Source: a virus | Lineage: Duplodnaviria > Caudoviricetes | Strand: one strand, 5' to 3' | Length of the DNA stretch: 64,000 nucleotides | IMG/VR virus record: IMGVR_UViG_3300001525_000609 | Location: 18,623-82,622 of that record | In this document: piece by piece, positions 1 to 64,000 of the stretch | Position numbering within the stretch: the stretch's first letter is position 1 | How the letters are laid out: each line of letters opens with the position of its first letter | Notes under the pieces: model-generated | Seen by the model: only the letters and a program-made list of their open reading frames with translations | Databases searched by the model: none | What the model was told of the DNA's origin: nothing | Translations under genes and position numbers: made by a program

Positions 1-441
1 AGTGCTAATCCGAACAACAAGCTCTGGATCATGTCTAACATCGCCCAAGATAAGCTTGCAGCGCTTCACGAGGCGAACCAGATCCAGCTGAACACCGTAT
101 ATGTGCAAAGGGACTTCAATGGAGTCAAGACCATCCCTGGAAGAGACCTTGGACTTGTCGTCAGTTCCTACAACAAGATCCCGATCATCCAGGATGGAAA
201 CCTCAATTACGATTACTCGAAGAAGAGGGTTTCTGACGTCAAGTTCGGAGACATCATGCTCGCAGATCTTGACCACGTATGGATATCCCTGCTGAACCCC
301 GTCAACCTTCACTCTGTGAACAACCCTGCCATCACCGACATCCTCCAAGAGATCAATGTCGTCCACATGAGGGCAGAGGTCAGGTGCGATGGATTCATCG
401 GCAGCGGAAAGATCGTCGGAGTTCTCGACGACACCGTTTGA
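1..441 (+). CDS. Major capsid protein (HK97-like), C-terminal part; runs in from the left edge
   Basis: Frame is open from base 1 to TGA at 441. C-terminus GDIMLADLD...EVRCDGFIGSGKIVGV resembles HK97-fold capsid P-domain ends. A terminator follows. Confidence 0.65.
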   Translation, partial: SANPNNKLWIMSNIAQDKLAALHEANQIQLNTVYVQRDFNGVKTIPGRDLGLVVSSYNKIPIIQDGNLNYDYSKKRVSDVKFGDIMLADLDHVWISLLNPVNLHSVNNPAITDILQEINVVHMRAEVRCDGFIGSGKIVGVLDDTV

Positions 442-445
442 AGCT

Positions 446-483
446 AAAAGAGGGGCGGGCCCCTCCCCCCTCAAACTTTTTTC
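446..483. terminator. Terminator between convergent genes
   Basis: GAGGGG-cggg-CCCCTC stem (450-465), followed by AAACTTTTTT. Confidence 0.6.
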
Positions 484-914
484 TTTACGGGCGTTTTTAT
501 AGCATCTTCAACAGACCAACCGTCATCGATACGATGGATTATTGTCGATGAAGATATCCCGTACAATCTGCTCCATTGTGCCAATGTTTTGATGTGCCCA
601 TCTACGACATAATATTTGGCTGTGGTGCGGTTGTTCGCCTGAGCTTTACGTGACACCCAGCGCAAGTTCGCAGGATAGTAGCCTTTCTTATTGTTGATCC
701 TATCGAGTGTGAGGTCATTCCTATACCCATGTGCGATAGCCCAATCATAGAATGCAAAGAAATCCTCATGCCACTCTTCGCATACTGTTATGCCTCTTGC
801 ACCATACTTGCCATAATCTTTGCATGAAGTGTTGAAACACCGCTTATTCATGCTACGCCATATCTCCCTCAGCCGTTTGTATTCAGGAGATGCCGTATCA
901 TATTTTTCTGTCAT
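471..914 (-). CDS. Phage HNH-like homing endonuclease, C-terminal half only
   Basis: Motifs RLREIWRSMNKRC, YGARGITVCEEW, LTLDRINN..GYYPANLRW and TLAQWS..RIDDGWSVEDAI. The usual N-terminal Cys domain is missing. Confidence 0.8.
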   Translation of the reverse strand: MTEKYDTASPEYKRLREIWRSMNKRCFNTSCKDYGKYGARGITVCEEWHEDFFAFYDWAIAHGYRNDLTLDRINNKKGYYPANLRWVSRKAQANNRTTAKYYVVDGHIKTLAQWSRLYGISSSTIIHRIDDGWSVEDAIKTPVKKKV

Positions 915-1443
915 CGCCTATCGCCTCCAACAGCTTGCACCATTTTTCATAGAATCCAGGATATATGAACGAGACATCTGCTTCCCCTATGCTGAAATGG
1001 ACTCTGTCGTTCTTGGATACTTCGACATAAGATATGGGCAATTGGCATCTCATGTATGTGAGATAGAATGTCATTTTGAATGATGACACAGAATCCGCCA
1101 TAACATCCAGTTCGAAATCCATCGTTATGAATATCCCCGAGCCGATAGGTATCGAGCTGCTTCCCCCGCAATCGATGATACGTGAAGATAGCAAGTGTAT
1201 CGCAGATTCTCTGGCTTCATCATAAGTATGCCCTTCAATCAAGCCTGTGGTGTGCCAATACCACAATGCTTTGAGGAGGTTATGCTGATATTTGGAACCT
1301 GCAAATGCGATGACAGATACGAAAGAATCATCACAGACCAAGTCTTCATCTTCTCCATCCATCACAGGATATTCAAAGGGGTCTGAATCGAGATCCATAT
1401 TCGGATTGAAGCTTATCTCAACATCATCATCGATCTTGGTCAT
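898..1443 (-). CDS. Hypothetical protein
   Basis: Long ORF overlapping its neighbours; start taken at MTKIDD. Confidence 0.55.
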   Translation of the reverse strand: MTKIDDDVEISFNPNMDLDSDPFEYPVMDGEDEDLVCDDSFVSVIAFAGSKYQHNLLKALWYWHTTGLIEGHTYDEARESAIHLLSSRIIDCGGSSSIPIGSGIFITMDFELDVMADSVSSFKMTFYLTYMRCQLPISYVEVSKNDRVHFSIGEADVSFIYPGFYEKWCKLLEAIGDDRKI

Positions 1444-1639
1444 CTGAAAAGACCTCTTGCAAAGACATACGGTCTGACGCATCAACAGGTTTGCGACCTC
1501 TTGAAAATGCGGTCGCAGCAAATGCGCATAAACGGCAATCTACGTCATCGCACGGGCATCCTGTCACGATGCAAGACTGGCTTATCCTTCCCTTGACCAC
1601 GCGCACCTCACGATAGTAATCTTTCGGAGATATGCTCAT
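1427..1639 (-). CDS. Small Cys-rich protein
   Basis: CIVTGCPCDDVDCRLC; ATGA overlap with the upstream gene. Confidence 0.55.
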   Translation of the reverse strand: MSISPKDYYREVRVVKGRISQSCIVTGCPCDDVDCRLCAFAATAFSRGRKPVDASDRMSLQEVFSDDQDR

Positions 1640-2229
1640 TCCAATTCCTCTCTAAAATAGTCTGATTTATTCTTGGACGGTGTTTCATCATCTTTATCAG
1701 GCACATCACGCCCCACTTCCTTACGGGTCTCACGATCTATAGGGATACGCATTATTTCGCAATCCTCTAATTCATCCCAATCTACACCTATATCGAGATC
1801 TACATTGTCTTCGTTCGATTCTTCAGGCTCTATGGTCACAAATTTCGTTCTTCCAGGGGCAGGTATCGCAACGATATCCTTCATATGCTTCACAGGCGCA
1901 TAGTCCAGAGACTCTAATTCCCTATCTTCTGCATCGACAATATTGTTCTGGGGGGAGAGATCGCCTTGATCAAAATCAAGGCGGTCCTCATCACCCTCTC
2001 TTTCAAAATACTCGGATAATTCACTGTTGGCCACAGCATCGCTTTTCAGATAGCCTGCTTCATCACGAACGGGAGTGATCATCACATCCACGTATGACCC
2101 GGGCAAGATGTTCAACGCACGGCATGGGCGCGTAACACGAATGATCAGGTCATGCTCCTGCTGTTTAGCTACCCTTGCCCTGAACTTCATCGATGCCATA
2201 ATCTGCCTTGGGGGAACGGTTGCACTCAC
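1636..2229 (-). CDS. AbrB/SpoVT-like DNA-binding domain plus acidic tail
   Basis: N-terminal KFRARVAKQQEHDLIIRVTRPCRALNILPGSYVDVMI fits the swapped-hairpin pattern. Confidence 0.55.
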   Translation of the reverse strand: MSATVPPRQIMASMKFRARVAKQQEHDLIIRVTRPCRALNILPGSYVDVMITPVRDEAGYLKSDAVANSELSEYFEREGDEDRLDFDQGDLSPQNNIVDAEDRELESLDYAPVKHMKDIVAIPAPGRTKFVTIEPEESNEDNVDLDIGVDWDELEDCEIMRIPIDRETRKEVGRDVPDKDDETPSKNKSDYFREELE

Positions 2230-2669
2230 TTCTTGTCGGTAGACCCGAGTCCGCCATTGCGATCCCGGGTCGGTACGATTTCATCTTCAAGGAACAGGAA
2301 TGGTACGAACATTCCCTGCATGTATGCCTTGCCTTTGGGTATGCATATGTCTTCATCAGCGCACAGGGAGCATTGTATCTCGTCGCGATAATCCTGGTCG
2401 ATGATGCCGACAGTATCGGCCAACCTGACTTTGTATTTGAACCCCAAGCCCGAACGGGGATACAGCATAAGAGCCCAACTTGTAATCTCGTCCCTCCAAC
2501 GGGGAGTGCAGTTGATCCTGAGCCTCTCTGTGCCGTCCAAAGATACACCTGTACCGAATGTTGTCCACTCACCTGCTTTAAGATGTATATCTGCTGGGGC
2601 AAAGAAATCATAGCACGCGCTTCCTTTAGTTGCCCTTGCAGGCATCTCGACTCCTTCCTTAGTCTTCAT
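2226..2669 (-). CDS. dut: Trimeric dUTPase
   Basis: Motifs SACYD, PRSGLG, GIIDQDYR, Q.MF and RNGGLGST. Confidence 0.95.
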   Translation of the reverse strand: MKTKEGVEMPARATKGSACYDFFAPADIHLKAGEWTTFGTGVSLDGTERLRINCTPRWRDEITSWALMLYPRSGLGFKYKVRLADTVGIIDQDYRDEIQCSLCADEDICIPKGKAYMQGMFVPFLFLEDEIVPTRDRNGGLGSTDKK

Positions 2670-3348
2670 CTGATCTCTCCTCCTGTTCTTCTCCTAAATC
2701 ATCATCCAACACAGATTGGCCTTCCTCGGCATCGATCTTGGCTTTAGCTTCCGCGATCATCTCCACAAGGTCCTGATCCATCGCGGCGACATTGTAATAT
2801 TTAGCTGGGGGCTTCTTCCTCAGAGCTTTCATAACGAGTTCATTGAGCTTACGTGCGGTTGCAGGATCGAGCCTGTTATAGGGGGTGGTGATGCACACGC
2901 CCCCTACCCCGTCACCCATTATAGCGCCATTGAACAGCGTGCCTGCGAATTGCAAAGGCTCGACATCCCATGTATACTTGTAAATGACGTCCAGCGACAC
3001 ATCTACGTCGTCATGCCATACATCTTTCTTGTACAGCTTCCCATTGACGATCTTATCTTCAAGCTGTGCCGCGATAATCTTGCTCTTGACCCCCTCATCC
3101 GTGAAGCAAGGATGCAATGCGAGCTTAATGCCCAACTCTGCATTCTTGACAGCGAACCCCGCCTCCATGAGGCCTATGACATCTCCGCCCCAATAGCCCC
3201 CTTCAGGGTATTCGCACGGGGCGCGTATAGACATGATCACTTCATCGCCATCCAGCAGGCCGAGCATCTTGCATTCGTGACCGATGCTCACCCTGTATTG
3301 ACCGTGGCCATTATCATGAATCTTTTTCACTAATCCTACTACAATCAT
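2659..3348 (-). CDS. AbrB-like domain fused to a Tad2-like paralogous domain
   Basis: N-terminal VKKIHDNGHGQYRVSIGHECKMLGLLDGDEVIMSI. Central G.DVIGLMEAG...KDVW...DVIYKYTW matches the genes at 4412 and 4629. Confidence 0.55.
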   Translation of the reverse strand: MIVVGLVKKIHDNGHGQYRVSIGHECKMLGLLDGDEVIMSIRAPCEYPEGGYWGGDVIGLMEAGFAVKNAELGIKLALHPCFTDEGVKSKIIAAQLEDKIVNGKLYKKDVWHDDVDVSLDVIYKYTWDVEPLQFAGTLFNGAIMGDGVGGVCITTPYNRLDPATARKLNELVMKALRKKPPAKYYNVAAMDQDLVEMIAEAKAKIDAEEGQSVLDDDLGEEQEERSDED

Positions 3349-4409
3349 TCATTATCCCCCTTGAAATCAAGAACACACTGTGTGGTTTCCTTCTTCCACG
3401 TCTTGTCGATGAACATCGCCCTGAATATCGCCGTCCAGCAAGGGACTGCACTGGAAGCCGCAGCTACACGATACAACATGCCGTCAGACAGCCCCGCATC
3501 TTTTACCTTCTGGAACTCCACGTCGGTGTACCCCTGGAGCCTCCAGAATTCAAGAGGTGAGAACCGTCTGATCCTCAAGTTCCCTCTGACTGCATCTTCC
3601 ACATTGTGCCTGTCGCTGACAGTGACAGAGATATGGCGGTCATAATCAGGATCATCGGGTAAAGGCTGTATCAGGAACGGCCCTACGGGGCGACGGTCTG
3701 AATAGACTGTTATGAAAGAGCTGAATTTAGTAGCATCAGTGGGCATCCATTCGGGAGTCAACACATCATGGTATCTCCTGAACTTCATCTCACGACCTGC
3801 GATCTCCTCATACGACAACCACAAGTCTTTCACTGCGTCTTCAGATTCAAGAACGTCTTTCAATATCCTGCCATCTGGACAAGGCTCAGGGAATATGAAC
3901 TCCCCGTGATGCAGCGATGCTACCATGAACCATCTTCTGCGGTTCTGAGGCACCCCATAGTCGCTGGTATTCAAGACTTCGTACGATATCTCATACCCGA
4001 GGTCCTTTATCTCTTTGATAAAGAGATTGAAGAATCTGGAATATCTGCTGCTTAAGAGAAAAGGCGTAGACTCTGCACAGATGTACTCCGGAAGATTGCC
4101 CTCGGACCTCGCACTCTCTAACAGATCTATAACGAACCATGCAAGCGATGCTTTAGTATCCCTGCCCTTGCGATTGAGAGGAGCGATCTTCAACGTCGGC
4201 CAATCGAAGAACAGAAGATCTGCACTAGGCATCGACGTCATATCTGATACGTCATCATAGCTCAAGACATCGCCATGCAATGCCTTGTATCCTTCGAGTA
4301 TCTGCGGATACGACTCGCATACGATATCATCATGTTCGACCCCTGCACGATCGAGTGCAGTCTCGGCACCGCCTATCCCTGAGAACACATCAAATAGCTT
4401 CAGCGTCAT
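3345..4409 (-). CDS. C5 DNA cytosine methyltransferase homologue, predicted catalytically inactive
   Basis: Motif I FSGIGG, motif VIII YGVPQNRRR and motif IX RRFSPLEFWRLQGY are present. Motif IV reads WPT instead of FPC, and motif VI reads EST instead of ENV. Confidence 0.85.
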   Translation of the reverse strand: MTLKLFDVFSGIGGAETALDRAGVEHDDIVCESYPQILEGYKALHGDVLSYDDVSDMTSMPSADLLFFDWPTLKIAPLNRKGRDTKASLAWFVIDLLESARSEGNLPEYICAESTPFLLSSRYSRFFNLFIKEIKDLGYEISYEVLNTSDYGVPQNRRRWFMVASLHHGEFIFPEPCPDGRILKDVLESEDAVKDLWLSYEEIAGREMKFRRYHDVLTPEWMPTDATKFSSFITVYSDRRPVGPFLIQPLPDDPDYDRHISVTVSDRHNVEDAVRGNLRIRRFSPLEFWRLQGYTDVEFQKVKDAGLSDGMLYRVAAASSAVPCWTAIFRAMFIDKTWKKETTQCVLDFKGDNE

Positions 4410-4411
4410 GT

Positions 4412-4645
4412 TCACTCCATATTGTCTGCCGCATTCCATTCGTGATTATACAACGCATTGACATCAAGGCTGATATCTGCCCATTGGGTGACATATTCCG
4501 TAGGCAGAGGTGCCGAGCCGGTATGCATGAATTGCAGGTGGTTAGAAGTTCTGTTCAGCTTGATGACGATATCATGGTCTCTTATTCTAGATGAGAGAAT
4601 ATGGCCATCTTCGAGCAGCTTCAATGCATCAGAGCCTCTGGGCAT
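4412..4645 (-). CDS. Stand-alone Tad2-like paralogous domain protein
   Basis: GSDALKLLEDGHILSS...QWADISLDVNALYNHEW aligns with the domains in 2659 and 4629. Confidence 0.5.
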   Translation of the reverse strand: MPRGSDALKLLEDGHILSSRIRDHDIVIKLNRTSNHLQFMHTGSAPLPTEYVTQWADISLDVNALYNHEWNAADNME

Positions 4646-5231
4646 CGTACACCCCCTTGTCGTTAGCCGCATCGTAGAACCAGCCCATATCATTGAGTTT
4701 GAGCATCTGGTATAGAATCGTGTCTCCGGTTATATCGCAAGTGCCTTCTTCCTTTAAAGTCTCGATCGCGTCATTCCTCAGAGCCATATATGCGCGTGTG
4801 TTGAAGTGAAGCAGATCTTCTACTTCATCGCATACCACCCAGGGCGTATTGTAGATAGAGTCGATGACATCGACCGATGTCAACGCCCAAACATCTTTGG
4901 GGATAAGATCGGTCGGGACTGTGAGGGCTACGTATATGCTCTTGCTGGTATACTTTTCATCCTGTTTGACAAGGCGCATAGGGTCCAGTGCCAAGTACAC
5001 GGGGTCAGAGCCATCATGCGGGACAGATTTCATAATGTGTCCAGACTCCAGATAGCTAAGCACAGTGGCTCCGCAGACTTCCTTGTTCTTCATCTCCTCA
5101 GAGGTGTCGAGCGATATGTAGACTGAATTATGCTCTTTTAAGCCCAATTGCTTCGCCTCTGACGACAAGACGACAACGAGCGAGTTGCCTTGTTTTTTCA
5201 GTACCTTGCGGATAGCTTCAAATCCCTTCAT
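4629..5231 (-). CDS. AbrB-like regulator fused to Tad2-like domain(s)
   Basis: IRKVLKKQGNSLVVVLSSEAKQLGLKEHNSVYISL is a clear AbrB/MazE pattern, followed by GATVLSYLESGHIMKS...KDVW...DSIYNTPW. Confidence 0.65.
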   Translation of the reverse strand: MKGFEAIRKVLKKQGNSLVVVLSSEAKQLGLKEHNSVYISLDTSEEMKNKEVCGATVLSYLESGHIMKSVPHDGSDPVYLALDPMRLVKQDEKYTSKSIYVALTVPTDLIPKDVWALTSVDVIDSIYNTPWVVCDEVEDLLHFNTRAYMALRNDAIETLKEEGTCDITGDTILYQMLKLNDMGWFYDAANDKGVYDAQRL

Positions 5232-5308
5232 AGTATTACTTTGTATTACTCATATATATTTATGAGTTTCGAAAATAAATATTGAATTGAAATACAATGT
5301 AATTGAGG

Positions 5309-5381
5309 TAGTCCTGCTCGGATTCGAACCGAGGTCGCCTGATCCAAAGTCAGGAACGATTGACCGCTACGCCACAGGACT
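5309..5381 (-). tRNA. tRNA-Gln(UUG), no encoded CCA
   Basis: AGTCCTG/CAGGACT acceptor stem with A1-U72, CCTGA-CTTTGGA-TCAGG anticodon arm, GGTTCGAATCC T-loop. Confidence 0.95.
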
Positions 5382-5393
5382 ATGATAAGAAGT

Positions 5394-5558
5394 TTAGGCG
5401 GATCCATCTTCTCCGAGCACACACGTCAAGGCATTATCGAGCGTCTCCAACACTTCGCCTTCACGCACTGTGTAGCCTCCGTCGGCCTTGCAGCGCGCCA
5501 GAGCGTCTGCGAAGGCCCTCAGGGGGCCGTTGACGAATGCGTCCATGGTATTTGTCAT
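5394..5558 (-). CDS. Small hypothetical protein (54 aa)
   Basis: Hand translation MTNTMDAFVNGPLRAF...; fills the gap in the operon. Confidence 0.45.
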   Translation of the reverse strand: MTNTMDAFVNGPLRAFADALARCKADGGYTVREGEVLETLDNALTCVLGEDGSA

Positions 5559-5567
5559 GGTATCGCC

Positions 5568-5798
5568 TCAGAAGCCCCATGCCGCAACGAGCAGCACAGC
5601 GTACAGCATCCATCCGACGATTCCGCCCACCAGGGACGAAGCCATCGCGCCCAGGCCCGCGTTGTCCTCGTCGTCCTTGTAGACGACGACCATCACGAGG
5701 CCGACCACCACAGCGAGAATCACACCGAACAGGCCCAGGGCGAACCCCATGACCAGTCCGAGGACTCCGCATATCAGAGCCATGTCTTTCGGTTCCAT
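5568..5798 (-). CDS. Small multi-pass membrane protein
   Basis: 76 aa with about three hydrophobic GxxG-rich helices; GAGGA SD. Confidence 0.65.
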   Translation of the reverse strand: MEPKDMALICGVLGLVMGFALGLFGVILAVVVGLVMVVVYKDDEDNAGLGAMASSLVGGIVGWMLYAVLLVAAWGF

Positions 5799-5800
5799 TC

Positions 5801-6067
5801 TCATTCCTCCAAGTCGTAATCCTCTTCCCAGGATATATTGCATGCGTCTTCGGGCATGCCCGTGTTCTCGCAGAAGCGCTTCCACGCTTTCTCCATGCGC
5901 TCCTCTCCCGTGTCCCCGGAGAGGAACAGGTCCGCTTCCTCTATGAGGTCTCTGAACTCTTTGGCGAGCCCTGCGACCTGCGTGTTGACAAGCTTGTTCT
6001 CGTCCCTTCTGAGGGCATAGAGCCAATCGCCTATCATGTATGTCCATTCCAATGTTCCACCGCTCAT
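5801..6067 (-). CDS. Conserved phage hypothetical protein
   Basis: MSGG...SGDTGEE pattern; ATGA overlap with the upstream gene. Confidence 0.6.
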   Translation of the reverse strand: MSGGTLEWTYMIGDWLYALRRDENKLVNTQVAGLAKEFRDLIEEADLFLSGDTGEERMEKAWKRFCENTGMPEDACNISWEEDYDLEE

Positions 6068-6723
6068 TCTTCCACCTTGTACCAATCGTCCGCCCATACG
6101 TCCTCAGGAGTTATGCCCGAGGATATGTACTGGTCGGTGTACACGCTCAGATAGCCGTGCTTGTCGCGCATCTCCGCGTCCGCAGGCCATGCCTTGCGCC
6201 TGAACTTCTCCGGGCTGATGCCCGATTCGATTCCTTTGAGCACCCAGCCGAACTGCCCCTCCTCGATGCAGTCGCGCACGCAGAGCCAATCGTCCGCGAC
6301 CTCGTCGGCAAGGGTCCACGAGTCGCGCAGATAGCCCCCGACGGCGGGAGACCTGCCCTTGAGCGGGCCGTCCCAGAACAGGGCATAGCCCTTCGGCCAT
6401 GCCTCGCGCCTGAAGTATATGGGCTCGGTGCCCTTGACGAGGTCCAGCGTGCTCTTGACTATCCGCAAGGTGTAGTGCGGCAGGGTCTCGGGCATCGCCA
6501 CCCAATCGTCTGCCAGCATATCGGTCTGGCTGGCGAGCCAGGGCACCCTGTCGAAGGTGCCGTCTTCATGCTCTATCTCCATGTAGATATACGGCTTGGT
6601 CATCTTGCTGAACTCTGTGGGGCGCTGGAGCTTTATCCATTGGCATTTGCCGTTCCAGCCCATGCGGTAGAAACGGGGCTCGCTCCATGTGTAGAATCCT
6701 TCCAGCACATCTGAGAAGTACAT
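6064..6723 (-). CDS. tad2: Tandem three-domain Tad2/DUF2829-family protein
   Basis: Domain 1 has RMGWNGK...PYIYM...VPWLASQTDMLADDW. Domains 2 and 3 have FRREAW...VADDW and FRRKAW...DVWADDW. Confidence 0.8.
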   Translation of the reverse strand: MYFSDVLEGFYTWSEPRFYRMGWNGKCQWIKLQRPTEFSKMTKPYIYMEIEHEDGTFDRVPWLASQTDMLADDWVAMPETLPHYTLRIVKSTLDLVKGTEPIYFRREAWPKGYALFWDGPLKGRSPAVGGYLRDSWTLADEVADDWLCVRDCIEEGQFGWVLKGIESGISPEKFRRKAWPADAEMRDKHGYLSVYTDQYISSGITPEDVWADDWYKVEE

Positions 6724-6727
6724 CCCA

Positions 6728-7126
6728 TCAGCTCCCGTACTTCGACAGTATCGCATCGATCTGCGCTTGCACGTTCGACATGTCCGACTGAATCGAGTTG
6801 GAGAGATAGGCTTCCATGATCATGCAAGCCAGCATGCAGATCAGCGTTGCTGCCACAAAGGTTCCGACAGTCCAGATACGAGAATCGACATCACGTTTCT
6901 TGACAACAGTCCATCTTCCACTAATGATGGTCTCTTCGCGTCCTGTGTATGAAATGTACAGCCATGATGAGAGCAGGGCAAGACCGAAGCCTATTACGGC
7001 ACATGTCGCCAGCCAATAGGGCAATGCCGTCAAGTCTATGTGGTCTATGTTATACTGGAATTGAGCGAGCTGTCCTCTCAGCTCGCTCAGCCGCAGCCCG
7101 TCCTCATACGTTATGTTCATGTCCAT
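6728..7126 (-). CDS. Two-TM membrane protein with coiled ends
   Basis: Two hydrophobic segments flanked by heptad-like regions. Confidence 0.6.
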   Translation of the reverse strand: MDMNITYEDGLRLSELRGQLAQFQYNIDHIDLTALPYWLATCAVIGFGLALLSSWLYISYTGREETIISGRWTVVKKRDVDSRIWTVGTFVAATLICMLACMIMEAYLSNSIQSDMSNVQAQIDAILSKYGS

Positions 7127-7138
7127 TCTATCAACTCT

Positions 7139-7315
7139 TCATTTCTCTTCATTTCTCTTCATCTGAAGGATTGTCAGCGCGTCCCGTAGGTTCATTGGCT
7201 GTCTCTTCATCTCGACGAGGTCGTTGATGCATTTGCGCATGGCCCATGATGCGCCCACTAAGAATCCGCAAATGAACCATACCAGCATCATAATGAGAGC
7301 TATATCATCGCTCAT
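7139..7315 (-). CDS. Small single-TM protein (58 aa)
   Basis: Hand translation MSDDIALIMMLVWFICGFLVGASWAMRK...; ATGA overlap. Confidence 0.55.
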   Translation of the reverse strand: MSDDIALIMMLVWFICGFLVGASWAMRKCINDLVEMKRQPMNLRDALTILQMKRNEEK

Positions 7316-7485
7316 TCTTTGTACACTCCCGTCCTATGAAGCCAATGGTTGAACTCCCTGTCGCAGTCCCCGCATATCATGAATGACCTGCCCAAGAGCT
7401 TCGCCCTTATGCGACGGTCCCTGTAATCGTAGTAGCTCATCTCCTTCTTGCAACGATCGCAATAATAGCGGACTACCCTGGTCAT
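7312..7485 (-). CDS. Small CxxC Zn-finger protein (57 aa)
   Basis: Hand translation YYCDRCKKE...MICGDCDREFNHW. Confidence 0.6.
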   Translation of the reverse strand: MTRVVRYYCDRCKKEMSYYDYRDRRIRAKLLGRSFMICGDCDREFNHWLHRTGVYKE

Positions 7486-7486
7486 T

Positions 7487-7702
7487 TCACCACCCTTTCG
7501 ATTCGTCCCAATATTCGACTATGTGAACGGGGTTGATGTAGCGATGAACACCGTTCACGCTGACTCTGACTGTTCTTGTTGAGTGAATCGCCCCATGCAG
7601 GGCACTGACACCTTTTTCCCCTCCACCGCCGATACACGTGATGCGTTCTTCCTGCGTGACAATCTCTTCACCCGTGGAGAGCTTGATGTGGGTCGTCACC
7701 AT
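7487..7702 (-). CDS. Hypothetical protein
   Basis: GGTGA-type SD; overlaps the upstream gene. Confidence 0.55.
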   Translation of the reverse strand: MVTTHIKLSTGEEIVTQEERITCIGGGGEKGVSALHGAIHSTRTVRVSVNGVHRYINPVHIVEYWDESKGW

Positions 7703-7929
7703 TTCGCTTCACCCCCCTTAGCGAGGACCATCTGCTTGAGCTGGTCCTGTAAGGCATTGATGATCGTGGCAAGGCTGTCCGTATCGACCGCGATATGGAT
7801 CTCATTCCCATCTGAATCCTTGAGCATCATGTGCGCGTAATCGGCACGGGTGGCAAAAGGGCTTATCTCGATCGTGCCTTCATCGAAGGTGCGGCCCATA
7901 TATCTTGTACGGATCTCAGTGCAGGTCAT
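7696..7929 (-). CDS. Hypothetical protein, paralogue of the C-terminus of 15784-16191
   Basis: GTIEISP..RADYAHMML vs GILRIRP..PADYAFLAL. Confidence 0.55.
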   Translation of the reverse strand: MTCTEIRTRYMGRTFDEGTIEISPFATRADYAHMMLKDSDGNEIHIAVDTDSLATIINALQDQLKQMVLAKGGEAKW

Positions 7930-8441
7930 TCATCCCCTCTCCATCTTGAATTCACCTTGCCCGCGAGCTTGCTCAGCCAACTGTTATCAGGGAAATCCAC
8001 ATCACTTGCATCCAAGAAGAACTGGAATCCGCACCTGCAACTGAGGGATATGTACTCTACATCATCAAGGGCCCCTGCATAGTCTGTCTCGCATCTGTTC
8101 ATCCACTCCACGTCATTGTTCTCTTCGGCAGTAATGCGGTCCGCAGCCCACATAGCGTTCTTCTTCGGATCAGCGATATACTCATAATCAATCACCCTGT
8201 CCATCTCGCCAATAGGCGTACCTTCATCATCCATGAACATCAGGTCTTCGACAGTCAGCTGATATCCACAGATCGGACACCGTTTAAACGGTACGGGGTC
8301 GGCTTCCACATCGGCTTCTGCGCAGGGGCAGTGCTCGCACTCGTCCAGCTTGCAAGTTATCAGGTCCCTGTCTGTTATGTCTTCTTCGATGTCCACGACG
8401 TGCTTGCAATCATGGCATTCTCTCTTCGGATACATCTTCAT
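7926..8441 (-). CDS. Multi-Zn-ribbon protein
   Basis: CHDC, CEHCPC, CPICG and CRCG motifs. Confidence 0.6.
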   Translation of the reverse strand: MKMYPKRECHDCKHVVDIEEDITDRDLITCKLDECEHCPCAEADVEADPVPFKRCPICGYQLTVEDLMFMDDEGTPIGEMDRVIDYEYIADPKKNAMWAADRITAEENNDVEWMNRCETDYAGALDDVEYISLSCRCGFQFFLDASDVDFPDNSWLSKLAGKVNSRWRGDE

Positions 8442-8498
8442 CTTCCATCTCCTCTTCAGTCTATGGCCTCTCTCCATCAGGGTCGTGGCCGCACCAGG

Positions 8499-9056
8499 TC
8501 ACTCAGACTCCTCCTCCGCGTGCTCCAGCTTCACAAGCTCGACCGATAAAGATTCGATGAATCTCGCTTCATCTTCATCTCCTGACTTGAGCGCATCGCT
8601 TACAGTCGAAGTATCGACCGAACCAGATTCTGAAAGTGCATCGACAACGAGCAGCTTGTAGAACTTGACCAGCTCTCTGAATGCCTGACGCAGATACGGG
8701 TTGCGCATTGCTTCTTCGACTCTGTCCTTGCCATGGACCTCGATGATGCCCGACATCGCGTCACCGAGGTAGTACTCTGCCGCATCGCCCCATGTCTTAC
8801 CGAGCAACATGAGCCTGTCCATATCCTCAGTGCATTGGGGGCAGAGCAGATTGTATGTCATGTTTCCTTCAACGATCTGCTCGAATGACTTCGGGGGGTC
8901 AGGCGCGAAACTCCATCCGCATGATACGATCATGCACACATTCTTATCATCGCTCAGGCTCTCTCCCATCAGATTCACACCGAATGTGTGGCAATTCGCA
9001 CAAAGGCATGTCTCATCCGTGCTCGTCGTGTAACGCATCATCACCTTTCTTGCCAT
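8499..9056 (-). CDS. Zn-finger hypothetical protein
   Basis: CANC and CPQC motifs; AGGAGGA SD. Confidence 0.6.
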   Translation of the reverse strand: MARKVMMRYTTSTDETCLCANCHTFGVNLMGESLSDDKNVCMIVSCGWSFAPDPPKSFEQIVEGNMTYNLLCPQCTEDMDRLMLLGKTWGDAAEYYLGDAMSGIIEVHGKDRVEEAMRNPYLRQAFRELVKFYKLLVVDALSESGSVDTSTVSDALKSGDEDEARFIESLSVELVKLEHAEEESE

Positions 9057-9057
9057 C

Positions 9058-9528
9058 TTATTCCTCCTTCTTATCATCCATGATGCCCCTTTCGATAGCT
9101 AACGTCGCATTGGCCACTGCAGAGTTTATCGCCAGAAGGTCATCCAGCAAGATATTGGAGTGCTCTGCAAAGCGGTTCTTGATCTCAAGGTCCATGTGGC
9201 CTCTGCCGACAAGCGTGGCCAGGCTCTCGTAGAGGCCGTCTATGCTCGCTAGTATATGTTTGGATTCAGACAGGGCCATGCCTATGGCCACCAGCGATTT
9301 GACTTCCTTAGAGGGGGGCTTGTCTGTGATATGCGCCAGTGTGTCTACGGCTTCATCTATTGCCCCAGATTCCATACCTGCTGCACTCAAGGCCTCGCGT
9401 GCAGATTCTTTCAGAAACTCGAAGAAATCTACACCCTCAGGCAAGCTCTTAGGCAAGGTCTTCTCGCCTACGATCTTGAACTCGTCTTCCGATCTCCTCT
9501 CGGAATTGTTCGGTTCCGTCTTGTCCAT
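9058..9528 (-). CDS. Helical hypothetical protein
   Basis: AGGAG SD; first gene after an AT-rich promoter region. Confidence 0.6.
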   Translation of the reverse strand: MDKTEPNNSERRSEDEFKIVGEKTLPKSLPEGVDFFEFLKESAREALSAAGMESGAIDEAVDTLAHITDKPPSKEVKSLVAIGMALSESKHILASIDGLYESLATLVGRGHMDLEIKNRFAEHSNILLDDLLAINSAVANATLAIERGIMDDKKEE

Positions 9529-9540
9529 AGTTCATTCTCC

Positions 9541-9640
9541 TTGCAACCTATATCAGTTGCAAAAACAAGTATGTTATTGGCGTATATTATACTTTCGTAA
9601 GATAGTGTATAATAATACTACAAAGTAATACAGAATATGA
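9541..9640. promoter_or_regulatory. AT-rich promoter with inverted repeat
   Basis: TTGCAAC-N8-GTTGCAA (9541-9562) and TATAATAATA tracts. Confidence 0.5.
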
Positions 9641-9671
9641 AAACTCCTCGTATTAAGAGGGGGAAGAGGTT

Positions 9672-9833
9672 TCACTCGGGGAACAGCAGATCTATGCGTG
9701 CGGACACGACATCCATCGCGTCGGACAAGCCGTCTGCGGTCGAGCTCCCCTTGATTATCGCATCCTCCATGCGCTCTGCAAGCTCCTCATAAAGAGATTC
9801 CAAGAGCACACGGATGTTGTCTGAGCAGTCCAT
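9672..9833 (-). CDS. Small acidic protein (53 aa)
   Basis: Hand translation MDCSDNIRVLLESLYEELAERME... Confidence 0.4.
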   Translation of the reverse strand: MDCSDNIRVLLESLYEELAERMEDAIIKGSSTADGLSDAMDVVSARIDLLFPE

Positions 9834-9877
9834 GGTATCTCAATGTCAATCTGTCTTTGTTTGACTTTCGTTGTCTT

Positions 9878-10594
9878 TCACAGGTTGCCTGCGCCCTCGT
9901 ATGCGTCGCGCAGCTCTTTGAGCGTCGGCTCCTTGCCGCACGTCTTCTTCTCCGGGCAATAGCCCAGGGCCCCGCACTGCGGGCCGAAGAGCTTGTCCAG
10001 CGTGTAGATGCCGTAGTGATGGAGCGCCATCTTGACGAGCTTGCTCATGCAGACCGCGACGCCTCCGATCTCCCCCTGCGCCCTGTTGCACAGCCTGAGC
10101 TGGCAGATATGGGCGCATTCGCGGAGGTTCATGCTGACGACCATGTTGGTGCAGCATGCGTTGGGCAGGACGGCCCGGGCATCCTCCATGGGAATGTCTT
10201 GCAGCTTCGTCATCGCCTCATACAGCTCTGAGGTCTGCGACATGTAGGTGTCGAAGACCTCCTCCATGCCCCCTTCGTCCGCCCACCTTATCGACTCGGG
10301 CGTGGCATAGGCGAAGCCGTCCATGCTCACGTAACGCTGGCTCTGCTGGCTGACCGTTATCAGGCGATGCCTGACGAGCTGGTGCGAGCATACCCTGGAG
10401 ATGCCCTCGATGCTGAAAGCGACGTGGATATGCTCCAGTATGGAGAGATGCCCGGACAGACACGCCGCTTCCAGCGCCCTTGTCGAGTCGTTCATCTCGG
10501 GCATCTCGGCGGACGTGCAGCACCTCGCCGCCAGGTCCGCCGCATAGGGTGGGCTCATGTAGAGCATCTTGACGACCATGCCTCTGCCGCCCAT
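9878..10594 (-). CDS. thyX: FAD-dependent thymidylate synthase
   Basis: GHLSILEH, QLVRHRLITVSQQSQRY, ARAVLPN, MNLRE and RLC.RAQ.EI motifs. Confidence 0.95.
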   Translation of the reverse strand: MGGRGMVVKMLYMSPPYAADLAARCCTSAEMPEMNDSTRALEAACLSGHLSILEHIHVAFSIEGISRVCSHQLVRHRLITVSQQSQRYVSMDGFAYATPESIRWADEGGMEEVFDTYMSQTSELYEAMTKLQDIPMEDARAVLPNACCTNMVVSMNLRECAHICQLRLCNRAQGEIGGVAVCMSKLVKMALHHYGIYTLDKLFGPQCGALGYCPEKKTCGKEPTLKELRDAYEGAGNL

Positions 10595-10595
10595 C

Positions 10596-10787
10596 TTACC
10601 ACTTCCTTATCAGGCCGCTATCGCAACCGAAGAACTGGCAGAACTCTTCATACGCAGTCTCCCAAGAATGCCAGGTGTAATCGCTCACACGGCTGTCTTC
10701 GGGGTCATGCCAAGGGTCATCCCAGCCGGCACACCATTTGTTCTCCATATATGGGTTCGGGAATAAGAGATCGAGCAGGCGGCTCAT
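10596..10787 (-). CDS. Small Trp-rich protein
   Basis: ATGA overlap; 63 aa. Confidence 0.5.
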   Translation of the reverse strand: MSRLLDLLFPNPYMENKWCAGWDDPWHDPEDSRVSDYTWHSWETAYEEFCQFFGCDSGLIRKW

Positions 10788-11173
10788 TCTTCCACCTCCA
10801 CCCACATGCCCTCTATCTCCCCAGCATACAAGGGAGGCTCCACCCACACGCTGTCCTCGTATGAGTACACGAGCCCATACTCGGCATCTATCCTGTATAT
10901 GTCCTTGGACCCGACAGGGCTCATGACCTTGCCCTTGGCCATCATGCCGATGGCCTGGCAGAACGTGTGCTTCTCTGCAGGCGTGCTTGCCATAGCCTCC
11001 TCGTCCCATATCAGCTCGTGAGTGGTGTCGCCGCCGAGCCAGTCGCCGAAGTCGCTGCCCATGACCTGCATGGCGCCGCCTTCGAGCCTGTATCCGACGT
11101 CGTCCTGCCAGACCTCCTTCCCTGCGAGCAGAGCCTCCATCTTCTCTTTCGCTGTGTTCGCTTCCGTTATCAT
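10784..11173 (-). CDS. Two-repeat protein with a remote Tad2-like signature
   Basis: MEALLAGKEVW... and TFCQAIGMMAKGKVM...EIEGMW. Confidence 0.5.
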   Translation of the reverse strand: MITEANTAKEKMEALLAGKEVWQDDVGYRLEGGAMQVMGSDFGDWLGGDTTHELIWDEEAMASTPAEKHTFCQAIGMMAKGKVMSPVGSKDIYRIDAEYGLVYSYEDSVWVEPPLYAGEIEGMWVEVEE

Positions 11174-11208
11174 TCTAATTCCTCCTCCTCTTCAGTCGCT
11201 TTAAATCC

Positions 11209-11541
11209 CTAACATTTCAGCTCTTGTTTATATCTGCGTCTTGCTTCCTTCTGGCATATATCTCTACATTCGGGACAAACGAGCCAATCCATATATGCAG
11301 GGCCGAGCTTTACGAATCTGTCTCTGGCATCAGGCCTGAGCATAGTGCGCCACCCTAGTCCAGCAAGACCCTTTACGTCTGATCTCACATGAATGGAAGA
11401 CTCGTCACGAGTCGCATCGTCGAATACCCGAGGCATATCGGACGATACGACCGTCAGAGTCATGGCCTGTTCTTTACCGCACCTGTCACAGACGACGTGA
11501 CAGGAAATAGTGTTCTCTTCTCCATCGAATCTTAGTGTCAT
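11209..11541 (-). CDS. CxxC-GW-CPxC Zn-binding protein (TAG stop, possible read-through to 11170)
   Basis: CDRCG...GW...CPEC; paralogous to 15518 and 16200. Confidence 0.6.
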   Translation of the reverse strand: MTLRFDGEENTISCHVVCDRCGKEQAMTLTVVSSDMPRVFDDATRDESSIHVRSDVKGLAGLGWRTMLRPDARDRFVKLGPAYMDWLVCPECRDICQKEARRRYKQELKC

Positions 11542-11825
11542 TCATTATCCCCTGCCCCGTCTGTATCATCCTTCGGCAGCATCCCGTTCTCCTCTGCAAG
11601 CTTCTTGATCTCCTCCAAGAACAGGCGGTTGTACTCCGCCCAATCCGGTATATCCGAATCCGCCATGACAGGCACGCGCCCTGTTCTCTCCATCAATATG
11701 CATATGCACCGCGAGCATATGGCGCATTTGGAACCATTGTCCAGGGGAATCCCTGCATCAGGCATCGTCTTTGCACCGCAGGTTATGCACTTGGGGCAAT
11801 CTTTCGGATCGAATGTGTCTTTCAT
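11538..11825 (-). CDS. Zn-finger protein
   Basis: CPKCITCG...CAICSRC. Confidence 0.55.
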   Translation of the reverse strand: MKDTFDPKDCPKCITCGAKTMPDAGIPLDNGSKCAICSRCICILMERTGRVPVMADSDIPDWAEYNRLFLEEIKKLAEENGMLPKDDTDGAGDNE

Positions 11826-11844
11826 CTTTCAGCCTCCTTCATCC

Positions 11845-12027
11845 TCAATCTTTCATATATGAATATTCGAGGTCGTCGGGCGCCTTGCATCCCAGCTCCT
11901 CTTCAAGCTCCTTTATCTTCCTCTCTGCATCAGGAGGACATGTGAACATGCCCACCATCCCTTCTCCTTTGCAGTTGAATCTGGGGTCTGCCTTGCTGCG
12001 GAGCCACCAGCAGCCTTTCGCCATCAT
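11845..12027 (-). CDS. Small Cys-containing protein
   Basis: ATGA overlap with the wHTH gene. Confidence 0.45.
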   Translation of the reverse strand: MMAKGCWWLRSKADPRFNCKGEGMVGMFTCPPDAERKIKELEEELGCKAPDDLEYSYMKD

Positions 12028-12236
12028 ATCGTCTTCCACCTGCGCATCCTTTCGGAAGGGTCCACCATCTTCACCCTTCCGTTGTTCGATAGTTTCATGA
12101 CACAGCCTTTCACTCTGTTGCAAGAGAGGCCCGTTTCATTGCTGATCTCGGCCACGGATATGCCGTCTCCATGCATTTTCATGCACTCGTACACAGTCAC
12201 ACAATCGCCTTTCGTGAAAGTATACTGCCCGCTCAC
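12024..12236 (-). CDS. Winged-helix DNA-binding protein
   Basis: GISVAEISNETGLSCNRVKGCVMKLSNNGRV; GTG start with GTGA overlap. Confidence 0.7.
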   Translation of the reverse strand: MSGQYTFTKGDCVTVYECMKMHGDGISVAEISNETGLSCNRVKGCVMKLSNNGRVKMVDPSERMRRWKTI

Positions 12237-12520
12237 ATCCTCCACCCCACAGGAGCCTTCAGGCATCTCTCAGCCTCCGATTTCTGCGCTTCGCTCATGT
12301 AGTCGGGGAACATGTTGTAGATAAGGAGCAGGATGTGCTCGATATCATGCAGGCGCTTGGTCTCCATGAGCCTGAACACTTCATAGAACCCTTCCGAATG
12401 CTCGCACTTGTCATTAGCCTGAGCTTCATCCAAGTCCTCTATGTCCTCAAGCCTTGTATTCTTGATCTCAACCAGCATATCCCATATGCCGTCGATCGCT
12501 TCCTTGGTCTCATTGTTCAT
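12233..12520 (-). CDS. Hypothetical protein
   Basis: GAGGA SD; coupled within the operon. Confidence 0.55.
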   Translation of the reverse strand: MNNETKEAIDGIWDMLVEIKNTRLEDIEDLDEAQANDKCEHSEGFYEVFRLMETKRLHDIEHILLLIYNMFPDYMSEAQKSEAERCLKAPVGWRM

Positions 12521-12854
12521 CCTTATTCCTCCTGACTGCCCAGATCTGCTTCTCCTTCCCCGTATCTATCTCAGAGACACATCTTGCAAGAGCATCTTGA
12601 CACGTCTTCAGGCTGGCCATCGCCGAGTCATCCATCTTCCTGATCTCGGCATTGCGTCGGTCCTGATTGTCTATCTCGTCAGCCAGCACCTTGTCCAGAT
12701 TATCCAGCGCGATGCGCGCCATCTTCACGGCCCTCTGCGCTTGCCTGTATTGATGATAAGCACAGTCGCACTTCGCCTGATTCGCATACTTTTCAAGGGC
12801 CATGGCATACGAATCTGCCAGGACCATATTCTTAGCAGTGTCATTATCGCTCAC
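12510..12854 (-). CDS. Coiled-coil hypothetical protein
   Basis: Heptad-rich helical sequence. Confidence 0.55.
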   Translation of the reverse strand: MSDNDTAKNMVLADSYAMALEKYANQAKCDCAYHQYRQAQRAVKMARIALDNLDKVLADEIDNQDRRNAEIRKMDDSAMASLKTCQDALARCVSEIDTGKEKQIWAVRRNKDEQ

Positions 12855-12857
12855 TCT

Positions 12858-13430
12858 TCATTCCTCCTTCTTGCTGTCTCTGTACTCCTGCACGAAGTCA
12901 CGCACCAGCACGCATTCTGCGCAGACCCGGAAGCTCCCTCCGTCGAACACGAACCTGTCTTTCTGCTTGTCTGTCATAGCGTTCCACTCCGTCTCCATGA
13001 AGTCCAGCGCATCGCCTATGCCTTCTGCCATGAAGGTGAGCTGGCTCGGAGGCGGGCATCCCAGCAGATGTGCAGGGGTGTCCGTGATGTCGGAGATGTC
13101 GGGCATGTCGACGAAACGGGTCTCCACACAGCTGTAACGGGCCTGGTGGATGTTCATCCCCTCATCCATCTTCCTCTGGATGTCGTCATAGGCATAGTCC
13201 TTGACCAGCCTGCTCCCGTCCATGAGGAAGAATATCGGGTATGCGCCCTGGAAGCACTTGTACTCGTCCCAGCTCATTCTGTCGTCCATGAGCCCTGCCA
13301 CGTCGGCATCGTCGTACATCTTCTGCGCGATCTCAATCGCTTCCTCGTCGGAGCCTGCATCGATGGGCCGCTCCATTGCACTCCACGCGGGTGCTCCGCA
13401 CTTGTTCTTTATCACTCTGTATCCTTTCAT
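12858..13430 (-). CDS. Two-repeat protein of a paralogous A..W..T..K..F.V family
   Basis: ALDFMETEWNAMTDKQKDRFVFDGGSFRV. Confidence 0.6.
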   Translation of the reverse strand: MKGYRVIKNKCGAPAWSAMERPIDAGSDEEAIEIAQKMYDDADVAGLMDDRMSWDEYKCFQGAYPIFFLMDGSRLVKDYAYDDIQRKMDEGMNIHQARYSCVETRFVDMPDISDITDTPAHLLGCPPPSQLTFMAEGIGDALDFMETEWNAMTDKQKDRFVFDGGSFRVCAECVLVRDFVQEYRDSKKEE

Positions 13431-13433
13431 CTT

Positions 13434-13793
13434 TCACTCCTCCTCGTCTTCATCTTCTTCATCATCCAGGTCGAACGGTATGTCGTGGAAAGGCACATAC
13501 CCCAGGCCTGTGTTGATGCACTTCCCGTCGCCGAACGTCACCGCAGGCTCGCCCTTGCGGTAGTCGAACACGTTGAACTGCGTCTTGTAGTACTCCTCCA
13601 TGGCGTCCAGCTTGCGCAGGGCCTCGTCCTGCCGTGCCTTGAACGGCGCCATGCCCATGGCCTCCCTGACCTTGTCTATGGGATAGCCGTATAAGTTGAG
13701 CTCTGACCCGTAAGGCGGGACGTAGTCGGGAGCTATGGGCTCGCCCGGCTTCCTCTCGGCCATGCGCTTGGCTATCCAATCCTCGGCTCTCAT
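13434..13793 (-). CDS. Hypothetical protein with acidic tail
   Basis: ATGA overlap. Confidence 0.55.
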   Translation of the reverse strand: MRAEDWIAKRMAERKPGEPIAPDYVPPYGSELNLYGYPIDKVREAMGMAPFKARQDEALRKLDAMEEYYKTQFNVFDYRKGEPAVTFGDGKCINTGLGYVPFHDIPFDLDDEEDEDEEE

Positions 13794-14665
13794 TCCTCTT
13801 CATCTCCATTATCATCCGTCTCGCAATCCAGATCCGTCTCGCCCGAAACTTCGTTCAGAATATCTGCAACGACTGCGCCATCTCTCGTATCGTATACGCA
13901 GAACGCGCAATCGTCAGCCTTGTAATTGTCCTTGTTGAACGGGTCCATCTTCTCCCAGAGCCATCTAGCGAACCCTATGCTGTCCTCGGCATCGTTGCCC
14001 AGCCTGAGAGGTTGCGCATGGAGCTGATCGGCCATGTACGGGTTGGCGACGAGCATGAACCTCACTCCGTCGAACACGTCCAGGATGCGCCTGTGGTCGG
14101 CCGCCAGCGATTCGAGCAGGTCATAGAGCTTCTCCCTGCCCTCCCTGTGTATGCGCACCTGCATCGCTTCGATGCTCGACAGCGTCTTCCTCAGGTGCTC
14201 TTCAAGCAGCGCCTTCGCATCGCCTTCTTCATATACGCCCTGCTCGATGCCGTGGGCTTCGGTCAGCATATCGAATGCGACCTCATCCTTCAGGACATCG
14301 TATAGGCCGAACACGCCTGAATCTGAGCGCATGCATCTTTCCTTGTACTCGTCGCTCTGATCGGCCCATGCCTCTCTCGTGAACATGATGCTCTCGTCCA
14401 AGGGCGCATGAGTGGCGATCATCGACACGTCGGCAGGACATGGGGCAAGAGGCGGGTATGCCACAAGGACATACCTCCTGTCGGAGCACATGCTGTATGT
14501 CGTGCGAACGCGCAGGAGGAGCTTCCTGAAGTCCCTCTGCATAGGCGTGCCTATGGCGTAATGGGCGTACAGGTTGTCCGCGATAGTGGCCATGCACGCC
14601 GCGAGATGCTCTATCCTCTCACGCTCCTGAACGTCGATGTTCCTTGTTGATGCCGTATGCTTCAT
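13790..14665 (-). CDS. Two-repeat protein of the same paralogous family as 12858 and 19019
   Basis: SIMFTREAW...GVFGLYD and SIGFARWLW...AFCVYD internal repeats. Confidence 0.6.
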   Translation of the reverse strand: MKHTASTRNIDVQERERIEHLAACMATIADNLYAHYAIGTPMQRDFRKLLLRVRTTYSMCSDRRYVLVAYPPLAPCPADVSMIATHAPLDESIMFTREAWADQSDEYKERCMRSDSGVFGLYDVLKDEVAFDMLTEAHGIEQGVYEEGDAKALLEEHLRKTLSSIEAMQVRIHREGREKLYDLLESLAADHRRILDVFDGVRFMLVANPYMADQLHAQPLRLGNDAEDSIGFARWLWEKMDPFNKDNYKADDCAFCVYDTRDGAVVADILNEVSGETDLDCETDDNGDEEE

Positions 14666-15147
14666 CGCTCTGCCTCCTTCTGTTTGCTAAGATCGTCCCA
14701 ATGTCCCTCCATGATGTCTTCGCGCTTTAAGCTCTTCATGATGACCTGCGTCGAGGACGGTATGCCCGGCACCCGGCGGATTATTACGAGCTTGCAGCCT
14801 GTGCCGTAAGCAGTCAGGCGCTTCGCCCTCTCCATGACGTCGAACTCGTTCGTGCATACAAGCGTGTCTGTCTTGTCCACAGCGGGAAGCGGGTCGGGCA
14901 TGGGGTCGACGCGGAACTGGTCGTCGTCCAGCCCGCAGCGCTTCAAGAACCTGCGGACGTCTCCCGCACGCCAGTCATACGGGCGGACGGGGACTGCCTT
15001 GCACGCGGTCTCCTTAGACTGGTCGCGCGTGACGTAGACCTGGAGGTGCCTGAAGCCCTCCATCTGGTCTATCGCCGCTTTCAAGAGCTTCTCGTGCCCT
15101 TTCGTCAGGACGTTGAACGTCCCCGCTGCATACACTGTGAATGTCAT
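14662..15147 (-). CDS. coaD: HxGH-family nucleotidyltransferase, phosphopantetheine adenylyltransferase-like
   Basis: GTFNVLTKGHEKLL, VRPYDWR and IPSSTQV motifs. Substrate is not certain. Confidence 0.7.
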   Translation of the reverse strand: MTFTVYAAGTFNVLTKGHEKLLKAAIDQMEGFRHLQVYVTRDQSKETACKAVPVRPYDWRAGDVRRFLKRCGLDDDQFRVDPMPDPLPAVDKTDTLVCTNEFDVMERAKRLTAYGTGCKLVIIRRVPGIPSSTQVIMKSLKREDIMEGHWDDLSKQKEAER

Positions 15148-15521
15148 GCCATCACCGTTGTGATGATCGCCATCTCGACGATCTGCGCCATGTGGATGCT
15201 CTGGTCCGCTATGAGCCCTATCCTGAAGCTGTTGCACTTGAGGTGGTCGATGCCCGCATGGACGAGGCCGTTGGCGGCGACCATGATGAAGAACCACCAG
15301 CCCACGTCCAAGCCTGTGGCCGCCAGCAGCGGGAGCGAGACCAGGACAGACCATTCCATGCCGTGCAGGAGGATGACAGGGATATAGTCGTCCTTGTACC
15401 TGGAGGGAGCATTGGACTTCCACCATGACCTCTGCTTCATGTCCGCCATCCTGCCCTGGAGGTGGAAGTCCTCGATGACGTGCATGGCGAGCATGAGCAG
15501 GAATATGAGAGGCCAGCTCAT
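15144..15521 (-). CDS. DUF3307 membrane protein
   Basis: HVIEDFHLQ, LHG, HAGIDHLK and ADQSIH motifs. Confidence 0.85.
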   Translation of the reverse strand: MSWPLIFLLMLAMHVIEDFHLQGRMADMKQRSWWKSNAPSRYKDDYIPVILLHGMEWSVLVSLPLLAATGLDVGWWFFIMVAANGLVHAGIDHLKCNSFRIGLIADQSIHMAQIVEMAIITTVMA

Positions 15522-15787
15522 CCAGTCTCCTCCTTCGCGCAGCCGGGGCAGAATGCGAACCATGCATCCCGACGGAACTTGCCGAATGTCGGGTGCATAT
15601 CTATCTTCCACCCATCATCTGCGGCGGAGCTCGCAGAAGGGTCGAGCGGCAGCAACGCCTTACGTCTGTACGTGAACTCTATCCAGTTGAGTGTGCAACC
15701 GCCCTGGCTGTAAGGTATCGTGGTCTCAACTTTCTTGCCGCACTTGTCGCATGTCAATGTGGCGGGAATGTTCAGGACGATGGTCAT
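15518..15787 (-). CDS. CxxC-GW-CPxC Zn-binding protein
   Basis: CDKCG...DGW...FCPGC. Confidence 0.6.
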   Translation of the reverse strand: MTIVLNIPATLTCDKCGKKVETTIPYSQGGCTLNWIEFTYRRKALLPLDPSASSAADDGWKIDMHPTFGKFRRDAWFAFCPGCAKEETG

Positions 15788-16191
15788 CCCTTCGCCTCCC
15801 ATGCGCACAAAAATTCTTGCAACCCCTCGATGATGCGACTAAGGTTGCGCTTATCCACGATGACGGCCGCCTGTCTCATGTTGTCATCTTCCAGGGCAAG
15901 GAAGGCATAATCTGCGGGGCGGACTAAAGCAGGGCGGATCCTCAATATCCCCGTCGAGGTGAAGCCGATATGTTCTGTGCACAGATGGATGACTTTGCCC
16001 GCCTCATTGCCCGAACATCCCCCCTCGGCTCTTTCCCCCTTGTCGAACGAGCTGCCATGCCTAGCGGGGTCGTGATACTGGAGGATCCTCGTCTTGTTGA
16101 ACTCTTCTCTATGAGCATTCACATGCTCTTCGCATATGCGCAATATCCGTGCGTCTTCCTGTTCTTTAGTCAATCTTTCCGATGCCATCAT
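15784..16191 (-). CDS. Hypothetical protein
   Basis: GGAGAGGAG SD; C-terminus paralogous to 7696. Confidence 0.55.
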   Translation of the reverse strand: MMASERLTKEQEDARILRICEEHVNAHREEFNKTRILQYHDPARHGSSFDKGERAEGGCSGNEAGKVIHLCTEHIGFTSTGILRIRPALVRPADYAFLALEDDNMRQAAVIVDKRNLSRIIEGLQEFLCAWEAKG

Positions 16192-16199
16192 CTCCTCTC

Positions 16200-16631
16200 C
16201 TAACGGATCAGACTCCTTTTCAATCTCAGATCCCTCAGCTCGCCTTCCATCACATCGATACGATGGTCCAGTTCGCACCCGTCATCGGCATCGCGTATCA
16301 TCTTCTCGATGGTCGCGATCCTCGCGTTGCATACAGGGCACTGGTAGCCCCATCTGCGTATACGCCAGCCTTCGTCATCGACGATCCTCTTCTCGAACAC
16401 TTCGGACAGGTCGTTCCACCCGCGCGCATCGGCATTCATGTCGAGGCTGACAGCCAGCTCCCCTCTGCACTCCGAGCAGGTTATGGTGAACTCCACAGAC
16501 GCCCTGCACTTGCCGGGGTCGTGCAGCATGCACATCTCCTCGTTCCACCTGGCCATCTTGAACCTCTCGTTATCGTTGATGAGCCTCCTCGCCAGCTCCT
16601 TCACTTCATCATCTTCAGTCATCTGCATCAT
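16200..16631 (-). CDS. Zn-binding protein (TAG stop, possible read-through to 16188)
   Basis: CSEC...EGW...QCPVC. Confidence 0.6.
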   Translation of the reverse strand: MMQMTEDDEVKELARRLINDNERFKMARWNEEMCMLHDPGKCRASVEFTITCSECRGELAVSLDMNADARGWNDLSEVFEKRIVDDEGWRIRRWGYQCPVCNARIATIEKMIRDADDGCELDHRIDVMEGELRDLRLKRSLIR

Positions 16632-17004
16632 TCTCCTTCTCCTCCGAGACGATCATCTTCACAGACGTCAACGGCACAGCGACCTTGCGGCCATTTGCGT
16701 CCCTGAGATCTCCCATGATGTCGAGGCTCTTGCCATAATAGAGCCTTTGCCTGATGACAGAGTCCATGTCGTGCCCTTCGCCTCTCAGCACCTCGCCATC
16801 GGCGAGCACCACCTTGACGCGGTATCTCGCCCTGTTCTCAGCATCGATGACGTTCGCAGACTTGGCAGCATCGATCAGCTCGGTCAGCTGGTGTTGGGCA
16901 TTCGCAGCCAGCCTTTTGCATGCTATCTCTCCTTCGGACGATATCGCTTCGTCCAATTTCGAACAGACGTTTTCCATCTCCCATATCAAATGCTCAGATA
17001 TCAT
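16615..17004 (-). CDS. Hypothetical protein
   Basis: ATGA overlap; AAGGAG SD. Confidence 0.55.
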   Translation of the reverse strand: MISEHLIWEMENVCSKLDEAISSEGEIACKRLAANAQHQLTELIDAAKSANVIDAENRARYRVKVVLADGEVLRGEGHDMDSVIRQRLYYGKSLDIMGDLRDANGRKVAVPLTSVKMIVSEEKENDADD

Positions 17005-17180
17005 TCTCCTTCCTCCTTCTTAAGCACGGCCGCCTTGCCCGGATTGGCCATGGCGCCGAGCACCATCCTTATGAGCGTGTCCGCAGGGCCCAGGTCCACC
17101 ACATACGTGTTCGGGACAGGCCCTTTCTTCACATTGTCCGCAGGCAGGCGGATGTAGATATGATCTTTTTCTTCAGCCAT
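17001..17180 (-). CDS. Small hypothetical protein
   Basis: GGAGGTG SD. Confidence 0.55.
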   Translation of the reverse strand: MAEEKDHIYIRLPADNVKKGPVPNTYVVDLGPADTLIRMVLGAMANPGKAAVLKKEEGE

Positions 17181-17182
17181 GT

Positions 17183-17254
17183 TCACACCTCCATGCCGAT
17201 GCCGGAGAACAGCTCTGTCACGCGGTACGGCTTCTGTGCATCAATCGTCATCAT
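17183..17254 (-). pseudogene. 23-codon remnant of a C5-MTase N-terminus
   Basis: Hand translation MMTIDAQKPYRVTELFSGIGMEV*, with motif I (ELFSGIG) and a GGGAAGGT SD. Confidence 0.6.
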
Positions 17255-17480
17255 ACCTTCCCAGCCACGCATCACGGTAGCATACGCCGTGCTCTTTGCA
17301 GTACTGCTCTAGGACCTCCTCGATCGCGACGATGAGGGAGTTCGTGATGCCTGCGTCCATGAGCTGATAGACGGCTTCGTGGCACATCGCAGCTTCGATG
17401 ATGACTTTCCTCTGCACGTCGGTGAGCGTCTCGTCATCGGACTGCTCATAGCACAGGTCGAGTGTCTTGTCGGTTTCCAT
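17241..17480 (-). CDS. Hypothetical protein, first gene of the transcription unit
   Basis: AAGAGGA SD; AT-rich promoter upstream. Confidence 0.55.
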   Translation of the reverse strand: METDKTLDLCYEQSDDETLTDVQRKVIIEAAMCHEAVYQLMDAGITNSLIVAIEEVLEQYCKEHGVCYRDAWLGRYDDD

Positions 17481-17592
17481 GTCATTCCTCTTTTTAAGCT
17501 TAATGAACTCTTGTAGAGTTCTTGTATTACAATATAATACACATCTGATATATAGGTTTCGATGATGACCACTGATGCGACGGGATAGGGGA

Positions 17593-17689
17593 GGTTTGAA
17601 CATGTTTTAAACATGTTCAAACCGTGATTCGAGCACGCTCGGATCATATACGGGGGAGGGGTATGTGGGGATTTTAAACATGTTTAAAA
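17593..17689. repeat. Two perfect AACATGTT-containing palindromes
   Basis: GGTTTGAACATGTTT-T-AAACATGTTCAAACC (17593-17623) and TTTTAAACATGTTTAAAA (17672-17689). Confidence 0.85.
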
Positions 17690-18045
17690 AAATATATCCG
17701 AATAGTTGAACGATTGCTCAAGTGTTGTCGGGGCGGTCTCTTAATCTTAGACAGAAGTGGTAATGTTGGTCGGTATAGGAAAAATAGAGTGCCCCTGTCC
17801 GTCCCGAGGACGGTTTTCAACACGTCTAATGTAACAAAAGCGGCATTACACGACCATTACAATGGATGTATCTTCCAATACTGTTTATGCCCGAAATAAT
17901 CCATGATATCAGTATACTGGTCACGATTTTTGTGTTTTAGGCTCTCCGAAACCAATAGAGCGCGATCGTACCCTCTTGCCCTAAATCGCCATTACGAAAT
18001 TCGTAGAAAACTCTACGAAACCTCGCAAACAGTATTTAAAGAGCC

Positions 18046-18412
18046 TTACAAAATTACATTACCCTTACATATCCGATGTAATGCATATTTTTGTACAACT
18101 ATTTATAGGGTTTAAATAGTCCCTATTTAAACCCATAGTATCTATTTCTAAGAATTACAGGAATTACATCATTTAAAAAGATTAGAAAAAAATAATGAAA
18201 AATAGAGGGATCGTGAGAAAACTCCCTCTTATACGCGCGTACACGCGCATGCGCGCACGCGCCTTCTAGTCTTTCCGACGAAAATATGTAATTTTGTAAT
18301 TTATACAACCTCGTTGTATATTTTTTTATAAGTCTTTCGCAATTGCTTATAAACTCAAACCTCGAATTAACCCCTGTTTAGCCTTACATTGAAATGTAAC
18401 GCAATGTAATGC
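18046..18412. repeat. Origin-like element A: ATTACA iterons, AT-rich core, inverted TGTAAT iterons
   Basis: Repeated (A)ATTACA at left and TGTAA(T) at right; aligns with 35711-35938. Origin function is inferred. Confidence 0.65.
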
Positions 18413-19018
18413 TGTCATTTTCGGCCCCTCTGTTCTCCGCCTCCGCCCGTGCTCGTGAAAATCCCCGATTTTGCCCTACATTTCTTAGACCTCTGCTGCT
18501 TGCGTCTGTCCTCGTCGCCGCGAGTGCCGAACATCACGATCCCGGGATCGGACAGGGGGCGGCGACGGCACGCGACGGCACCTGCGACGCTCTTTTCCGT
18601 CATCGCTCCCTTTCTTGTTCACATGCGTGCATGTACGCAACCGCACGCTCCTGTGCCCATACTTGCGTAAGCTCGCGCATGCGCACGTGCCCGAGCGCAG
18701 AGCGCACGAGGAACAGGCGGCTGCGTCGCAGCCGCTCCCCTGATAACGATTCCCCCAAAGGCGCACCGATCGGTGCGTCGCAGGGCGCAGGTGTGCACGC
18801 ACGCGCATGTGCGTAGCCCTGTGTTCGCTTGAAATCTCCGCAGACCCATCTCCTTTCGCGTATAATGGACTTCACGCCTTGAAAGGTGTCCAAGGTCGTC
18901 TAAACAATCTTCGTGGCTTTTATGCCCCTTTCTGTGCGTCTTATCAAAGAACCTCTCGATAAGGCCGTCCGCCCCGCCGAAGCGGGGCGTAATTGGTTTG
19001 ATGGCTCCGATCCCGGGA

Positions 19019-19492
19019 TCAGTCCTCGCCCTCTGCCTTCTCGCGCTCTATGCGGAGCGCGGTCAGGCAGTCGAGCATGTCATAGGCCTCGGCCTCCGGG
19101 ACGCCGTGTTCCGCCATGAGGCTCCATGCCGTCTCGGAGCCGTCCCATCCGCCGTCGGACAGGACGATGCATCCGTCGAGGAACGGCGTGCCGCGCATCG
19201 CCGTCAGCGATGCGATCCACTTCTGGAGGAACGCGGGGTCGTCCTCGGCACGGTCCGCCATCTCCCTGCGCCATGCGATGCGCTCTGTCTCCTCGATCAG
19301 ATCGCGCAGGCACGCGCCGCTCTCCGAGATCACCATGAAGACCGCGCCCTGCGCGGTCATGTACTTCTTGCGGTCGGCGGCCGATTGCTTCAGCCAACGG
19401 ACGTCGGCCATGCGCATCGCCATGTCCAGGCTGTCGTAGGACTCCGCATCCCCGCAGTTCCCGTTGAACCACTCCACGATGTAGGCCATCAT
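19019..19492 (-). CDS. Hypothetical protein, N-terminal domain of the 12858/13790 family
   Basis: AMRMADVRWLKQSAADRKKY...AVFMV; followed by a C(UUCG)G hairpin near 18967-18988. Confidence 0.6.
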   Translation of the reverse strand: MMAYIVEWFNGNCGDAESYDSLDMAMRMADVRWLKQSAADRKKYMTAQGAVFMVISESGACLRDLIEETERIAWRREMADRAEDDPAFLQKWIASLTAMRGTPFLDGCIVLSDGGWDGSETAWSLMAEHGVPEAEAYDMLDCLTALRIEREKAEGED

Positions 19493-19776
19493 GCCACCTC
19501 GTGCGCATAGGGGCCGTGCCCCGCGATCCCTGTCACCATGGGCATGGCCATGGCCTTGCAGTCGGGGCATACATAGCCCAGGTTGAACCCCTCGCAGGAC
19601 GATGCGTCAGCGTCAACGGGGCTGTCGCACATCTTCTTCATGCGGAGCAGGCACATCCTGCAATGGATGGGCTCGTCATCATCGAACTCCTGTGATACGA
19701 TCGCAGGGTCGTCGTCGCGGCGCACGGCGCCGCATGCGGCGCACTTTATCATCAGTACTAGCTTCTTGTCTGTCAT
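19489..19776 (-). CDS. Zn-finger protein
   Basis: CAACG, CRMC and CPDC motifs; shared leader upstream. Confidence 0.6.
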   Translation of the reverse strand: MTDKKLVLMIKCAACGAVRRDDDPAIVSQEFDDDEPIHCRMCLLRMKKMCDSPVDADASSCEGFNLGYVCPDCKAMAMPMVTGIAGHGPYAHEVA

Positions 19777-19848
19777 CTTTGCACTCTCCTTGTCTCGAAA
19801 CCGTTTCGTAATGGGTTTGTGCCGTGCATCGCACGGCACAGGGCGATG

Positions 19849-20070
19849 TCACTCGTCCTCCCGGTCGTAGCTCTCCTCGATGATGTCGTCGTAGAAGTAC
19901 CCGAGCTCCCTGCACAGGTCTCTGATGGCGTCTGTCCTGATGTCGAACCATTCGATGGCGTGACGGCAGGCGCGCGGGTCTCCCGCCGCGCCGTCTATGG
20001 CCCTGAGCATGAGCCTCCTCTCGTCGTCCGTCGTCTTGATGACGGCCTTGAAGAACCGCTCCTCGTCCAT
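19849..20070 (-). CDS. Small acidic protein
   Basis: TGATG coupling; GAGGTG SD. Confidence 0.55.
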   Translation of the reverse strand: MDEERFFKAVIKTTDDERRLMLRAIDGAAGDPRACRHAIEWFDIRTDAIRDLCRELGYFYDDIIEESYDREDE

Positions 20071-20387
20071 CAGTCGCACCTCCTTTCGAAGCCCTTCTCG
20101 TGCTCTCCGAGCTCCACGCCCTTCTCGGCGTAGTACGTCTCCCTGCCCTTGAGGATCATCTTGCCGACCTCCCTCATCCCGAAGGCGACGCCTCCGATCA
20201 GGCTGACCATGAGCGCCTGCTCGCGCTCGGTCAGCCCAGGGCACGCCAGGGACTTGATCTCTGCGATGCCGTCCATCGCCGAGTTGTACCGGTCGATGAT
20301 GGTCGCCAGCGTGCTGATGTCGTGCACCAGCTCGGTGGTCTCTTGCGAGACCTCCGCATCCTCTCTTATCGTGTACTCTTCCGTCAT
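20070..20387 (-). CDS. Hypothetical protein
   Basis: GGAGGTGA SD. Confidence 0.55.
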   Translation of the reverse strand: MTEEYTIREDAEVSQETTELVHDISTLATIIDRYNSAMDGIAEIKSLACPGLTEREQALMVSLIGGVAFGMREVGKMILKGRETYYAEKGVELGEHEKGFERRCD

Positions 20388-20690
20388 TCCGTCACCTCCG
20401 CATAGATGGCGCTCGTGCCCTCCTTTTGATGCGACTTCTTCGTGCGCTGTCCCATGATGCACAGGACGGCCTCGATGAACTCGGGGGCGAGCTCTTGGCT
20501 GAGGAAGTTCCTCAGCCAGACCATCGCCTCGTCGTTCAGGGGACGGGCAACGATGCCCATCCAGTCCAGAGCCTCCTTGATGATCTGGTCGCGGATCTTC
20601 TCGGGCAGGTCTGCGAACCTGTCTGCTGCGGACTCCGCGCTCCTGCGGGGGCTGCCCCACACGACATAGCTCACCTTGACGTCGTTGTTC

Positions 20691-20707
<17 letters not shown>
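20384..20707 (-). CDS. Hypothetical protein
   Basis: GAGGAGG SD; ATGA overlap. Confidence 0.5.
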
Positions 20708-21530
<823 letters not shown>

Positions 21531-21593
21531 TTCTGTGTCTCCTTTGTCTTGTTTCTAAGGGGGTTCTAAAGGGTTTGTCATTGGTTTCTAGCG

Positions 21594-21914
21594 TCAGTTC
21601 TCCCAGCACACCGTGTACAGTCCGGGGCAGTCTATCAGCACCCTGTCGGCGCCGTCTTCCCTTGCCAGGTCTTCCTCCACATCCAGGACGTCGTGGATTA
21701 TCTCCTGTGCAGTCAGGAAGACCATGTCTGCGCCGTTGTAGTAGCTCCCCCTGCTGTACAGGCGGGCGATGGGCGCAGACAACTCCGCCTTGTCGTCGTA
21801 TCTTTCGGCGTCCCTGATGATATCGGCCAGCATCGCGGCGATAAGGTCGGGCCTCTCGGATTCGATTGTGTCTTTGCACAGGTCGGGCCTGCATCTCAGT
21901 ACGAACATCTTCAT
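21594..21914 (-). CDS. Hypothetical protein, paralogue of 22029
   Basis: TAQEIIHDVL...DCPG...W. Confidence 0.6.
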   Translation of the reverse strand: MKMFVLRCRPDLCKDTIESERPDLIAAMLADIIRDAERYDDKAELSAPIARLYSRGSYYNGADMVFLTAQEIIHDVLDVEEDLAREDGADRVLIDCPGLYTVCWEN

Positions 21915-22028
21915 CTCTCCTTGTCGTTTTTAATCGGTTTCTAAGGGTGAAGCGGGGTTGACCCGCTTCTTATGTACCTGATTAGACTGATAGTTTTTAT
22001 TTTTTACTATCAAATCTGCTGTACTGTA

Positions 22029-22403
22029 TTACGCATCATCGGAGTCGGCATCCCAGATGACCTGGCATCCGTCGATGTCGAGGACGATCCCGGGGCAGTC
22101 CCTCTTCTCGGCCGCCGCGAGGATCTCGAAGACGATGTCCTCTGCGCTCCTCACGAGGAGCGTGCCGTAGGGGTACTCCGATCCGAGCGCGACATACTGC
22201 TGCGCGATGTCGTCGAGCCTCCTAAGGGCATAGTCGCGGGCGATCCTCATCGCCCTCTGGTTGTCGCCGTCCTCGCGGCGCTCGACCTCGTAGACGATGG
22301 TCTGCAGGCGGTCGATGAGCTTGCACACTGCCGTGGCAGCAGCCACGGCATCGTCGCCGTTGTACACGGCGTTGTCGCTGTAGTCTTGAATTCTGAACGT
22401 CAT
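22029..22403 (-). CDS. Hypothetical protein, paralogue of 21594
   Basis: SAEDIVFEIL...DCPG...W. Confidence 0.6.
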   Translation of the reverse strand: MTFRIQDYSDNAVYNGDDAVAAATAVCKLIDRLQTIVYEVERREDGDNQRAMRIARDYALRRLDDIAQQYVALGSEYPYGTLLVRSAEDIVFEILAAAEKRDCPGIVLDIDGCQVIWDADSDDA

Positions 22404-22455
22404 TTGATTCACTTCCGAAAGAAGATGCGAGGGGATTCCTCCCCTCAGGGTGTTC

Positions 22456-22773
22456 TCAGGCGAGCATCTCGCAGAGCACGAGGAGCATGTTGCATGCCCC
22501 TTCGTCGTACTCGCTCAGGTCTTCCGTCCCGTTCGTAGGGCGGTCGCAGATTCCCTGCCCGACACGGGCGAGGACGCCTGCGGTGAGCTGGGGGCTCACG
22601 TCGGCCTCTTCGGTGACGAGACCGAAGATAAGGCTGTCGATGACGGCCCTGGCGCCGCGGATGTGCTCGGCAGTCCAGTCCGCGGGGAAGGCGTCGCGGT
22701 CTGAGACCGCGAGCCTCGCTGTCACGAGGTCGGCCATTTCGAGGTACTTCTGTCCGTTTGCGTTTGTCTTCAT
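22456..22773 (-). CDS. Hypothetical protein
   Basis: Shared leader and its own TATA-type promoter (AAAAAATATATAC on the minus strand, ~22865-22878). Confidence 0.6.
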   Translation of the reverse strand: MKTNANGQKYLEMADLVTARLAVSDRDAFPADWTAEHIRGARAVIDSLIFGLVTEEADVSPQLTAGVLARVGQGICDRPTNGTEDLSEYDEGACNMLLVLCEMLA

Positions 22774-23008
22774 TTTTCAAACTCTCCTTTGTCTTGTTTC
22801 TAAGGCGTTTCTTAACGGGTTTCGGATGCATTTCGCATCCTCACAGTCTAGATAGTCGTTCCAGTATATATTTTTTACTGAAAGATTTGGTTGAATGTAT
22901 TACACAGGTACGATGCGATGCACCGTGCCTGTCGGCACGATCCCGGGCCCGGGATCGGGCACGCGGGGGGGGGGAACGGCTGACCCTTCGGGGTCAGCCG
23001 CCCGATCC

Positions 23009-23770
23009 TCAGAATTCGAAGAGGTGCTTCTGCTCGCTCTCATAAAGGGCCTCGCGCAGCCACTGGTCAAGGGTCTGCTCCAAGGCATACCCGAACGCTC
23101 CGGAGTCGAACTCGCTCCCATCTACACGGGAGATGAGGGTGTAGTATGCCCAATAGGGCCATTCCTCAAGCTCCTCTTCATCTCCATATCCATCCCATTC
23201 CTCCATGATGATGGCGAGGGTGGGGGAGATGCACATCGTCCTGCCTTTCCAGCCGTTGCCGCCCATGATGATGCTGCGGGCCTCCGCCTCCGAGACCTCC
23301 TCGGCACCGCTGAGGTCGTGCACATCCGGCTCGGACATGCATCTCCTCGGCTTGAGCGTGATATTGAAATAGGTGTCGCTGGGGATGTCGTAGGACGGCT
23401 GGAGGTAGACGTCCATGAGGCCGAGGGCCACTGCCCTCTCGTCCTCTTCGTCCGCCTGGGCACAGGAGCAGCCGTTGTTGTACAGGCCCTCCACGCAGCT
23501 GAGGTGCTCCGTGAAGTACATCCTGCCGTCGATCCCGGGTTCGGCCTTGGGGCATGACCCCTGGTTGGCGATGACTGAGACGTGGCAGCCCTCCTCGTCG
23601 AAGACGCTGCCGTGCAGCTCGCGCTCTATGCGGTCGATGAGCTCCATGATGTGCGACACAGGGAAGGCAGCGAACTCCTCGATGGTTACGGGGTAGCCCA
23701 CGGCCTCGGATATCGCATCGACCGGTGCCCTGAATTCGACGTTCTTTGCTTCGAAGTTGAACATTGTCAT
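23009..23770 (-). CDS. Acidic hypothetical protein
   Basis: Start taken at the shared leader; high GC3. Confidence 0.6.
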   Translation of the reverse strand: MTMFNFEAKNVEFRAPVDAISEAVGYPVTIEEFAAFPVSHIMELIDRIERELHGSVFDEEGCHVSVIANQGSCPKAEPGIDGRMYFTEHLSCVEGLYNNGCSCAQADEEDERAVALGLMDVYLQPSYDIPSDTYFNITLKPRRCMSEPDVHDLSGAEEVSEAEARSIIMGGNGWKGRTMCISPTLAIIMEEWDGYGDEEELEEWPYWAYYTLISRVDGSEFDSGAFGYALEQTLDQWLREALYESEQKHLFEF

Positions 23771-23891
23771 TTCTGTACTCTCCTTTGTGTTCGAGGGGTT
23801 TCGAAAGGGTTTGGGAAAGGGGTCGGCACAGCCCCCTGCCCTTGAGGGGGCAGGGGAGTCGCTGCGGATCCGTGAGGATCCGCATGGCTGC

Positions 23892-24338
23892 TCAGCAGGC
23901 CATGTTCTCGACCTTCTCGGTGTCCAGCTCGCCGTCCGCATCGAAGATGCGGCTTCCGACGGGCTGCGCCCTGTCGATGTCCCTGACCATCCAATCGATG
24001 AACTGGTCGTCGTCCTCGTCCTCGTCGTTTTCAGGCGCGTCGATGCGCTCGACGATGTTGAAGTCATCGTCGATGATGTACGTCCCGTTGTCGAGTGCCT
24101 CGGCAAGGTTGCTGAGGACGTCGATCCCGATGCTGAGGTTCCCGCCGAAGTAGTTGGCGATGACCTGGACGAGCCTCGCGAATCCGTAGTCGAACTGGTT
24201 CCCGGTCCTGAACCTGCGCAGCTGGGCATACTTGAGGAATGCCCTTACCGATCCGGCGTCTCCGTTCCAGTGGAGGTAGATCCCCACGCCGTTGTTCTCG
24301 TAGTTCTGCTTGGTCGTTATGATTGCTCTGTCTCCCAT
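23892..24338 (-). CDS. Conserved mobile-element hypothetical protein
   Basis: MGDRAIIT..GIYLHWNG...ARLVQVIANYFGGNLSIGI, a pattern recalled from gut phages. Confidence 0.7.
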   Translation of the reverse strand: MGDRAIITTKQNYENNGVGIYLHWNGDAGSVRAFLKYAQLRRFRTGNQFDYGFARLVQVIANYFGGNLSIGIDVLSNLAEALDNGTYIIDDDFNIVERIDAPENDEDEDDDQFIDWMVRDIDRAQPVGSRIFDADGELDTEKVENMAC

Positions 24339-24533
24339 ATCGATACTCTCCTGTTGTTCTGGAAGGGGTTTCTAAGCTGTTTGAACGGTTGGTGTTAGCG
24401 TCATTGCGGAGCGCCCGGGCACAGGCACGGGCACACGGGTCGGAGGGCGATCCTCCGGCTGTTCGCCGGAGGACAGCCCCCTGCCCCCTCAAGGGCAGGG
24501 GGAATCATGGACCCTTGTCATCGTCCATGTCCC

Positions 24534-25460
24534 TCACAGCCCCTCGCTCTCGACCTTCTGGAGGATGGTCGTGGCCAGCTTAGCGATGGCCTCGTCTTCG
24601 GTCGCGTACCGGTCTCTCGTGTCGCGGAAGTCCTCGCAAAGAGGCTGCACGATGAGGGGCACGCATCCGTCTCCGATGGTCGCCTTGGCCATGGCCAGGA
24701 CCGCCTCTCTCGCCCCCTTCGACCCCAGCTCCGTGCTCAGGCTGTACCCGAGCCCGGGGTTGCGGGGGAACCGTGGATTGGTCGTCAGCCAGTTGAATAC
24801 CAGTCCTCTGAAGTAGGACGGGTTGGCAACCATAAAGAGGAGCTTGGGGATGTTGAGCGCCTCTTCTGCGCGCTTCATCGGCATCATGCACGAGAGGACC
24901 CTCGGCCCTGTGCGGCTCCCCGTCACAACAGTGGTCATGATGTTGACCTCCACCCTGAACCCCGACCTCTCCAGGGACGCGATGGCGATGGCCACTGCTG
25001 TCGCGGTGCTCTTGAGGTCCTCGCCGCTGATCCTGCAGTAGACCGCAGGATCGAGGACCATGCGGATGACCTTGGACTTGACCTTCCGAGTCACGACCCT
25101 GGTCATGCATTCCGGGATCCCCTGAACGTACAGGGGAACGACTACATTCCCGCCTGTGACGTCGCGCTTGACCTCTCTGAGCTTGGCGATCTCTCTGCTG
25201 AGCTCGCCCTTGCACCTCTGGACCTTGCTGATGAAGGCGGGGTCGCTGATCCCGGACCTGATGCGCTCCTGGAGCTCCGCTCCCGACCTGAACCCGGACC
25301 ACTGAGGATCGTACACGGGGGCACCGTGTATGAAGTCCTTGTTGATGTCCGCGTGGATGGGCTTACGGCCCTTGAGGGTCGTAAGGGCGTCCGCCATGGA
25401 GGAGAAGACCTCCATCTCGGCCTTGAGGCCGTTCTTGAGGGGAACCGTTGCGGTTCTCAT
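24534..25460 (-). CDS. vWA-like partner (CobT-like) of a MoxR ATPase
   Basis: GGNVVVPLYVQGIPECM, IASLERSGFRVEV and ANPSYFR patterns; abuts the AAA gene. Confidence 0.65.
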   Translation of the reverse strand: MRTATVPLKNGLKAEMEVFSSMADALTTLKGRKPIHADINKDFIHGAPVYDPQWSGFRSGAELQERIRSGISDPAFISKVQRCKGELSREIAKLREVKRDVTGGNVVVPLYVQGIPECMTRVVTRKVKSKVIRMVLDPAVYCRISGEDLKSTATAVAIAIASLERSGFRVEVNIMTTVVTGSRTGPRVLSCMMPMKRAEEALNIPKLLFMVANPSYFRGLVFNWLTTNPRFPRNPGLGYSLSTELGSKGAREAVLAMAKATIGDGCVPLIVQPLCEDFRDTRDRYATEDEAIAKLATTILQKVESEGL

Positions 25461-26711
25461 TCAGAACACCTCCTTCATGGCCGCCTGGTAGTCCCTGAGG
25501 GACTTGATGTAAGGGTTGCGCACCGTCTTATCCATCCCTTCCAGGATGGTGGCCAGTGTGTCCTTCGTGACCGCCGCCTTGAGGAGTGCGACCTCAAAGG
25601 CGAACGTCGTCCTGTCTCCCTTGGACATCCCTGCTATGTAGGGGTCCTTGGAGGCCAGGATATCGGCGAATGTCTTCCCGCCCCTGTAGGAGGGCACGTA
25701 ATCCGTCAGCCCCTGCTTGATGCAGGAGTTGCGGAACTCCCTGATGAAGACGGCGACCTTCTCGGCCTCCTCCGGGGGTATCCCTGAGGCCTTGATGCAG
25801 GCCAGGGATATCTCATCCTCATAGTTGACCTCGACCACACAGAAGCGGTCAAGGGTGGACGCATCCAACCTGTTGGCTGTCCCGTACTCCTCGGTCGCGC
25901 CGCGTCCGTTGGTGTTGGCCGTGGCGATGATCCTCAGCTCCGGGTTGACCGGAACGACCCCACGGACAGGGACATCCATGAGGTTGTTGGCGATCATGGC
26001 GTTCATGGGGATGAGCGCCTCCGGGAGCGACCTGTCGACCTCCTCAAGGAGGAGGAGGCCAGGCTCGGTGATCGCCGCGGTCACTTGGCTCTTGACCTCG
26101 TTCCCGTTGGCGTCCGCGTACCCCGTCACATCGCTCCTCATCTGGGGCGATGTGAGCATGAAGAGCTGCTTGTCCAGCTCCTTCGCGATCCTGACCGCCA
26201 TCTCGGTCTTCCCCGTCCCTCTCGGGCCGACCAGGAGGACCTTCTTCCCCATGGAGACCAGGGCCTTGACCTGCTCGTAGGTCCTGGGCTTGATGTAGCC
26301 GTCGGCATCCGCCTCCGGCTTCTTGGGCTTGGGCCTCGGCTCCTTCGGAGCCGGGGGAACCTCTTCCTTTGGCTCCTCCTTTGGCTCCTCCTTGGGGGCT
26401 TGGGCCGGGCCTTCCGATGGAAGGTAGAAGGCCCTGTCCTCCTCGGCCAGCCTGTCCCAGTTGGCGATGATGCGCTCGGCCATGACCGTTATCCCGTGCC
26501 ACCCTGCGGTGTACAGGGAGCGGTAGGCGGCGATCATCCCCGTGATGACCCTCGCATCGGGCTCAAGGCCCTTGGCCTTGAGCTGCTCCTCGACCGCTCC
26601 GGCGAGGCACGCGATGCGCGTGTCGTTGTCGATGCAGGCCTTGGCCTTGGGGTTGATGGTGATGTCGGCGGTCTTGGCGATTCTGTACATGTTGTCTGCG
26701 ATGTAGGACAT
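25461..26711 (-). CDS. MoxR/CobS-like AAA+ ATPase
   Basis: Walker A GPRGTGKT, Walker B LLLEEVD, IIATAN and arginine finger LDASTLDRF. Confidence 0.9.
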   Translation of the reverse strand: MSYIADNMYRIAKTADITINPKAKACIDNDTRIACLAGAVEEQLKAKGLEPDARVITGMIAAYRSLYTAGWHGITVMAERIIANWDRLAEEDRAFYLPSEGPAQAPKEEPKEEPKEEVPPAPKEPRPKPKKPEADADGYIKPRTYEQVKALVSMGKKVLLVGPRGTGKTEMAVRIAKELDKQLFMLTSPQMRSDVTGYADANGNEVKSQVTAAITEPGLLLLEEVDRSLPEALIPMNAMIANNLMDVPVRGVVPVNPELRIIATANTNGRGATEEYGTANRLDASTLDRFCVVEVNYEDEISLACIKASGIPPEEAEKVAVFIREFRNSCIKQGLTDYVPSYRGGKTFADILASKDPYIAGMSKGDRTTFAFEVALLKAAVTKDTLATILEGMDKTVRNPYIKSLRDYQAAMKEVF

Positions 26712-26742
26712 TTTGGTACTCTCCTTTTTCGTGGTAAAAAGT

Positions 26743-27249
26743 TTAGTTGCCAGGAGTGGCGGGGGTGTCGGTGTTCTGCTGCTTGAGCTCATCCAGATAG
26801 TCGCGCGACCTAACAGGGTCGTGCGTCTGGAATCCGATGACGGGCTCAAGTCTGCTGGCGGCTTCGAGATCTGCGCCGTTCGGCAGTGATGCGAACAGGG
26901 CACGGACCTCGGTCTCCTTCGGCTTGAAGTTCTTCTCATACGCGATGGCGGACTGCTTTGCTAAGGCAGCCACGGCCTCGCGTGCTCCCGCATCCGACAT
27001 CACAACATCGATGTCGTGCGTTGTCTTGGAGGTCCTCACGAATGTCCAGTTGGTCGACTCGACCGACTGGATGAGCTGGCCCGTAGCTTCATCACGGGCC
27101 TCCTCCTGTGACCATGCATGCATGAGCAATGCTTCATTGGCCAGCTTGAGCTGGCGGACTTGCTCTTCGAGATTCGCGATCTCGGTGGCGTTCTTGTCCG
27201 CCATGTCGATTAGCAACTTGAACTTGGATACTTGTGGTAGTGATGCCAT
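26743..27249 (-). CDS. Coiled-coil hypothetical protein
   Basis: AAGGAGG SD; first gene of the leftward block. Confidence 0.6.
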   Translation of the reverse strand: MASLPQVSKFKLLIDMADKNATEIANLEEQVRQLKLANEALLMHAWSQEEARDEATGQLIQSVESTNWTFVRTSKTTHDIDVVMSDAGAREAVAALAKQSAIAYEKNFKPKETEVRALFASLPNGADLEAASRLEPVIGFQTHDPVRSRDYLDELKQQNTDTPATPGN

Positions 27250-27254
27250 TTATG

Positions 27255-28240
27255 TATGCCTCCTTGTGTGATCAGGGTCGGCGGCGATGATGATCGTCGC
27301 CGAGTTTGGTGGCGGTCGCATTCGACCGCGCTGGCGGTGATGGATCCGCGCGGTTGCGCGGATGATTTTATCCGAGGACGGATCGCCAAGCCCACGAGGA
27401 CGCCGGCGGCCATGAGGTCGCGGCCAGGTCGGAACGGTCGCGCACATCTCCGAGGGTGGTTGAAGCTCGGAGGTAGCACGCGGCCGCGATGCTATCGGAG
27501 ATTCGCGTCGGCCGATGATCGTCATCGCACATGATAGGATGGACGAGCTACGTCCCATGTGCTCGGAAGGATGAACTGCGCGATCGCTCAGAGGGGATTC
27601 GTCTCCCATGTAACCCGATGGGGGCCTGCGGCCGGGTCGCGGCCGCACGTCGTAACGTGCAACTGCTAGCGACTCGCTTAAGCCAGCCAGCGCATGGACT
27701 CAATCCATGAGCGACGGGATTAATCCAACCCATCCGATAACCCAACCCGTGGGTTGGATTGTCCGTAGCTGGACTAGTCCAGTCGCTCATGGGATTGGAC
27801 TTATCCCATGAGCAACCGCGCGGATTCATGCCGAGACTAAACCCGTCCTGTTGGATTAGGGTTTAATCCCGCATCAGATACAATCCGACGCTTTACGTAT
27901 CTAAGACTCCCGTAGGCGCCTTTTTGTCATGACGTTGTACACGTCACACGACTGGCCACTGTATGTCGCGGTTAGGGATATATACCCTTCGGTCAATCGG
28001 CACAAAATGTATTACATATGCTACGGCCCCGGTATCCCTGCTCGGCCCGCGATCGCGCGCGTGGATCGGGCGCGTCCGCATACACGTCATGCGTGTGCAG
28101 TACCTGCCTATGTGACCGCGATACGGGCCTACCCCCGGGTATAGAAATGAGGGGGTCGATGTTCGTCACGGCTGTCAACTCCTAATCTGTATACCGTCAT
28201 ACCTATATACTGTCAAACCCTCACCCGTTCTGAGCGCACA
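27255..28240. ncRNA. Candidate large structured non-coding element (RNA, or DNA packaging/origin site)
   Basis: About 1 kb without a credible ORF and more than 12 adjacent hairpins; G-U pairs favour the + strand. Confidence 0.4.
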
Positions 28241-28254
28241 GCTCATGTGATAAC

Positions 28255-29001
28255 ATGGAATTCGAATGGACAGATGCGATGGCGACCAAGACCGATGCGG
28301 CGAAGCTCTCTGCGATGCTCTCGGCCGTGTCGTCTCAGACCGACCGCGTGAACGTCGCCATCGGAGCCGACGGCTCTGTGACGGTGCGCGCGGTCTCCCC
28401 CGACCACGTCACGATGGTCGGGATCGATGCGGAAGCAGGCACGGTGATGGGTATTTGCTCCCCCGTGTCGTTCGAAGCGGACGTGAACGCATGGCTTGCC
28501 TTCCTCCGCAGGTGCAAAGGCGACGTCGCTATGCTCTGGCTCGGCTCGTCGGCGGTCCAGCTCAGATGCCGTGGCGTCAGCGCCGTCCTGCGTCTCGACC
28601 CTCCCGGCCCCGATGTGCGCATACCGTCTCTGAGCCTTGAGGACCAGTGCGTGTTCGACCCTGCCGTGCTGAAGGACATGGCGGCCCTCGTGCCCAAGTC
28701 CAGCGTCGCGTACTGGCGCATGTCGCTCACGCCCTCGGGCCTGAACGTGTCCGTCCGCGACGATACGGGCACAGGCCCCGGCGCAGAGCTCGCAGCCGGC
28801 GACATGGACCTCTGCGACGTCCCCTCGGGGCAGGCCGAAGCATCGTTCCCCCGCGAGAGATGGACCGACGTGCTGAAGGCCCTTCCTTCCGGCGCGATCG
28901 GATTGGAGCTCGGCAACGACTATCCCTGCCGCGTGACGTTCGGCGGTGTCGGATGGAGCGGGCAGTGGATGTGCGCGCCCATCATAGAGTCGAGGCGATG
29001 A
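28255..29001 (+). CDS. pcn: Archaeal-type PCNA sliding clamp
   Basis: 248 aa; RAVSPDHVTMV, LELGNDYP and CAPIIE match PCNA hallmarks. Confidence 0.9.
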   Translation: MEFEWTDAMATKTDAAKLSAMLSAVSSQTDRVNVAIGADGSVTVRAVSPDHVTMVGIDAEAGTVMGICSPVSFEADVNAWLAFLRRCKGDVAMLWLGSSAVQLRCRGVSAVLRLDPPGPDVRIPSLSLEDQCVFDPAVLKDMAALVPKSSVAYWRMSLTPSGLNVSVRDDTGTGPGAELAAGDMDLCDVPSGQAEASFPRERWTDVLKALPSGAIGLELGNDYPCRVTFGGVGWSGQWMCAPIIESRR

Positions 29002-29002
29002 C

Positions 29003-29224
29003 ATGAGAGGCGCGCAGGTGAGATGGTGCGAGCGCTGCGGGAAATGGTACAGGGCCGATGAGAGAGACCTCAGGACCTGCACCGTGTGCGGGCAGGTCCA
29101 GCTGGAGTACAGATGCTATCGTTGCGGTCGCAGGTGGACGCCGAAGAAGGAGTCGCCCAAGACGTGCCCTAAGTGCGGAAGCCCGTATTGGGACCGCGCT
29201 AGGGTGATGACCGATGAAGAATGA
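29003..29224 (+). CDS. Double Zn-ribbon protein
   Basis: CERC, CTVC, RCYRCGRRW and CPKCGSPYWD, typical of archaeal mobile elements. Confidence 0.75.
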   Translation: MRGAQVRWCERCGKWYRADERDLRTCTVCGQVQLEYRCYRCGRRWTPKKESPKTCPKCGSPYWDRARVMTDEE

Positions 29225-29239
29225 ATGAGGTGAGTTTAT

Positions 29240-29629
29240 ATGTCAGAAGGATATACAGGAGATAGTATGGTGCATGATCGTGACAGTGCGTTGCAGGCGG
29301 TTGCTGCCGCCGACCAATGCCTGCAGGATCTGAAACGCATGATGCTCAACGGCGAGGTTCCGGGCTGCAAAGCTGCGTTCGCTGTCGCAGACGCCATCGC
29401 TTCCACAAGTGCCACGATGGTATGGCTGAAGGGCTGTTCTACCGATTCTCAGCCCGGAGCCGCGACAGAGGAGAAGGGGGCGGACGGGAACGCCCCTGCG
29501 AGCAGCAGTCCTGACGTGTGCGGAGTCCAACCGACCGCATCCGCCGAGAGCGTCACGGTCATGCCCATATCTGATGACGAGAGCACAGTCAGAGTGGCCG
29601 ATTCCGTATTCAGGAGCGAGGTCCTATGA
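29240..29629 (+). CDS. Hypothetical protein
   Basis: GAGGTGA SD. Confidence 0.55.
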   Translation: MSEGYTGDSMVHDRDSALQAVAAADQCLQDLKRMMLNGEVPGCKAAFAVADAIASTSATMVWLKGCSTDSQPGAATEEKGADGNAPASSSPDVCGVQPTASAESVTVMPISDDESTVRVADSVFRSEVL

Positions 29630-29847
29630 TAGTCAATTATCGTGTCACCGCATCGAAGTTCGACGGCGACGCGTTCATCCTCGAACAGTTCGAGACCCGC
29701 ATCGACGCGGAAGCGTATTACCGCGATCTGCAAGCCGATGCCGATGGCCTGCTGTCGTCGATACAATGCGGGTCCATCAGGCTGATGTTCGAGGAGTTCC
29801 TCGGAGGCCAGTGGGTGTGCACCTCCAAGAAGGTCGTGGTATTATGA
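29626..29847 (+). CDS. Small hypothetical protein
   Basis: ATGA overlaps at both ends. Confidence 0.55.
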   Translation: MIVNYRVTASKFDGDAFILEQFETRIDAEAYYRDLQADADGLLSSIQCGSIRLMFEEFLGGQWVCTSKKVVVL

Positions 29848-30266
29848 AGAGCTCTACGCCGAAGGCGGGGAAGAAGGAGGATGGCAAGGCTCCTGCAGAG
29901 CCTTCGTGCATCCTCGCGCTGAACAAGGGCAACATGGACAAGATGGGCGAGTCCAGGCGCTATCGCGACGCCCTTGCGGTCATGCAGGCCGTCGCGGATG
30001 CGTCGGGAGGCCGTCTCAGACGGGGCGAGTACATGTCGCTCCTGACAGGCTGTCCTCTCAAAGGCGACCCTCAGAGGGTGTTCGATGACGTGCTGTCCCG
30101 TGTGGACATACAGAAGTCCGAGTCCGACGAGGAGGCCGTGGCCATCGCGTCGCGCATACTCGCCACGGCAGACCGCGTGGGGTGCCCGAGAGAGGCGTTC
30201 GCCATGGACACTGTCAGGAGGCTGCTGGACATGATGCTCATGAGATATGACGTATGGGGTGCCTGA
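29844..30266 (+). CDS. Hypothetical protein
   Basis: ATGA overlap. Confidence 0.5.
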   Translation: MKSSTPKAGKKEDGKAPAEPSCILALNKGNMDKMGESRRYRDALAVMQAVADASGGRLRRGEYMSLLTGCPLKGDPQRVFDDVLSRVDIQKSESDEEAVAIASRILATADRVGCPREAFAMDTVRRLLDMMLMRYDVWGA

Positions 30267-30267
30267 C

Positions 30268-30648
30268 ATGGGCAGAAGGAGGCAGGTCCAGCCCGAAGGA
30301 GGGATAACCCTCGACTTCGGCACGGAGGCTCCCGCATCGGAAGCCGTGCCCGTCTCGTCCGAAACGGAAGCACAGGCCCCTGTGAAGCCCCTGACCGTCT
30401 GCGAGCAGATCAAGGCGGCCGTGGGCACCGACGGCCCCTGCACCGTCCCCACTCTGATCGAGACCAGGGAGAACGGCACGACCGTATGGTATCTGGTGGA
30501 CATCGACGGCCCGTCTGTCGAGAAGGCTTGGTCTGCATACAAGGCCCTCCGCCCCGTGCCTGTCCGCACCGAGTTCCTCGACATCCTGAGGGAGATCGCA
30601 GGGGATGCGGGCGCTAAGTTCCGCACCATATCCAAAATAGCCCTATGA
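30268..30648 (+). CDS. Hypothetical protein
   Basis: Starts 1 nt after the preceding stop. Confidence 0.5.
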   Translation: MGRRRQVQPEGGITLDFGTEAPASEAVPVSSETEAQAPVKPLTVCEQIKAAVGTDGPCTVPTLIETRENGTTVWYLVDIDGPSVEKAWSAYKALRPVPVRTEFLDILREIAGDAGAKFRTISKIAL

Positions 30649-30878
30649 TTTAAATATCAGTCGGGACATATAAGGTACGTCTTGGGACCTCTTGTCTTGT
30701 CGGGCGTCATTCACAGCGGGGCCTGCTCCCTTCTAGGGGGCGGCGGGCCCCGTCACCTCTTTTCATACCTGTCATAATCGTTATATAGGGCGTTATCGAT
30801 GTTAGTCCGCCTTCAGGTAAGGTCGGATCGCATCTGTTCCGGGTGCGATTGGGGTTCAAAGGCGGCCCCATTCGCGCC

Positions 30879-30888
30879 ATTTTTATAT
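30879..30888 (+). promoter_or_regulatory. TATA-like box ATTTTTATWT (also at 37298 and 45352)
   Basis: Same 10-mer lies 19-21 nt before three start codons (30910, 37329, 45381). Confidence 0.55.
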
Positions 30889-30909
30889 CCTCATACTGTT
30901 CGGCATGGC

Positions 30910-33900
30910 ATGACCGATGATAATCCGACTGATGACGAGCAGCTCAAAGAGCTGGACCCTGAAGACCCTAGGCCGAAGCAGACCTTCGACTCGCCTGAAC
31001 CTCTGAAATCCGATGTTCAGACGCCCGAGCCGAAGACGCCGGAGCTTCCTCCAGAGCCTGCATCTGAATATAAGCCGAGAAAGCAGAACATCAGCGCGGC
31101 GGATGTGAATGAGGATGCATCATACGACAGCGATATGCACGATCGCGCACGCGAATCTCGTATGAAGGATGGTGACGAGGATGTTTCGGCTGCCGAAGCG
31201 GCGCTGGACCAGGAGCTGTCCAACAGCACGGATGAGCGCGTCAGCGACGACGACAAGGCTGAGGCGGCCGAACGTGCGGACGAGTACAACCGCAACCGCG
31301 CCAAGAAGGACGCGGACCAGGCCCTGAAAGAGCGCAGGAAGGCGAAGGCGTGGGACGGCATCGAAGCTGTCGCAACAACTCTGCCCGGGATCGCGATGCA
31401 GACCACAGGCGATGTGCTGGGGAGCGTGAGGACGCTTGTGAACTCGTTCCTGTCGGGAGGGCCGATGACCATGTCCAGCCGGATCCTGGGCGAGGTCATG
31501 AGCGACACATCGGCCATGGAGAACCGCCTGAACACCCTCCATGAGCAGTACGGCATCTTGAGGGACTCCGACCCGCGCCTGACCGCAGACACTGTCAAAG
31601 GGCGCATGATGCGTGCAGCTACGAGAGAGGAGATGGAGGGTATAGCGTATGCCAACTCCAGCATCGATCTCATGCTCAGGACCCTTGGAGAGGACCCGTC
31701 GCAGATGAACGAAGCGTCCCTTCAGTCTGTGCAGAACGGCATCGACAGGGAGACTGCGAGACTCAATGAAGAGCTGCGCACAGGCAAGGACAAGGACGGG
31801 AACAAGCTCAATGCGCGTCAGAGACGCGTCAGGCAGGCGCAGCTCAGGCAGTACAACGAGGCCCTGACTGGGATAAACAAGAAGGTCAACGAAGCCAAGA
31901 AGTATGCCCGTGAAGACTACGCCGATGCGAGGCAAGCCGATTCCCAGCACAGGAGATGGGAGCGCGAAGTGGCCGGCGTGCAGAGGGGGTTCGAACGCGA
32001 GCACAAGGCGTGGGAGAAGGAAGGCGCACAGGCGCAGAGGGATTTCGAGCGCGAGCACAAGGCGTGGGAGCGCGATAAGGCCGCTGCGGATAAGAAGTAC
32101 AACAAGGACCTCAGCGACTGGCAGAAGCGTGAAGACGCCAGATGGGAGCAGAAGCGGTCGGACGACAGGTTCAATGCAGGCACGCCTGCCCAGCAGCGCG
32201 TATGGACTGCCTTGGGCCGTGATATCGACCTAGATGAAGAAGGCATCCCGACGGACAGTAGGCACTTGAACCGTCTGACCCAGGTCGCGGCGGACCGCCT
32301 GAGGAGCATAGAAGGAAGCCTTCTGCCTGGTGAGAAGCCAGAGGACAATGAAGACTATCAGAGATGGCAGGCTGTGCTGAACCGCGTGTCGCAGGTCAGG
32401 GAGCAGAACAAGGCTCGGATGCCGCTGACCGACGAGCAGCGCGAGGCTCAGCGCATCAAAGAGGAGAAAGAGGCCAGAGCCGCTGCGGAAGCCAAGGCGC
32501 AGGAAGACAGGTACAATGCGGGATCGGATCCGCAGAAGCGCGTGTGGGACATCTCCGGCGACAGGACGATAGACCTGTACGATGACGGCACGCCAGTAGA
32601 CAGCAGGCACTTGGAGAGCCTGCGGAAGGCTGTGTCCGACAAGATCTTTGCTCGTGAGAAGGAGCTGAGGGATGTGGACGCCGATCCTTCGAGCGACGAG
32701 GAGTATCGGAAACTGCAGGCCATCCATGGGCGCATCCAGGACAGACAGAAGTGGAACGCGGAGCAGAACCTGTCTCCCGAAGAGCGCGAGAACAGGCGCG
32801 CTAAAGCCGAAGCCGAAGCGAGGGCTGAAGAAGTCTACCGGAACAGCAACGCTGCTCAGCGCATCGTCAGAGACATGCTCGGGAAGAAGGACATCCCTCT
32901 GGACGAGAACGGCGTGACGCTGGACCATTCGTCTATCAACTCAGTCATCACCAAGACGAGAGCGTGGCTGAGCAACCCCGCCAATGCCGATTCGGAGGAC
33001 AGGCCCGTGGTTGAGAAGATCCTGGACGCGTACCGTCATACTGCTCTGACCAACAAGAACCTGGAGAAGGAGTTCTACGATCAAGTATCTACTCTCTCTG
33101 ATGGCCTGGTGAACAATAGCAGGAACTCGCTCAATGCGATAGTCAACGAATGCAGGAACGGTCTCGCAGACTGGTATAAGGAGCATGGCATCGACCCGAG
33201 CACATACCCTACGCCTGCCGAGGTCGGGGAAGATGCATATGCGGAGTTCTATTCTCTTTTCACTCGCAGAGCTGCCGCAGTCAACGGGCTCGCATATCAC
33301 GAAGCTATGAATAGGATCCACCAGGGCGCAGAGTCGATGGGGTTGAACAGCGATGCCGTCGAGCGCATCGGCATGACCCTCAAGACTCTCCAGATCAAGG
33401 ACCACGAAGACCGTATGAATAGGGGGATGAAACCTGATACGATATCGGACTTCTCCAACGCAGTCAGAGGATTCAACATCATATTCAGTAAAAAAAGCCA
33501 GAACATAAGAGATGAGCTTCAAGCAAAGATGGATCAGATCGACGAGCAGTTGCGCGATATGCACTACCGCGAATCGAAGGGCACGATATCATACGAGGAG
33601 TTCAGCGAACTGAAGATCCGGCTGAATCGTCAGAAGAACGGCTTGCAGCGCATAATAAACGGTTGTGAGAGGATGCCTGATGTCCTGAAACCTGCGCAAG
33701 TGGCGGCCTATAAGAAGAACATGAACATCATCGGCCTAAAGCTAAACAGGCTGGGCCTCGGCAACGGTTCAGGTGGATACAAAAGAGTCAAGGAGTCTGC
33801 CGAACCCACTTCTAAGAAGAAGCCTGAGCTGGACTTCGGAGACAGAGGCAACCCGCTCCCGCCGCCGGCGGTTCCCGAAGGGTCTGTACATTCTGAAGGA

Positions 33901-35637
33901 GACGGGGGATCGCTTTCCGATATGCAGCGGCTTGCAAAGGAGATGAACACGTATTCGGCAAACGGGGAGCTCAGCCCGGATTTTGTGTATGAGACGATGT
34001 TGAAATTGGCCAATTCGGTCCGTGCCGGTGAGCCCATCGATGATGACGCTCTCACGAAGATATACACTAATCTGTATGATAGTGTGGATGATAAGTCCAA
34101 GCTGGAGCTTCAGAGCATAATCGGTGTCCCCGAACAGATAAATGGATTCTTCGACAAGATCAGGCCTGAGAAACAAGACGAAGATCAGAGGCATGAGGTC
34201 GAAGACGAAGGCCAGGACGAATCTGATGAAGCATATCAGGATTTAGATAGCGGAAACCCTAACAGCAGATACAGCAAAGATCTCCGCAGTTTCAAGAACA
34301 AGATCGCTCAGATGGACAGGGGTGGCGCAGAGAATCAGAAAAAGCAGGTAATGAGCCAGCTCAAGAGGTCGATTGCCGATAAGAATTCGAGCATGGAGGA
34401 TATAGAGAAATATTATCAGAAGCTCAGGATGTTGGAAGATTGGGAGTCTGAGCCTAAGCACAAGGGGGAGATATTCACCAACGAGGAGAGGGCAGAGCTG
34501 GCTAAGATGTCAGAAATCGGCATCGACAAATATGTGTATCAACAGCAAGGCGCACTTGCAGATGAGGCATTGGCTGAAGAGCTGAAGAAGAACGAGACGT
34601 TCAGGCTCCAACTGGCCACATCTAACAAAGCTCTTGAGGATGCCAAGAAAGCCCTTGAGGATACCAAGAAAGCCCAGGAGGAAATGAAGCGGGAGATCGC
34701 CAATCTGAAGAGTGAATTGAACAGTGGTACACATGCTATCCCTCTTACACCCCCTGCATCCTCTGCGTCTCCTGCCCCCCTCCTCGTAGATTCTGATATG
34801 GATGCTTTGAAAAATGAAAGGAAAAAGAAACGTGAGGAATATCTGAACAGCGAAGGGCTCAATAAAGATGCAAAGGCGTATGTACAGCAATTGGAGAAAT
34901 ATCATCGCGGAAGCGCCGATTTCAATGAGAATCTCAGAACGATGCTGAATACCAAGCTTGCAAGCGGCCCTTTGGATACAGACCTCCATCCCGAGATGAG
35001 AAAGTTCGTTTCAGATATGGTGAATGACTTGGTCGGTGTTTTCAGCGAAAAGGACCCTCAGAAAGCAAGAGAATCGATCGATAAGCTGCTGGTGGAAGCT
35101 GGTCCTAAAGAGGCTCATGGCTCTTTATACGGGGGCATTCCCAGAACCGTATCGAGCGATAGCCGGAAGGAGATAGACGGCACCTTGTTCGACTTGAGCA
35201 ACTTCCTGCAGAACATGAATATCTGCTCGGCTAAGACTGCGAGAGAAAAGAAAGAGAAAAGAAAAGAGACGAAGAAAGAGCCCAAACTCATGCACTCCAA
35301 TATCGACACGGTGCTTCCTGAAGGCCCGATCCGCGAGGCTTTCAAGAAGATCGATGATGCCAGATCGATAAAAGGCTTTGAAAGTCGCAAGAACTTCTTC
35401 GAGAATCTGTCAGAAGAATTGACGAATGAGGGAATTAATGAAGACAGGAATGGCAATCAGATGACGTATAGCTATACCAGTCTTGATAATGTGCAGGGCA
35501 GGTTCCTGAGAGCGTTGTACAACACGCTGAATAATGATAAAAAATATGGCCCATATGAGAATGACAAGGGTGAAGACGATGAGGATCTGATTGAATTGGC
35601 CAACCTATTATACGATGAATTCAACAAAAAGATGTAA
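30910..35637 (+). CDS. Giant helical repeat protein (1575 aa), candidate internal virion/ejection protein
   Basis: Three ~120-aa repeats (RxNAG..QxRVW...D.RHL) and tandem FEREHKAWE; coiled coils. Confidence 0.6.
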   Translation: MTDDNPTDDEQLKELDPEDPRPKQTFDSPEPLKSDVQTPEPKTPELPPEPASEYKPRKQNISAADVNEDASYDSDMHDRARESRMKDGDEDVSAAEAALDQELSNSTDERVSDDDKAEAAERADEYNRNRAKKDADQALKERRKAKAWDGIEAVATTLPGIAMQTTGDVLGSVRTLVNSFLSGGPMTMSSRILGEVMSDTSAMENRLNTLHEQYGILRDSDPRLTADTVKGRMMRAATREEMEGIAYANSSIDLMLRTLGEDPSQMNEASLQSVQNGIDRETARLNEELRTGKDKDGNKLNARQRRVRQAQLRQYNEALTGINKKVNEAKKYAREDYADARQADSQHRRWEREVAGVQRGFEREHKAWEKEGAQAQRDFEREHKAWERDKAAADKKYNKDLSDWQKREDARWEQKRSDDRFNAGTPAQQRVWTALGRDIDLDEEGIPTDSRHLNRLTQVAADRLRSIEGSLLPGEKPEDNEDYQRWQAVLNRVSQVREQNKARMPLTDEQREAQRIKEEKEARAAAEAKAQEDRYNAGSDPQKRVWDISGDRTIDLYDDGTPVDSRHLESLRKAVSDKIFAREKELRDVDADPSSDEEYRKLQAIHGRIQDRQKWNAEQNLSPEERENRRAKAEAEARAEEVYRNSNAAQRIVRDMLGKKDIPLDENGVTLDHSSINSVITKTRAWLSNPANADSEDRPVVEKILDAYRHTALTNKNLEKEFYDQVSTLSDGLVNNSRNSLNAIVNECRNGLADWYKEHGIDPSTYPTPAEVGEDAYAEFYSLFTRRAAAVNGLAYHEAMNRIHQGAESMGLNSDAVERIGMTLKTLQIKDHEDRMNRGMKPDTISDFSNAVRGFNIIFSKKSQNIRDELQAKMDQIDEQLRDMHYRESKGTISYEEFSELKIRLNRQKNGLQRIINGCERMPDVLKPAQVAAYKKNMNIIGLKLNRLGLGNGSGGYKRVKESAEPTSKKKPELDFGDRGNPLPPPAVPEGSVHSEGDGGSLSDMQRLAKEMNTYSANGELSPDFVYETMLKLANSVRAGEPIDDDALTKIYTNLYDSVDDKSKLELQSIIGVPEQINGFFDKIRPEKQDEDQRHEVEDEGQDESDEAYQDLDSGNPNSRYSKDLRSFKNKIAQMDRGGAENQKKQVMSQLKRSIADKNSSMEDIEKYYQKLRMLEDWESEPKHKGEIFTNEERAELAKMSEIGIDKYVYQQQGALADEALAEELKKNETFRLQLATSNKALEDAKKALEDTKKAQEEMKREIANLKSELNSGTHAIPLTPPASSASPAPLLVDSDMDALKNERKKKREEYLNSEGLNKDAKAYVQQLEKYHRGSADFNENLRTMLNTKLASGPLDTDLHPEMRKFVSDMVNDLVGVFSEKDPQKARESIDKLLVEAGPKEAHGSLYGGIPRTVSSDSRKEIDGTLFDLSNFLQNMNICSAKTAREKKEKRKETKKEPKLMHSNIDTVLPEGPIREAFKKIDDARSIKGFESRKNFFENLSEELTNEGINEDRNGNQMTYSYTSLDNVQGRFLRALYNTLNNDKKYGPYENDKGEDDEDLIELANLLYDEFNKKM

Positions 35638-35647
35638 CGATATCTAT

Positions 35648-35675
35648 ATATCGGTTGCAATCATGCAACCGATAT
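35648..35675. promoter_or_regulatory. Inverted repeat, operator or terminator
   Basis: ATATCGGTTGCA-atca-TGCAACCGATAT. Confidence 0.6.
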
Positions 35676-35710
35676 TCTTTCCTTAGACTCTAATTTAAGA
35701 ATACCTTAAT

Positions 35711-35938
35711 CATTACAAAATTACATTGCATTACATTTTCGATGTAACGCAGGTTTTTGTACAATCTTATATAGTATTTATAAAGTCCCTATATAAGGAA
35801 TCCTATACAAATCTAAGAATTACATGAATTACATCATTTCAAAACTTTTAGAAAAAAATGAAGGGGAGAGCTTGTGCAAAGAATTTCTCATTTTTTTAGA
35901 ACTTTATAGGAAAACATGTAATTCATGTAATTTTGTAA
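35711..35938. repeat. Origin-like element B, diverged direct copy of A
   Basis: Shares TTACAAAATTACATT, GATGTAA, TTTTTGTACAA, AGTCCCTAT, CTAAGAATTACA.GAATTACATCATTT, TTAGAAAAAAAT and TGTAATTTTGTAA in the same order. Confidence 0.75.
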
Positions 35939-36048
35939 GGCAGTACAATCTGTCATTTATATACACGAGTCCATCAATGAACAATAAGATGCATTGGTTG
36001 GATCGCCATTCGGGAAAATTACTATAACGCCCGATCCGATGCTCTATC

Positions 36049-37266
36049 ATGGCTACGATAACAGAGATGCTGTCGAATATTTCCGACGGTATGACTATAC
36101 GCCTTGAGAAAGACTACAATGAATCGGTGGTCGTCCCAAAGGGCCTGAGCGTCGTCTTCGACCTGGGAGGACACATATGGACTGCGCCATCGGGCGAGAC
36201 TCCCCTTACCGTTGAAGGCGCATCTGCATCGGTGCATAATGGCACTATGACCGCCAAGAACAACGCAGTCATCAGAGTCGGTGCTAAGAATTCCGAATCC
36301 GAATCGTATGCGACTCTCGGCGTCACGCTCAACCTCCAAGCCGATGGGCATGTCTGCGTGTTCCTCGGGAAGGGGGCGCACGTGGACACGTCCGCATCGA
36401 TGAACACTCTGTCTGAGAACGGGGCTATTCAGGGGAACGGGACTGCTGCGTATTTCGGCAACAGCTGCGTGATCCGTGACGGTACGATCAGGTCAGTGGA
36501 TATTCCGATCTATTGGCCTCAAGAAGGGGATCTGACCATCCAAGGCGGGACCATCATCGGCAAGAAGTCGGGCGTCGAGATCCGCGCGGGCACCCTTACC
36601 GTGAAAGGCGGGACCATCATCGGAGAAGGTTCTCCGACAGAGTTCATGCCTAACGGATCGGGCACTACATCTGAAGGCGCAGGTATCGCAGTGGCGCAGC
36701 ATACTACCAAGAAGCTGATATCTGTCGTCATCAGCGGGGGGACGATCAAAGGCCATACTCCATTCTATGAGTCCAATCCTCAGGGTAATTCCGCAGAGGA
36801 TGTTGCGAAGATATCGGTGAGCATCACGGCGGGGAAATTCGAGACGATAAATGGCGGAACCATGGCGGTCTATTCGGAGGATTGCAAGGGGTTCGTCAGC
36901 GGCGGGATCTATGCCGGCGCAGTGGATATGACGTTCTTATCTTCGGGATTCGCTTTGTCCAGGCGCTCTGACGGGTCATACGGTGTGATCGTCGACCAAT
37001 GGTATATGCCTGAAGATGGTGCAGCAGGAGGGGGCTTCATAGGCCTCAAGAGGCTCATTCTTTACAAAGAGGTCCTAGACTACCACGCAGGCGGAATAAA
37101 GCTTCCATTAGCGGGGATGGATGCGCGCATATGCCTTGCGATCAACGCAGAAGGCGGGCCTTCTGCATGGTATGACCCTCTTGAGCAGCTGTTGCATATC
37201 TACAAGAACGGCGAGGACGCAGATGCAGTCTACAAGTCGATAACCGTTGTCCTGCTCGGATACTGA
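36049..37266 (+). CDS. Right-handed beta-helix (adhesin-like) protein
   Basis: FDLGGH.., repeated TIxGGTI and GAGIAVAQHTTKK...GGTI.G. Confidence 0.7.
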   Translation: MATITEMLSNISDGMTIRLEKDYNESVVVPKGLSVVFDLGGHIWTAPSGETPLTVEGASASVHNGTMTAKNNAVIRVGAKNSESESYATLGVTLNLQADGHVCVFLGKGAHVDTSASMNTLSENGAIQGNGTAAYFGNSCVIRDGTIRSVDIPIYWPQEGDLTIQGGTIIGKKSGVEIRAGTLTVKGGTIIGEGSPTEFMPNGSGTTSEGAGIAVAQHTTKKLISVVISGGTIKGHTPFYESNPQGNSAEDVAKISVSITAGKFETINGGTMAVYSEDCKGFVSGGIYAGAVDMTFLSSGFALSRRSDGSYGVIVDQWYMPEDGAAGGGFIGLKRLILYKEVLDYHAGGIKLPLAGMDARICLAINAEGGPSAWYDPLEQLLHIYKNGEDADAVYKSITVVLLGY

Positions 37267-37328
37267 AACCATCAGCCTGCGCTTAGCGCAGGCATTCATT
37301 TTTATTTCAGGCAGTCATTCTCGCATGT

Positions 37329-38666
37329 ATGAGCGATTCGCAGAAGCCTTTGAAAATAATTTACAAACCTGTTGACAGCCTCACGCCTTATGAGAACAAC
37401 CCTCGCCTCAATGATGATGCTGTCCCCCAGGTGGCCAAGTCCATCGAATCATTCGGATTCCTTGTGCCTATGGTGGTATCCGCAGATGGCGTGGTCGTGA
37501 CAGGACATACACGCCTCAAGGCGGCCAAGATGCTCGGCATGGATAAAGTGCCCTGTATCTGTGCAGACGATCTTACTCCTGAACAGATCAAGGCGTTCAG
37601 GCTTGCAGACAACAAAGTGTCTGAGAGGGCTGATTGGGATCAGGATCTTCTGGCGATAGAGCTGGAGGGGCTTGGGGATTTCGAGTTCGAGATGGAAGAT
37701 TTCGGATTCACGCCTATGGATTTCGGCGATTTCGAGATGTCGGGCAATGAAGACGACGAAGAGGAAGATTATGTTGACGATTCGTCGCATTCGAAGAAAC
37801 AATCGAACGATTCCGATGATGCTATTGTCGATGACGAGCCCGAAGTGCTCATATCTGCGATGCCTGGAGCTGAAGCAGTCATCCAGTCGGGCGATATCGT
37901 CGAGCTGGGCCGGCACAGGCTCAGATGCGGCGATTCTCTTTTGAAAGAATCATACGATGAGCTCATGAAAGGCGTCGTCGCAGACCTCGCGTTCACTTCA
38001 CCGCCTTATAACGCGGCTCGTTTGAGCACAGGAAGGGCGCAGGACAGTGCAAAATATCTCCATAATGACGATATATACACCAATGAGGAGTATTCCAGGT
38101 TCCTGAATGCGGTCGCGGACCGCCTTTTGGACAATTCCGAGGAGGCCTTGATCAATGTAGGGGTGCTGAAAGGTTCAAAAATCGGGATAATCTCGCTTCT
38201 AGATGCACACAGGGGCAATTTCAAAGACCTCATTTATTGGAAGAAGAACAATCCTGTGCCTGCGATGGCCAAAAACCACATATCCAGTGCCGTGGAGCTG
38301 ATAATCGCCCTTGGAAGGGACGGCTCCCGCATGTTCAGGCACGATCCCGGGATCTGGTATGGAGTGATTGAAGGGAATTGGGCTGGCAACAATCAATATT
38401 CAGCCGTCCATAGGGCCACATTTCCGCTTTATCTCCCTACAGAGGTCATAAATCATCTTTCGGACGAGGATGCGGTCATCCTCGACCCCTTCGGAGGCAC
38501 GGGAACGACCCTTATCGCTTGCGAAGATACAGGCAGGACCTGCTATATGCAGGAGATAGACCCTGCATATTGCGATCTCATTGTCAGGCGCTATATCGAG
38601 AGAGTCGGTAGCTCCGACACAGTGCATCTGTTCAGAAACGGTGAAGAAGTGGATGCCAAGTGGTGA
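37329..38666 (+). CDS. ParB-N domain plus N4/N6 DNA methyltransferase
   Basis: LTPYENNPR...SIESFGFLVP...GHTRLKAA...RLADNK; TSPPY; HRATFP; DPFGGTGTT. Confidence 0.9.
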   Translation: MSDSQKPLKIIYKPVDSLTPYENNPRLNDDAVPQVAKSIESFGFLVPMVVSADGVVVTGHTRLKAAKMLGMDKVPCICADDLTPEQIKAFRLADNKVSERADWDQDLLAIELEGLGDFEFEMEDFGFTPMDFGDFEMSGNEDDEEEDYVDDSSHSKKQSNDSDDAIVDDEPEVLISAMPGAEAVIQSGDIVELGRHRLRCGDSLLKESYDELMKGVVADLAFTSPPYNAARLSTGRAQDSAKYLHNDDIYTNEEYSRFLNAVADRLLDNSEEALINVGVLKGSKIGIISLLDAHRGNFKDLIYWKKNNPVPAMAKNHISSAVELIIALGRDGSRMFRHDPGIWYGVIEGNWAGNNQYSAVHRATFPLYLPTEVINHLSDEDAVILDPFGGTGTTLIACEDTGRTCYMQEIDPAYCDLIVRRYIERVGSSDTVHLFRNGEEVDAKW

Positions 38667-38767
38667 TAGGATGGAGAGTATGAGTATTCATCACCACTCG
38701 ACAATATCTATAATCATTTCATAGTATAATTAATTATCGTCATACCATCGAGTATAGTATTGTTTTG

Positions 38768-38814
38768 CATTACAAATTACATAATTACATAGCTTTATCA
38801 AACATTTTAGAAAA
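38768..38814. repeat. Partial third copy of the ATTACA iteron block
   Basis: CATTACAAATTACATAATTACAT...AAACATTTTAGAAAA upstream of the VirE-type gene. Confidence 0.6.
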
Positions 38815-38888
38815 TCAAAAACAGTTTATATCAGATTCGACATAGACTGTTCAGATGCGATTCGGACGGTGTTAACCTGCAAAAGCCC

Positions 38889-40673
38889 GTGTTCATAGAC
38901 CAGATAAAAGCCGTAGGACTAGTGATCGACAAGACCGGAGTTGTTCACGACAAGAACGATGTGTTCCAATATCTCATGGTAGGGAAGGAGGAAGTCAGGA
39001 CTGTCGATGGGAGGTCCATACCCTACTCTGAGATAAAGCAGATGTCGTATGTCGAGAAAATGCATACAGTCGCCTTCAAGTATGCGGATTCGAAAGAGGA
39101 CGAGGAGGACGTTGTCTATGGGAGCCATTTCCCTGAGGAAGAGATTCCCATGTATGAAATGCCTCGTAGCACGTCTACGCTCAACGATGCGTTCGATATC
39201 CTCTATCCTGACAACAGAGAGCAGCTGTATTATGACGAGCTCCGCGAGAGGGAGATGATCGATATGACGATGCTGGACCGCCCCGATATGGGCGTAAGGC
39301 CATTCTCTGACCGCATCCTCGCGATGTATCATGACCATATCCAGAGGAGGCTGACCTATTGCGGATTCATGGGCACCAGGTATCCGTCAAATGATGTGAT
39401 GGACGAGGTTCTCCGCATCCGTGTCGGAGACCGCAGGAGGAATCTGTTCCGCGAATGGGTAGAGTCTCATGTATGGGATGGGAAGCCCAGGCTCAGAACA
39501 TGCTTCATTGATTACTGCGGTGTGGAGGCTCCCGCCCTTCAGGAAGACGGCAAGCACACTCCTGAAGAGCTCCAGTATATCGGCGATGTTACGGAAGCGT
39601 GGTTCATCGGTGGCATAAAGAGGATGTACGATGAAATCGCGCACGAAGTCGTGCCCGTTCTTATAGGAGGTCAGGGTGCCGGAAAAACCAATGCGCTGAG
39701 GTTCATAGCAGGCGATAATGATTGGTATCGTTCCACTACAGCCGATGTGTCTCAGCCTGCGCGGTTCTTGGAGACTATCAGGGGTGCGATAGTCGTGGAG
39801 ATGGGGGAGTCCAAGCAGATCCGTACTTCGGACAATGAGACTCTGAAGGCGTTCATATCGCAGTCATGCGACCAGTTGCGCATGCCTTATGCAAGATATG
39901 ACGAGTCGTTTCCCCGGCATTTTATTATGATAGCCACATCCAATATGGATTCCGTGTTCACGGACCTTACAGGGTCCAGACGTTTCTATCCCCTTTATTG
40001 CAATCCCCGTAATGCTGTCAAGTCATTCCCGACGACGGTACGTGGGGCGAGATACCAATACGAGATAGAGCAGATATGGGCTGAAGCTCTTTATCTGTAC
40101 AATGAAGGGCACAGATGGTTCGTGCCTAAGAACACTATCCCGCTCGCCAAGAAGATGCAGAAGTTCTGTGCGGTCGAGAATCCTGGACTGTCGCTCATCG
40201 ATTCTTACCTGGACGACCCTACGAACAATCTTACCAAGAGGGGGTCCAGGATAACCCGTTCTACGATAATGCGTGATATCTTCCAGATCGACCCGGGCCT
40301 TCCGCCTACACCTCAGGCAGAGACTATGTACCGCGCATGGAAGCTCGGCACCGACAGATGGGTACAATCACCTAAGCCCTTCTCCATCAATGGCAAGACC
40401 GTGAGGGGCTTCTCAAGAGTATATGAGCCTGGAGAGGAGATTCCTGAAGTCACGTTCAAGATGGTGGATGGTGGGGAGCCTGAACCCGAAGTCTCTGTGG
40501 AGAGCAGGTTCTCTCAGCTTCTCTCGATAAAGGGCATCGATAAAGAGGATGTGGTGATCGATATGTCAGGAATCCCCGATGAGGAGATAGAGGAGTACTT
40601 GTCTGAGGGCCTCATATACAATCTGGGTACAAGCTCCCATCCTGAGTTCCATGTGGGGTGTTTGGTTGGCTAA
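38889..40673 (+). CDS. VirE/VapE-family P-loop ATPase (replicative helicase)
   Basis: WDGKPRL, VLIGGQGAGKT, VVEMGE, LKAFIS...RMPY...FPRHFIMIATSN and DLTGSRRF. Confidence 0.9.
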   Translation: MFIDQIKAVGLVIDKTGVVHDKNDVFQYLMVGKEEVRTVDGRSIPYSEIKQMSYVEKMHTVAFKYADSKEDEEDVVYGSHFPEEEIPMYEMPRSTSTLNDAFDILYPDNREQLYYDELREREMIDMTMLDRPDMGVRPFSDRILAMYHDHIQRRLTYCGFMGTRYPSNDVMDEVLRIRVGDRRRNLFREWVESHVWDGKPRLRTCFIDYCGVEAPALQEDGKHTPEELQYIGDVTEAWFIGGIKRMYDEIAHEVVPVLIGGQGAGKTNALRFIAGDNDWYRSTTADVSQPARFLETIRGAIVVEMGESKQIRTSDNETLKAFISQSCDQLRMPYARYDESFPRHFIMIATSNMDSVFTDLTGSRRFYPLYCNPRNAVKSFPTTVRGARYQYEIEQIWAEALYLYNEGHRWFVPKNTIPLAKKMQKFCAVENPGLSLIDSYLDDPTNNLTKRGSRITRSTIMRDIFQIDPGLPPTPQAETMYRAWKLGTDRWVQSPKPFSINGKTVRGFSRVYEPGEEIPEVTFKMVDGGEPEPEVSVESRFSQLLSIKGIDKEDVVIDMSGIPDEEIEEYLSEGLIYNLGTSSHPEFHVGCLVG

Positions 40674-42042
40674 AGTATTGGCTGAGCATCAGGTCCTTGC
40701 ATTGGAGGTCATGAACGCCAACCCCTCTCTCGGCATATTCTATGCCGCAGGGTGCGGGAAGACGATCATCGCGATCACTTGGATCCGTGATGCCATCCAA
40801 GCAGGCATGATCGAGAGCGCATTGGTGATCTGCCCCAAATCCCTTATAGGAAGCTGGGAGCGTTCTATCGATGATGCGTCGTCCTTTGATCACATCTCCG
40901 CTGACGATGTGAAGATGCTGAAATCTCGTATCACCATCCGTTCGTTCCAGAAGATATACAAGTCAGAGAAGGTGCCTGTGAAGGACCGTAAGGGGTTCGT
41001 CAGATACAAGAAGCGCATATCGCTCCGCGAGGATGTAGACCGTCATTGGGGCGCAGTCTTTGTGGATGAATCGCATTGCATCGGGTCGCATAGTTCAATC
41101 CAGACTAAAGCCTGTATCGTGCTGGCCAAGCTTGCCAAGTATCGCTACATCATGTCGGGAACTCCTGTATCAGGAGGAAAGGGCAAAGAGGACTATCAGA
41201 AGCTCTATGGGCAGATGCGCTTCCTTCATCCTGAGATGTGGCCTACTTGGAAGGAGTTCTGCGAGGCATGCGTTAGAGGATACGATCGTTGGGGCAAACC
41301 TGTATCTTATAATCGTCCTTATTGCGAGAAGATATTGCGCGAGAATGCGATCGTGGCAAGGCTGGAAGACTGCTACGATATGCCCGAACAGATCGAAGTG
41401 CCTGTGCCGTGCGAACTGCTGGAGAAGAAGGCATATTCGGATATCAAGAAGGGCAACATCCTTCCATATGGTCTCGATTTGGAATCTGCGGGATCGCAAT
41501 ACATCAAGCTCTTGCAGATATGTTCCGGCTCGCTTAAGCGCGATGATGGGTCTGTGATGCAGATGAAGTGCTCTAAAGACGATGTGTTCCGGGAGATCAT
41601 TACAGGCACGGATGATAAGGTAGTGGTGTTCTGCCTTTATAGAGCGTCGATAGATCGCTGCGCAGCTATCGGAAGAGAGGAGGGCCGTAACGTGGTCATC
41701 TTCGACGGGCGCTCGAAAGGCAACGAGGATGACGAGTTCCAGACTGGCGATGCGGACATGATCGTTGCGCAATACAGTGTCGGAGGTCCGGGAGTGAATC
41801 TCTATGCATCGCATACGATGGTGATGTTCGAGCCGTGCCTTTCCGCACTGATGCTGGACCAGTCCATGCACCGTATCTTTCGCAAGGGTCAGGAGCACGC
41901 ATGTCGCTATATGATGCTGTATACGCCGCATACGTATGAAGACATGGCGTGGGCCACAGTCAAATCTGGCAAGGATGTGACTGCGGACCTCATGTACAGG
42001 TGGTCTCAGGGACTGGACATCCCTGACTTCACGTTTGGATGA
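40651..42042 (+). CDS. SNF2-like helicase
   Basis: GCGKT, ICPKS, FVDESH, MSGTP, G.GVNL and QSMHRIFRKGQ. Confidence 0.9.
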   Translation: MWGVWLAKVLAEHQVLALEVMNANPSLGIFYAAGCGKTIIAITWIRDAIQAGMIESALVICPKSLIGSWERSIDDASSFDHISADDVKMLKSRITIRSFQKIYKSEKVPVKDRKGFVRYKKRISLREDVDRHWGAVFVDESHCIGSHSSIQTKACIVLAKLAKYRYIMSGTPVSGGKGKEDYQKLYGQMRFLHPEMWPTWKEFCEACVRGYDRWGKPVSYNRPYCEKILRENAIVARLEDCYDMPEQIEVPVPCELLEKKAYSDIKKGNILPYGLDLESAGSQYIKLLQICSGSLKRDDGSVMQMKCSKDDVFREIITGTDDKVVVFCLYRASIDRCAAIGREEGRNVVIFDGRSKGNEDDEFQTGDADMIVAQYSVGGPGVNLYASHTMVMFEPCLSALMLDQSMHRIFRKGQEHACRYMMLYTPHTYEDMAWATVKSGKDVTADLMYRWSQGLDIPDFTFG

Positions 42043-42147
42043 ATACGCATTAAACTTTTTACCTTTCATACATTTTTCATACATCAGATATTATTAAATA
42101 CTACATAATCTATGTAGATATCGTGCTTGAAAGCACAGGAGCGGAAT

Positions 42148-43065
42148 ATGACTGAAAACAAAACGGAAGATAAGCTGACTCAGGAAGCGCAGTTCTATCA
42201 CAAGCTGTCTGAGCTGAGGAAGCTGATCCTGTCTAAGGATTGGAAGGACGATCACTTCATCCCCATTGGGGGGAAGAATGTCGGATTCGTGTCCTCGGAC
42301 AAGGTGAAGAAGACCATTGCGCCGCTGATCGCTCAGGCTGGTCTTGAACTTGTATCGCAGTTCAGCGATCTGACCTTTGTCGGTCAATCCCCTGGACAGA
42401 CACATGCGGTCGTCAAGTTCACAGCCAAGCTGATCGACGTCGATACCGGATATTGCGGAAGCGAAGCATGCGCATATGGTGCAGGCACGGATTCCGGAGA
42501 CAAGGCGGTTGGAAAGGCGCAGACGTATGCGCTGAAATACTGGATCATGTCGCAATTCATGATCACAGATGGCGTCGATCCCGATGCGGTGTATGATACT
42601 GCCCCCTTGTTCTATCGCAAGAATCCTGAGGAGCAGGAAGAGATAACGTCCAAGGTGCTCAGCAAGGGTGTAGCAGTTCCTGATAAGTCTGCGAAGGTCG
42701 CCGAGAAGCCGAGAGATGTTGTCAGCCCTAAGGTTGAAAATGTCTCTGAGCCTAAAGCTGAGACTGTAAAAGAAGGGGCTGCAAAGGCTGAGAACGCGCC
42801 TAAGGCTGTCGAAGCACCCAAGGTGGCAGAAGCTCACGCGAAAGCTCCTGAAGGGCCTGCAGATGCCCCTGTAAGCAAATTCACACCGCCTAAGCCGCAG
42901 GCTGAAGCGATCAACCGTATCGTGAAGATATGGACTCAGCGTGCGAAGGACGGGCTGGTAGAGGTGGAGGATTACAACAGGATGTCTATGGACAAGGCAA
43001 CCATCGCTTCTATGGAGGATGTTGTGAAATTCATCGCCAAATACAGAGTGACTGGAGGTGCTTGA
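42148..43065 (+). CDS. ERF-family ssDNA annealing protein
   Basis: G.DSGDKAVGKAQTYALKY...DGVDPD; PK-rich linker. Confidence 0.85.
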   Translation: MTENKTEDKLTQEAQFYHKLSELRKLILSKDWKDDHFIPIGGKNVGFVSSDKVKKTIAPLIAQAGLELVSQFSDLTFVGQSPGQTHAVVKFTAKLIDVDTGYCGSEACAYGAGTDSGDKAVGKAQTYALKYWIMSQFMITDGVDPDAVYDTAPLFYRKNPEEQEEITSKVLSKGVAVPDKSAKVAEKPRDVVSPKVENVSEPKAETVKEGAAKAENAPKAVEAPKVAEAHAKAPEGPADAPVSKFTPPKPQAEAINRIVKIWTQRAKDGLVEVEDYNRMSMDKATIASMEDVVKFIAKYRVTGGA

Positions 43066-43066
43066 T

Positions 43067-44137
43067 ATGGCAGGCACGCGCTACGCGCCGCCTGAAGTGC
43101 CATTCCGCATGGAAGGGGGCCACGTCGTCTCCGAAGGTGATGTGAAGGGGCACATATCAGGCACTATGGTCGCAGGGATCATCGGATTGTCGCCCTGGTC
43201 GACCCCCTTCCAGGTCGCATGCGACCTGTTGGGGGTGGCTACAAAGGATATCTCAGACAGCCCTGCCGTCAAAGCAGGACAAGCGCTCGAATCAGTGGTC
43301 ATAGATTACATGCAGAACCTCTATTCAGATAGCATAGGGTCGTTCGTCCCCGCAGAGGAGCTATACCCGAAGCGTGCCGGCAAGCACGCAGACTGGCCCT
43401 CCGATTTCGATGACGAGATCTTTGCAGGGCATGTGGACGGCATCGTGATGGCCTACGACGGGAATCAGTACATCCTCGAAGTCAAGACATCCTCCAATAT
43501 GGAGTCTTGGGAGCATGGCGTCCCGTCATACTACTATTGGCAGGTGGCCCTGTACAATCACTTCATGACCAAGCAGGACAAGGCGTATGTCGCACTCGGA
43601 GTGATGAATCCTCGTGCGCTCAAAGACCCGACCACGTGGGTCCCGTCCAAGGACAACGCGGCTCTCTTCGAGATGCCTATCGACCAGAAAGGAGTCGAGG
43701 TAGTGCTGGAGGAGCTTCGCATATGGTACAACAAGTATATCGCTAACGGGATAACTCCCGACTATGACCCCAACAACCCTCGGGATGTGGAACTCTATAA
43801 GCACCTGTGCAATCTCACTTGCGAAGCGAGCGGGGTGCAGGACAAGGTGGCCCAGCTGTACAAGGTCAGGCTGCAGATCTCTGGGCACGAGTCTGAGATC
43901 GCAGAGCTGTATGCCGAGCGTGACGAGTTGACGGCACAGATCAAGGACTACATGTCTTGTCATGAGATGGATCGTATCGATTCGTCTAATGGAGATGTGT
44001 ATGTCTCCTTGCAGACTTCCCGCAGGAGCAAGATCGACCCCGAGCTGATGAAGAAAGACGGGTTGAATCCCGATAAATACACCGTAGAAACCGAAGTCAA
44101 AACATTTACAGTCAAGATGAACAAAGAGGTAGAGTGA
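43067..44137 (+). CDS. YqaJ-like (lambda-Exo family) nuclease
   Basis: ISGTMVAGIIGLSPWST, GHVDG, LEVKT and YYWQVALY. Confidence 0.85.
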   Translation: MAGTRYAPPEVPFRMEGGHVVSEGDVKGHISGTMVAGIIGLSPWSTPFQVACDLLGVATKDISDSPAVKAGQALESVVIDYMQNLYSDSIGSFVPAEELYPKRAGKHADWPSDFDDEIFAGHVDGIVMAYDGNQYILEVKTSSNMESWEHGVPSYYYWQVALYNHFMTKQDKAYVALGVMNPRALKDPTTWVPSKDNAALFEMPIDQKGVEVVLEELRIWYNKYIANGITPDYDPNNPRDVELYKHLCNLTCEASGVQDKVAQLYKVRLQISGHESEIAELYAERDELTAQIKDYMSCHEMDRIDSSNGDVYVSLQTSRRSKIDPELMKKDGLNPDKYTVETEVKTFTVKMNKEVE

Positions 44138-44138
44138 A

Positions 44139-44594
44139 ATGGTAAAGATAACAGAGTGGGAATTCAGCAACGAAGAGGACCAGTCCTACATACCCCCTGA
44201 GGAGGGGTATAGGCACCTCTTGATCAAGGGCGCCAGCCTTGACGAGGAGAACCTCGTCTACCGCGTCGAGTTCCAGGACCTTCAGAACGAGGCCGAGTTC
44301 AGCATCCGCTATTGGATGAACAAGCTCAACGATTCGAACGTCTATGTCCCCGACAGGAGCCAGAGGGGGACACTGGTCACGCTCGGTCACGCTGTCCTCG
44401 GGACAGAGAAGGGCATCCCCTTCCCCGAGGATATCATCGGAGGAGTGGTGGCTGCGAACCTCATGCTCAAGGCATCCACGAAGAACCCTGACAAGTTCTA
44501 CCCCAGGATATACAAGTACCTGCCCGTTACTGCGGAGTGGGCCTGCCTGGGGTCCATAGACCAGTTCACTGTCGACTCGGAGGAGGCGTTCTGA
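44139..44594 (+). CDS. OB-fold ssDNA-binding protein (DUF669-like)
   Basis: YIPPEEGY...IKGA pattern; lies in the recombination operon. Confidence 0.55.
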   Translation: MVKITEWEFSNEEDQSYIPPEEGYRHLLIKGASLDEENLVYRVEFQDLQNEAEFSIRYWMNKLNDSNVYVPDRSQRGTLVTLGHAVLGTEKGIPFPEDIIGGVVAANLMLKASTKNPDKFYPRIYKYLPVTAEWACLGSIDQFTVDSEEAF

Positions 44595-44637
44595 ACAATC
44601 GAGGGGCACATGCCCCTCCCCTTAATGATGTGAGAAT

Positions 44638-45072
44638 ATGAATGAACGTGATGTGTGGGATTATGCAGTGACGTCCAAACTGATCGCATTGAGCAATACG
44701 GCCATGGGTGTGACCATCAACTCTTTTGCGTTCGGACGTTTAGCAGTCGGAGATATCGTGTATATGGAGCTGACTTCTATTAAATATCCTGCCATGGTCA
44801 TGCGCGCGGTCAGACAGATTGCCAAACGCTCTCGCACAATGGTGCTAGCTGTGCCTACTGCATGGGGATTCAAACTAGGGGATGTGGTATCGATCAGGAT
44901 GTGCGTCATTGGAGCAAAATCGGAGCAGCTGAGAGCTACCATGGCAGAGCTGGCGCCTAAGTCATTGGCTGATTTGGATGGCACTCCTTTGGCGAGTAAC
45001 GATGATCCCGATCAGGATATCGAGTGTGAAAGCAATGCCCTCAATGCCGGAAGCTGCCTTAAAATCAGATAA
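44638..45072 (+). CDS. Tandem AbrB-like domain protein
   Basis: Two repeats ending LAVGDIVYMEL and FKLGDVVSIRM. Confidence 0.55.
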   Translation: MNERDVWDYAVTSKLIALSNTAMGVTINSFAFGRLAVGDIVYMELTSIKYPAMVMRAVRQIAKRSRTMVLAVPTAWGFKLGDVVSIRMCVIGAKSEQLRATMAELAPKSLADLDGTPLASNDDPDQDIECESNALNAGSCLKIR

Positions 45073-45334
45073 GATCAAAACATATCTGAAGTCGATACCG
45101 TGCCTGTTTCTGCACTCTGTGCCTGGAGGAGCGTTCGGTAAATGCGGAGTTCCAGACATTATTGTGTGCTATAAAGGCAAGTATATCGGGATCGAGGCCA
45201 AGACCTATGAAGGGTGTCAATCCGAGATACAGAAGACACGCCAATTCCAGATAGAGCAGGCAGGCGGGATCTACATCCTTGCAAGATGTGTAGAGGATGT
45301 GCAGGCTGTCATAGAGCCTATGAGAAACCAATGA
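45035..45334 (+). CDS. VRR-NUC nuclease (Holliday junction resolvase-like)
   Basis: GVPDIIVCYKGKYIGIEAK...Q...IEQAGG. Confidence 0.9.
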   Translation: MPSMPEAALKSDKIKTYLKSIPCLFLHSVPGGAFGKCGVPDIIVCYKGKYIGIEAKTYEGCQSEIQKTRQFQIEQAGGIYILARCVEDVQAVIEPMRNQ

Positions 45335-45380
45335 TGGGGTCATCCCCATCTATTTTTATTTAGAACTGCTTTATGAGCTT

Positions 45381-46121
45381 ATGAGCTATACCGATTCGAC
45401 CGAACCCACGTATTGCACGGTCGAGGATGTTGAGGAGACCCTGGGGCTATCAGACCCCAACAATCCTCTTGACATTTTCCGTTTCAGCGACGTCAGCCAG
45501 CCTCGCCTGGACCGTGTCGTAAAGCTCATCCTCGCATCAGAAGATGAGATAGATCGTCGTACTCGCAGGACATGGAGGGTCAATTATGTCAAGGACTATG
45601 TTGCTACCATCCAAACATACTGGAATGACATCAACGGCATACGTATGGAGTATTATCAGCAAGGCGGAAATTACATCCAGCTCCGCAAGGACATTCGTCC
45701 GTGGGACCCCGAACAAGGGGATAAGCTTGAGATAAGGTCGAGATACAATCAATGGAACGATATCACGAATGCCAATTATGATGGAGATCCTCAAGGGTAT
45801 GATGGGCGCACGGCATATTGGTTCGACTATCCCTATGGTAAGCTATATCTCCGCACGCGCATGTTCCAGGTCAAGCCTAATGCCCTCCGCATATCATACC
45901 GTTATGGCTCTGATGAGCCTATTCCAAGCGGTATAAACAGGCTATGTTGCCTTTTGACTGCATCTAAGATAATCACGATGGGCATCTATGATGTCAAGCT
46001 CGGTCTTGGTGGCGACATCGCGGGCGTCAAGGACTCTTTGTTGAGGTCTTGGCAAACAGAGATCGGCACGCTATATTCCTCATTCCAGAGGTCGGGATCG
46101 GTGCATTCTCTGCTGAGGTGA
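45381..46121 (+). CDS. Head-tail adaptor
   Basis: YCTVEDV, ISYRYG and IPSGINRLC patterns; first gene of the tail operon. Confidence 0.7.
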   Translation: MSYTDSTEPTYCTVEDVEETLGLSDPNNPLDIFRFSDVSQPRLDRVVKLILASEDEIDRRTRRTWRVNYVKDYVATIQTYWNDINGIRMEYYQQGGNYIQLRKDIRPWDPEQGDKLEIRSRYNQWNDITNANYDGDPQGYDGRTAYWFDYPYGKLYLRTRMFQVKPNALRISYRYGSDEPIPSGINRLCCLLTASKIITMGIYDVKLGLGGDIAGVKDSLLRSWQTEIGTLYSSFQRSGSVHSLLR

Positions 46122-46125
46122 GCGT

Positions 46126-46656
46126 GTGTTCAGAGATGTTGTAGAGGAACATAAGTTCTTCACAGATGATGCGGAGATGGTCGCAGGGTTCATCCGGTCT
46201 GGGTGGAGCTTAGGGCCTGAGAAAGAACCCTCTATAGGGTATACGCCTGAATCGTACATCACCAATGCGCGTTATGGGTCGATATATGTCTATGTGCTCA
46301 ATAGAGCCAATCAGATAACCACCACAGATTATAGGACATTGCAGAGAGTAGCGCATGTAGGCATAAAAGTCACCTGCCGCCATAGAGTGCCTTATTTCGA
46401 GATGTGTGAGGAGATATATCGTATAATATTGGCCAATCGCAGGCTAGGCGTTCATGGGCTCAACGGCTATTCATTCATGGAAGTAGTCAATGAGAGGTCG
46501 TCCAATGACTTGGTCGGGTGGTATACGACGACGTTCGACATCAAGTTGACAGGCTATGTATCCCCTATCCGCAGCGCAGGATTCGGAGATAGAGTGAATA
46601 AGAAAATCGAATGTAATTTAAATCAAGATAGGAATGAGCAATCATGTCAGGTATAA
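46126..46656 (+). CDS. Tail terminator/completion protein
   Basis: Position before the tail tube gene; size; beta-rich sequence. Confidence 0.55.
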   Translation: MFRDVVEEHKFFTDDAEMVAGFIRSGWSLGPEKEPSIGYTPESYITNARYGSIYVYVLNRANQITTTDYRTLQRVAHVGIKVTCRHRVPYFEMCEEIYRIILANRRLGVHGLNGYSFMEVVNERSSNDLVGWYTTTFDIKLTGYVSPIRSAGFGDRVNKKIECNLNQDRNEQSCQV

Positions 46657-47741
46657 GATCCTCATTCGTTTTCTGCAAGGAGGATTCGTTCAAAGGGGGC
46701 AAACCCGATGGCTGCTCCTGGATATCCCCTCCTCCCAGCTCGTTCCTCTCGACAACGCACAATAGGTCCACTACACGCCTTTACTCGTCGGGATCAAAAT
46801 ATTGGGATACAGTTGCATATGGCCAGATGTCAGGGTCGTTCGAATGGACGTTCACCGCAGACTACAGCTATATCGAGCCTTTCCTGTTGTGTTTTGAGAG
46901 CGTATCCTACAAAGATGGTATATATACCTTGTCGAAAGTCAACAACAAGCGTGTGCCGTCGTTCACGATCCTGCGCAAGACTCTGAATCGTAACTTCAGC
47001 TACAACCCTGATGTAAAGGATGAAACGATCGAGTACAAGGGCTGTGTCATCAAAACTGTAAGATTTTCGAAATCCGCAGGGGCTAGTCAACTTAACGTCA
47101 CCATGTCTGGGTTCTACGCTTTGGAATCTGCTGACGATTCCGATCTGGATGCTACGGACTATAAGGATTACGATGGACAGCTCATGGAATTCCAGTGCAT
47201 GTTCATCGACAGCATCAGCAGCGAGAACTATGTTGCTAACACCGAATCTTTATCGCTCGGCATAGAAACGTCGGCATCAGCGATATATTCGACATGCACT
47301 CCTTTCGCATCAGAATACAATGAAGGCCAGACTTCATACACATTCGGCACGACCTGCTATTCCAATGACCCTTCGCATTACAAACGCAGGCTGTATTCGG
47401 GAGGGTATGATAATACGACGCTGTCTCCTATGTCCAAAGGCATGAAACCTATTCCCAAGGTGCTGCTTGCGACATATGACGGCAACTTGAGCGATGACGA
47501 GTCTAAGAACATTGCAGATGTATATGCTAAGTCTTCGAAGAGCTCTGTGTTCACTCTCACTAAAGTGGTCATCAAATCGCTCACGTGGCAGAAAGGAGAC
47601 GGGTCGAAGCTTCAAGACCAGATCAATTCAACCGAAGTCCAGAAAGTAGATTTGGTCATTAAGAACGGCTCTGGTCTCGACACAAATACTATATGGACCT
47701 CTGTCAATCCCAATGCACTGGATCATATCGAAGGCAGTTGA
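46644..47741 (+). CDS. Major tail tube protein
   Basis: Synteny; YKGCVIKTVRFSKSAG..LNVTMSG tube-like strands. No sheath gene seen. Confidence 0.7.
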   Translation: MSGIRSSFVFCKEDSFKGGKPDGCSWISPPPSSFLSTTHNRSTTRLYSSGSKYWDTVAYGQMSGSFEWTFTADYSYIEPFLLCFESVSYKDGIYTLSKVNNKRVPSFTILRKTLNRNFSYNPDVKDETIEYKGCVIKTVRFSKSAGASQLNVTMSGFYALESADDSDLDATDYKDYDGQLMEFQCMFIDSISSENYVANTESLSLGIETSASAIYSTCTPFASEYNEGQTSYTFGTTCYSNDPSHYKRRLYSGGYDNTTLSPMSKGMKPIPKVLLATYDGNLSDDESKNIADVYAKSSKSSVFTLTKVVIKSLTWQKGDGSKLQDQINSTEVQKVDLVIKNGSGLDTNTIWTSVNPNALDHIEGS

Positions 47742-47773
47742 ATCCGGCATGATCTGGGAACGGATGTGATTAT

Positions 47774-48169
47774 ATGGATATGGAAATGAGCATATCGATC
47801 GACCTTGAGAAATATGGTGCCGAAGGAGAAATCATCCTTTCTGCACCTGGCCTTCGTCGCATGACAGAGCTTAAGAATGAGATGAGCAAGCCTGCACGTG
47901 TTTCCAAAAAAGGCGCAGAAGTATCTGTATCTGAGGTCCAGCAAGGTGATGTCGAGATTCTCAGCATTCTGGTGTATGTGCAGAGCGCGCCTTTTGATCG
48001 CAATGTCGAGTCATTCCTCAGCTTCTGTGACAGGCTGGCTGGAATCAAAAGGGGTAATGACAATCTCCTGTATGATGAGATGATCGATGCAGTCCGGCGT
48101 ATCGATTCAGGGGAGGTCGCCTCCCCTTTGGACGGCTCTCCGGATGCAGGGACCGTGAATTCGGAATAA
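47774..48169 (+). CDS. Tail assembly chaperone (G-like)
   Basis: Between tube and tape measure; slippery CCCTTTG at 48124-48130. Confidence 0.65.
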   Translation: MDMEMSISIDLEKYGAEGEIILSAPGLRRMTELKNEMSKPARVSKKGAEVSVSEVQQGDVEILSILVYVQSAPFDRNVESFLSFCDRLAGIKRGNDNLLYDEMIDAVRRIDSGEVASPLDGSPDAGTVNSE

Positions 48170-48396
48170 GACTGTTCAGCGAGGCGGTGTCTGGCAAAGC
48201 TCCCTTAGAAGGGGAGTCTGCATTGATGTATCTCTATGGAGTGTATCTCCTGAATGGAGGGTCGAAGGAGGAGTTCTTCGACCTTTCGTTCGAGGACTTG
48301 CAGATAATGTCTGTCGTAGCGCTGTCGGGAATCCATCGTAACGCGAACGCCATTGCGCAATCCATTTCCAAACTTTTCAGAGGCAAAGATGAATGA
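48124..48396 (+). CDS. -1 frameshift extension of the chaperone (T-like part)
   Basis: The -1 frame is open across the slippery site to TGA at 48396; EFFDLSFEDLQ. Confidence 0.6.
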   Translation, partial: PFGRLSGCRDREFGIRLFSEAVSGKAPLEGESALMYLYGVYLLNGGSKEEFFDLSFEDLQIMSVVALSGIHRNANAIAQSISKLFRGKDE

Positions 48397-49633
48397 AGAA
48401 TTCAAGCTGACGATGACCCTTGTGCCGAAGTTCGACACAGAGGCCCTAGCTAGCGCTATGAATGGAATCTATGAAACCGCAGGTGCAGGTGGCAATGGGC
48501 GTGGCGACAATGGCGGCCCAGGTGGGAATGGGGGCGGCCAAGGGGGGAACGGCGGCACTGTTGCAGGCAGACAGGCGGCAAGCACCCATACTTCTGAAGC
48601 AGGCGATGATGCGTCGAATGGAGATACGTCTGAGGCAATGGAGAACGCTCGCAAGCGGTCAAGGTTCTTCGACAGATTCCGCATCATGCCGCGGAAAGAT
48701 GAAGATTCAGACAATAGTGATGATGGGGAGAAGTCAGAGAAACGTATCAAAGCTCTGACGAAAGTGGTCACAACAGGTGTATCTCTTGCGACCAAGGGGT
48801 TGCAAGGTATCGCATCCATGTCGCTCGGATTCATCGAAGATATGTATCGTCGTATGCGTGACGCATCACCTTTGCTTCAATCTGTGGAAGCTCTGTTCAA
48901 TCTTGCAGTCACGCTGTTCTTCATGCCCCTGGGCAACAAGCTAGGCGAGATACTCATACCTGCTACAGTCGAGCTATTGGACAAGGTCGTAGACTTGTGG
49001 GATGCGTTCGAGGGCAAGACTTTGGGCGAAGCGATCCAATATGCTATCGAGAAAGGGACCCAGATCTTCGGAGAATACATCTCAGGGATTGGGGAGACCT
49101 TGAGCAATCAGAGCGGGGTAGTCGGCACCATCGGCAGATTCATGGTCAAGATCGGCGATTGGGTGGAGAACAGGATGGAGGGCTTCATCGAAGCTATTCT
49201 CAACGTCGCTTCGTGGATCATGGATAATTTCAAAGCGTTCGTATCGCTATACGTAGGATTGCAGACTGCGACATTGGGTGCGATAATCGGCGGGTCTTCG
49301 CTATTGGGGAACATCACGGGACCCTGGGGTGCTTTAGCCGGTGCGGGGCTCGGTTTCGGAATAGGCAGCCTTTCCACTGCGGCAGTTCTTACAGACTATG
49401 GATTTGCAGAAGGCGGATACATCCCTGCGAGGGATGGAGGGTCATGGGCGCTGGTCGGTGAAGGAGGCCAGGGCGAGTACATCATTCCCGAGAGCAAGCT
49501 TCAGAATATCGCATCCAGCAATAATTCTGTTACGAATAATTTCTACGGGTATACGAATGATGACGTGGTCCGTATCGTTAGAGACGAGATCAGTTCGCAG
49601 ATATCCCTGTCTAAGATAAAAGGTGGTTTCTGA
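48389..49633 (+). CDS. Tape measure protein (short, 414 aa)
   Basis: Helical, amphipathic; GFAEGGYI near the C-terminus; synteny. Confidence 0.75.
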   Translation: MNEEFKLTMTLVPKFDTEALASAMNGIYETAGAGGNGRGDNGGPGGNGGGQGGNGGTVAGRQAASTHTSEAGDDASNGDTSEAMENARKRSRFFDRFRIMPRKDEDSDNSDDGEKSEKRIKALTKVVTTGVSLATKGLQGIASMSLGFIEDMYRRMRDASPLLQSVEALFNLAVTLFFMPLGNKLGEILIPATVELLDKVVDLWDAFEGKTLGEAIQYAIEKGTQIFGEYISGIGETLSNQSGVVGTIGRFMVKIGDWVENRMEGFIEAILNVASWIMDNFKAFVSLYVGLQTATLGAIIGGSSLLGNITGPWGALAGAGLGFGIGSLSTAAVLTDYGFAEGGYIPARDGGSWALVGEGGQGEYIIPESKLQNIASSNNSVTNNFYGYTNDDVVRIVRDEISSQISLSKIKGGF

Positions 49634-51294
49634 TGTCTTATGCGCTTCTTGAATTCAACTGGAAGGGCCAGACGGGGCAGATTGTAAAGATACCTATCAT
49701 TACAAGCATCTCCATGACTGCCACTGCAACCTTGTCCGAAGCGAAGACGTACATTTATGGATACAAGCAGAATTTCTGCATGGATACAGGCACTGCATTG
49801 CGCATCAACCTTTCCTGCATGCGTGTGAATCCTATCGACTATTCTGATTCGAAAACAGCGTCTATGGACAAATGGTCTAATGCAGTGTGGTTCCGCAATC
49901 TTGAGTCTCTTTTGGATAATTGGCAGAACAATGGTATGGAGGGCAATGTCAGAGCAGGCGGATTCCATGTCAAGTATTTCTCTGATGATGAAGCGCTCTA
50001 TCCCAACTTCGACTATAATGTGTTCCTTTCGGGATCTCTGAGCTTGACGTATGATACTGATACGATCAAGTTCTCCTTGCCTCTGGCTGTAGCGAGGATG
50101 AACGGCGAAGGGGGCACTGTGCCTACTGTGACGCTGACGCTAAAATCGAATGTGCCATCGCTTGAATCGACTATAACAGTCTCTAAGGGATACTACATGG
50201 AAGTCCCTTCTGAGCCGGATGAATGGCTGTCGGAGAAGCCCGGGTTCATTGTCAAAGGGTGGGATACATCGCCTGATGCAACGACAGTCGTTTACGAGAA
50301 GGGGTCGTATGTTGTATGGGACAGCAACACGACCTTGTATGCAGTCTGGGGCGGTGTCAGAGATATCAGGGTCTGGAACATCGGGGATGAAGCCAAATAT
50401 GTTGTTCAAGATAAGAGTGCATACATCACGGCATATCTGGTAGGCGGAGGCGGCGGTTCAGGTCGGCCTGCCAATAAAGGCTTGTATCCACATGCGGTTT
50501 CAAGATGGAAGGGTTTATGTATCCCTGGAGGCGCGGGCGGGTCCGGATATGTGAATATCCTGAATTTCAGTGTCAGTGCAGGCGATATAATCACTGCTGA
50601 TGTCGGCAAGGGGGGAGCTGCGGGCATCAACAAATATAATCATGGGAATCACGTTGCAGCTGAAGATGGCGGCAGGACCACGATGTATAAGAATGGAGCC
50701 ATAGTAGGCTATGCAAACGGGGGGAGTGCAGGAAAGCAGTCCGATCTTGCATATGAGGAAACCACCAGTGAAATTACATACACATCCTATCCTGGCGCGG
50801 GCGGTTCAAAAGAATATGCCGGTGGATCGTCACCCAGCGTCACAGGCGGAAAGGGAACGGATGGGAGCACAACTTCTGTGACCGCATCTGCAGGTACAGT
50901 CGGAAAAGGCTCTGTGGGGTACACGTGGTCTCACTCTGGATCTTCTTCTTCGTTGAATAATGGTGATTTAGATTGCAGAGGGGGCGGAGGAGGTGCGGCT
51001 GCCGGGCTCAACCTTACATTGTATGATAATACGGGTGTTTATGGCACATACATCTCTAAAGGCGGAGATGGGTTCAACATGGGCGATAATGCAACAGACC
51101 CTAGGGTATTCCACGATATTGCTTTTTGGGAGTCTGATCTTCCTGAATCAGCCAATGGAACCATCGGGGGCGGCGGCGGTGGCGGTTGTGCATGCGACTA
51201 TGGAGGATATCCCACTACTGGCCAGCATTGGATGGAGATGTGGGGCGGAAAAGGCGGTGACGGGATAGTGATTCTGGTGGTTCGTGATGAGTGA
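49633..51294 (+). CDS. Distal tail protein with InlB B-repeat-like and Gly-rich domains
   Basis: KGWDTSPDAT..Y..G...TLYAVW; multiple GGGGG/GG.GG.G motifs. Confidence 0.65.
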   Translation: MSYALLEFNWKGQTGQIVKIPIITSISMTATATLSEAKTYIYGYKQNFCMDTGTALRINLSCMRVNPIDYSDSKTASMDKWSNAVWFRNLESLLDNWQNNGMEGNVRAGGFHVKYFSDDEALYPNFDYNVFLSGSLSLTYDTDTIKFSLPLAVARMNGEGGTVPTVTLTLKSNVPSLESTITVSKGYYMEVPSEPDEWLSEKPGFIVKGWDTSPDATTVVYEKGSYVVWDSNTTLYAVWGGVRDIRVWNIGDEAKYVVQDKSAYITAYLVGGGGGSGRPANKGLYPHAVSRWKGLCIPGGAGGSGYVNILNFSVSAGDIITADVGKGGAAGINKYNHGNHVAAEDGGRTTMYKNGAIVGYANGGSAGKQSDLAYEETTSEITYTSYPGAGGSKEYAGGSSPSVTGGKGTDGSTTSVTASAGTVGKGSVGYTWSHSGSSSSLNNGDLDCRGGGGGAAAGLNLTLYDNTGVYGTYISKGGDGFNMGDNATDPRVFHDIAFWESDLPESANGTIGGGGGGGCACDYGGYPTTGQHWMEMWGGKGGDGIVILVVRDE

Positions 51295-53044
51295 GTTCGC
51301 AGGGCAGCTCGTCCTTTCGGCAACAGGTTATTCTGATCTGTACTTCGATACATTCGAAATTCAGGAGTCTTTTTCGAAGACTACTATGACCACGCCGATT
51401 GTATCTCTCGGTGTCGAATCTACATTCGGCGTGGATATGGGCACATCCAAGACATACTCTATCAAATTCACACGCAACATGCCCGAGTCTATATCTACCA
51501 ATACGACCGATTCACGCGAGTGGTCCAATGGAGATTGGATCGATTATGCATTGAGCATAATGAACAGGTGGCAAGCACGTACAAATGGGTTCAAGCTGGA
51601 ATTCACACCTAGCGATGTCAACCCATATGTGGCCCCCATATCTGAGACAGGCTATATCCGCAACTTCACTTTCAACTACAGTAACTCCTACAACACGATA
51701 GTATCAGGATCATTCGAGTTTCATGTAGGCACGATGTATGTGGGGTCTGTATCTGATCCAGCATACTTCATTCCGCAATCTGATTTCCAGGTGTCTGTCG
51801 GAGGCATAGTCCTGCTCTCAAAGAGCATCAATTGCATCACATCCTACACCTTGTGTGGTGGGCCAGAGTCTCCATTTGAGTATGCTGTGTTCTCTATCCC
51901 GAAAAACAGACTGACCTCTATTGCACCATCTCTTGTAGAATCCAAGGGGATCATATTGGGTAAGACACAGGTCGTCGTGAGTGCAATAGGGTCTTCGCAT
52001 ATGACGGTGACTAAGTGCAAACTCCGCAACAGCACATACCAGATCACTGCATATTGCAATGCTGAAGCATACAGAGGGCTGATATCTTCAACATCTTTTG
52101 CAGATACGCCGTATAAGATCATCGAAAGCATCCTTAGTGGAAGGTATGGCGGGCCATCATATGCAAGCAGTACAGTATATAAATATGACAGCAGTGCAGA
52201 TGATGCAGTCGGAACGCTGACATTCGAATCAGGCGTTAGCTTATGGTACATCTTACAGGTGTGTGCCCTTTGTCTAGGGTGCAGAATCTGGTTCTCGTGG
52301 GATAAAGCGTATGTCGTAGACACTCGTATGAGTGCTGCATCCGTGGATTATGATAATGTCGATCTGTATCCATCAAGCAAGAGCAACAGATATTATGGGC
52401 GCATCTCCGATACAGTATCCCTCGGGGATGAAGGTACAGACACTATCATCAATTCCATTGTGATCAAATGCAAGTCAGGAGACAGCATGGTTGAGCTCTC
52501 CATCAAGGATGAGGGTAGCATCGATGTGTATAAGGAGCGTGGCGGAAATACTCTGACGATAAAGGAGTTGTCCGGTGTTGTAGCTCAAGAAGAAACCGAT
52601 TCGGAAGAATCGGGTGAGACTACAGAGGATGGAACAGATTCATCGACCGAGGGTGGCGAAAGCACCGATCCTGAGCCTACGCCGGAACCGAGTAAAGATT
52701 CTCAAGCAGGTATATTCGGCACAAATTTCATATCATATCGTGCAGAGCCTCAGCAATCGATTTCTTTCACATTCAAAGAGCTCACATCATATAAGGGCTC
52801 TATCGGGTGGGCTCCGCTATTCGTGCCGAATGCACGCGCCACAAGCATAATCGATCTGAGCGATGATGTTACAATCGACAATGAGTCCGACTTGGGACGT
52901 GGCGAGGTCTATCCGAAGCTCATGCTGTCCACGTATGAATATTGCTACCCTCAAGGCACGACAACATATACATGGGGCACTATGGCTTCGATAGACCTCG
53001 CATCATCTACATCTCAGATCGTCACGGCTCAGAATAATTCCTGA
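51287..53044 (+). CDS. Baseplate hub/tail-tip protein
   Basis: Synteny after the distal tail gene; hub-like size. Confidence 0.55.
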   Translation: MSEFAGQLVLSATGYSDLYFDTFEIQESFSKTTMTTPIVSLGVESTFGVDMGTSKTYSIKFTRNMPESISTNTTDSREWSNGDWIDYALSIMNRWQARTNGFKLEFTPSDVNPYVAPISETGYIRNFTFNYSNSYNTIVSGSFEFHVGTMYVGSVSDPAYFIPQSDFQVSVGGIVLLSKSINCITSYTLCGGPESPFEYAVFSIPKNRLTSIAPSLVESKGIILGKTQVVVSAIGSSHMTVTKCKLRNSTYQITAYCNAEAYRGLISSTSFADTPYKIIESILSGRYGGPSYASSTVYKYDSSADDAVGTLTFESGVSLWYILQVCALCLGCRIWFSWDKAYVVDTRMSAASVDYDNVDLYPSSKSNRYYGRISDTVSLGDEGTDTIINSIVIKCKSGDSMVELSIKDEGSIDVYKERGGNTLTIKELSGVVAQEETDSEESGETTEDGTDSSTEGGESTDPEPTPEPSKDSQAGIFGTNFISYRAEPQQSISFTFKELTSYKGSIGWAPLFVPNARATSIIDLSDDVTIDNESDLGRGEVYPKLMLSTYEYCYPQGTTTYTWGTMASIDLASSTSQIVTAQNNS

Positions 53045-53514
53045 CGCTTTGCTATGACTGCTACGATCGCGATGCCGACGAATGCTGTTGCAACTAATGC
53101 CCATATGCCTGCATTCTTCAGCTCGAATCCTTTCGGTTCTTCAGGCTCAGGAGCAGGTGAGAAATCATATTCTGCATAGACATATATCGGGTCGTTCATA
53201 TAGTACATAGACCAGAAATCATAGCCTATGTCCCATATGGTCTCGCCGGGATACAATACGCCGAATTGAGAACGCCATCCGATGAATCCATAAGGTGCAT
53301 TCTCGTCGGTGTATTCTTTCGGGCAAGGTCCTATGCTGCTGTCGCCCTCACATACAGAACAGGCTATCTTTTTCGAATTTTCCTCATCTATGAATAAAAA
53401 TGATTTGAGCTTAGGCACGTCCATTCCATCGTCATTGTCAGACAAGACGGCGATGCAGGAGGTTGCAGTCAGGAGTAGCATAAGCACTACTGCGATGCAT
53501 GCTTTGATGTTCAT
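53029..53514 (-). CDS. Secreted, C-terminally anchored surface protein
   Basis: N-terminal signal helix, FIGW..YVYAEY domain, PAPEPEEP linker, C-terminal TM followed by KR. Confidence 0.7.
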   Translation of the reverse strand: MNIKACIAVVLMLLLTATSCIAVLSDNDDGMDVPKLKSFLFIDEENSKKIACSVCEGDSSIGPCPKEYTDENAPYGFIGWRSQFGVLYPGETIWDIGYDFWSMYYMNDPIYVYAEYDFSPAPEPEEPKGFELKNAGIWALVATAFVGIAIVAVIAKRQELF

Positions 53515-53547
53515 GTATTCATATAGTTCTTATTCAGTATAATGCTT

Positions 53548-53814
53548 ATGGGCAGACCTTTGGAAGTCGATCTGACAGGGCAGCGTTTCAGTAGACTGGT
53601 AGTCATAGGCAGAGCACCTAATCGCGGGAACAAGGTCAGATGGGATTGCAAGTGCGATTGCGGAGCAACCTGCTATGTCCAGACTTTCGATCTCGTGTTC
53701 GGCAAAACGCAGAGCTGCGGGTGCTATCGCAGAGACAGACAGAAAAGCATTCATTCGAAAACAAATGTCAGCGAAACTACCTTTATATTAGTCAATGATG
53801 TTGAACAAACATGA
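53548..53814 (+). CDS. N-terminal Cys domain of a phage HNH/AP2-type endonuclease
   Basis: DLTGQRFSRLVVI...WDCKCDCG...GKTQSCGC. Confidence 0.8.
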   Translation: MGRPLEVDLTGQRFSRLVVIGRAPNRGNKVRWDCKCDCGATCYVQTFDLVFGKTQSCGCYRRDRQKSIHSKTNVSETTFILVNDVEQT

Positions 53815-55778
53815 CTCATTTGACTAGGGTTTTCAATCCAGAGACCCGCTCGCTCACCAGCGTTGAACGCAGGTATGCAGGTCAGGTCGGAGATTCTCTG
53901 TCTACTGTGCTCCATTTCGAGTACACTGACTTGCAGTTCCTCATACAATATGTGCCGTACATAATGTTCGATACGCTGGATGACAATGGGAATCCGATGG
54001 TGTTCGGCCCTGAGGCCCCTTCGTGGCTTGAGGACAGGGACAAGGCCGTGTTCGACGGCCAGACTTTCGCCGTGCCATGGTCGGTGACATCGCGCACCAA
54101 ATCCATGCGTGTGAATTACCAGTTGTTCTTCGTCAAACCGGGTGTAGAGTTCGACATAAGGAATGTCGCACAGCTCAAGCCTACCGAAGTCGTGGTGTCT
54201 ACCGTCGACGGGATCGCGATCAAGAGGTCAATAGGATGTATGGGCGACAGGAAGCCTTGTGCGTGCCCCCCTTACTCTCCCACAGGAACCGAACCTGATA
54301 TCCTCGGCTATATCAAGCTCTGGAAGGATTATGGCATTGTTGTTCCTGCAACGCAATTCATTGACGAAGAGAACCGTGTTGCAATCATTCGTTTCAGGAC
54401 ATATAGCGGGCTCAATGACCAAGACCTCTCCTTAGAGGGCGTGCCCATCCTTGTGGATGGAAAGCTCCTGATAGAGCAGCTCCCGACAGGTAATGTTGCA
54501 GATACCATTCCTCTCTTGAAAGGCGAGATCGGGAATGGCAAGTCTATCATATATGATGCTGACGCAGGCGGTTTCATCGAGTATGATATCGCAGGGATCT
54601 ATCAATTCAGAGGCACATGCGCATCGGCCGATCTTGATTCGATGGCTGAATCCAGGCAGACGATGGCGGGCAATCCTCTCCGTAACGGAGATGTCTACTC
54701 TCTGACCGATCGCAGACCTTATGGAAAAGATGAATTGGGCAACACTCAATGGTATGAGGCGGGCACCAATTGGGTGTGGTCCGAGCAAGAGAGGTGGGAG
54801 CCGCTTACAGGAGACCTTGATCTGAACAAGTACCAGCTCAAAAGCTTCCTTGTGACCGTGTGGGACCAGCCCCAAGACGACCAATATCCATCTGCGAAAC
54901 TCGTGAAGGATAGTCTCGATGCCAAACTTGACGATTCGCAAGTCTTAGACAGTTGGGCCGATCTGGACGAATCCAAGTCTGGGCAAACAATACAGATCCC
55001 TTCTGCAAGGCTGTCCAAACATACACTGGATGATAAGCTGGACGATTCTCAGGTTATCACGTCGTGGGATGACCTCGACAGGTCGAAGGTCGGACAAGTC
55101 GTTCAGCTCCCTTCAGCTGTGCTGGCTAAGGATTCTTTGGACCGTAAGACCGATCTGAACATGGCTGTCCCTCATTGGTCTGCCGAAGAAGTATACAGCA
55201 TGGGATCTACAGTCATTTACAATCAGTTCTTGTATATCTCCCAGGTCGAAGACAATGTCGGGAACGTGCCCATCTCGGAAGAGGGCGACGTAAGCGATTT
55301 CTGGGCGATGGTGCAGGGTGATGGGGGGGGTTCGTCATCGTCCGAGTATCAGAAGTGGATTATCGGCAATGGAAAGTCCACTTCATTCAACCTAAATCAC
55401 AGGTTCGGAGCGAAAGACCTGTTCATCGCCTTGCGTGAAAGGGCTACTGGTGAGTATAAATCGGCTAAGTACACTGCGACTCGCCCCGGCATTCTCAATG
55501 TGGTGTTCACAGACCCTCCTGATTCGAATCAGTATGTCTTGACCATTTCGCCTGCTGTCCAGGCACAGCCCTCGCCTGAAATGATCCAGGCATTCGACTT
55601 CACTTCAGAGGTGGATACTTGGGTCATAGATCATAATCTAGGTCGTATTGTGAATGTGCAGACTTTCGATGCATCAGGGTATGAGATACACGGGGAAGTC
55701 AAGTTCGAGACCAAGAAACTGGATCAGGTGACGATATACTTCAACCACCCCCATAAGGGGACGGCGGTGATAAGATGA
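53811..55778 (+). CDS. Baseplate/fibre protein with three ~37-aa repeats and a CBM5/12-like domain
   Basis: PSA.L.K..LD.K repeats; WSAEEVYSMGSTVIYNQFLY...P...FW. Confidence 0.7.
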   Translation: MTHLTRVFNPETRSLTSVERRYAGQVGDSLSTVLHFEYTDLQFLIQYVPYIMFDTLDDNGNPMVFGPEAPSWLEDRDKAVFDGQTFAVPWSVTSRTKSMRVNYQLFFVKPGVEFDIRNVAQLKPTEVVVSTVDGIAIKRSIGCMGDRKPCACPPYSPTGTEPDILGYIKLWKDYGIVVPATQFIDEENRVAIIRFRTYSGLNDQDLSLEGVPILVDGKLLIEQLPTGNVADTIPLLKGEIGNGKSIIYDADAGGFIEYDIAGIYQFRGTCASADLDSMAESRQTMAGNPLRNGDVYSLTDRRPYGKDELGNTQWYEAGTNWVWSEQERWEPLTGDLDLNKYQLKSFLVTVWDQPQDDQYPSAKLVKDSLDAKLDDSQVLDSWADLDESKSGQTIQIPSARLSKHTLDDKLDDSQVITSWDDLDRSKVGQVVQLPSAVLAKDSLDRKTDLNMAVPHWSAEEVYSMGSTVIYNQFLYISQVEDNVGNVPISEEGDVSDFWAMVQGDGGGSSSSEYQKWIIGNGKSTSFNLNHRFGAKDLFIALRERATGEYKSAKYTATRPGILNVVFTDPPDSNQYVLTISPAVQAQPSPEMIQAFDFTSEVDTWVIDHNLGRIVNVQTFDASGYEIHGEVKFETKKLDQVTIYFNHPHKGTAVIR

Positions 55779-57337
55779 CCGGAACATACAGGCTAGATGC
55801 AGATCTGGATATGCTCTCCAATGAGCTGCGCAATGTTAGGCTGGAAGGGGCGAACAAGCCCCTCCCGCAAGGCGCAGAGGGCCAGATTCTGATATGCAGG
55901 GATGATAACAGAATCTATGTGTTCTCTGAAGGCGAATGGAAGCAGACTGGTGAGAACAATATCTTGGACACCATATCCGTGAACGGCTATGCACTGCCCA
56001 TTTCAGAGCGCAGAGTGGACATCGCAGTTCCGACAAAAGTATCTCAGTTGGAGAACGATAAGAAGTATGTCATCGAGACAGATTTGGACGACTATTACAC
56101 CAAAGAGCAGGTCGACTCGAAGATAGAGGTCATCAAGCAGTTCAACATAGTCGTTGTGGATAAACTGCCTGATATCGGAGAGAGCGGGGTGATCTACCTT
56201 GTGCCCAGCACCAATTCCAAGTCTAAGAATATCAAGGATGAGTATATCTGGGTCGATGGTGCATGGGAGCAGATAGGCTCGACTTCATTCAAGCTTGACA
56301 TATCTCAAACTACTGAAGACATCTCCATCAACACTACTTCGTTGCAGACTGCTACAAGAGCTCGCATCGGATTGATGACTGCTGAACATGTGCAGGTGCT
56401 TGAAGGGAAACAAGACCTGCTGATTGCTGGGGCGAACATCACTATAGAGAACAATGTCATATCTGCGATCGGCGGAGGTGGAGGTGGTGCAGGCCATGCA
56501 TCGGCATGTTGCACTGTTTCTGCTGGATCTAAGGTCGTGACCGTGAAGCACAGTTTGGATTCATACGAGCTGATATTCCAGCTCAGGACCACTGTTGCGC
56601 CCATCAGGTTCGTGCAAGCCGACATCATTGCGATAGATAAGAACAATGTCCAGGTCACGTTTGCCGAAGCGCCATCTGATCCTCTCAAGCTGAATATCAT
56701 CGCTTGCGACCAATCCATTCAGCCCGAGCCGGAATCCGATGTGGATGTCAAGTTATATGATGTTGCATCACAGATATGGACGCATGAGAATCCTACGAAG
56801 ATGCCGCTGTTCGTTCAGTTATTCGACGAGACGGGAAATAATCTCAAGGGAGATATCACACAAGAGTCTTCTGAAGATTATACTCCTGTAGTCGTATCCC
56901 TGAACGATGCGTCTACAGGCTCCATGCTTGTTGCGAGCGCAGACAAGATGCTGTCCTTCGATTCTGCTACAGATTGGAGTATAGACTTGGCAGAGAACGG
57001 CCTAGATGCATCGGCATGGTATCTGGTGCAGATCTACCTTGATGGCTCTGGTCAGGCAATGGGCGATATCGGCCAGTTGGGAGACGGTGTGATCTCGATA
57101 GGGTTCACCACGCCTCAATCTGGGCGCGTCATCCTGAGGAAGGCTACACAGGTCTATCACTTCACCGAGCAGACGATGCTTGAGATCACTCATGCTCTGA
57201 ACCGTTGTGTCGGGGCGCAGGTATACCTGACAGATACAGGTCAGGCCATGATAGACATAGTCTGTCAGGGCGATAATATGGTCGACCTGACATTCAGCAA
57301 CTCGATACCCGTCAGTGGAACTGCGCTTATCCTCTAA
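55775..57337 (+). CDS. Tail fibre/accessory protein
   Basis: VPTKVSQLENDKKY, YYTKEQVD, VVDKLP and EYIWVDGAWEQIG fibre motifs. Confidence 0.8.
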   Translation: MTGTYRLDADLDMLSNELRNVRLEGANKPLPQGAEGQILICRDDNRIYVFSEGEWKQTGENNILDTISVNGYALPISERRVDIAVPTKVSQLENDKKYVIETDLDDYYTKEQVDSKIEVIKQFNIVVVDKLPDIGESGVIYLVPSTNSKSKNIKDEYIWVDGAWEQIGSTSFKLDISQTTEDISINTTSLQTATRARIGLMTAEHVQVLEGKQDLLIAGANITIENNVISAIGGGGGGAGHASACCTVSAGSKVVTVKHSLDSYELIFQLRTTVAPIRFVQADIIAIDKNNVQVTFAEAPSDPLKLNIIACDQSIQPEPESDVDVKLYDVASQIWTHENPTKMPLFVQLFDETGNNLKGDITQESSEDYTPVVVSLNDASTGSMLVASADKMLSFDSATDWSIDLAENGLDASAWYLVQIYLDGSGQAMGDIGQLGDGVISIGFTTPQSGRVILRKATQVYHFTEQTMLEITHALNRCVGAQVYLTDTGQAMIDIVCQGDNMVDLTFSNSIPVSGTALIL

Positions 57338-57363
57338 GGGGGCATAGCCCCCTAAACCTTTTT
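57337..57363 (+). terminator. Terminator hairpin
   Basis: AGGGGGC-ata-GCCCCCT then AAACCTTTTT. Confidence 0.65.
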
Positions 57364-57421
57364 AACGCTCACAAATAATAATCGCATCGACGAAATCTAA
57401 GATTTCGCAGAAGGTGTGAAA

Positions 57422-58990
57422 ATGTCTAAAGACATTGAATATTTTGTCAATGTGAACCTCAAGGGCAACGAGCTCAAGAGCGCCCGCATTGAGAATGTTA
57501 CAGCTCTGCCTGAAGGCAAGACAGGACTTGTAGTCTACCTCACAACGACTGTGGACTCCAATGAGCCTGGGTACTACTACTACAGCGGCACATCGTGGGC
57601 CAAGGTCTCCGATAAGACTGTCACCGATGCGCTGGCTGCTAGAGTGAAAACGGTGGAGGATGCTATCGGAGAGGGCGGAGAAGGCCTCGGATCCAGAGTA
57701 TCTGCGCTTGAAACCACTGTCGGAGACAGCACGTCGGGGCTTGTCAAAAGTGTTGCAGACAATGCAGGCTCTATTGCCACCAACGCTGCTGCGATCGCGG
57801 ACGTGAAGAAGACTGCCGACTCGAACACAACGAGCATCGGAACGATCAACGAGACCATCGGGGCCGATGCAACTGCAGGCACCGTCAAAGGCCGCATCAC
57901 CGCTCTCGAAACCACCGTCAACGATGCATCCACAGGGCTTGTCAAGAAAGTCGCCGACAACACGACTGCTATCGCGGCGGTCAAAGCTACAGCGGACGCT
58001 GCTGCTGTCAAAACTGAGACTGAAGCTGCGCTGGCTACGAAAGTCGACAAGGTCAGCGGCAAGGGGCTGTCCACCGAGGATTTCACTTCCGATTTCAAGA
58101 CCAAGCTGGAGGGCATCGAGACCGGTGCGCAGGTCAACAAGGTCACTGATGTGACTGTGGGCGGGGTCTCTATCCTCGATGGAACCATCGCTAAGCTCGT
58201 CCTGGACGAGTATGCTAAGAAATCCGACCTCACGACTTTCATGAGGCCCATGGGATCCGTCGCCACCATCAACGACCTGCCTTCCGATGCATCTGTCGGA
58301 GATGTGTACAATGTCCAATCTGCGTTCACCAACAGCGTCGATGGAAAAGTATACCCTGCTGGAACCAATGTCTGCCGTGTCAGGAAAGCTGATGGGACTC
58401 TTGTATGGGACCCCCTCGGAGGACAGTTCGACTTCTCGCAATATTATACTAAGACCGAGGTCGATACTGCGCTGGGCAAGAAGCAAGACAGTCTGTCTGA
58501 TGCTCAGCTCGCCGCCGTCAACTCCGGTATCACGACCGCCAAGGTCTCGACCTATGACGGATATGCGGCTCTGATCACCGCTGCCCAGACTGCTGCCGAT
58601 GCTGCGCAGGACACTGCCGATAAAAAAGTGGATGCTCTGTCGTCCAAGCCCACTGCCGGAACCTTCACCAAGGTCACTATCAGTGCAGAGGGCCTGGTCA
58701 CAGGCGGTACGACTCTCGATGCAGACGATATACCGAGCATCGTTCATACCAAGGTATCCGACTTCGATGCAGCAGTTGTCAGCGCCGGGAAGGTCGTCAA
58801 GACTGTCGAGATGGCAGTTGCAGAGGACTGGACTGCAATCCCTGACCTGACTCTCACAGGATATCCCACGTCCATCACCGTCTTTAATGGATCTGGTGAG
58901 CAGATATTCGTCGCTACCAAATACAGCGGTGGAAAAGTCTACTATCAGACTAATGTAGCAGTCACCACGACTGTTGTCATCGGACTCTGA
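57422..58990 (+). CDS. Tail fibre protein (coiled coil plus KVDK..GKGLS module)
   Basis: KVDKVSGKGLSTEDFT, GAQVNK, VGDVYNV and WDPLGG. Confidence 0.8.
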   Translation: MSKDIEYFVNVNLKGNELKSARIENVTALPEGKTGLVVYLTTTVDSNEPGYYYYSGTSWAKVSDKTVTDALAARVKTVEDAIGEGGEGLGSRVSALETTVGDSTSGLVKSVADNAGSIATNAAAIADVKKTADSNTTSIGTINETIGADATAGTVKGRITALETTVNDASTGLVKKVADNTTAIAAVKATADAAAVKTETEAALATKVDKVSGKGLSTEDFTSDFKTKLEGIETGAQVNKVTDVTVGGVSILDGTIAKLVLDEYAKKSDLTTFMRPMGSVATINDLPSDASVGDVYNVQSAFTNSVDGKVYPAGTNVCRVRKADGTLVWDPLGGQFDFSQYYTKTEVDTALGKKQDSLSDAQLAAVNSGITTAKVSTYDGYAALITAAQTAADAAQDTADKKVDALSSKPTAGTFTKVTISAEGLVTGGTTLDADDIPSIVHTKVSDFDAAVVSAGKVVKTVEMAVAEDWTAIPDLTLTGYPTSITVFNGSGEQIFVATKYSGGKVYYQTNVAVTTTVVIGL

Positions 58991-58991
58991 T

Positions 58992-59025
58992 AAAAACAAG
59001 GGGCGAAAGCCCCTTCTTAAATTGT
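58992..59025. terminator. Terminator between convergent fibre genes
   Basis: AAGGGGC-gaaa-GCCCCTT. Confidence 0.7.
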
Positions 59026-60003
59026 TTACTGTTTCTCAATTCCTACAACCGTTGCGATGGTTGTCGGATCGTTGGTCTTAGACCAGATGTACACCTTCCC
59101 ATCATCGGATTCGGCAATAGGCGCGTAGTTCCCCGATGCAGAATCGGTGCAGGTGAAACATACTGCAGGCACATGGTTGGCTGTCATCCCATCCACAGTT
59201 AGAGTGCCCTTGTAGGCGTATCCAGTGTATGTAGTGTCGCTGACCCACACAGGGGCTAAGGTGGTTGCGATAACGGCTTTGTTCTGCTTCCCAGAGATAT
59301 CTACGACTACGCCGAGTTCGTCCCAGCTGGATGCGCCAGGGGTTTTTGCGACTGTGCAGAGATAATTCATTCCGCTCTTGTCGGTGACATTGTATACATC
59401 TCCGACCTCTGCAGTCGTAAGGGCGATCATCTCCGCATAGGTTATGTTGCCCTTGAGCTTATACAGCCCTACTATGTCGCTCTTAAGTGCGAATCTGCCC
59501 AGGTCTGCGTCTGCGATAGTGAGATAGGCACTGAGGTCGATGTTCACCGCCTTGCCTACGATGATGATCGTCTCGCCATTGAGCTTCACGACTTCAAGGA
59601 CATTGGCCTGTGCGCCTTCGGCAATGCCTGCGAGCTTCTCTTTCTCGGCATCTGTATAGTCATTCGCAGACAGGGATTTCCCCTCGATCTTCTCGACTTT
59701 GGTATTCAATGCGTTGGTAGTTGCAGCGTTAGTGAGAGGGTTCGTGCTGGTAGTGCTGAGTTCAGTGTCAACCGCGATATCCGAACCGATTTTGATTTCG
59801 GTCCAATCTGAGCCATTGGATTTGTAGAAATGTCCATAAACATATGTCCCCGCAGTTTCGCCTGTGTACAGGACGATCTTCCCTGCATTCTGCTCGGATG
59901 CATCAGGCATCGTGTCCATAGACCCGAGCATAAGGCCCTGAGCCGACGATTCGATGCTTCCTCTGACAGAGATATCTGAAAGATGTGTGTAGCTATCTGC
60001 CAT
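59026..60003 (-). CDS. Tail fibre-like paralogue on the opposite strand
   Basis: KVEKIEGKSLSANDYT, GAQANV, VGDVYNV and WDELG. Confidence 0.75.
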   Translation of the reverse strand: MADSYTHLSDISVRGSIESSAQGLMLGSMDTMPDASEQNAGKIVLYTGETAGTYVYGHFYKSNGSDWTEIKIGSDIAVDTELSTTSTNPLTNAATTNALNTKVEKIEGKSLSANDYTDAEKEKLAGIAEGAQANVLEVVKLNGETIIIVGKAVNIDLSAYLTIADADLGRFALKSDIVGLYKLKGNITYAEMIALTTAEVGDVYNVTDKSGMNYLCTVAKTPGASSWDELGVVVDISGKQNKAVIATTLAPVWVSDTTYTGYAYKGTLTVDGMTANHVPAVCFTCTDSASGNYAPIAESDDGKVYIWSKTNDPTTIATVVGIEKQ

Positions 60004-60051
60004 GATTCAGCATATCTTCTCAGGCTTATAAATGAATATTCACACTTCACA

Positions 60052-60396
60052 TCATCTGAAAGCAGGTGTGAGGAGCCAGCCTATGCAGAGATGCGGCTTG
60101 GTGAAGTATATCTTGAATATACAATTCTTGAATCTTTCAGGCGAAGGTGAGAATTTCGGACCCCAATTCTTACAACAGAAATACAGCTCGTGCCAGAGGA
60201 TGCATTTTGTAATGAACTTATGCTCGGCGAATCTTGAAGATACACCTACCCCCATCCACGGCTGGATATGGTTGCGCGCATTGTAACGTGCTTCGCCAGG
60301 GTGCTTCCCCAGATCGTCTGCATACCCGAGAAAATGAATCTTGTTGATGCCGTATTCTGCGCACCATGTATCTATCAAATCTTGCTCCCAGCCCAT
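60052..60396 (-). CDS. SprT-like protein with incomplete HExxH
   Basis: GEARY...ILWHELYF; the second His is absent. Confidence 0.45.
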   Translation of the reverse strand: MGWEQDLIDTWCAEYGINKIHFLGYADDLGKHPGEARYNARNHIQPWMGVGVSSRFAEHKFITKCILWHELYFCCKNWGPKFSPSPERFKNCIFKIYFTKPHLCIGWLLTPAFR

Positions 60397-60503
60397 GATC
60401 GTGTATAGTTGAATGGATATTTAAGCGAAATCTTAAGTATGCATCCGGCATAATGGGCATAGGTTCTGAAATCACCTAACCTTCGAGCAGGGGTAATCTT
60501 CCG

Positions 60504-60914
60504 TCATCCCTGCTCGTCCTTCTTCTTCTCGTGAGCCTTGACGTACTCCCTGTTCACCGCCGCCCTGTATGCGTCATAAGCTTCCTTGTAGCGAGGGTCT
60601 TTCATGCAGAGCTCCTGCAGGATAGTGGATTGCGTAGATTCCATATGCTTACGAGCTTCCACGACCACATGGTTCTTTGCTACAGCGGCTTCCATCGTGG
60701 AGAACACTGCTTCGTCCACAACGGGTGCGGACTTCTCGATGCTGTCCAGCCTCTTCTTCAGCTCGTCCAGCTCCCTCAGCTTCTCCATCATATCGGGCAG
60801 GTACACGCCCTGCTTCTGTAGGTCGCTGAAGGCGGAGTAATTAGCCACTTCTTGAGCAGGCGTGAGCTTGGATTGCGGCTTGGAGTTCAATGCTCCCAGG
60901 ATGTTCTCGTACAT
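60504..60914 (-). CDS. Coiled-coil protein, companion of the CCC protein
   Basis: Helical; ELCMKDPRYKEAYDAY. Confidence 0.6.
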   Translation of the reverse strand: MYENILGALNSKPQSKLTPAQEVANYSAFSDLQKQGVYLPDMMEKLRELDELKKRLDSIEKSAPVVDEAVFSTMEAAVAKNHVVVEARKHMESTQSTILQELCMKDPRYKEAYDAYRAAVNREYVKAHEKKKDEQG

Positions 60915-60984
60915 CGTAATCACCTTGATAGGGGAAAAGGTTTAGGGGTCCAGGAGGATGTAATCGTCCCAGACCGTTGGTTGC

Positions 60985-61764
60985 TCAACTGAGGGTGCCT
61001 GTACCGGAAAACGTGGACGTCCCGGCAGTGCCGGATACAGATATGGTATCCTTGTTGGCTATTGCGGCGAGGATGGCGTTGGTGTTCGCCGTGTCCCTCT
61101 GCTGAGACAGAAGGTCCCTGAGCTGTTGTATCTCGCGCTGGTCCTCGCGGAGCTGGATGGCGTTGAACCCTGCCGTCATCTGGTTCTGCAACTCGCAGTG
61201 CTGAGCCTGCATCATCGCAGTCTGTGCGGCGAACTGGCTGGCCATGTTGTAGTTGTGGGCAGAGAGCTGAGACGAGAGCGCGTTCCCCGTCCTCTCGATG
61301 TTCAGATTGGTCTGGCAACAGCATTCGCCCACCTTGTTCTGGATCGAACAGCAACAGCTCTGGATGGCCGACTTGAAGTCGCCGTTATTGACGGCGAGCT
61401 GCTTGTCTATGCCTGCCAGCGCTGCGGACACCGCATTGCTGTTCACATTGAGGCTCTGGGCGAGCTGGCTGATAGCCATCTCCTGCCTCGTGCCGTTGGT
61501 GCTGACCGCGTCAAGGAGCCTGCTGTAGTTGGCCTCGTTCACAACGGTCCTGTCCACGCCGTCTATGTTGTTGTCTCTGTTCCCCCAGAAGCCGTTCCCG
61601 CCTATGCCGAGCAGGAACAGGAACAGGAGGATTATCCAGCTTCCGCCGTCCTCTCCCCATCCGCCGTTCCTCGACCTGTCGTTGAGCATCGCAACCACGC
61701 CGGGGTCGATGCCCTTGTTGGCGAGCATTCCCATGAGGGCTCCCGAATCAAAACCTTCCGTCAT
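60985..61764 (-). CDS. Gut-phage membrane/coiled-coil protein with CCC motifs
   Basis: GGWG..WIILLFLF..GGNGFWG, SCCC and ECCCQT; AGGAGG SD. Confidence 0.7.
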   Translation of the reverse strand: MTEGFDSGALMGMLANKGIDPGVVAMLNDRSRNGGWGEDGGSWIILLFLFLLGIGGNGFWGNRDNNIDGVDRTVVNEANYSRLLDAVSTNGTRQEMAISQLAQSLNVNSNAVSAALAGIDKQLAVNNGDFKSAIQSCCCSIQNKVGECCCQTNLNIERTGNALSSQLSAHNYNMASQFAAQTAMMQAQHCELQNQMTAGFNAIQLREDQREIQQLRDLLSQQRDTANTNAILAAIANKDTISVSGTAGTSTFSGTGTLS

Positions 61765-62007
61765 ATTTCTATCCTCCTTCATTTCTTTAAGATCGGCTTC
61801 GATATTGCACAAAGCCTGTTTCGTGTCTCTGATATGTTCGCTCATACCAGACACTTCATCGCTGTTGAGTTCTTCCGCCACATCACCTCCCTGGGAAAAT
61901 CCCATTCAGATCTATCGTTTTGAGGGAGTTTAAAGAAATTTATGATTTTCTTTAAGTAGATCTACTCGATTCAATGATAGAAATCATTTGAATAATTGAA
62001 CAACTAT

Positions 62008-62235
62008 TCAAATGAAACGATCCTCTAGATCATCCCTGTCTGTCTCTGCTCTTTTCCCGCGCCTAGGGCGCCCTGCTGAACGGGGTGAGCACATGATCCG
62101 CGCATCATTCTGTTCGCATGCGCTTTCATGTTTTCTTCTCGCAATCTCATTGAAGTTGCGCAAGCTCATGAAACAGAATGGACAATACGGCCCCTTATCA
62201 GGGTCTTTCAGCGGAAGGTGTGACTTGTGAGCCAT
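62008..62235 (-). CDS. C2HC Zn-finger plus AT-hook-like protein
   Basis: CPFC...RRKHESAC and GRPRRGKR. Confidence 0.55.
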   Translation of the reverse strand: MAHKSHLPLKDPDKGPYCPFCFMSLRNFNEIARRKHESACEQNDARIMCSPRSAGRPRRGKRAETDRDDLEDRFI

Positions 62236-62365
62236 AACTACCGCGAAGTATCATGAGGTGCAGGACTTAAAAGCTTTATCTACAAAGTAGGATGCCACAT
62301 CCTGAAATTCGATGCACGATTGTGCATTTCAACAATCTTATAAACAATCACGCTCATGAACGGGC

Positions 62366-64000
62366 ATGAAAGGCACAACCAATGCTGCTGTTTTCAACCC
62401 CGAGGCGTTCGTCGATGCGACGTATGCCGACGATAAACTGACTCTGACTAAGGCGGGAGGAGGAACGAAAGATATTACGATACAGGGCGGCACCAAAGCC
62501 AAGCTGAAAGTGTCGTACTCGGGCATCTCCGACCTGTCTGGTATCGAATCCACCATCACGCCCACAGGCTCCACAGGCACTGTGGCGACGATGACCACAG
62601 GCTCGGATGGAGAGGTCATCTTCAGCGTCGAAGCCGCCGCGACGTATAAGATAACGTCCGTCAAGGACGGCGTGGGATTCGATTCCGAGCCGACCGTCAC
62701 CTGCAACGACCTCGTCACCACTGCGCCGACCATAGGGTGCTATGTGCCCGGCGTCGTCACCGTCCCCGTCACCGATGCCAAATCGTCCGCGACCAGGACC
62801 GTCACCGCGTCCTGCGACGGGTTCGATTCGAGGACCGCAAGCGTCGTGCCGGGCAGCTCTGCGACGTTCTCGCTCCCTGCGGGCGATTGGACGTTCTCTG
62901 TCGATTATCCCGACGGCGCATCGGGCGGAGAGTCCAAGACTATCACGGTCGAGAACAACGGCTCATACGAGGTTTCTCTGGCGGTCATCTACAACCTCGT
63001 GTACGGTGCTGCCATCTCGATCTCCACAGCGGACCCTGCGACCAGGGTGACTTATCCTGCTACCCTCTTCGGGAACATCACCAACAATGCATACGGGTTT
63101 ACACCCTGCACCAACAACAGCAACACCTTCCTCATCAACAGTTGGGCAGGATGCAAGCTCATCAGCGAGATAAGAAGGCAGTTCTGCGAGGGCTCCAAGA
63201 GCGCGGGGTGGAATTGGACCGACGTGACAGACAAGAGGGCCGCGACCGCAGGCAGTTCTTCCAAAGAGGTATACACCTACTTCCCGACCTGGTACTTCAA
63301 GATGAACCTGGAGGGGACCGACTCTCTGGAGTTCGCGTTCTCCATGGAGAAGCTCGACGGGTTCTACGATCTCGCAGGCTCTGTCGGTTCGGACCGCAAA
63401 GGCCACTTCAGGCTCGGCAACTTCTGCTCGCCCTCGTCCTCTGCCGTGCTGTCATACGGCGGAACGAAATCCGCGGCCATCACACTGACCAACGCCATCT
63501 CATATACTCAGACCAACAAGGGCGGCGGATGGGATATCATGACCTGGTATCAGTGGACATATATCGCGGCGCTCATGACGCTGATGTTCAAGACCACGAA
63601 CCTCCAGGCGGCGCTCGGCAACGGCATCTCCAGCGGGTCGCAGGGCGCTCAGACCGCGTTGACCTACACCAACGACTACGGCATGTACGGCGACACTTCG
63701 GGCACGACCACGCAGGTGGCGTTCTTCTGGCTCCAGAACATCTATGGCGATTTATACCAGTGGTGCGGCGGAGCGAAGACCGATTCCAACAGAAGGCTGA
63801 TGACCTGCACTGGATACTCCTCTACGGAGGACAGCGCGTTCGATAAGACACAGCTCTCGCCGAGCCTGTCCAGCAACATCAGCGGAGCGATAAAGACCGT
63901 CGTCGGAACGACCGATGCAGGGTTCTTCCCCGCGGATTGCACCGGAGCGTACACCACGTATTTCGCCGACTATGGCTATGTCTATGCCTCGTATTTCCCG
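62366..64000 (+). CDS. Receptor-binding protein with C-lectin/FGE-like fold (DGR-target type); truncated by the window edge
   Basis: Hand translation is open for 545 codons: MKGTTNAAVF..., Ig-like region, YFPTWY, MTWYQW, FFWLQNIYGDLYQW, YFADYGYVYASYFP. Confidence 0.75.
   Translation, partial: MKGTTNAAVFNPEAFVDATYADDKLTLTKAGGGTKDITIQGGTKAKLKVSYSGISDLSGIESTITPTGSTGTVATMTTGSDGEVIFSVEAAATYKITSVKDGVGFDSEPTVTCNDLVTTAPTIGCYVPGVVTVPVTDAKSSATRTVTASCDGFDSRTASVVPGSSATFSLPAGDWTFSVDYPDGASGGESKTITVENNGSYEVSLAVIYNLVYGAAISISTADPATRVTYPATLFGNITNNAYGFTPCTNNSNTFLINSWAGCKLISEIRRQFCEGSKSAGWNWTDVTDKRAATAGSSSKEVYTYFPTWYFKMNLEGTDSLEFAFSMEKLDGFYDLAGSVGSDRKGHFRLGNFCSPSSSAVLSYGGTKSAAITLTNAISYTQTNKGGGWDIMTWYQWTYIAALMTLMFKTTNLQAALGNGISSGSQGAQTALTYTNDYGMYGDTSGTTTQVAFFWLQNIYGDLYQWCGGAKTDSNRRLMTCTGYSSTEDSAFDKTQLSPSLSSNISGAIKTVVGTTDAGFFPADCTGAYTTYFADYGYVYASYFP

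What the first reader, a model, noticed from the sequence alone, without database searches (positions are those of the whole stretch)
2659..5231. AbrB DNA-binding domains fused to Tad2-like domains: possible signal-sensing viral regulators
Seen: three clustered genes share one domain. 4412: GSDALKLLEDGHILSS...WADISLDVNALYNHEW. 4629: GATVLSYLESGHIMKS...KDVW...DSIYNTPW. 2659: GGDVIGLMEAG...KDVW...DVIYKYTW. In two of them it follows an AbrB/MazE-type N-terminus. Known: the (F/G)xxAlxxLxxG...W frame resembles Tad2/DUF2829, which sequesters gcADPR and cyclic dinucleotides; a canonical Tad2 lies 0.8 kb away. Inference: these could be transcription factors that read host immune second messengers and retune viral transcription. 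I do not know of such a described fusion. The Tad2 link here is remote.
Basis: partly seen in the sequence, partly recalled or inferred. Interest (0 to 1): 0.82.

Follow-up and report, generated by a model that had tools for sequence, protein, structure and literature searches.

The report
AbrB-like regulators carrying a Tad2-fold domain
A gut archaeal virus encodes two probable DNA-binding regulators, plus a short stand-alone copy, that share a domain folded like the phage "Tad2" immune-signal sponge; half of Tad2's signal-binding residues are missing, so sensing of host immune signals stays an untested idea.

Summary
Three minus-strand genes share one ~80-residue domain ("X"): A-X1 (4629-5231, 200 aa), A-X2 (2659-3348, 229 aa) and X-solo (true start 4645, 77 aa). 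A canonical Tad2 gene (6064-6756, PF11195 E 3.5e-15) lies 0.83 kb away.

**Pocket residues.** X keeps Tad2's W-x5-D motif but lacks the GWN pocket loop.

**N-termini.** They look MazE/AbrB-like (GNS…GLKEGDEV), but only at sub-threshold scores.

**Distribution.** The family occurs in seven related Methanomassiliicoccales-type viruses. In five of them X-solo overlaps the end of A-X1.

**Best reading (about 0.45).** These are viral transcription regulators in which X is an oligomerisation or effector module, and X-solo is a SinI-like partner lacking the DNA-binding domain. Ligand sensing (about 0.2) is neither excluded nor supported.

The architecture is new; its function is untested.

The parts
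4629..5231 (-). A-X1, 200 aa. It has three parts: a MazE/AbrB-like N-domain (res 1-45, nt 5097-5231), Tad2-fold domain X (res 50-135, nt 4827-5084), and a conserved helical tail (res 140-200, ...LNDMGWFYDAANDKGVYDAQRL).
4412..4645 (-). X-solo, 77 aa: domain X alone with no DNA-binding domain. The ATG at 4643-4645 follows a GGGGGTG Shine-Dalgarno-like site and overlaps the last 17 nt of A-X1.
3345..4439 (-). C5 DNA methyltransferase homologue lying between the paralogues. Motif IV reads PT instead of PC in all three viruses that carry it. Its stop overlaps the A-X2 start (ATGA).
   Evidence: PF00145 E 2e-28. Alignment with the L005 and L003 orthologues shows FFDWPT invariant. Start and stop context.
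2659..3348 (-). A-X2, 229 aa: an AbrB-like N-domain (nt 3214-3348), domain X (res 50-132, nt 2953-3201), a Gly-rich linker and an acidic tail. It is found only where the methyltransferase homologue is present.
   Evidence: Orthologues: P0004 (L003) and L005:11885-12583.
5232..5306 (-). A-X1 promoter region, read on the minus strand. It holds a TACATTGTA palindrome (5293-5301), a TATA-like ATAAATATATAT (about 5252-5263), and a tandem AGTAATAC-AA-AGTAATAC (5233-5250) that ends one base before the ATG. This is a candidate operator.
   Evidence: The same AGTAATAC word occurs twice, flanking the TATA box, upstream of the L010 orthologue. Inverted repeats GTCTTACA/TGTAAGAC sit at the same place in L008 and L007.
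5307..5381 (-). tRNA-Gln (UUG) immediately upstream of the A-X1 promoter. The same arrangement is seen in L005, L003 and L010.
   Evidence: ARAGORN; upstream sequences.
6064..6756 (-). Context gene: a canonical Tad2/DUF2829 protein. The first domain is res 12-86. By eye it is followed by two diverged repeats ending in ADDW.
   Evidence: PF11195 E 3.5e-15. PDB Tad2/AcrIIA7 hits. The X profile aligns weakly to its third repeat (E 1.6e-3 in a 3-sequence test).
9619..9631 (-). Second exact copy of the 13-mer GTATTACTTTGTA. It lies in another AT-rich promoter island, in the opposite orientation to the copy at 5233-5245.

Best explanation
A-X1 and A-X2 are virus-encoded transcription regulators of the early and nucleotide-metabolism gene row of a Methanomassiliicoccales-type tailed virus.

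- **N-domain.** Each has a small N-terminal swapped-hairpin-type (MazE/AbrB/SpoVT-like) domain. This domain would dimerise and bind promoter DNA. For A-X1 the most likely target is the repeated AGTAATAC / TACA-N-TGTA words around its own TATA box, that is, autoregulation.
- **Middle domain X.** It has the Tad2 / phage-812 gp164-N fold. It serves as the higher-order assembly or effector-binding module, the role that the C-terminal domain plays in AbrB and the GAF domain plays in SpoVT.
- **X-solo.** This is a paralogue of domain X alone, translationally coupled to A-X1. It would join or cap the same interface, as SinI does with SinR, and so tune A-X1 activity.

What is shown: the shared domain, its Tad2-like fold, the gene coupling, the conservation of the pair, and operator-like repeats at the promoter. 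What is inferred: DNA binding, oligomerisation through X, and the A-X1/X-solo contact.
For: - **Shared domain and family:**
- **Independent model:** the A-X1 model repeats the ranking. The ESM Atlas gives PF11195-bearing clusters as top feature hits (0.78-0.79, leads only) and TM 0.62 to a DUF2829 cluster.
- **Both structural relatives are obligate oligomers:** Tad2 is a tetramer (bioRxiv 10.1101/2023.05.01.538930). The phage 812 neck decoration proteins form homodimers; chain S is probably gp164, an assignment made from that paper's description and not confirmed (PMC12886913).
- **N-domain:** it carries the GNS...GLKEGDEV motif. Seven of the 20 best PDB hits of its profile are AbrB/MazE/SpoVT proteins aligned at their N-termini, at E 0.08-2. 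The AF2 topology is beta-beta-alpha-beta. An Atlas structure row is a cluster that is 50% PF04014.
- **Coupled pair:** A-X1 and an overlapping X-solo occur together in 5 of 7 related viruses.
- **Promoter repeats:** they are conserved in kind across diverged viruses.
- **Pocket loop:** the loop that carries W25/N26 in Tad2 is variable in length and sequence in X.
Against: - No DNA-binding test was possible. PF04014 is far below its cut-off (best E 0.045-0.18) and is not found in the virus genome.
- Oligomerisation of X and the A-X1/X-solo contact were never modelled, because the complex predictor could not be reached.
- K112, D113 and W115 are invariant in both A-X families, and W-x5-D is kept. 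They lie where Tad2 has its ligand-contacting P-W73-x5-D79, which could equally mark a ligand site.
- X-solo is missing in two of the seven viruses (L003, vir335), so it is not essential to A-X1.
- The 13-mer copies lie in AT-rich islands, where chance matches are more likely than whole-window shuffles suggest.
Confidence: 0.45

Rival explanations
1. This is the first reader's idea: signal-sensing regulators. Domain X keeps a Tad2-type nucleotide pocket at an oligomer interface. Binding of a host immune second messenger (cADPR isomers, His-ADPR, cyclic mono-, di- or oligonucleotides) would change DNA binding by the AbrB-like domain. X-solo would be a co-expressed mini-sponge or decoy.
For: - Tad2-like fold.
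- W-x5-D-x8-9-W is kept where Tad2 has ligand-contacting W73...D79...W85, and K112-D113 before the Trp are invariant in both A-X families.
- The virus and its relatives carry canonical Tad2 genes next to these genes. In vir335 the Tad2-kinase fusion is the gene directly upstream, which implies that hosts signal with such molecules.
- Tad2 proteins are known to evolve new specificities and to use two different interface pockets (bioRxiv 10.1101/2025.08.24.671296; 10.1101/2023.11.15.567273).
- SpoVT is a precedent for an AbrB-type domain joined to a ligand-type (GAF) domain (own knowledge).
Against: - The GWNGKG loop, invariant in 48 PF11195 proteins and contributing W25/N26 of the pocket, has no counterpart in X. 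That loop varies in length and sequence (PHDG / AELG / IRDHD / EIN).
- vir335 replaces both Trp by Phe and loses the Asp.
- The nearest structure is a ligand-free virion decoration protein.
- There is no significant sequence similarity to Tad2.
- X-solo lacks the K-D pair.
Confidence: 0.2
2. These are anti-defence or host-takeover proteins that do not bind DNA. The N-terminal beta domain is only a dimerisation module. Domain X binds a host or viral protein, as gp164 binds neck proteins. X-solo is a second inhibitor of the same kind.
For: - They sit in an early gene row beside Tad2, a dUTPase and a methyltransferase-like gene.
- The fold is shared with a protein-binding decoration domain and with many small uncharacterised phage proteins in BFVD.
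- The family is tiny and fast-evolving, as anti-defence genes often are.
- The AbrB assignment is sub-threshold.
Against: - The GNS...GLKEGDEV pattern and the best PDB hits are those of DNA-binding MazE/AbrB domains.
- Operator-like repeats are conserved at the A-X1 promoter.
- The architecture of N-terminal DNA-binding domain plus C-terminal multimerisation domain is the standard one for this superfamily (own knowledge).
Confidence: 0.2
3. A toxin-antitoxin-like pair: A-X1 is a MazE-type antitoxin and autorepressor, and the overlapping downstream gene X-solo is its toxin.
For: The best PDB hits of the N-domain are "addiction module antidote" chains. The gene order and 17-nt overlap resemble type II TA operons.
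Against: - X-solo is a paralogue of A-X1's own middle domain, with a Tad2-like fold and not a known toxin fold.
- It is absent from two orthologous loci while A-X1 stays.
- A-X2 has no such partner.
Confidence: 0.05

Closest known systems
Tad2 (Thoeris anti-defence 2; DUF2829, PF11195): SPO1 gp34.65, ModTad2, HgmTad2/AcrIIA7, SptTad2
   Different: No significant sequence similarity. The GWNGKG pocket loop is absent. The domain is fused to a DNA-binding-type domain and a helical tail rather than standing alone. The oligomeric state and any ligand are unknown.
Phage 812 neck protein, PDB 8qkh chain S (probably gp164, the stopper decoration protein) and its Herelleviridae relatives
   Different: gp164 is a virion structural protein with a C-terminal beta-barrel. 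The genes here lie in the early or regulatory row, lack that barrel, and carry an AbrB-like domain. The identity of chain S was inferred from the paper's description, not checked.
SpoVT and AbrB of Bacillus subtilis (swapped-hairpin regulators with a C-terminal multimerisation or GAF domain)
   Same: Same layout: a ~45-residue swapped-hairpin-type N-domain followed by a second domain that builds the tetramer or could bind an effector.
   Different: Here the second domain has the Tad2 fold, not GAF or the AbrB C-terminal domain. The N-domain similarity is sub-threshold. This comparison rests on my own knowledge of those proteins, not on a tool result.
SinR/SinI of Bacillus subtilis (a regulator plus a small antagonist homologous to its multimerisation domain)
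   Same: A full regulator and an adjacent short paralogue that consists only of the non-DNA-binding domain. This is what the pair would work like.
   Different: The folds are unrelated. The gene order and translational coupling differ. No interaction has been shown here.
Tad2-fold modules attached to Rha/Ant regulators of D6-like phage-plasmids
   Same: As described in those notes, a shrunken Tad2-fold domain is fused to a regulator in one copy and encoded as a translationally coupled stand-alone gene in the other. It lacks part of the signal-binding residues, and a normal Tad2 is present elsewhere in the same genome.
   Different: The host domain differs (bacteria), as do the regulator family (Rha/Ant) and the control (c4 antisense RNA). 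These are AI notes that I did not test, so they are a lead only.

Membership tests
Tad2 / DUF2829 (PF11195) | Match to the Pfam model above its gathering score | tested here: not met
   None of the three proteins has any Pfam family at E <= 1. The domain profile finds no DUF2829 protein among 1.84e9 representatives and no Tad2 chain in the PDB sequences.
Tad2 / DUF2829 (PF11195) | Profile-profile similarity to PF11195 proteins | tested here: inconclusive
   hhalign probability is 1.3-4.1% with P 0.01-0.04, but the alignment is collinear over 69 columns. In the column-shuffle control (-M 50) the real alignment scored 16.4 against a shuffle mean of 11.3 (sd 2.3); 2 of 150 shuffles reached 18.2. 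The X HMM against the virus's own triple Tad2 gives E 4.5e-4 to 1.6e-3 in a 3-sequence test.
Tad2 / DUF2829 (PF11195) | Fold: N-terminal helix, five-stranded antiparallel sheet, short helix before the last strand | tested here: met
Tad2 / DUF2829 (PF11195) | GWN(GKG) loop between beta1 and beta2 (W25/N26 of SPO1 Tad2 contact gcADPR) | tested here: not met
   The loop is invariant in 48 PF11195 proteins. In X the aligned loop reads PHDG, PEDG, AELG, IRDHD, EIN or ALN, with no Trp or Asn conserved. Contact residues are from bioRxiv 10.1101/2023.05.01.538930.
Tad2 / DUF2829 (PF11195) | P-W-x5-D-x5-W C-terminal motif (W73, D79 contact the ligand) | tested here: inconclusive
   W-x5-D-x8/9-W is present in all A-X1 and X-solo orthologues except vir335, which has F...F and no Asp. 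In A-X2 the Asp is shifted by one residue. The equivalence rests on the hhalign alignment, not on superposed coordinates.
Tad2 / DUF2829 (PF11195) | Homotetramer with ligand pockets at protomer interfaces; sequestration of an immune signal | not tested
   The complex predictor could not be reached on eight attempts. Ligand binding needs bench work.
AbrB/MazE/SpoVT swapped-hairpin domain (PF04014) | Match to the Pfam model above its gathering score (24.7 bits) | tested here: not met
   The best values are E 0.045 and 0.18 (12 bits) for single members. A six-frame search of the virus record finds nothing at E <= 10.
AbrB/MazE/SpoVT swapped-hairpin domain (PF04014) | N-terminal ~45 residues with beta-beta-alpha-beta topology and the (G)NS...lGl.eGD.V.i pattern | tested here: inconclusive
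   The motif is present in all A-X1 orthologues. Seven of the 20 best PDB hits are AbrB/MazE/SpoVT-type chains aligned at their N-termini, but at E 0.08-2. The AF2 topology fits at pLDDT 52-68. An Atlas structure row is a cluster that is 50% PF04014, TM 0.56.
AbrB/MazE/SpoVT swapped-hairpin domain (PF04014) | Obligate dimer that binds DNA | not testable with these tools
   This needs EMSA or footprinting and a dimer structure.
Herelleviridae gp164-type stopper decoration protein | N-terminal globular domain plus C-terminal beta-barrel, encoded as a virion component | tested here: not met
SinR/SinI-type regulator-antagonist pair (works-like comparison only) | The small protein is homologous to the regulator's non-DNA-binding domain and is encoded next to it | tested here: met
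   X-solo vs A-X1 domain X gives E 5e-5. The genes overlap in five viruses.
SinR/SinI-type regulator-antagonist pair (works-like comparison only) | Heteromer formation that blocks DNA binding | not tested
   The complex predictor could not be reached; this also needs a pull-down and EMSA.

The most novel reading that the evidence does not exclude
A-X1 and A-X2 are transcription factors whose Tad2-fold domain still binds a host immune nucleotide signal at an oligomer interface. The virus would then read the host's alarm molecule and re-time its own gene expression. The co-translated X-solo, and the neighbouring canonical Tad2, would set the free-signal level that the regulators see. With the Tad2-fold modules on Rha/Ant regulators noted earlier in this scan, this would make "sponge fold turned sensor" a recurrent design in viruses of both bacteria and archaea.
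Probability: 0.15. Interest if true: 0.85.

Novelty: new variant of a known kind. Interest (0 to 1): 0.55.

Why it matters
Tad2 is known only as a stand-alone sponge that soaks up bacterial immune signals. Here its fold is built into probable DNA-binding regulators of an archaeal virus, and it recurs as a coupled stand-alone copy. There are two possibilities:

- The domain only assembles the regulator. Then the Tad2 fold is a general viral oligomerisation module, and fold-based anti-defence annotation of such domains would be wrong.
- The domain binds a signal. Then this would be a virus that senses host immunity rather than merely blocking it.

Either way the locus gives a small, clean set of proteins (77 to 229 aa) and a defined promoter with which to test this in vitro. 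It also adds evidence that Methanomassiliicoccales viruses invest heavily in Tad2-type genes.

Tried and rejected
- **Pfam and PHROGs** on the three proteins: nothing usable.
- **Domain profile against PDB sequences:** only a chance HDAC hit.
- **Foldseek on the full-length A-X1 model:** no meaningful rows; the model is poor over residues 84-119.
- **ESM Atlas:** scores are below 0.9 and were used as leads only.
- **The search for related loci:** both single-protein scans of IMG/VR (A-X1, A-X2) and the first genome scan found nothing.
- **Complex prediction** (A-X1 domain X with X-solo): unreachable on eight attempts. There is no result of any kind.
- **GTAATAC heptamer:** not enriched in the window as a whole, 8 copies against about 8 expected.
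- **ATTACA/TGTAAT words:** they cluster at 18.0-18.4 kb and 35.7-36.0 kb, but only one copy lies at the A-X1 promoter. I therefore dropped the idea that the A-X proteins are the iteron binders.
- **The plus-strand 51-aa ORF at 9637** after the second 13-mer: rejected as a gene, because it overlaps a minus-strand ORF and runs against the gene orientation.
Full report
**Setting.** The window is bases 18623-82622 of an 82.6-kb IMG/VR virus record judged 98% complete. The only DNA-level relative in the phage collection is Caudoviricetes sp. vir335, an 83-kb virus assigned to Methanomassiliicoccales, which has the same gene order around its dUTPase.

The finding lies in a row of minus-strand genes next to the head-protein gene:
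- HNH endonuclease, 471-914
- two unknown genes
- a 197-aa acidic protein, 1636-2229
- dUTPase, 2226-2669
- A-X2, 2659-3348
- a C5-methyltransferase homologue, 3345-4439
- X-solo, 4412-4645
- A-X1, 4629-5231
- tRNA-Gln, 5307-5381
- small genes
- a canonical Tad2 protein, 6064-6756

.

**The observation.** The three proteins share one domain of about 80 residues. BLASTP gives E 1e-7, 5e-5 and 0.07 for the three pairs. Alignments give the invariant columns G54, E62, G64, W115 and W131 in A-X1 numbering. The 93-aa ORF should be read from its third Met: the ATG at 4643-4645 is preceded by GGGGGTG. This gives 77 aa, the length called in related viruses, and an overlap of 17 nt with the end of A-X1. 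A-X2 starts in an ATGA overlap with the methyltransferase homologue. The Tad2 gene 0.83 kb away is confirmed: PF11195 E 3.5e-15, with hits to HgmTad2/AcrIIA7, SptTad2 and SPO1 gp34.65.

**How rare the family is.** Word-indexed searches of 5.8 billion proteins found only near-identical copies and one 49-61% relative of each A-X protein. A full HMMER scan of 1.84 billion representatives with the domain profile added only two more A-X1 orthologues. No DUF2829 protein appeared.

With context look-ups, the phage record and one genome scan, the family is now known from seven related viruses:
- the window
- L005
- L003
- L007
- L008
- vir335 (L009)
- L010, an 83.7-kb contig binned as "Bacteroidaceae" that is plainly a relative of this virus

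A-X1 is present in all seven. X-solo follows it, overlapping, in five (window, L005, L007, L008, L010). A-X2 occurs only in the three viruses that also carry the methyltransferase homologue.

**Is domain X Tad2-like?**

By sequence, no:
- There is no Pfam, PHROG or PDB-sequence hit.
- hhalign against 48-109 PF11195 proteins gives probability 1-4% and P 0.01-0.04.
- In the column-shuffle control, run with -M 50, the real alignment scored 16.4 against a shuffle mean of 11.3 (sd 2.3). Two of 150 shuffles reached 18.2, the score of the first hhalign run.
- The alignment is nevertheless collinear over the whole domain.
- In a three-sequence test, the X profile aligns weakly (E 4.5e-4 and 1.6e-3) to the third, diverged repeat of the virus's own triple Tad2 (...ITPEDVWADDW).

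By structure, yes:
- An AlphaFold2 model of X-solo, built from ten family sequences only, has pLDDT 74 and pTM 0.63. Its topology is helix, three long strands, short helix, strand, helix, strand.
- The independent, poorer model of full-length A-X1 (pLDDT 64.7) gives the same three chains at ranks 1-3.
- The ESM Atlas lists PF11195-bearing clusters as its three nearest feature neighbours (0.78-0.79, leads only) and a 100% DUF2829 cluster at TM 0.62.
- Foldseek E-values never reach 1e-3.

I conclude that X has the Tad2 fold and is probably a very remote relative, but it is not a member of PF11195 by that family's own criteria.

**The closest structure is not a sponge.** Chain S of 8qkh is a 148-residue neck protein of Staphylococcus phage 812. 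[quoted passage not shown] I could not confirm the chain assignment. BFVD gives the same family in other Herelleviridae as best hits, at probability 1.0 and TM 0.65-0.73. The fold is therefore used both for ligand sequestration at oligomer interfaces and for plain protein-protein contacts.

**Pocket residues.** In SPO1 Tad2 the gcADPR pocket is built by W25, N26, W73 and D79, with T78, I63 and T65 (bioRxiv 10.1101/2023.05.01.538930). In 48 PF11195 proteins, R-x-GWNGKG and PWLASQTD-x-LA-x-DW are invariant.

- **C-terminal motif.** Domain X keeps the second element in relaxed form, W-x5-D-x8/9-W. This holds in all A-X1 and X-solo orthologues except vir335, where both Trp are Phe and the Asp is gone; in A-X2 the Asp is shifted by one residue.
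- **GWN loop.** It has no counterpart. The aligned loop differs in length and sequence between paralogues.
- **K-D pair.** K112 and D113, just before W115, are invariant in both A-X families but absent from X-solo.

Half of the known pocket is therefore missing. Tad2 proteins do use two different interface pockets and have evolved several specificities, so ligand binding is not excluded, but nothing here argues for it positively.

**The N-terminal domain.** A-X1 orthologues share ...RK....GNSLvV.ls.EA+.mGLKEGDEVfIt..., which I recognise as the pattern of MazE/AbrB-type swapped-hairpin domains.

- **Pfam.** Its model sees this only at E 0.045-0.18 and not at all in a six-frame search of the virus.
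- **PDB hits.** A profile of the five A-X1 N-termini gives three "addiction module antidote" chains as best hits. Three AbrB-family regulators and an AbrB/MazE/SpoVT protein are also listed. All are aligned at their N-termini, but at E 0.08-2.
- **Topology.** The AlphaFold topology (beta 7-14, beta 17-22, helix 24-28, then a strand) fits at low confidence.

I regard the assignment as likely, about 0.7, but not shown.

**Cis elements.** A-X1 is the first gene after the tRNA. Its upstream region, read on the minus strand, holds three elements:
- a TACATTGTA palindrome
- a TATA-like ATAAATATATAT
- a tandem AGTAATAC-AA-AGTAATAC that ends one base before the ATG

It recurs exactly at 9619-9631 and, with two mismatches, at 17528-17540. 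All three lie in AT-rich promoter islands.

In the diverged virus L010 the word AAGTAATACAT occurs twice, flanking the TATA box of the A-X1 orthologue. In L008 and L007 an inverted repeat GTCTTACA/TGTAAGAC lies just upstream of the TATA box. Operator-like repeats at this promoter are thus conserved in kind, which fits autoregulation. This parallels the shared regulatory sequences of early and anti-defence genes described for other archaeal viruses (PMC11065993).

**Mechanism.** The best-supported reading is that A-X1 and A-X2 are AbrB/MazE-type transcription regulators. The Tad2-fold domain is the second, assembly or effector module, as the C-terminal domain is in AbrB and the GAF domain is in SpoVT (own knowledge). 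X-solo, a paralogue of that module alone and translationally coupled to A-X1, would enter the same interface and modulate it, as SinI does with SinR.

- **Shown:** the shared domain, its fold, the gene coupling, the conservation of the pair, and the promoter repeats.
- **Inferred:** DNA binding, oligomerisation through X, and the heteromer.

I tried eight times to test the A-X1/X-solo contact with the complex predictor, but the service could not be reached. That step is open.

**Novelty.** No paper in the library mentions DUF2829 together with AbrB, and the Tad2 papers read describe stand-alone sponges. Earlier unchecked notes of this scan describe Tad2-fold modules in D6-like phage-plasmids. 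There the module is fused to Rha/Ant regulators and also encoded as a coupled stand-alone gene, again lacking part of the binding residues. I did not test those notes. If they hold, the present case is the archaeal-virus counterpart of a recurring design. I class it as a new variant of known kinds (an AbrB-type regulator with an accessory domain, and a Tad2-fold domain), of moderate interest. The interest would be high only if ligand sensing were demonstrated.

Noticed in passing
window 3345-4439 (-); L005:10824-11888; L003:2455-3507: The C5 DNA methyltransferase homologue has FFDWPT where motif IV should read PC, so the catalytic Cys is replaced by Thr. This is invariant in three viruses at 58-92% identity, so a probably inactive enzyme is being kept. 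A-X2 is ATGA-coupled to it and occurs only where it occurs.
   Followed up: partly
window 1636-2229 (-): The 197-aa protein has an N-terminus (MKFRARVAKQQEHDLIIRVTRPCRALNILPGSYVDVMI) that aligns with the AbrB-like N-domains of A-X1 and A-X2, followed by a long acidic region. It may be a third swapped-hairpin protein in the row. There is no significant hit.
   Followed up: partly
L009 (vir335, BK063680.1) 10305-11147 (-): The gene annotated as nucleotide kinase (phrog_236) begins with a canonical Tad2 domain (MDFGDAVRAMK...PWVATQADMLADDW). It lies directly upstream of the A-X1 orthologue vir335_00005. This is a Tad2-kinase fusion.
   Followed up: no
L010 = CAVKKO010000001.1, 83.7 kb: This contig is deposited in a "Bacteroidaceae bacterium" bin. 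It carries the same tRNA, A-X1, X-solo, dUTPase, HNH and head-protein order as this archaeal virus, so it is almost certainly a mis-binned viral genome.
   Followed up: partly
window 5307-5381 (-): tRNA-Gln (anticodon UUG) is the only tRNA in the window. Its 3' part is conserved directly upstream of the A-X1 promoter in L005, L003 and L010.
   Followed up: partly
window 9619-9631 and 17528-17540: There is a second exact copy and a third near copy of the 13-mer GTATTACTTTGTA. All copies lie in three of the ten AT-rich (<30% GC) islands of the window.
   Followed up: partly
window 18031-18420 and 35700-35980: ATTACA/TGTAAT hexamers cluster here, with 6-7 per 300 nt against about 24 expected in the whole window. 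This agrees with another first-reader note on origin-like iteron elements.
   Followed up: partly
window 6064-6756 (-): In the Tad2 protein, Pfam sees only the first domain. By eye two further diverged repeats follow (FRREAW...ADDW and FRRKAW...ADDW). The third repeat is the part that aligns best with domain X.
   Followed up: partly
phage collection: NC_092586.1 / BK063676.1 (Caudoviricetes sp. vir215): A second, unrelated 37.7-kb Methanomassiliicoccales virus also encodes a Tad2 homologue (46% identity). Tad2-type genes therefore seem common in viruses of this host order.
   Followed up: no

Follow-up and report, generated by a model that had tools for sequence, protein, structure and literature searches.

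A viral protein clade with the C5 DNA methyltransferase fold has lost the catalytic cysteine and is probably retained for a binding role

The window analysed here is a stretch of 64,000 nucleotides (positions 18,623 to 82,622) from the 82.6-kb IMG/VR virus record IMGVR_UViG_3300001525_000609, which is about 98% complete. It contains a long leftward gene arm, densely packed with early or accessory genes, and one of these is a gene resembling C5 DNA methyltransferases (MTases). The product of this gene is referred to as P0001 below. The features of the arm are as follows, with coordinates counted within the window:

2226-2669, leftward arm: dUTPase
2659-3348, minus strand: downstream ORF of 229 aa without a family match (ORF list, profile searches)
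3345-4409, minus strand: coding sequence of the Cys-less C5-MTase-fold protein P0001, 354 aa, stop codon included (ORF list, PF00145, AF2, VIA)
3453-3461, minus strand: motif X, Ala317-Ala318-Ser319 in place of Gly-Asn-Ser (alignments)
3933-3947, minus strand: motif VIII, QNRRR, residues 155-159, with Arg157 and Arg159 invariant (alignments)
4065-4073, minus strand: motif VI, Glu113-Ser114-Thr115 in place of Glu-Asn-Val, with the Glu retained (alignments)
4194-4196, minus strand: motif IV, Thr72 (ACG) in place of the catalytic Cys, DWPT versus xFPC (HhaI and family alignments)
4368-4385, minus strand: motif I, FSGIGG, residues 9-14, the cofactor-binding loop, which does not vary among the five members of the clade described below (alignments)
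4412-4693, minus strand: upstream ORF of at most 93 aa without a family match, ending in TGA at 4412-4414 (ORF list, profile searches)
4415-4418, minus strand: Shine-Dalgarno-like GGAG, 5 nt 5' of the ATG at 4407-4409 (read directly)
5307-5381, leftward arm: tRNA-Gln
6064-6756, leftward arm: Tad2-like anti-defence protein, 1.7 kb upstream of the MTase-like gene
9878-10594, leftward arm: ThyX

The original prediction, made from the sequence, described an intact ORF of 354 aa with a Shine-Dalgarno element and translational coupling, and this description was borne out. The GGAG precedes the start codon, the TGA of the upstream ORF is separated from the ATG by a gap of 2 nt, and the stop codon overlaps the start of the downstream 229-aa ORF in the tetranucleotide ATGA (3345-3348). 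An alternative product of 364 aa from an upstream ATG is unlikely because the homologues all begin with MTLK or MLK. Composition and codon usage of the gene are typical of the viral genome. The downstream 229-aa ORF is a paralogue of a 200-aa ORF at 4629-5231 (E 1e-7). The flanking ORFs gave zero Pfam or PHROG matches, even with E up to 10, and comparison with the Atlas yielded leads at chance level only. A Tad2-like identity of these flanking ORFs was also considered, but neither a Tad2 nor any other domain was detectable in them in the Pfam and PHROG searches.

The sole GenBank relative of the virus is Caudoviricetes sp. vir335 (BK063680), which is assigned to Methanomassiliicoccales, and our tailed virus is linked to gut methanogens. 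The DNA shared with vir335 is restricted to a dUTPase stretch of 164 nt at 72% identity; vir335 has no MTase adjoining its dUTPase, and its own MTase gene lies in a similar early gene arm. Scans for close viral relatives of the flanking 229-aa and 200-aa proteins and of ThyX found none. The MTase-like gene is the only PF00145 gene in the nearly complete genome, so that there is no rescue copy, and the one other DNA MTase, encoded elsewhere, is an unrelated ParB-fused N4/N6 enzyme with an SPPY motif. Beyond dUTPase and ThyX, no hypermodified-base gene set was found in the genome. The genome also avoids palindromes: CTCGAG is absent (0 versus 16.8 expected), and GATC and CCGG are depleted too. 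This avoidance fits a virus that is incompletely protected by its own methylation and says nothing specific about the MTase-like gene.

P0001 is a member of the C5-MTase superfamily by evolution and by structure. It matches PF00145 with an E value of 1.8e-28 and 100.4 bits (cut-off 22) over profile positions 2-322 of 324, and phrog_116 ("DNA methyltransferase") with 1.3e-42. An AF2 model built from a 130-sequence alignment reached a pLDDT of 84.9 and a pTM of 0.87, its catalytic loop (about 66-71) and residues 205-280 (52-79) being modelled less confidently. The model displays the two-domain C5-MTase fold, with a Rossmann catalytic domain, a small domain and the cleft between them. Foldseek placed it at TM 0.66-0.70 to Dnmt2 and HhaI, and VIA-align gave Z 31.3 to the M.MpeI-DNA complex (4dkj) and 29.5 to HhaI ternary complexes, superposing about 290 residues at an rmsd of 2.5-2.9 Å. 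On the TIGR00675 (dcm) model, P0001 scores 97 bits, which is under the curated cut-off of 100.65, compared with 193.4 for the active sister P0004. P0001 fails this cut-off as well as three defining catalytic motifs and should therefore not be annotated as a methyltransferase.

The three motif changes named in the original prediction, Pro-Cys to Pro-Thr, ENV to EST and the loss of GNS in motif X (here read as AAS), were all recovered in our alignments. Against M.HhaI, FPCQAF corresponds to DWPTLK (Cys81 to Thr72), ENV to EST, and PQKRER to PQNRRR. The Cys of motif IV is present in 125/125 active members of an L-INS-i alignment and is replaced by Thr72 in all five members of the P0001 clade. In the same alignment, the clade has Ala at column 317, where 98% of the family has Gly, and Ala, Phe or Ser at column 318, where 97% has Asn. 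Among the 43 positions conserved at 80% or more in the active members, the dead clade retained 26 and the active sisters 42. The 17 losses of P0001 are concentrated in the catalytic loop, motif VI, motif X and motif II. Changed in every clade member are D34Y and A37I (motif II), I54V, C72T, S76A/F, G79, R95, N114, V115, L134I, G317 and N318. The original prediction had overlooked three of the losses in P0001 itself (D34Y, S76A and R95D) as well as the catalytic loop, which is 5-7 residues shorter in the clade than in the family and poorly conserved inside it. A relocated nucleophile was considered and rejected, since C31, C111, C177 and C324 are found in the active sisters too and the clade has no Cys of its own.

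Motifs I, VIII and IX (FSGIGG, QNRRR and LRIRRFSPLEFWRLQGY) remain, as predicted. Retained across the clade are 12 consecutive identical residues at motif I, Glu32, Asp53, Asp64, Pro71, Glu113, Arg157, Arg159, motif IX, and the subfamily blocks following motif VIII and at the C-terminus; motif VIII reads HNRKR in the P0003 lineage, with both Arg retained. P0001 thus has the equivalents of F18, E40, D60, P80, E119, R163 and R165 of M.HhaI, but has lost those of N120, V121, S85, G303 and N304 together with recognisable recognition-loop motifs. In the M.HhaI structure, the equivalents of F9, G11, G13, Glu32 and Asp53 hold the adenosine part of AdoMet, those of Glu113, Arg157, Arg159 and Pro71 grip the flipped cytosine, and the catalytic loop contacts the DNA. 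By analogy, we infer that P0001 probably still has the adenosine-binding portion of the cofactor pocket as well as the pocket for the flipped cytosine, and that it has lost the nucleophile, the end of the cofactor pocket that takes up the methionine moiety, and some of the loop that contacts DNA. The changes in motif X and at Asp34 may impair AdoMet binding as well.

When about 5.8 billion protein clusters were searched, one relative of P0001 was found at 93% identity and one at 58%, all others having at most 44%. Cluster look-up extended this to a clade of five proteins, which come from JGI, NCBI and Logan assemblies and are encoded on contigs ranging from 2.4 to 82.6 kb. The clade did not grow any further when 1.84 billion representatives were searched exhaustively with HMMER, and none of its proteins was found in a fused, split or fragmentary form. 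Peptide-pattern scans for the DNA of the four relatives likewise found none in viral and genome collections or, for metagenomes, among the matches listed. We asked whether the altered motifs are conserved in homologues, and they are: all five proteins, representing two lineages (93% and 58% identical to P0001), share DWPT, E(S/T)(T/S) and a motif X without Gly-Asn. Recent decay or an assembly error would leave the close relatives with PC/ENV, but both closest lineages have PT. Among the 213 closest family members collected, motif IV is Pro-Cys in 204 and Pro-Thr in five, which are the clade itself, and the remaining four are truncations, an intein junction or a CC variant. PT and E(S/T)(T/S) occur in none of the 208 other members. 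The core catalytic losses are thus common to lineages across 42% sequence divergence, and the whole fold is retained.

In a maximum-likelihood tree, the five proteins are monophyletic (SH-aLRT 100) and nested in a canonical PC/ENV/GNS group comprising P0004-P0007 (support 99). The stem of the clade measures 1.09 substitutions per site compared with 0.1-0.2 for the sisters, which makes it 5-10 times longer, and the two dead lineages are about 0.85 substitutions per site apart. Since the clade is monophyletic, lies within an active clade and has a long stem, the dead form has a single origin in an active enzyme of the viral type; it underwent a burst of changes and later split into two lineages.

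Several results together point to purifying selection acting on a protein that is folded. When the coding sequence was drifted neutrally to 58% amino acid identity, the frame was still open in 2/400 runs and the drifted ORFs carried a mean of 7 stops, in a simulation that ignores indels. The replacements seen between clade members also lie further to the conservative side than those of neutral simulations conditioned on the absence of stops: the mean BLOSUM62 score is +0.23 between P0001 and P0002 (neutral -0.52 ± 0.34; 5/300 simulations reach the observed value) and -0.37 between P0001 and P0003 (neutral -0.65 ± 0.13; 6/300). The typical composition and codon usage point the same way. These simulations and the five proteins in two lineages support the original prediction that P0001 is a maintained pseudoenzyme, and argue against decay and against an assembly error. 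The prediction had also called the changes coordinated, which did not hold up. Position 76, positions 114/115 (EST versus ETS) and positions 317/318 (AA or AF versus AS) vary between the two lineages, and these once critical positions look relaxed after the loss of catalysis rather than co-adapted. Because just two independent lineages are available, conservation at any single residue is weak evidence.

The variable region of P0001 has 81 residues, which is about the size of that of M.HhaI but falls 70-115 residues short of that in the nearest active relatives, and the recognition-domain block RVY..SPTVTT..GGG of the sisters is missing. We had at first read this as a deleted recognition domain and toned this down, given that the region is about HhaI-size, that many active members are short and that the model aligns over most of HhaI. 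Sequence-specific DNA binding by P0001 is nevertheless not assured, because the block is missing and the modelled region has a pLDDT of 52-79. The clade proteins have a pI of 4.8-5.6 and a net charge of -8 to -20, and are more acidic than most active relatives.

Taken together, we posit, at a probability of about 0.65, that P0001 is a non-catalytic descendant of a viral orphan C5 DNA MTase that is kept by purifying selection and acts by binding in a virus clade associated with Methanomassiliicoccales. The ancestor would have been an active viral orphan DNA (cytosine-5) methyltransferase. Without the Cys, no covalent C6 adduct would form to activate C5, and so no 5mC would be made. With the retained cleft and base-pocket residues, the protein could still dock on nucleic acid, perhaps while holding an adenosyl ligand, and it would be expressed from the leftward early/accessory arm together with dUTPase, ThyX and the Tad2-like gene. 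The outcome would then come from binding and not from modification, in that sites on viral DNA are occluded or marked, or host DNA is jammed. Docking on nucleic acid is favoured because the cleft and the base-pocket residues are kept, motif I is the most constrained part of the protein, and Cys-substituted enzymes bind DNA. The C81G form of HhaI, studied by Mi and Roberts in 1993, reportedly binds DNA tightly. Among our structural matches, PDB 3ubt is the C71S mutant of M.HaeIII bound to DNA, in which the Cys replacement was engineered, while that of P0001 is natural.

As to the biological role, engineered Cys-less MTases are known to poison host replication. One possible role, which we put forward tentatively, is that of a new type of viral counter-defence or host-takeover protein on a C5-MTase scaffold. 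It might serve as an unmodifying DNA clamp that shields viral DNA from a host nuclease or poisons host replication, or it might soak up an immune signal that is derived from AdoMet or contains adenosine. The roles named in the original prediction, a site-occluding anti-restriction protein, a base-flipping binder or a SAM sink, are likewise conjectural.

Other explanations have to be weighed against binding to nucleic acid. P0001 might be a protein-binding pseudoenzyme in the manner of DNMT3L, METTL14 or Trm6, which stimulates, retargets or blocks an active MTase or a host restriction or defence complex, with DNA and cofactor binding being secondary or lost. Pseudo-methyltransferases of known function mostly partner active paralogues, and such a role would suit an acidic protein with a degenerate DNA-contacting loop, as well as the non-catalytic blocks that are nearly unchanged between the dead clade and its sisters (VASLHHGEFxFPEPCxDxRxLKDVLE and SAVPCWTAIFxAMFIDKTW). 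We consider it unlikely, however, given that the viral genome has no active C5-MTase paralogue, its other DNA MTase being the unrelated ParB-fused enzyme, that no partner is identifiable, both coupled neighbours being without a family match, and that the retention of Glu113, Arg157 and Arg159 would go unexplained. Still less probable is a small-molecule sponge with a counter-defence role beside the Tad2-like gene, its Rossmann pocket trapping AdoMet or an immune signal that contains adenosine. The Glu32 and Asp53 equivalents in HhaI make the ribose and adenine contacts, and both residues are invariant in the clade. Motif I is identical at 12/12 positions between lineages that are 58% identical, the motif X residues for the methionine end of AdoMet have changed, and a Tad2-like domain protein is encoded 1.7 kb upstream in the same arm. 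This reading is guilt by association alone, however, and the nearest neighbours have no detectable Tad2 or other domain. Moreover, stoichiometric sequestration would be inefficient for a compound as abundant as AdoMet, a sponge would have no need of the small domain, motif IX or the base-pocket residues that P0001 retains, and we know of no sponge with an MTase fold.

It is very unlikely that P0001 is an enzyme with altered chemistry, transferring methyl groups independently of Cys to an N or O nucleophile of a modified base or RNA, or methylating C5 very weakly. The retention of motif I, Glu32, Asp53, Pro71, Glu113, Arg157 and Arg159 and the identity of the new DWPT.KI sequence around Thr72 in both lineages would be compatible with such an enzyme, and a long stem followed by conservation fits neofunctionalisation. 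Yet motif X no longer has the Gly-Asn that belongs to the AdoMet pocket, and residue 318 varies between A, F and S in the clade. The variation at 114/115 (ST versus TS) looks relaxed rather than re-optimised, no new Cys has appeared, Thr is implausible as a Michael nucleophile, and the genome has no hypermodified-base gene set beyond dUTPase and ThyX. Decay alone, in which a pseudogene is still open by chance or the ORF is an assembly or sequencing artefact, is strongly disfavoured and the least credible of these explanations. The rarity of the clade, with five proteins among billions, would agree with it, and there is a precedent in M.CviAIV (A530R) of the chlorovirus PBCV-1, a full-length viral m5C MTase ORF that is intact but non-functional and was deemed a pseudogene (PMC7248222). 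P0001 differs from M.CviAIV in having lost many catalytic positions, and in that the losses are conserved across diverged lineages. Decay would also have to account for identical replacements in five independently assembled proteins from several sources, for a change from Cys to Thr that takes at least two base changes (TGY to ACG), for a frame that neutral drift rarely leaves open even with indels ignored, for the conservative bias of the replacements, and for the Shine-Dalgarno element, translational coupling and native codon usage.

Of the known systems, the nearest to P0001 are the viral orphan C5 MTases of phrog_116/PF00145, represented by the vir335 MTase (BK063680; 33% identity) and the sisters P0004-P0007 (41-44%). 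They have the family, subfamily and fold in common with P0001 and share the blocks LHHGxFxFPxPCPDGRxLKDVLE and AVPCxTAIFxxMFxDxTW. However, vir335 and the sisters carry the canonical PC, ENV and GNS, and P0001 has none of the three; it has also lost 17 of the 43 positions conserved in the family, and has a shorter catalytic loop and, compared with the sisters, a shorter variable region. The resemblance to DNMT3L lies in a C5-MTase fold whose catalytic residues are lost and which selection keeps for a non-catalytic role. Mammalian DNMT3L has lost its cofactor-binding motifs as well and is a partner of the active DNMT3A/B. P0001 differs in its strict retention of motif I and in the absence of an active C5 paralogue from the viral genome, and the two have independent origins. 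Inactive C5-MTase homologues thus have precedent in DNMT3L and M.CviAIV, and the clade described here is real and selected but tiny. In the literature we came across no account of a natural C5-MTase clade without the Cys in prokaryotes or their viruses, which, at incomplete coverage, is weak evidence of novelty.

Orphan methyltransferases are a standard viral answer to restriction, and annotation pipelines label any PF00145 match as a DNA methyltransferase. The clade is a natural counter-example to this labelling, in which the nucleophile and about 40% of the conserved positions are gone and the protein is yet folded and conserved. For methylome prediction from gene content, this means that the Cys of motif IV needs checking. 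It further implies that an archaeal virus uses the scaffold for something other than catalysis, and to our knowledge virus-host conflict in Methanomassiliicoccales is almost unstudied. If a target is found, P0001 and its relatives could represent a new class of anti-defence or regulatory proteins that act by binding only, and would provide a natural base-flipping or AdoMet-pocket binder.

The gene for the dead methyltransferase (P0001, a C5-methyltransferase-fold protein lacking the catalytic Cys) lies in the leftward arm of minus-strand early or accessory genes. The features discussed here are as follows (window positions):

2226-2669, minus strand: dUTPase (phrog_135)
2659-3348, minus strand: bracketing ORF 1
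4629-5231, minus strand: bracketing ORF 2
5307-5381, minus strand: tRNA-Gln, anticodon UUG
9878-10594, minus strand: ThyX (PF02511, E 3.5e-47)
37329-38666, plus strand: ParB-like N-terminal domain fused to an N6_N4 methyltransferase, 445 aa (PF01555, E 8.9e-26)

Together with a 93-aa ORF, the dead methyltransferase gene is flanked by the two bracketing ORFs, which are paralogues of each other (E 1e-7, 29% identity over 154 residues) with similar N-termini and which matched no Pfam or PHROG family at E values up to 10. The tRNA-Gln gene is located in the same arm, on the upstream side of the dead methyltransferase gene and approximately 0.9 kb from it. Among solved structures, the top sequence match of the dead methyltransferase is the tRNA methyltransferase Dnmt2, and RNA is therefore a possible target.

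Several active sister methyltransferases, found among relatives and not within the window (P0008, P0009 and P0215), contain an intein (PF14890) whose insertion site coincides exactly with the Pro-Cys of motif IV. The +1 extein residue would thus be the catalytic Cys (…FPC[intein]…HN|CQD…).

Over the whole viral genome, the palindromes CTCGAG (0 observed vs 16.8 expected), GATC (428 vs 619), CCGG (143 vs 260) and CTAG (56 vs 109) are avoided; AGCT is in excess (375 vs 288).

The leftward arm also carries both ThyX and dUTPase, so that the virus has a thymidylate supply of its own. In the ParB-fused N6_N4 protein, SPPY falls at residue 224 and FGGTG at residue 388. This protein is probably the working DNA methyltransferase of this virus.

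Follow-up and report, generated by a model that had tools for sequence, protein, structure and literature searches.

Viruses are known to counter nucleotide-signalling immunity mainly with sponge proteins, and the characterised examples, to our knowledge, all come from bacteriophages. Tad2 (Thoeris anti-defence 2; DUF2829; Pfam PF11195) is established as a tetrameric sponge with pockets that lie between protomers (10.1101/2023.05.01.538930; 10.1101/2023.11.15.567273), and in experiments its homologues block Thoeris of types I, II and IV, some of them sequestering N7-cADPR, the signal of the type IV system (10.1101/2025.08.24.671296). Known members of the family include SPO1 Gp34.65 (8SME/8SMF), HgmTad2/AcrIIA7 (8KBI-8KBM), SptTad2 (8WJD) and ModTad2 (9EIB). 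An anti-CRISPR role (AcrIIA7) was considered and rejected, given that Li et al. failed to reproduce the inhibition of Cas9 by HgmTad2 (10.1101/2023.11.15.567273).

Neither the fusion of sponge domains nor the presence of Tad2 in archaeal viruses is new to the literature. Acb4-Tad2 and Sequestin (PF21825)-Tad2 fusions, like the protein described here, carry several sponge-type domains in one chain, and they give dual inhibition, the rationale being one protein against several signals; however, they join unrelated sponge families, each of which homo-oligomerises, whereas the present chain joins diverged copies of Tad2 (10.1101/2025.07.12.664507). Neither PF13876 (Acb4) nor PF21825 (Sequestin) matched our protein, whether searched whole or as residues 76-219, at E values up to 10. 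Tailed archaeal viruses with a Tad2-like domain include the Asgard virus JinchiV3 (PMC13700489), vir215 (BK063676.1) and vir335 (BK063680.1), but JinchiV3 and vir215 have a single domain, that of vir215 being a stand-alone protein of 77 aa, and in vir335 the domain is fused to a nucleotide kinase. The module formed by the second and third domains described below is absent from all three. The papers that we searched describe neither a chain in which two degenerate Tad2-like domains come after a canonical one nor Tad2 in viruses of methanogens.

The protein is encoded in a window of 64,000 nucleotides (positions 18,623 to 82,622) of a virus record in IMG/VR (G000), a record of 82,622 b that is estimated to be 98% complete. 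A sequence-only reading of the window had proposed a single-chain triple Tad2 protein at 6064-6723, and these coordinates and every motif that it quoted are all found in the sequence: RMGWNGK and VPWLASQTDMLADDW in the first domain (D1), FRREAW and ADDW in the second (D2), and FRRKAW and ADDW in the third (D3). The gene is a single minus-strand ORF of 219 codons plus a stop (Table 1). While an alternative, longer frame starts at 6756, the methionine of MYFSDV (6723) is the start in all five orthologues, and given this shared methionine, the GGGAG upstream of it and the end of the upstream gene at 6728, we take 6723 to be the start and the original coordinates to be right. The order of the 132-aa gene, the three-domain gene and the genes of 88, 76 and 52 aa is kept on every contig. 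The 132-aa product is probably a membrane protein, for which a Pfam search returned only weak noise; the same search with the three downstream products (88, 76 and ~52 aa) gave no family match. Three further ORFs (4629-5231, 4412-4693 and 2659-3348) were considered as Tad2-like and rejected, since they had no Pfam match at E values up to 0.5 and an hhalign probability below 1% to Tad2 or to D2/D3.

Table 1. Coordinates in the window of the three-domain gene, its domains and its conserved neighbours
Feature	Position	Strand	Description
Three-domain Tad2-like protein gene (P0001)	6064..6723	-	219 aa; stop codon 6064-6066; from ORF list and translation
D1, residues 1-75	6499..6723	-	Canonical Tad2/DUF2829 domain; GWNG and PWLASQTD pocket motifs
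D2, residues 76-152	6268..6498	-	Degenerate, putatively Tad2-like; motifs FRREAWP, W..LADEVADDW
D3, residues 153-219	6067..6267	-	Compact, degenerate, putatively Tad2-like; motifs FGWVL, FRRKAWP, PEDVWADDW
Shine-Dalgarno-like GGGAG	6732..6736	-	8 nt upstream of the ATG at 6723; read from the sequence
Conserved upstream neighbour gene, 132 aa	6728..7126	-	Gene of the same size directly upstream in L002, L004
Conserved downstream trio of small genes	5394..6067	-	Same sizes and order in L002, L003, L004, L005
Downstream trio, gene 1, 88 aa	5801-6067	-	Conserved order
Downstream trio, gene 2, 76 aa	5568-5798	-	Hydrophobic; conserved order
Downstream trio, gene 3, ~52 aa	5394-5558	-	Conserved order

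The sequence-only reading had held that all three domains are Tad2 domains, one canonical and two diverged, and our results sort them into three grades: D1 is firm, D3 is supported by its fold together with a profile score below threshold, and D2 is reached solely through its homology to D3. When PF11195 (gathering cut-off 25 bits) was run on each domain in turn, D1 alone was recovered, with 60.6 bits at E 2e-16 and a match that covers positions 1-71 of the 73 in the profile; D2 gave no match, and the 10.9-15.6 bits of D3 fell below the cut-off. D1 also matches PHROGs 1048 and 872, and its sequence matches in the PDB (8kbi, 8wjd, 9kzr and 8sme) include HgmTad2/AcrIIA7, SptTad2 and SPO1 Tad2. 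For D1 and D3 the Tad2 fold was taken to be a helix at the N terminus and, after it, an antiparallel sheet that carries short helices, judged on predicted models and not on solved structures, and in the AlphaFold model D1 (pLDDT ~85) has this arrangement. The Foldseek matches of D1 were exclusively Tad2 structures, the best being SPO1 Tad2 (8wje_B; E 2.8e-5, TM 0.75), and we regard a Tad2-like fold in D1 as practically certain.

The ligand-binding positions of the family are known in some detail. SPO1 Tad2 contacts gcADPR through W25, N26, W73, S76, T78 and D79 (10.1101/2023.05.01.538930), and HgmTad2 through W21, N22, G23, W87, L88, S90, T92 and D93, with binding lost in the mutants W21A/N22A and S90A/T92A/D93A (10.1101/2023.11.15.567273). 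D1 retains all of the published contacts (W23 N24 G25; W62 L63 A64 S65 Q66 T67 D68), and these residues are invariant in an alignment of 52 sequences. It resembles known Tad2 in scoring above the Pfam cut-off, in its predicted fold and in keeping every gcADPR contact, but its beta2-beta3 insertion is shorter than that of SPO1 Tad2 and the host here is archaeal. The two pocket tryptophans are 38 residues apart in D1, 47 in SPO1 Tad2 and 65 in HgmTad2. Given that the beta2-beta3 insertion builds the dinucleotide pocket of HgmTad2 (10.1101/2023.11.15.567273), the short insertion of D1 makes a pocket of that type unlikely, and judging by sequence D1 is unlikely to bind CBASS dinucleotides in the HgmTad2 manner.

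Known Tad2 proteins are single-domain homotetramers of ~90-105 aa, whereas here each chain carries two extra degenerate domains, both of which lack the Asn, Ser and Thr contacts. The pocket positions of D2 are occupied by W109-P110, W136 and D140, and those of D3 by W179-P180 and D208, the second Trp also being absent from D3. In both, an invariant FRRxxWP replaces RxGWNG, so that Pro stands where D1 has Asn-Gly, and ~11-15 residues of the beta2-beta3 insertion are missing; the frame that the two share consists of a helix, F-R-R-x-x-W, D-x-x-A-D-D-W and a final strand. Judging by these residues, D1 is the one domain that seems capable of binding the known signals. Five orthologues have an unbroken reading frame, and dN/dS among three close orthologues is 0.04-0.10 for D1, 0.36-0.54 for D2 and 0.23-0.42 for D3, D2 and D3 evolving 4-9 times faster than D1. 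All three domains are under purifying selection, which is much weaker on D2 and D3.

To look at assembly we modelled four copies of the chain with ESMFold2, and the model scored 0.72, the best of three controls scoring 0.00; in calibration, 20 of 30 proteins whose solved form is a pair of one chain attained this mark, against 1 of 23 whose solved form is a single chain. Contact agreement was at least 76% and partner pLDDT at least 78 across the four-copy runs. The confident contacts between chains were confined to D1 (residues 2-11, 32-33, 39-47 and 57-70), that is, to the alpha1 helix, to the strands of the beta sheet and to the loop with WLASQT, the parts described as forming the tetramer interfaces of SPO1 Tad2 (10.1101/2023.05.01.538930). 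The D1-D1 tetramer, as predicted by this model only, would be a further likeness to Tad2. For D2 and D3 there was no confident contact between chains, packing within the chain being outside the reach of the model. Given that Tad2 tetramers have already been solved, the result may stem from the predictor having learnt those structures, and what the four-copy model suggests is likeness to Tad2 tetramers and not binding.

On balance, then, we favour a reading in which the protein is a D1-driven tetrameric sponge for ADPR signals made by TIR proteins, with D2 and D3 as accessory modules. Four chains would assemble, as modelled, into a Tad2-type tetramer through D1 alone, creating the two usual pockets between protomers, and these pockets would sequester ADP-ribose-derived signals from TIR (Thoeris-type) systems of the host and so block the effector. 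D2 and D3 would be a duplicated, faster-evolving pair of degenerate Tad2-like domains in which FRRxxWP has replaced GWNG/SQT, and they probably hang off the D1 core as modules without canonical pockets. We infer tetramerisation from the model only; that the protein acts as a sponge, which ligand it would take up and what D2-D3 may do are likewise inferred.

Evidence on the descent and fold of the second and third domains bears directly on this reading. D3 aligned to PF11195 positions 2-71 of 73 in all four orthologues searched, with E values of 0.024-0.71. We modelled residues 76-219 without D1 (AlphaFold, from a four-sequence alignment), and in this model D3 had a pLDDT of ~65-85. With this model as the query, the best 24 Foldseek matches in the whole PDB were all of the Tad2 family (probability 0.41-0.99, and 0.94-0.99 for the top ten). 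VIA-align superposed it on Tad2 chains with Z 5.0-5.7 and an rmsd of 2.4-2.7 A over 59-60 residues, the best unrelated chain reaching Z 2.7, and the alignment spanned model residues 81-143 and the Tad2 chains from end to end. In the AlphaFold model D3 and D1 have their secondary-structure elements in one and the same order, H-E-E-E-E-H-E. Taken as predicted, D3 probably has a Tad2-like fold.

D2 had no match to PF11195 at E values up to 10 in four orthologues, and its AlphaFold pLDDT was below 50 in two runs, one of the full chain and one of residues 76-219; in ESMFold2 runs the mean pLDDT of the whole chain was 78-85. An ESM Atlas model of residues 76-152 resembled Tad2-like clusters (TM 0.57-0.64, feature scores 0.82-0.83), which by the calibration of the tool is a lead only. 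D2 and D3 are 30% identical by BLASTP (E 6e-5), and in reciprocal HMM searches the four D3s rank straight after the D2s, and vice versa, with E values between 2e-4 and 2e-2, whereas among 2,696 decoys the best stood at 0.024 and 0.77. On these comparisons D2 is clearly a paralogue of D3. We judged the link of the pair to Tad2 by a joint D2+D3 HMM, by Pfam and by fold. The joint HMM placed 13 true Tad2 domains above the first decoy; HMMs of D2 only and D3 only did not raise Tad2 domains above decoys, and hhalign of D2 or D3 against the Tad2 profile gave short fragments only, at ~10% probability. D2 and D3 being each other's best HMM match, D2 counts as Tad2-like only by transitivity, and we consider a Tad2-like fold in D2 likely.

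The three-domain architecture is real, rare and conserved. Full-length orthologues share 99% (P0002), 84% (P0003), 79-80% (P0004) and 42% (P0101) identity with our protein, and the layout of three domains is kept even in the last. A word-indexed search over 5.8 billion proteins recovered just three further clusters that match over the full length (99%, 84% and 80%), the remaining matches covering D1 only. For D2-D3, an exhaustive HMMER search of 1.84 billion cluster representatives returned two clusters (clustered at 50% identity), its own and that of P0101 (44%); a scan of IMG/VR was empty, a scan of 185,579 species genomes with the D2-D3 alignment gave no match, and neither did tblastn against 50,697 phage records at E values up to 10. 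Across the IMG/VR, species-genome and phage searches, the D2-D3 module is confined to its own small clade. Positions 5000-9000 of the window likewise had no blastn match among phages.

The nearest architectures outside this clade are likewise tandems of Tad2-like domains within one chain, one of them degenerate and one canonical, but have two domains and not three. They are P0046 and P0061 (161 aa, from metagenomes), each with two PF11195 stretches and, in contrast to our protein, with the canonical domain at the C terminus, and a 156-aa protein on a contig of a Methanomethylophilaceae MAG (L010, 1279-1749), in which the canonical domain is joined by a partial second copy (hhalign probability 93%). 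Kinship of their degenerate domains to D2/D3 is undetectable, the exhaustive HMMER search having returned only our own two clusters.

As to the virus itself, it had been read as archaeal from its sequence, and this is supported. Among phages, the best match to its VapE-like helicase is the one of Caudoviricetes sp. vir335, with 47% identity (E 6e-121), the next-best phage reaching 29%; vir335, with 83,070 b and Methanomassiliicoccales as its recorded host, is the nearest annotated relative. A scan of 185,579 species genomes with an alignment of VapE gave one locus, which is 51% identical over the full length and sits on a contig of 79 kb from a Candidatus Methanomethylophilaceae MAG (G001), and this MAG has three PF11195 matches. 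The likeness of VapE to vir335, the MAG locus and the Tad2-like domains of vir215 and vir335 support an archaeal, methanogen-linked context. With assignment based on the annotation of a relative and on a binned MAG contig, these similarities support a tailed virus of gut methanogens (Methanomassiliicoccales), the host family probably being Methanomethylophilaceae. Pfam PCNA_N and PCNA_C were not found in the 82.6-kb record, so PCNA is unusable here as an archaeal marker. P0190, on a 1.3-Mb contig, was rejected as a clue to the host because it sits in a Staphylococcus-type prophage context. A pyrrolysine-using host was considered; TAG stops 14 of 99 ORFs, a count from crude ORF calling that includes spurious ORFs.

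The sequence-only reading had further supposed nucleotide-signalling immunity on the host side, and the gene content of the host lineage supports this, with a ThsB-type TIR in 12 of the 151 sampled genomes of the MAG's family (~8%; ThsB_TIR, PF08937), in five of which a caspase is adjacent. Above cut-off, ThsB_TIR was present in 13/151 sampled genomes of the order and SMODS in 5/151. The caspase genes (Peptidase_C14; 5/151 family genomes) each directly adjoin TIR genes, and one locus in the host family reads TIR, caspase, TIR, with PADLOC matches to ThsB and to the caspase. An example of a Methanomethylophilaceae TIR-caspase-TIR cluster is the G035 locus L019 4054-5870. These clusters are arranged like type IV Thoeris. 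More than 90% of the sampled family genomes are without ThsB_TIR, and the MAG that carries the related virus contig has no ThsB_TIR match. A comparable situation is described for Asgard virus Tad2, whose putative hosts are without Thoeris or CBASS (PMC13700489); given this, Tad2-like proteins of archaea may have another target.

That the protein is instead a multi-specific sponge within one chain, as the sequence-only reading had it, seems to us unlikely. D2 and D3 would pair with each other or with D1 to give non-equivalent pockets, which would take up a second or third signal, for instance a different isomer of ADPR, a cyclic mononucleotide or dinucleotide, or a cyclic oligoadenylate of type III CRISPR. 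Both domains do keep the pocket-lining R-x-x-W and D-x-x-A-D-D-W positions, FRRxxWP is invariant across orthologues that are 42% identical, and a dN/dS of 0.23-0.54, constrained yet faster than that of D1, is what might be expected of an arms-race surface. Moreover, through diversification the ligands of the Tad2 family have come to include His-ADPR, N7-cADPR, cCMP/cUMP and dinucleotides, and fusions of different sponge domains are known to give dual inhibition (10.1101/2025.07.12.664507). However, in D2 and D3 a Pro has taken the place of the Asn of GWN, the Ser and Thr of SQTD are gone, and D3 is short of the second Trp as well; both domains are without the beta2-beta3 insertion that makes the dinucleotide pocket of HgmTad2; and the four-copy model has no confident contact between chains for either domain, packing within a chain not being covered.

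We also think it improbable, at a similar level, that D2-D3 is an accessory module unconnected with ligands, or that the function of the whole protein in archaea is unrelated to the sequestration of immune signals. On the first version, a decayed internal duplication would have been kept for solubility, spacing, stability or the binding of host or viral proteins, with which the lost pocket residues and a constraint 4-9 times weaker than on D1 agree. The contexts of Tad2-like domains within this group of viruses also vary (the kinase fusion of vir335, the 77-aa protein of vir215, the 156-aa MAG protein with its partial copy), and most sampled genomes of the host family are without TIR genes. 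Yet FRRxxWP and ADDW are invariant and the frame is unbroken between orthologues that are 42% identical, which speaks for a specific function and against decay, and the conservation of every ligand contact in D1 is hard to explain without ligand binding. The weakest alternative, that D2 is not Tad2-like but a linker or another fold, which would leave a two-domain Tad2 with a spacer, agrees with the missing Pfam match in four orthologues, with the failure of the D2-only HMM to lift Tad2 domains over decoys and with two unfolded AlphaFold predictions, but is very improbable given that D2 and D3 are reciprocal best HMM matches above all decoys and share the order helix, FRRxxWP, W..D..ADDW and last strand, that the ESM Atlas model of 76-152 points, as a lead only, to Tad2-like clusters (TM 0.57-0.64), and that the ESMFold2 mean pLDDT of 78-85 for the whole chain suggests a folded D2 in those runs.

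More speculatively, D2 and D3 could form a pseudo-dimer within the chain, with the FRRxxWP and ADDW surfaces making a new pocket for a signal outside the range of canonical Tad2, such as that of an archaeal TIR-caspase system or a cyclic oligoadenylate. We regard this as rather unlikely; if true, each chain would hold two sponge specificities built from one fold, and the protein would be the first anti-signalling counter-defence characterised in a methanogen virus. If D2-D3 is merely accessory, the finding shrinks to another Tad2 architecture. D2/D3 offer a natural experiment in how an oligomeric sponge fold evolves once it has been duplicated within the chain, be it into new pockets or into a scaffold, and a canonical Tad2 in a methanogen virus, together with TIR and TIR-caspase genes in the host family, makes a testable pair of archaeal signalling and counter-signalling.

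Tad2-like domains also occur on a related contig of an archaeal MAG and in a related virus. On the 79-kb contig C199 of a Methanomethylophilaceae MAG (G001; locus L010), two minus-strand stretches stood out, 1279-1749 and 902-1360. The first encodes a 156-aa protein in which a canonical Tad2 domain is combined with an incomplete second unit of Tad2-like type, matched by hhalign at 93% probability. Another PF11195 match, at a distance of about 2 kb, includes an in-frame TAG. The contig itself is virus-like and related to the virus studied here.

A different architecture was encountered in vir335 (BK063680.1), the nearest annotated relative of the virus, whose recorded host is Methanomassiliicoccales; here a Tad2-like N-terminus is joined to a protein annotated as a nucleotide kinase (phrog_236; L006, 719-1561). 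No mention of this fusion partner was found in the sponge literature searched.

Downstream of the Tad2-like gene, at a distance of three genes, the window has a tRNA-Gln (UUG) gene set within a block of small minus-strand genes (see table). Three minus-strand ORFs (4629-5231, 4412-4693 and 2659-3348) lacked any Pfam match in a search extended to E 0.5. An AbrB/Tad2-like fusion reading of them gained no support, the hhalign probability against the Tad2 or D2/D3 (degenerate-copy) profiles being <1% with single-sequence queries, which are of low sensitivity. The replication and modification module occupies 36049-44137 on the plus strand. A Pfam search with the 1,612-aa ORF at 30799-35637 returned no match, and neither PCNA_N nor PCNA_C was matched at E up to 0.1 across the whole 82.6-kb record (the window plus 18.6 kb upstream).

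Virus genes and TIR-caspase clusters of the probable host family
Feature	Location	Strand	Context
C5 cytosine methylase	window 3345-4439	-	
tRNA-Gln (UUG)	window 5307-5381	-	small-gene block
ParB_N-N6/N4 methylase fusion	window 37329-38666	+	replication/modification module
VapE-like helicase	window 38889-40673	+	replication/modification module
SNF2 helicase	window 40651-42042	+	replication/modification module
YqaJ-like exonuclease	window 43058-44137	+	replication/modification module
TIR-caspase cluster	G035:C1:1033553-1035369 (L019 4054-5870)		
TIR-caspase cluster	G109:C9 44894-46510		
TIR-caspase cluster	G166:C3 866-2477		
TIR-caspase cluster	G207:C5 977-3910		
TIR-caspase cluster	G226:C6 553-1790		

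Among the 151 genomes sampled from the family of the Methanomethylophilaceae MAG, five possess a caspase (Peptidase_C14) gene with ThsB-type TIR genes immediately beside it. In one of these, G035, the cluster is followed by a D12 adenine methylase gene. The TIR-caspase clusters of these methanogenic archaea have the same gene layout as type IV Thoeris.
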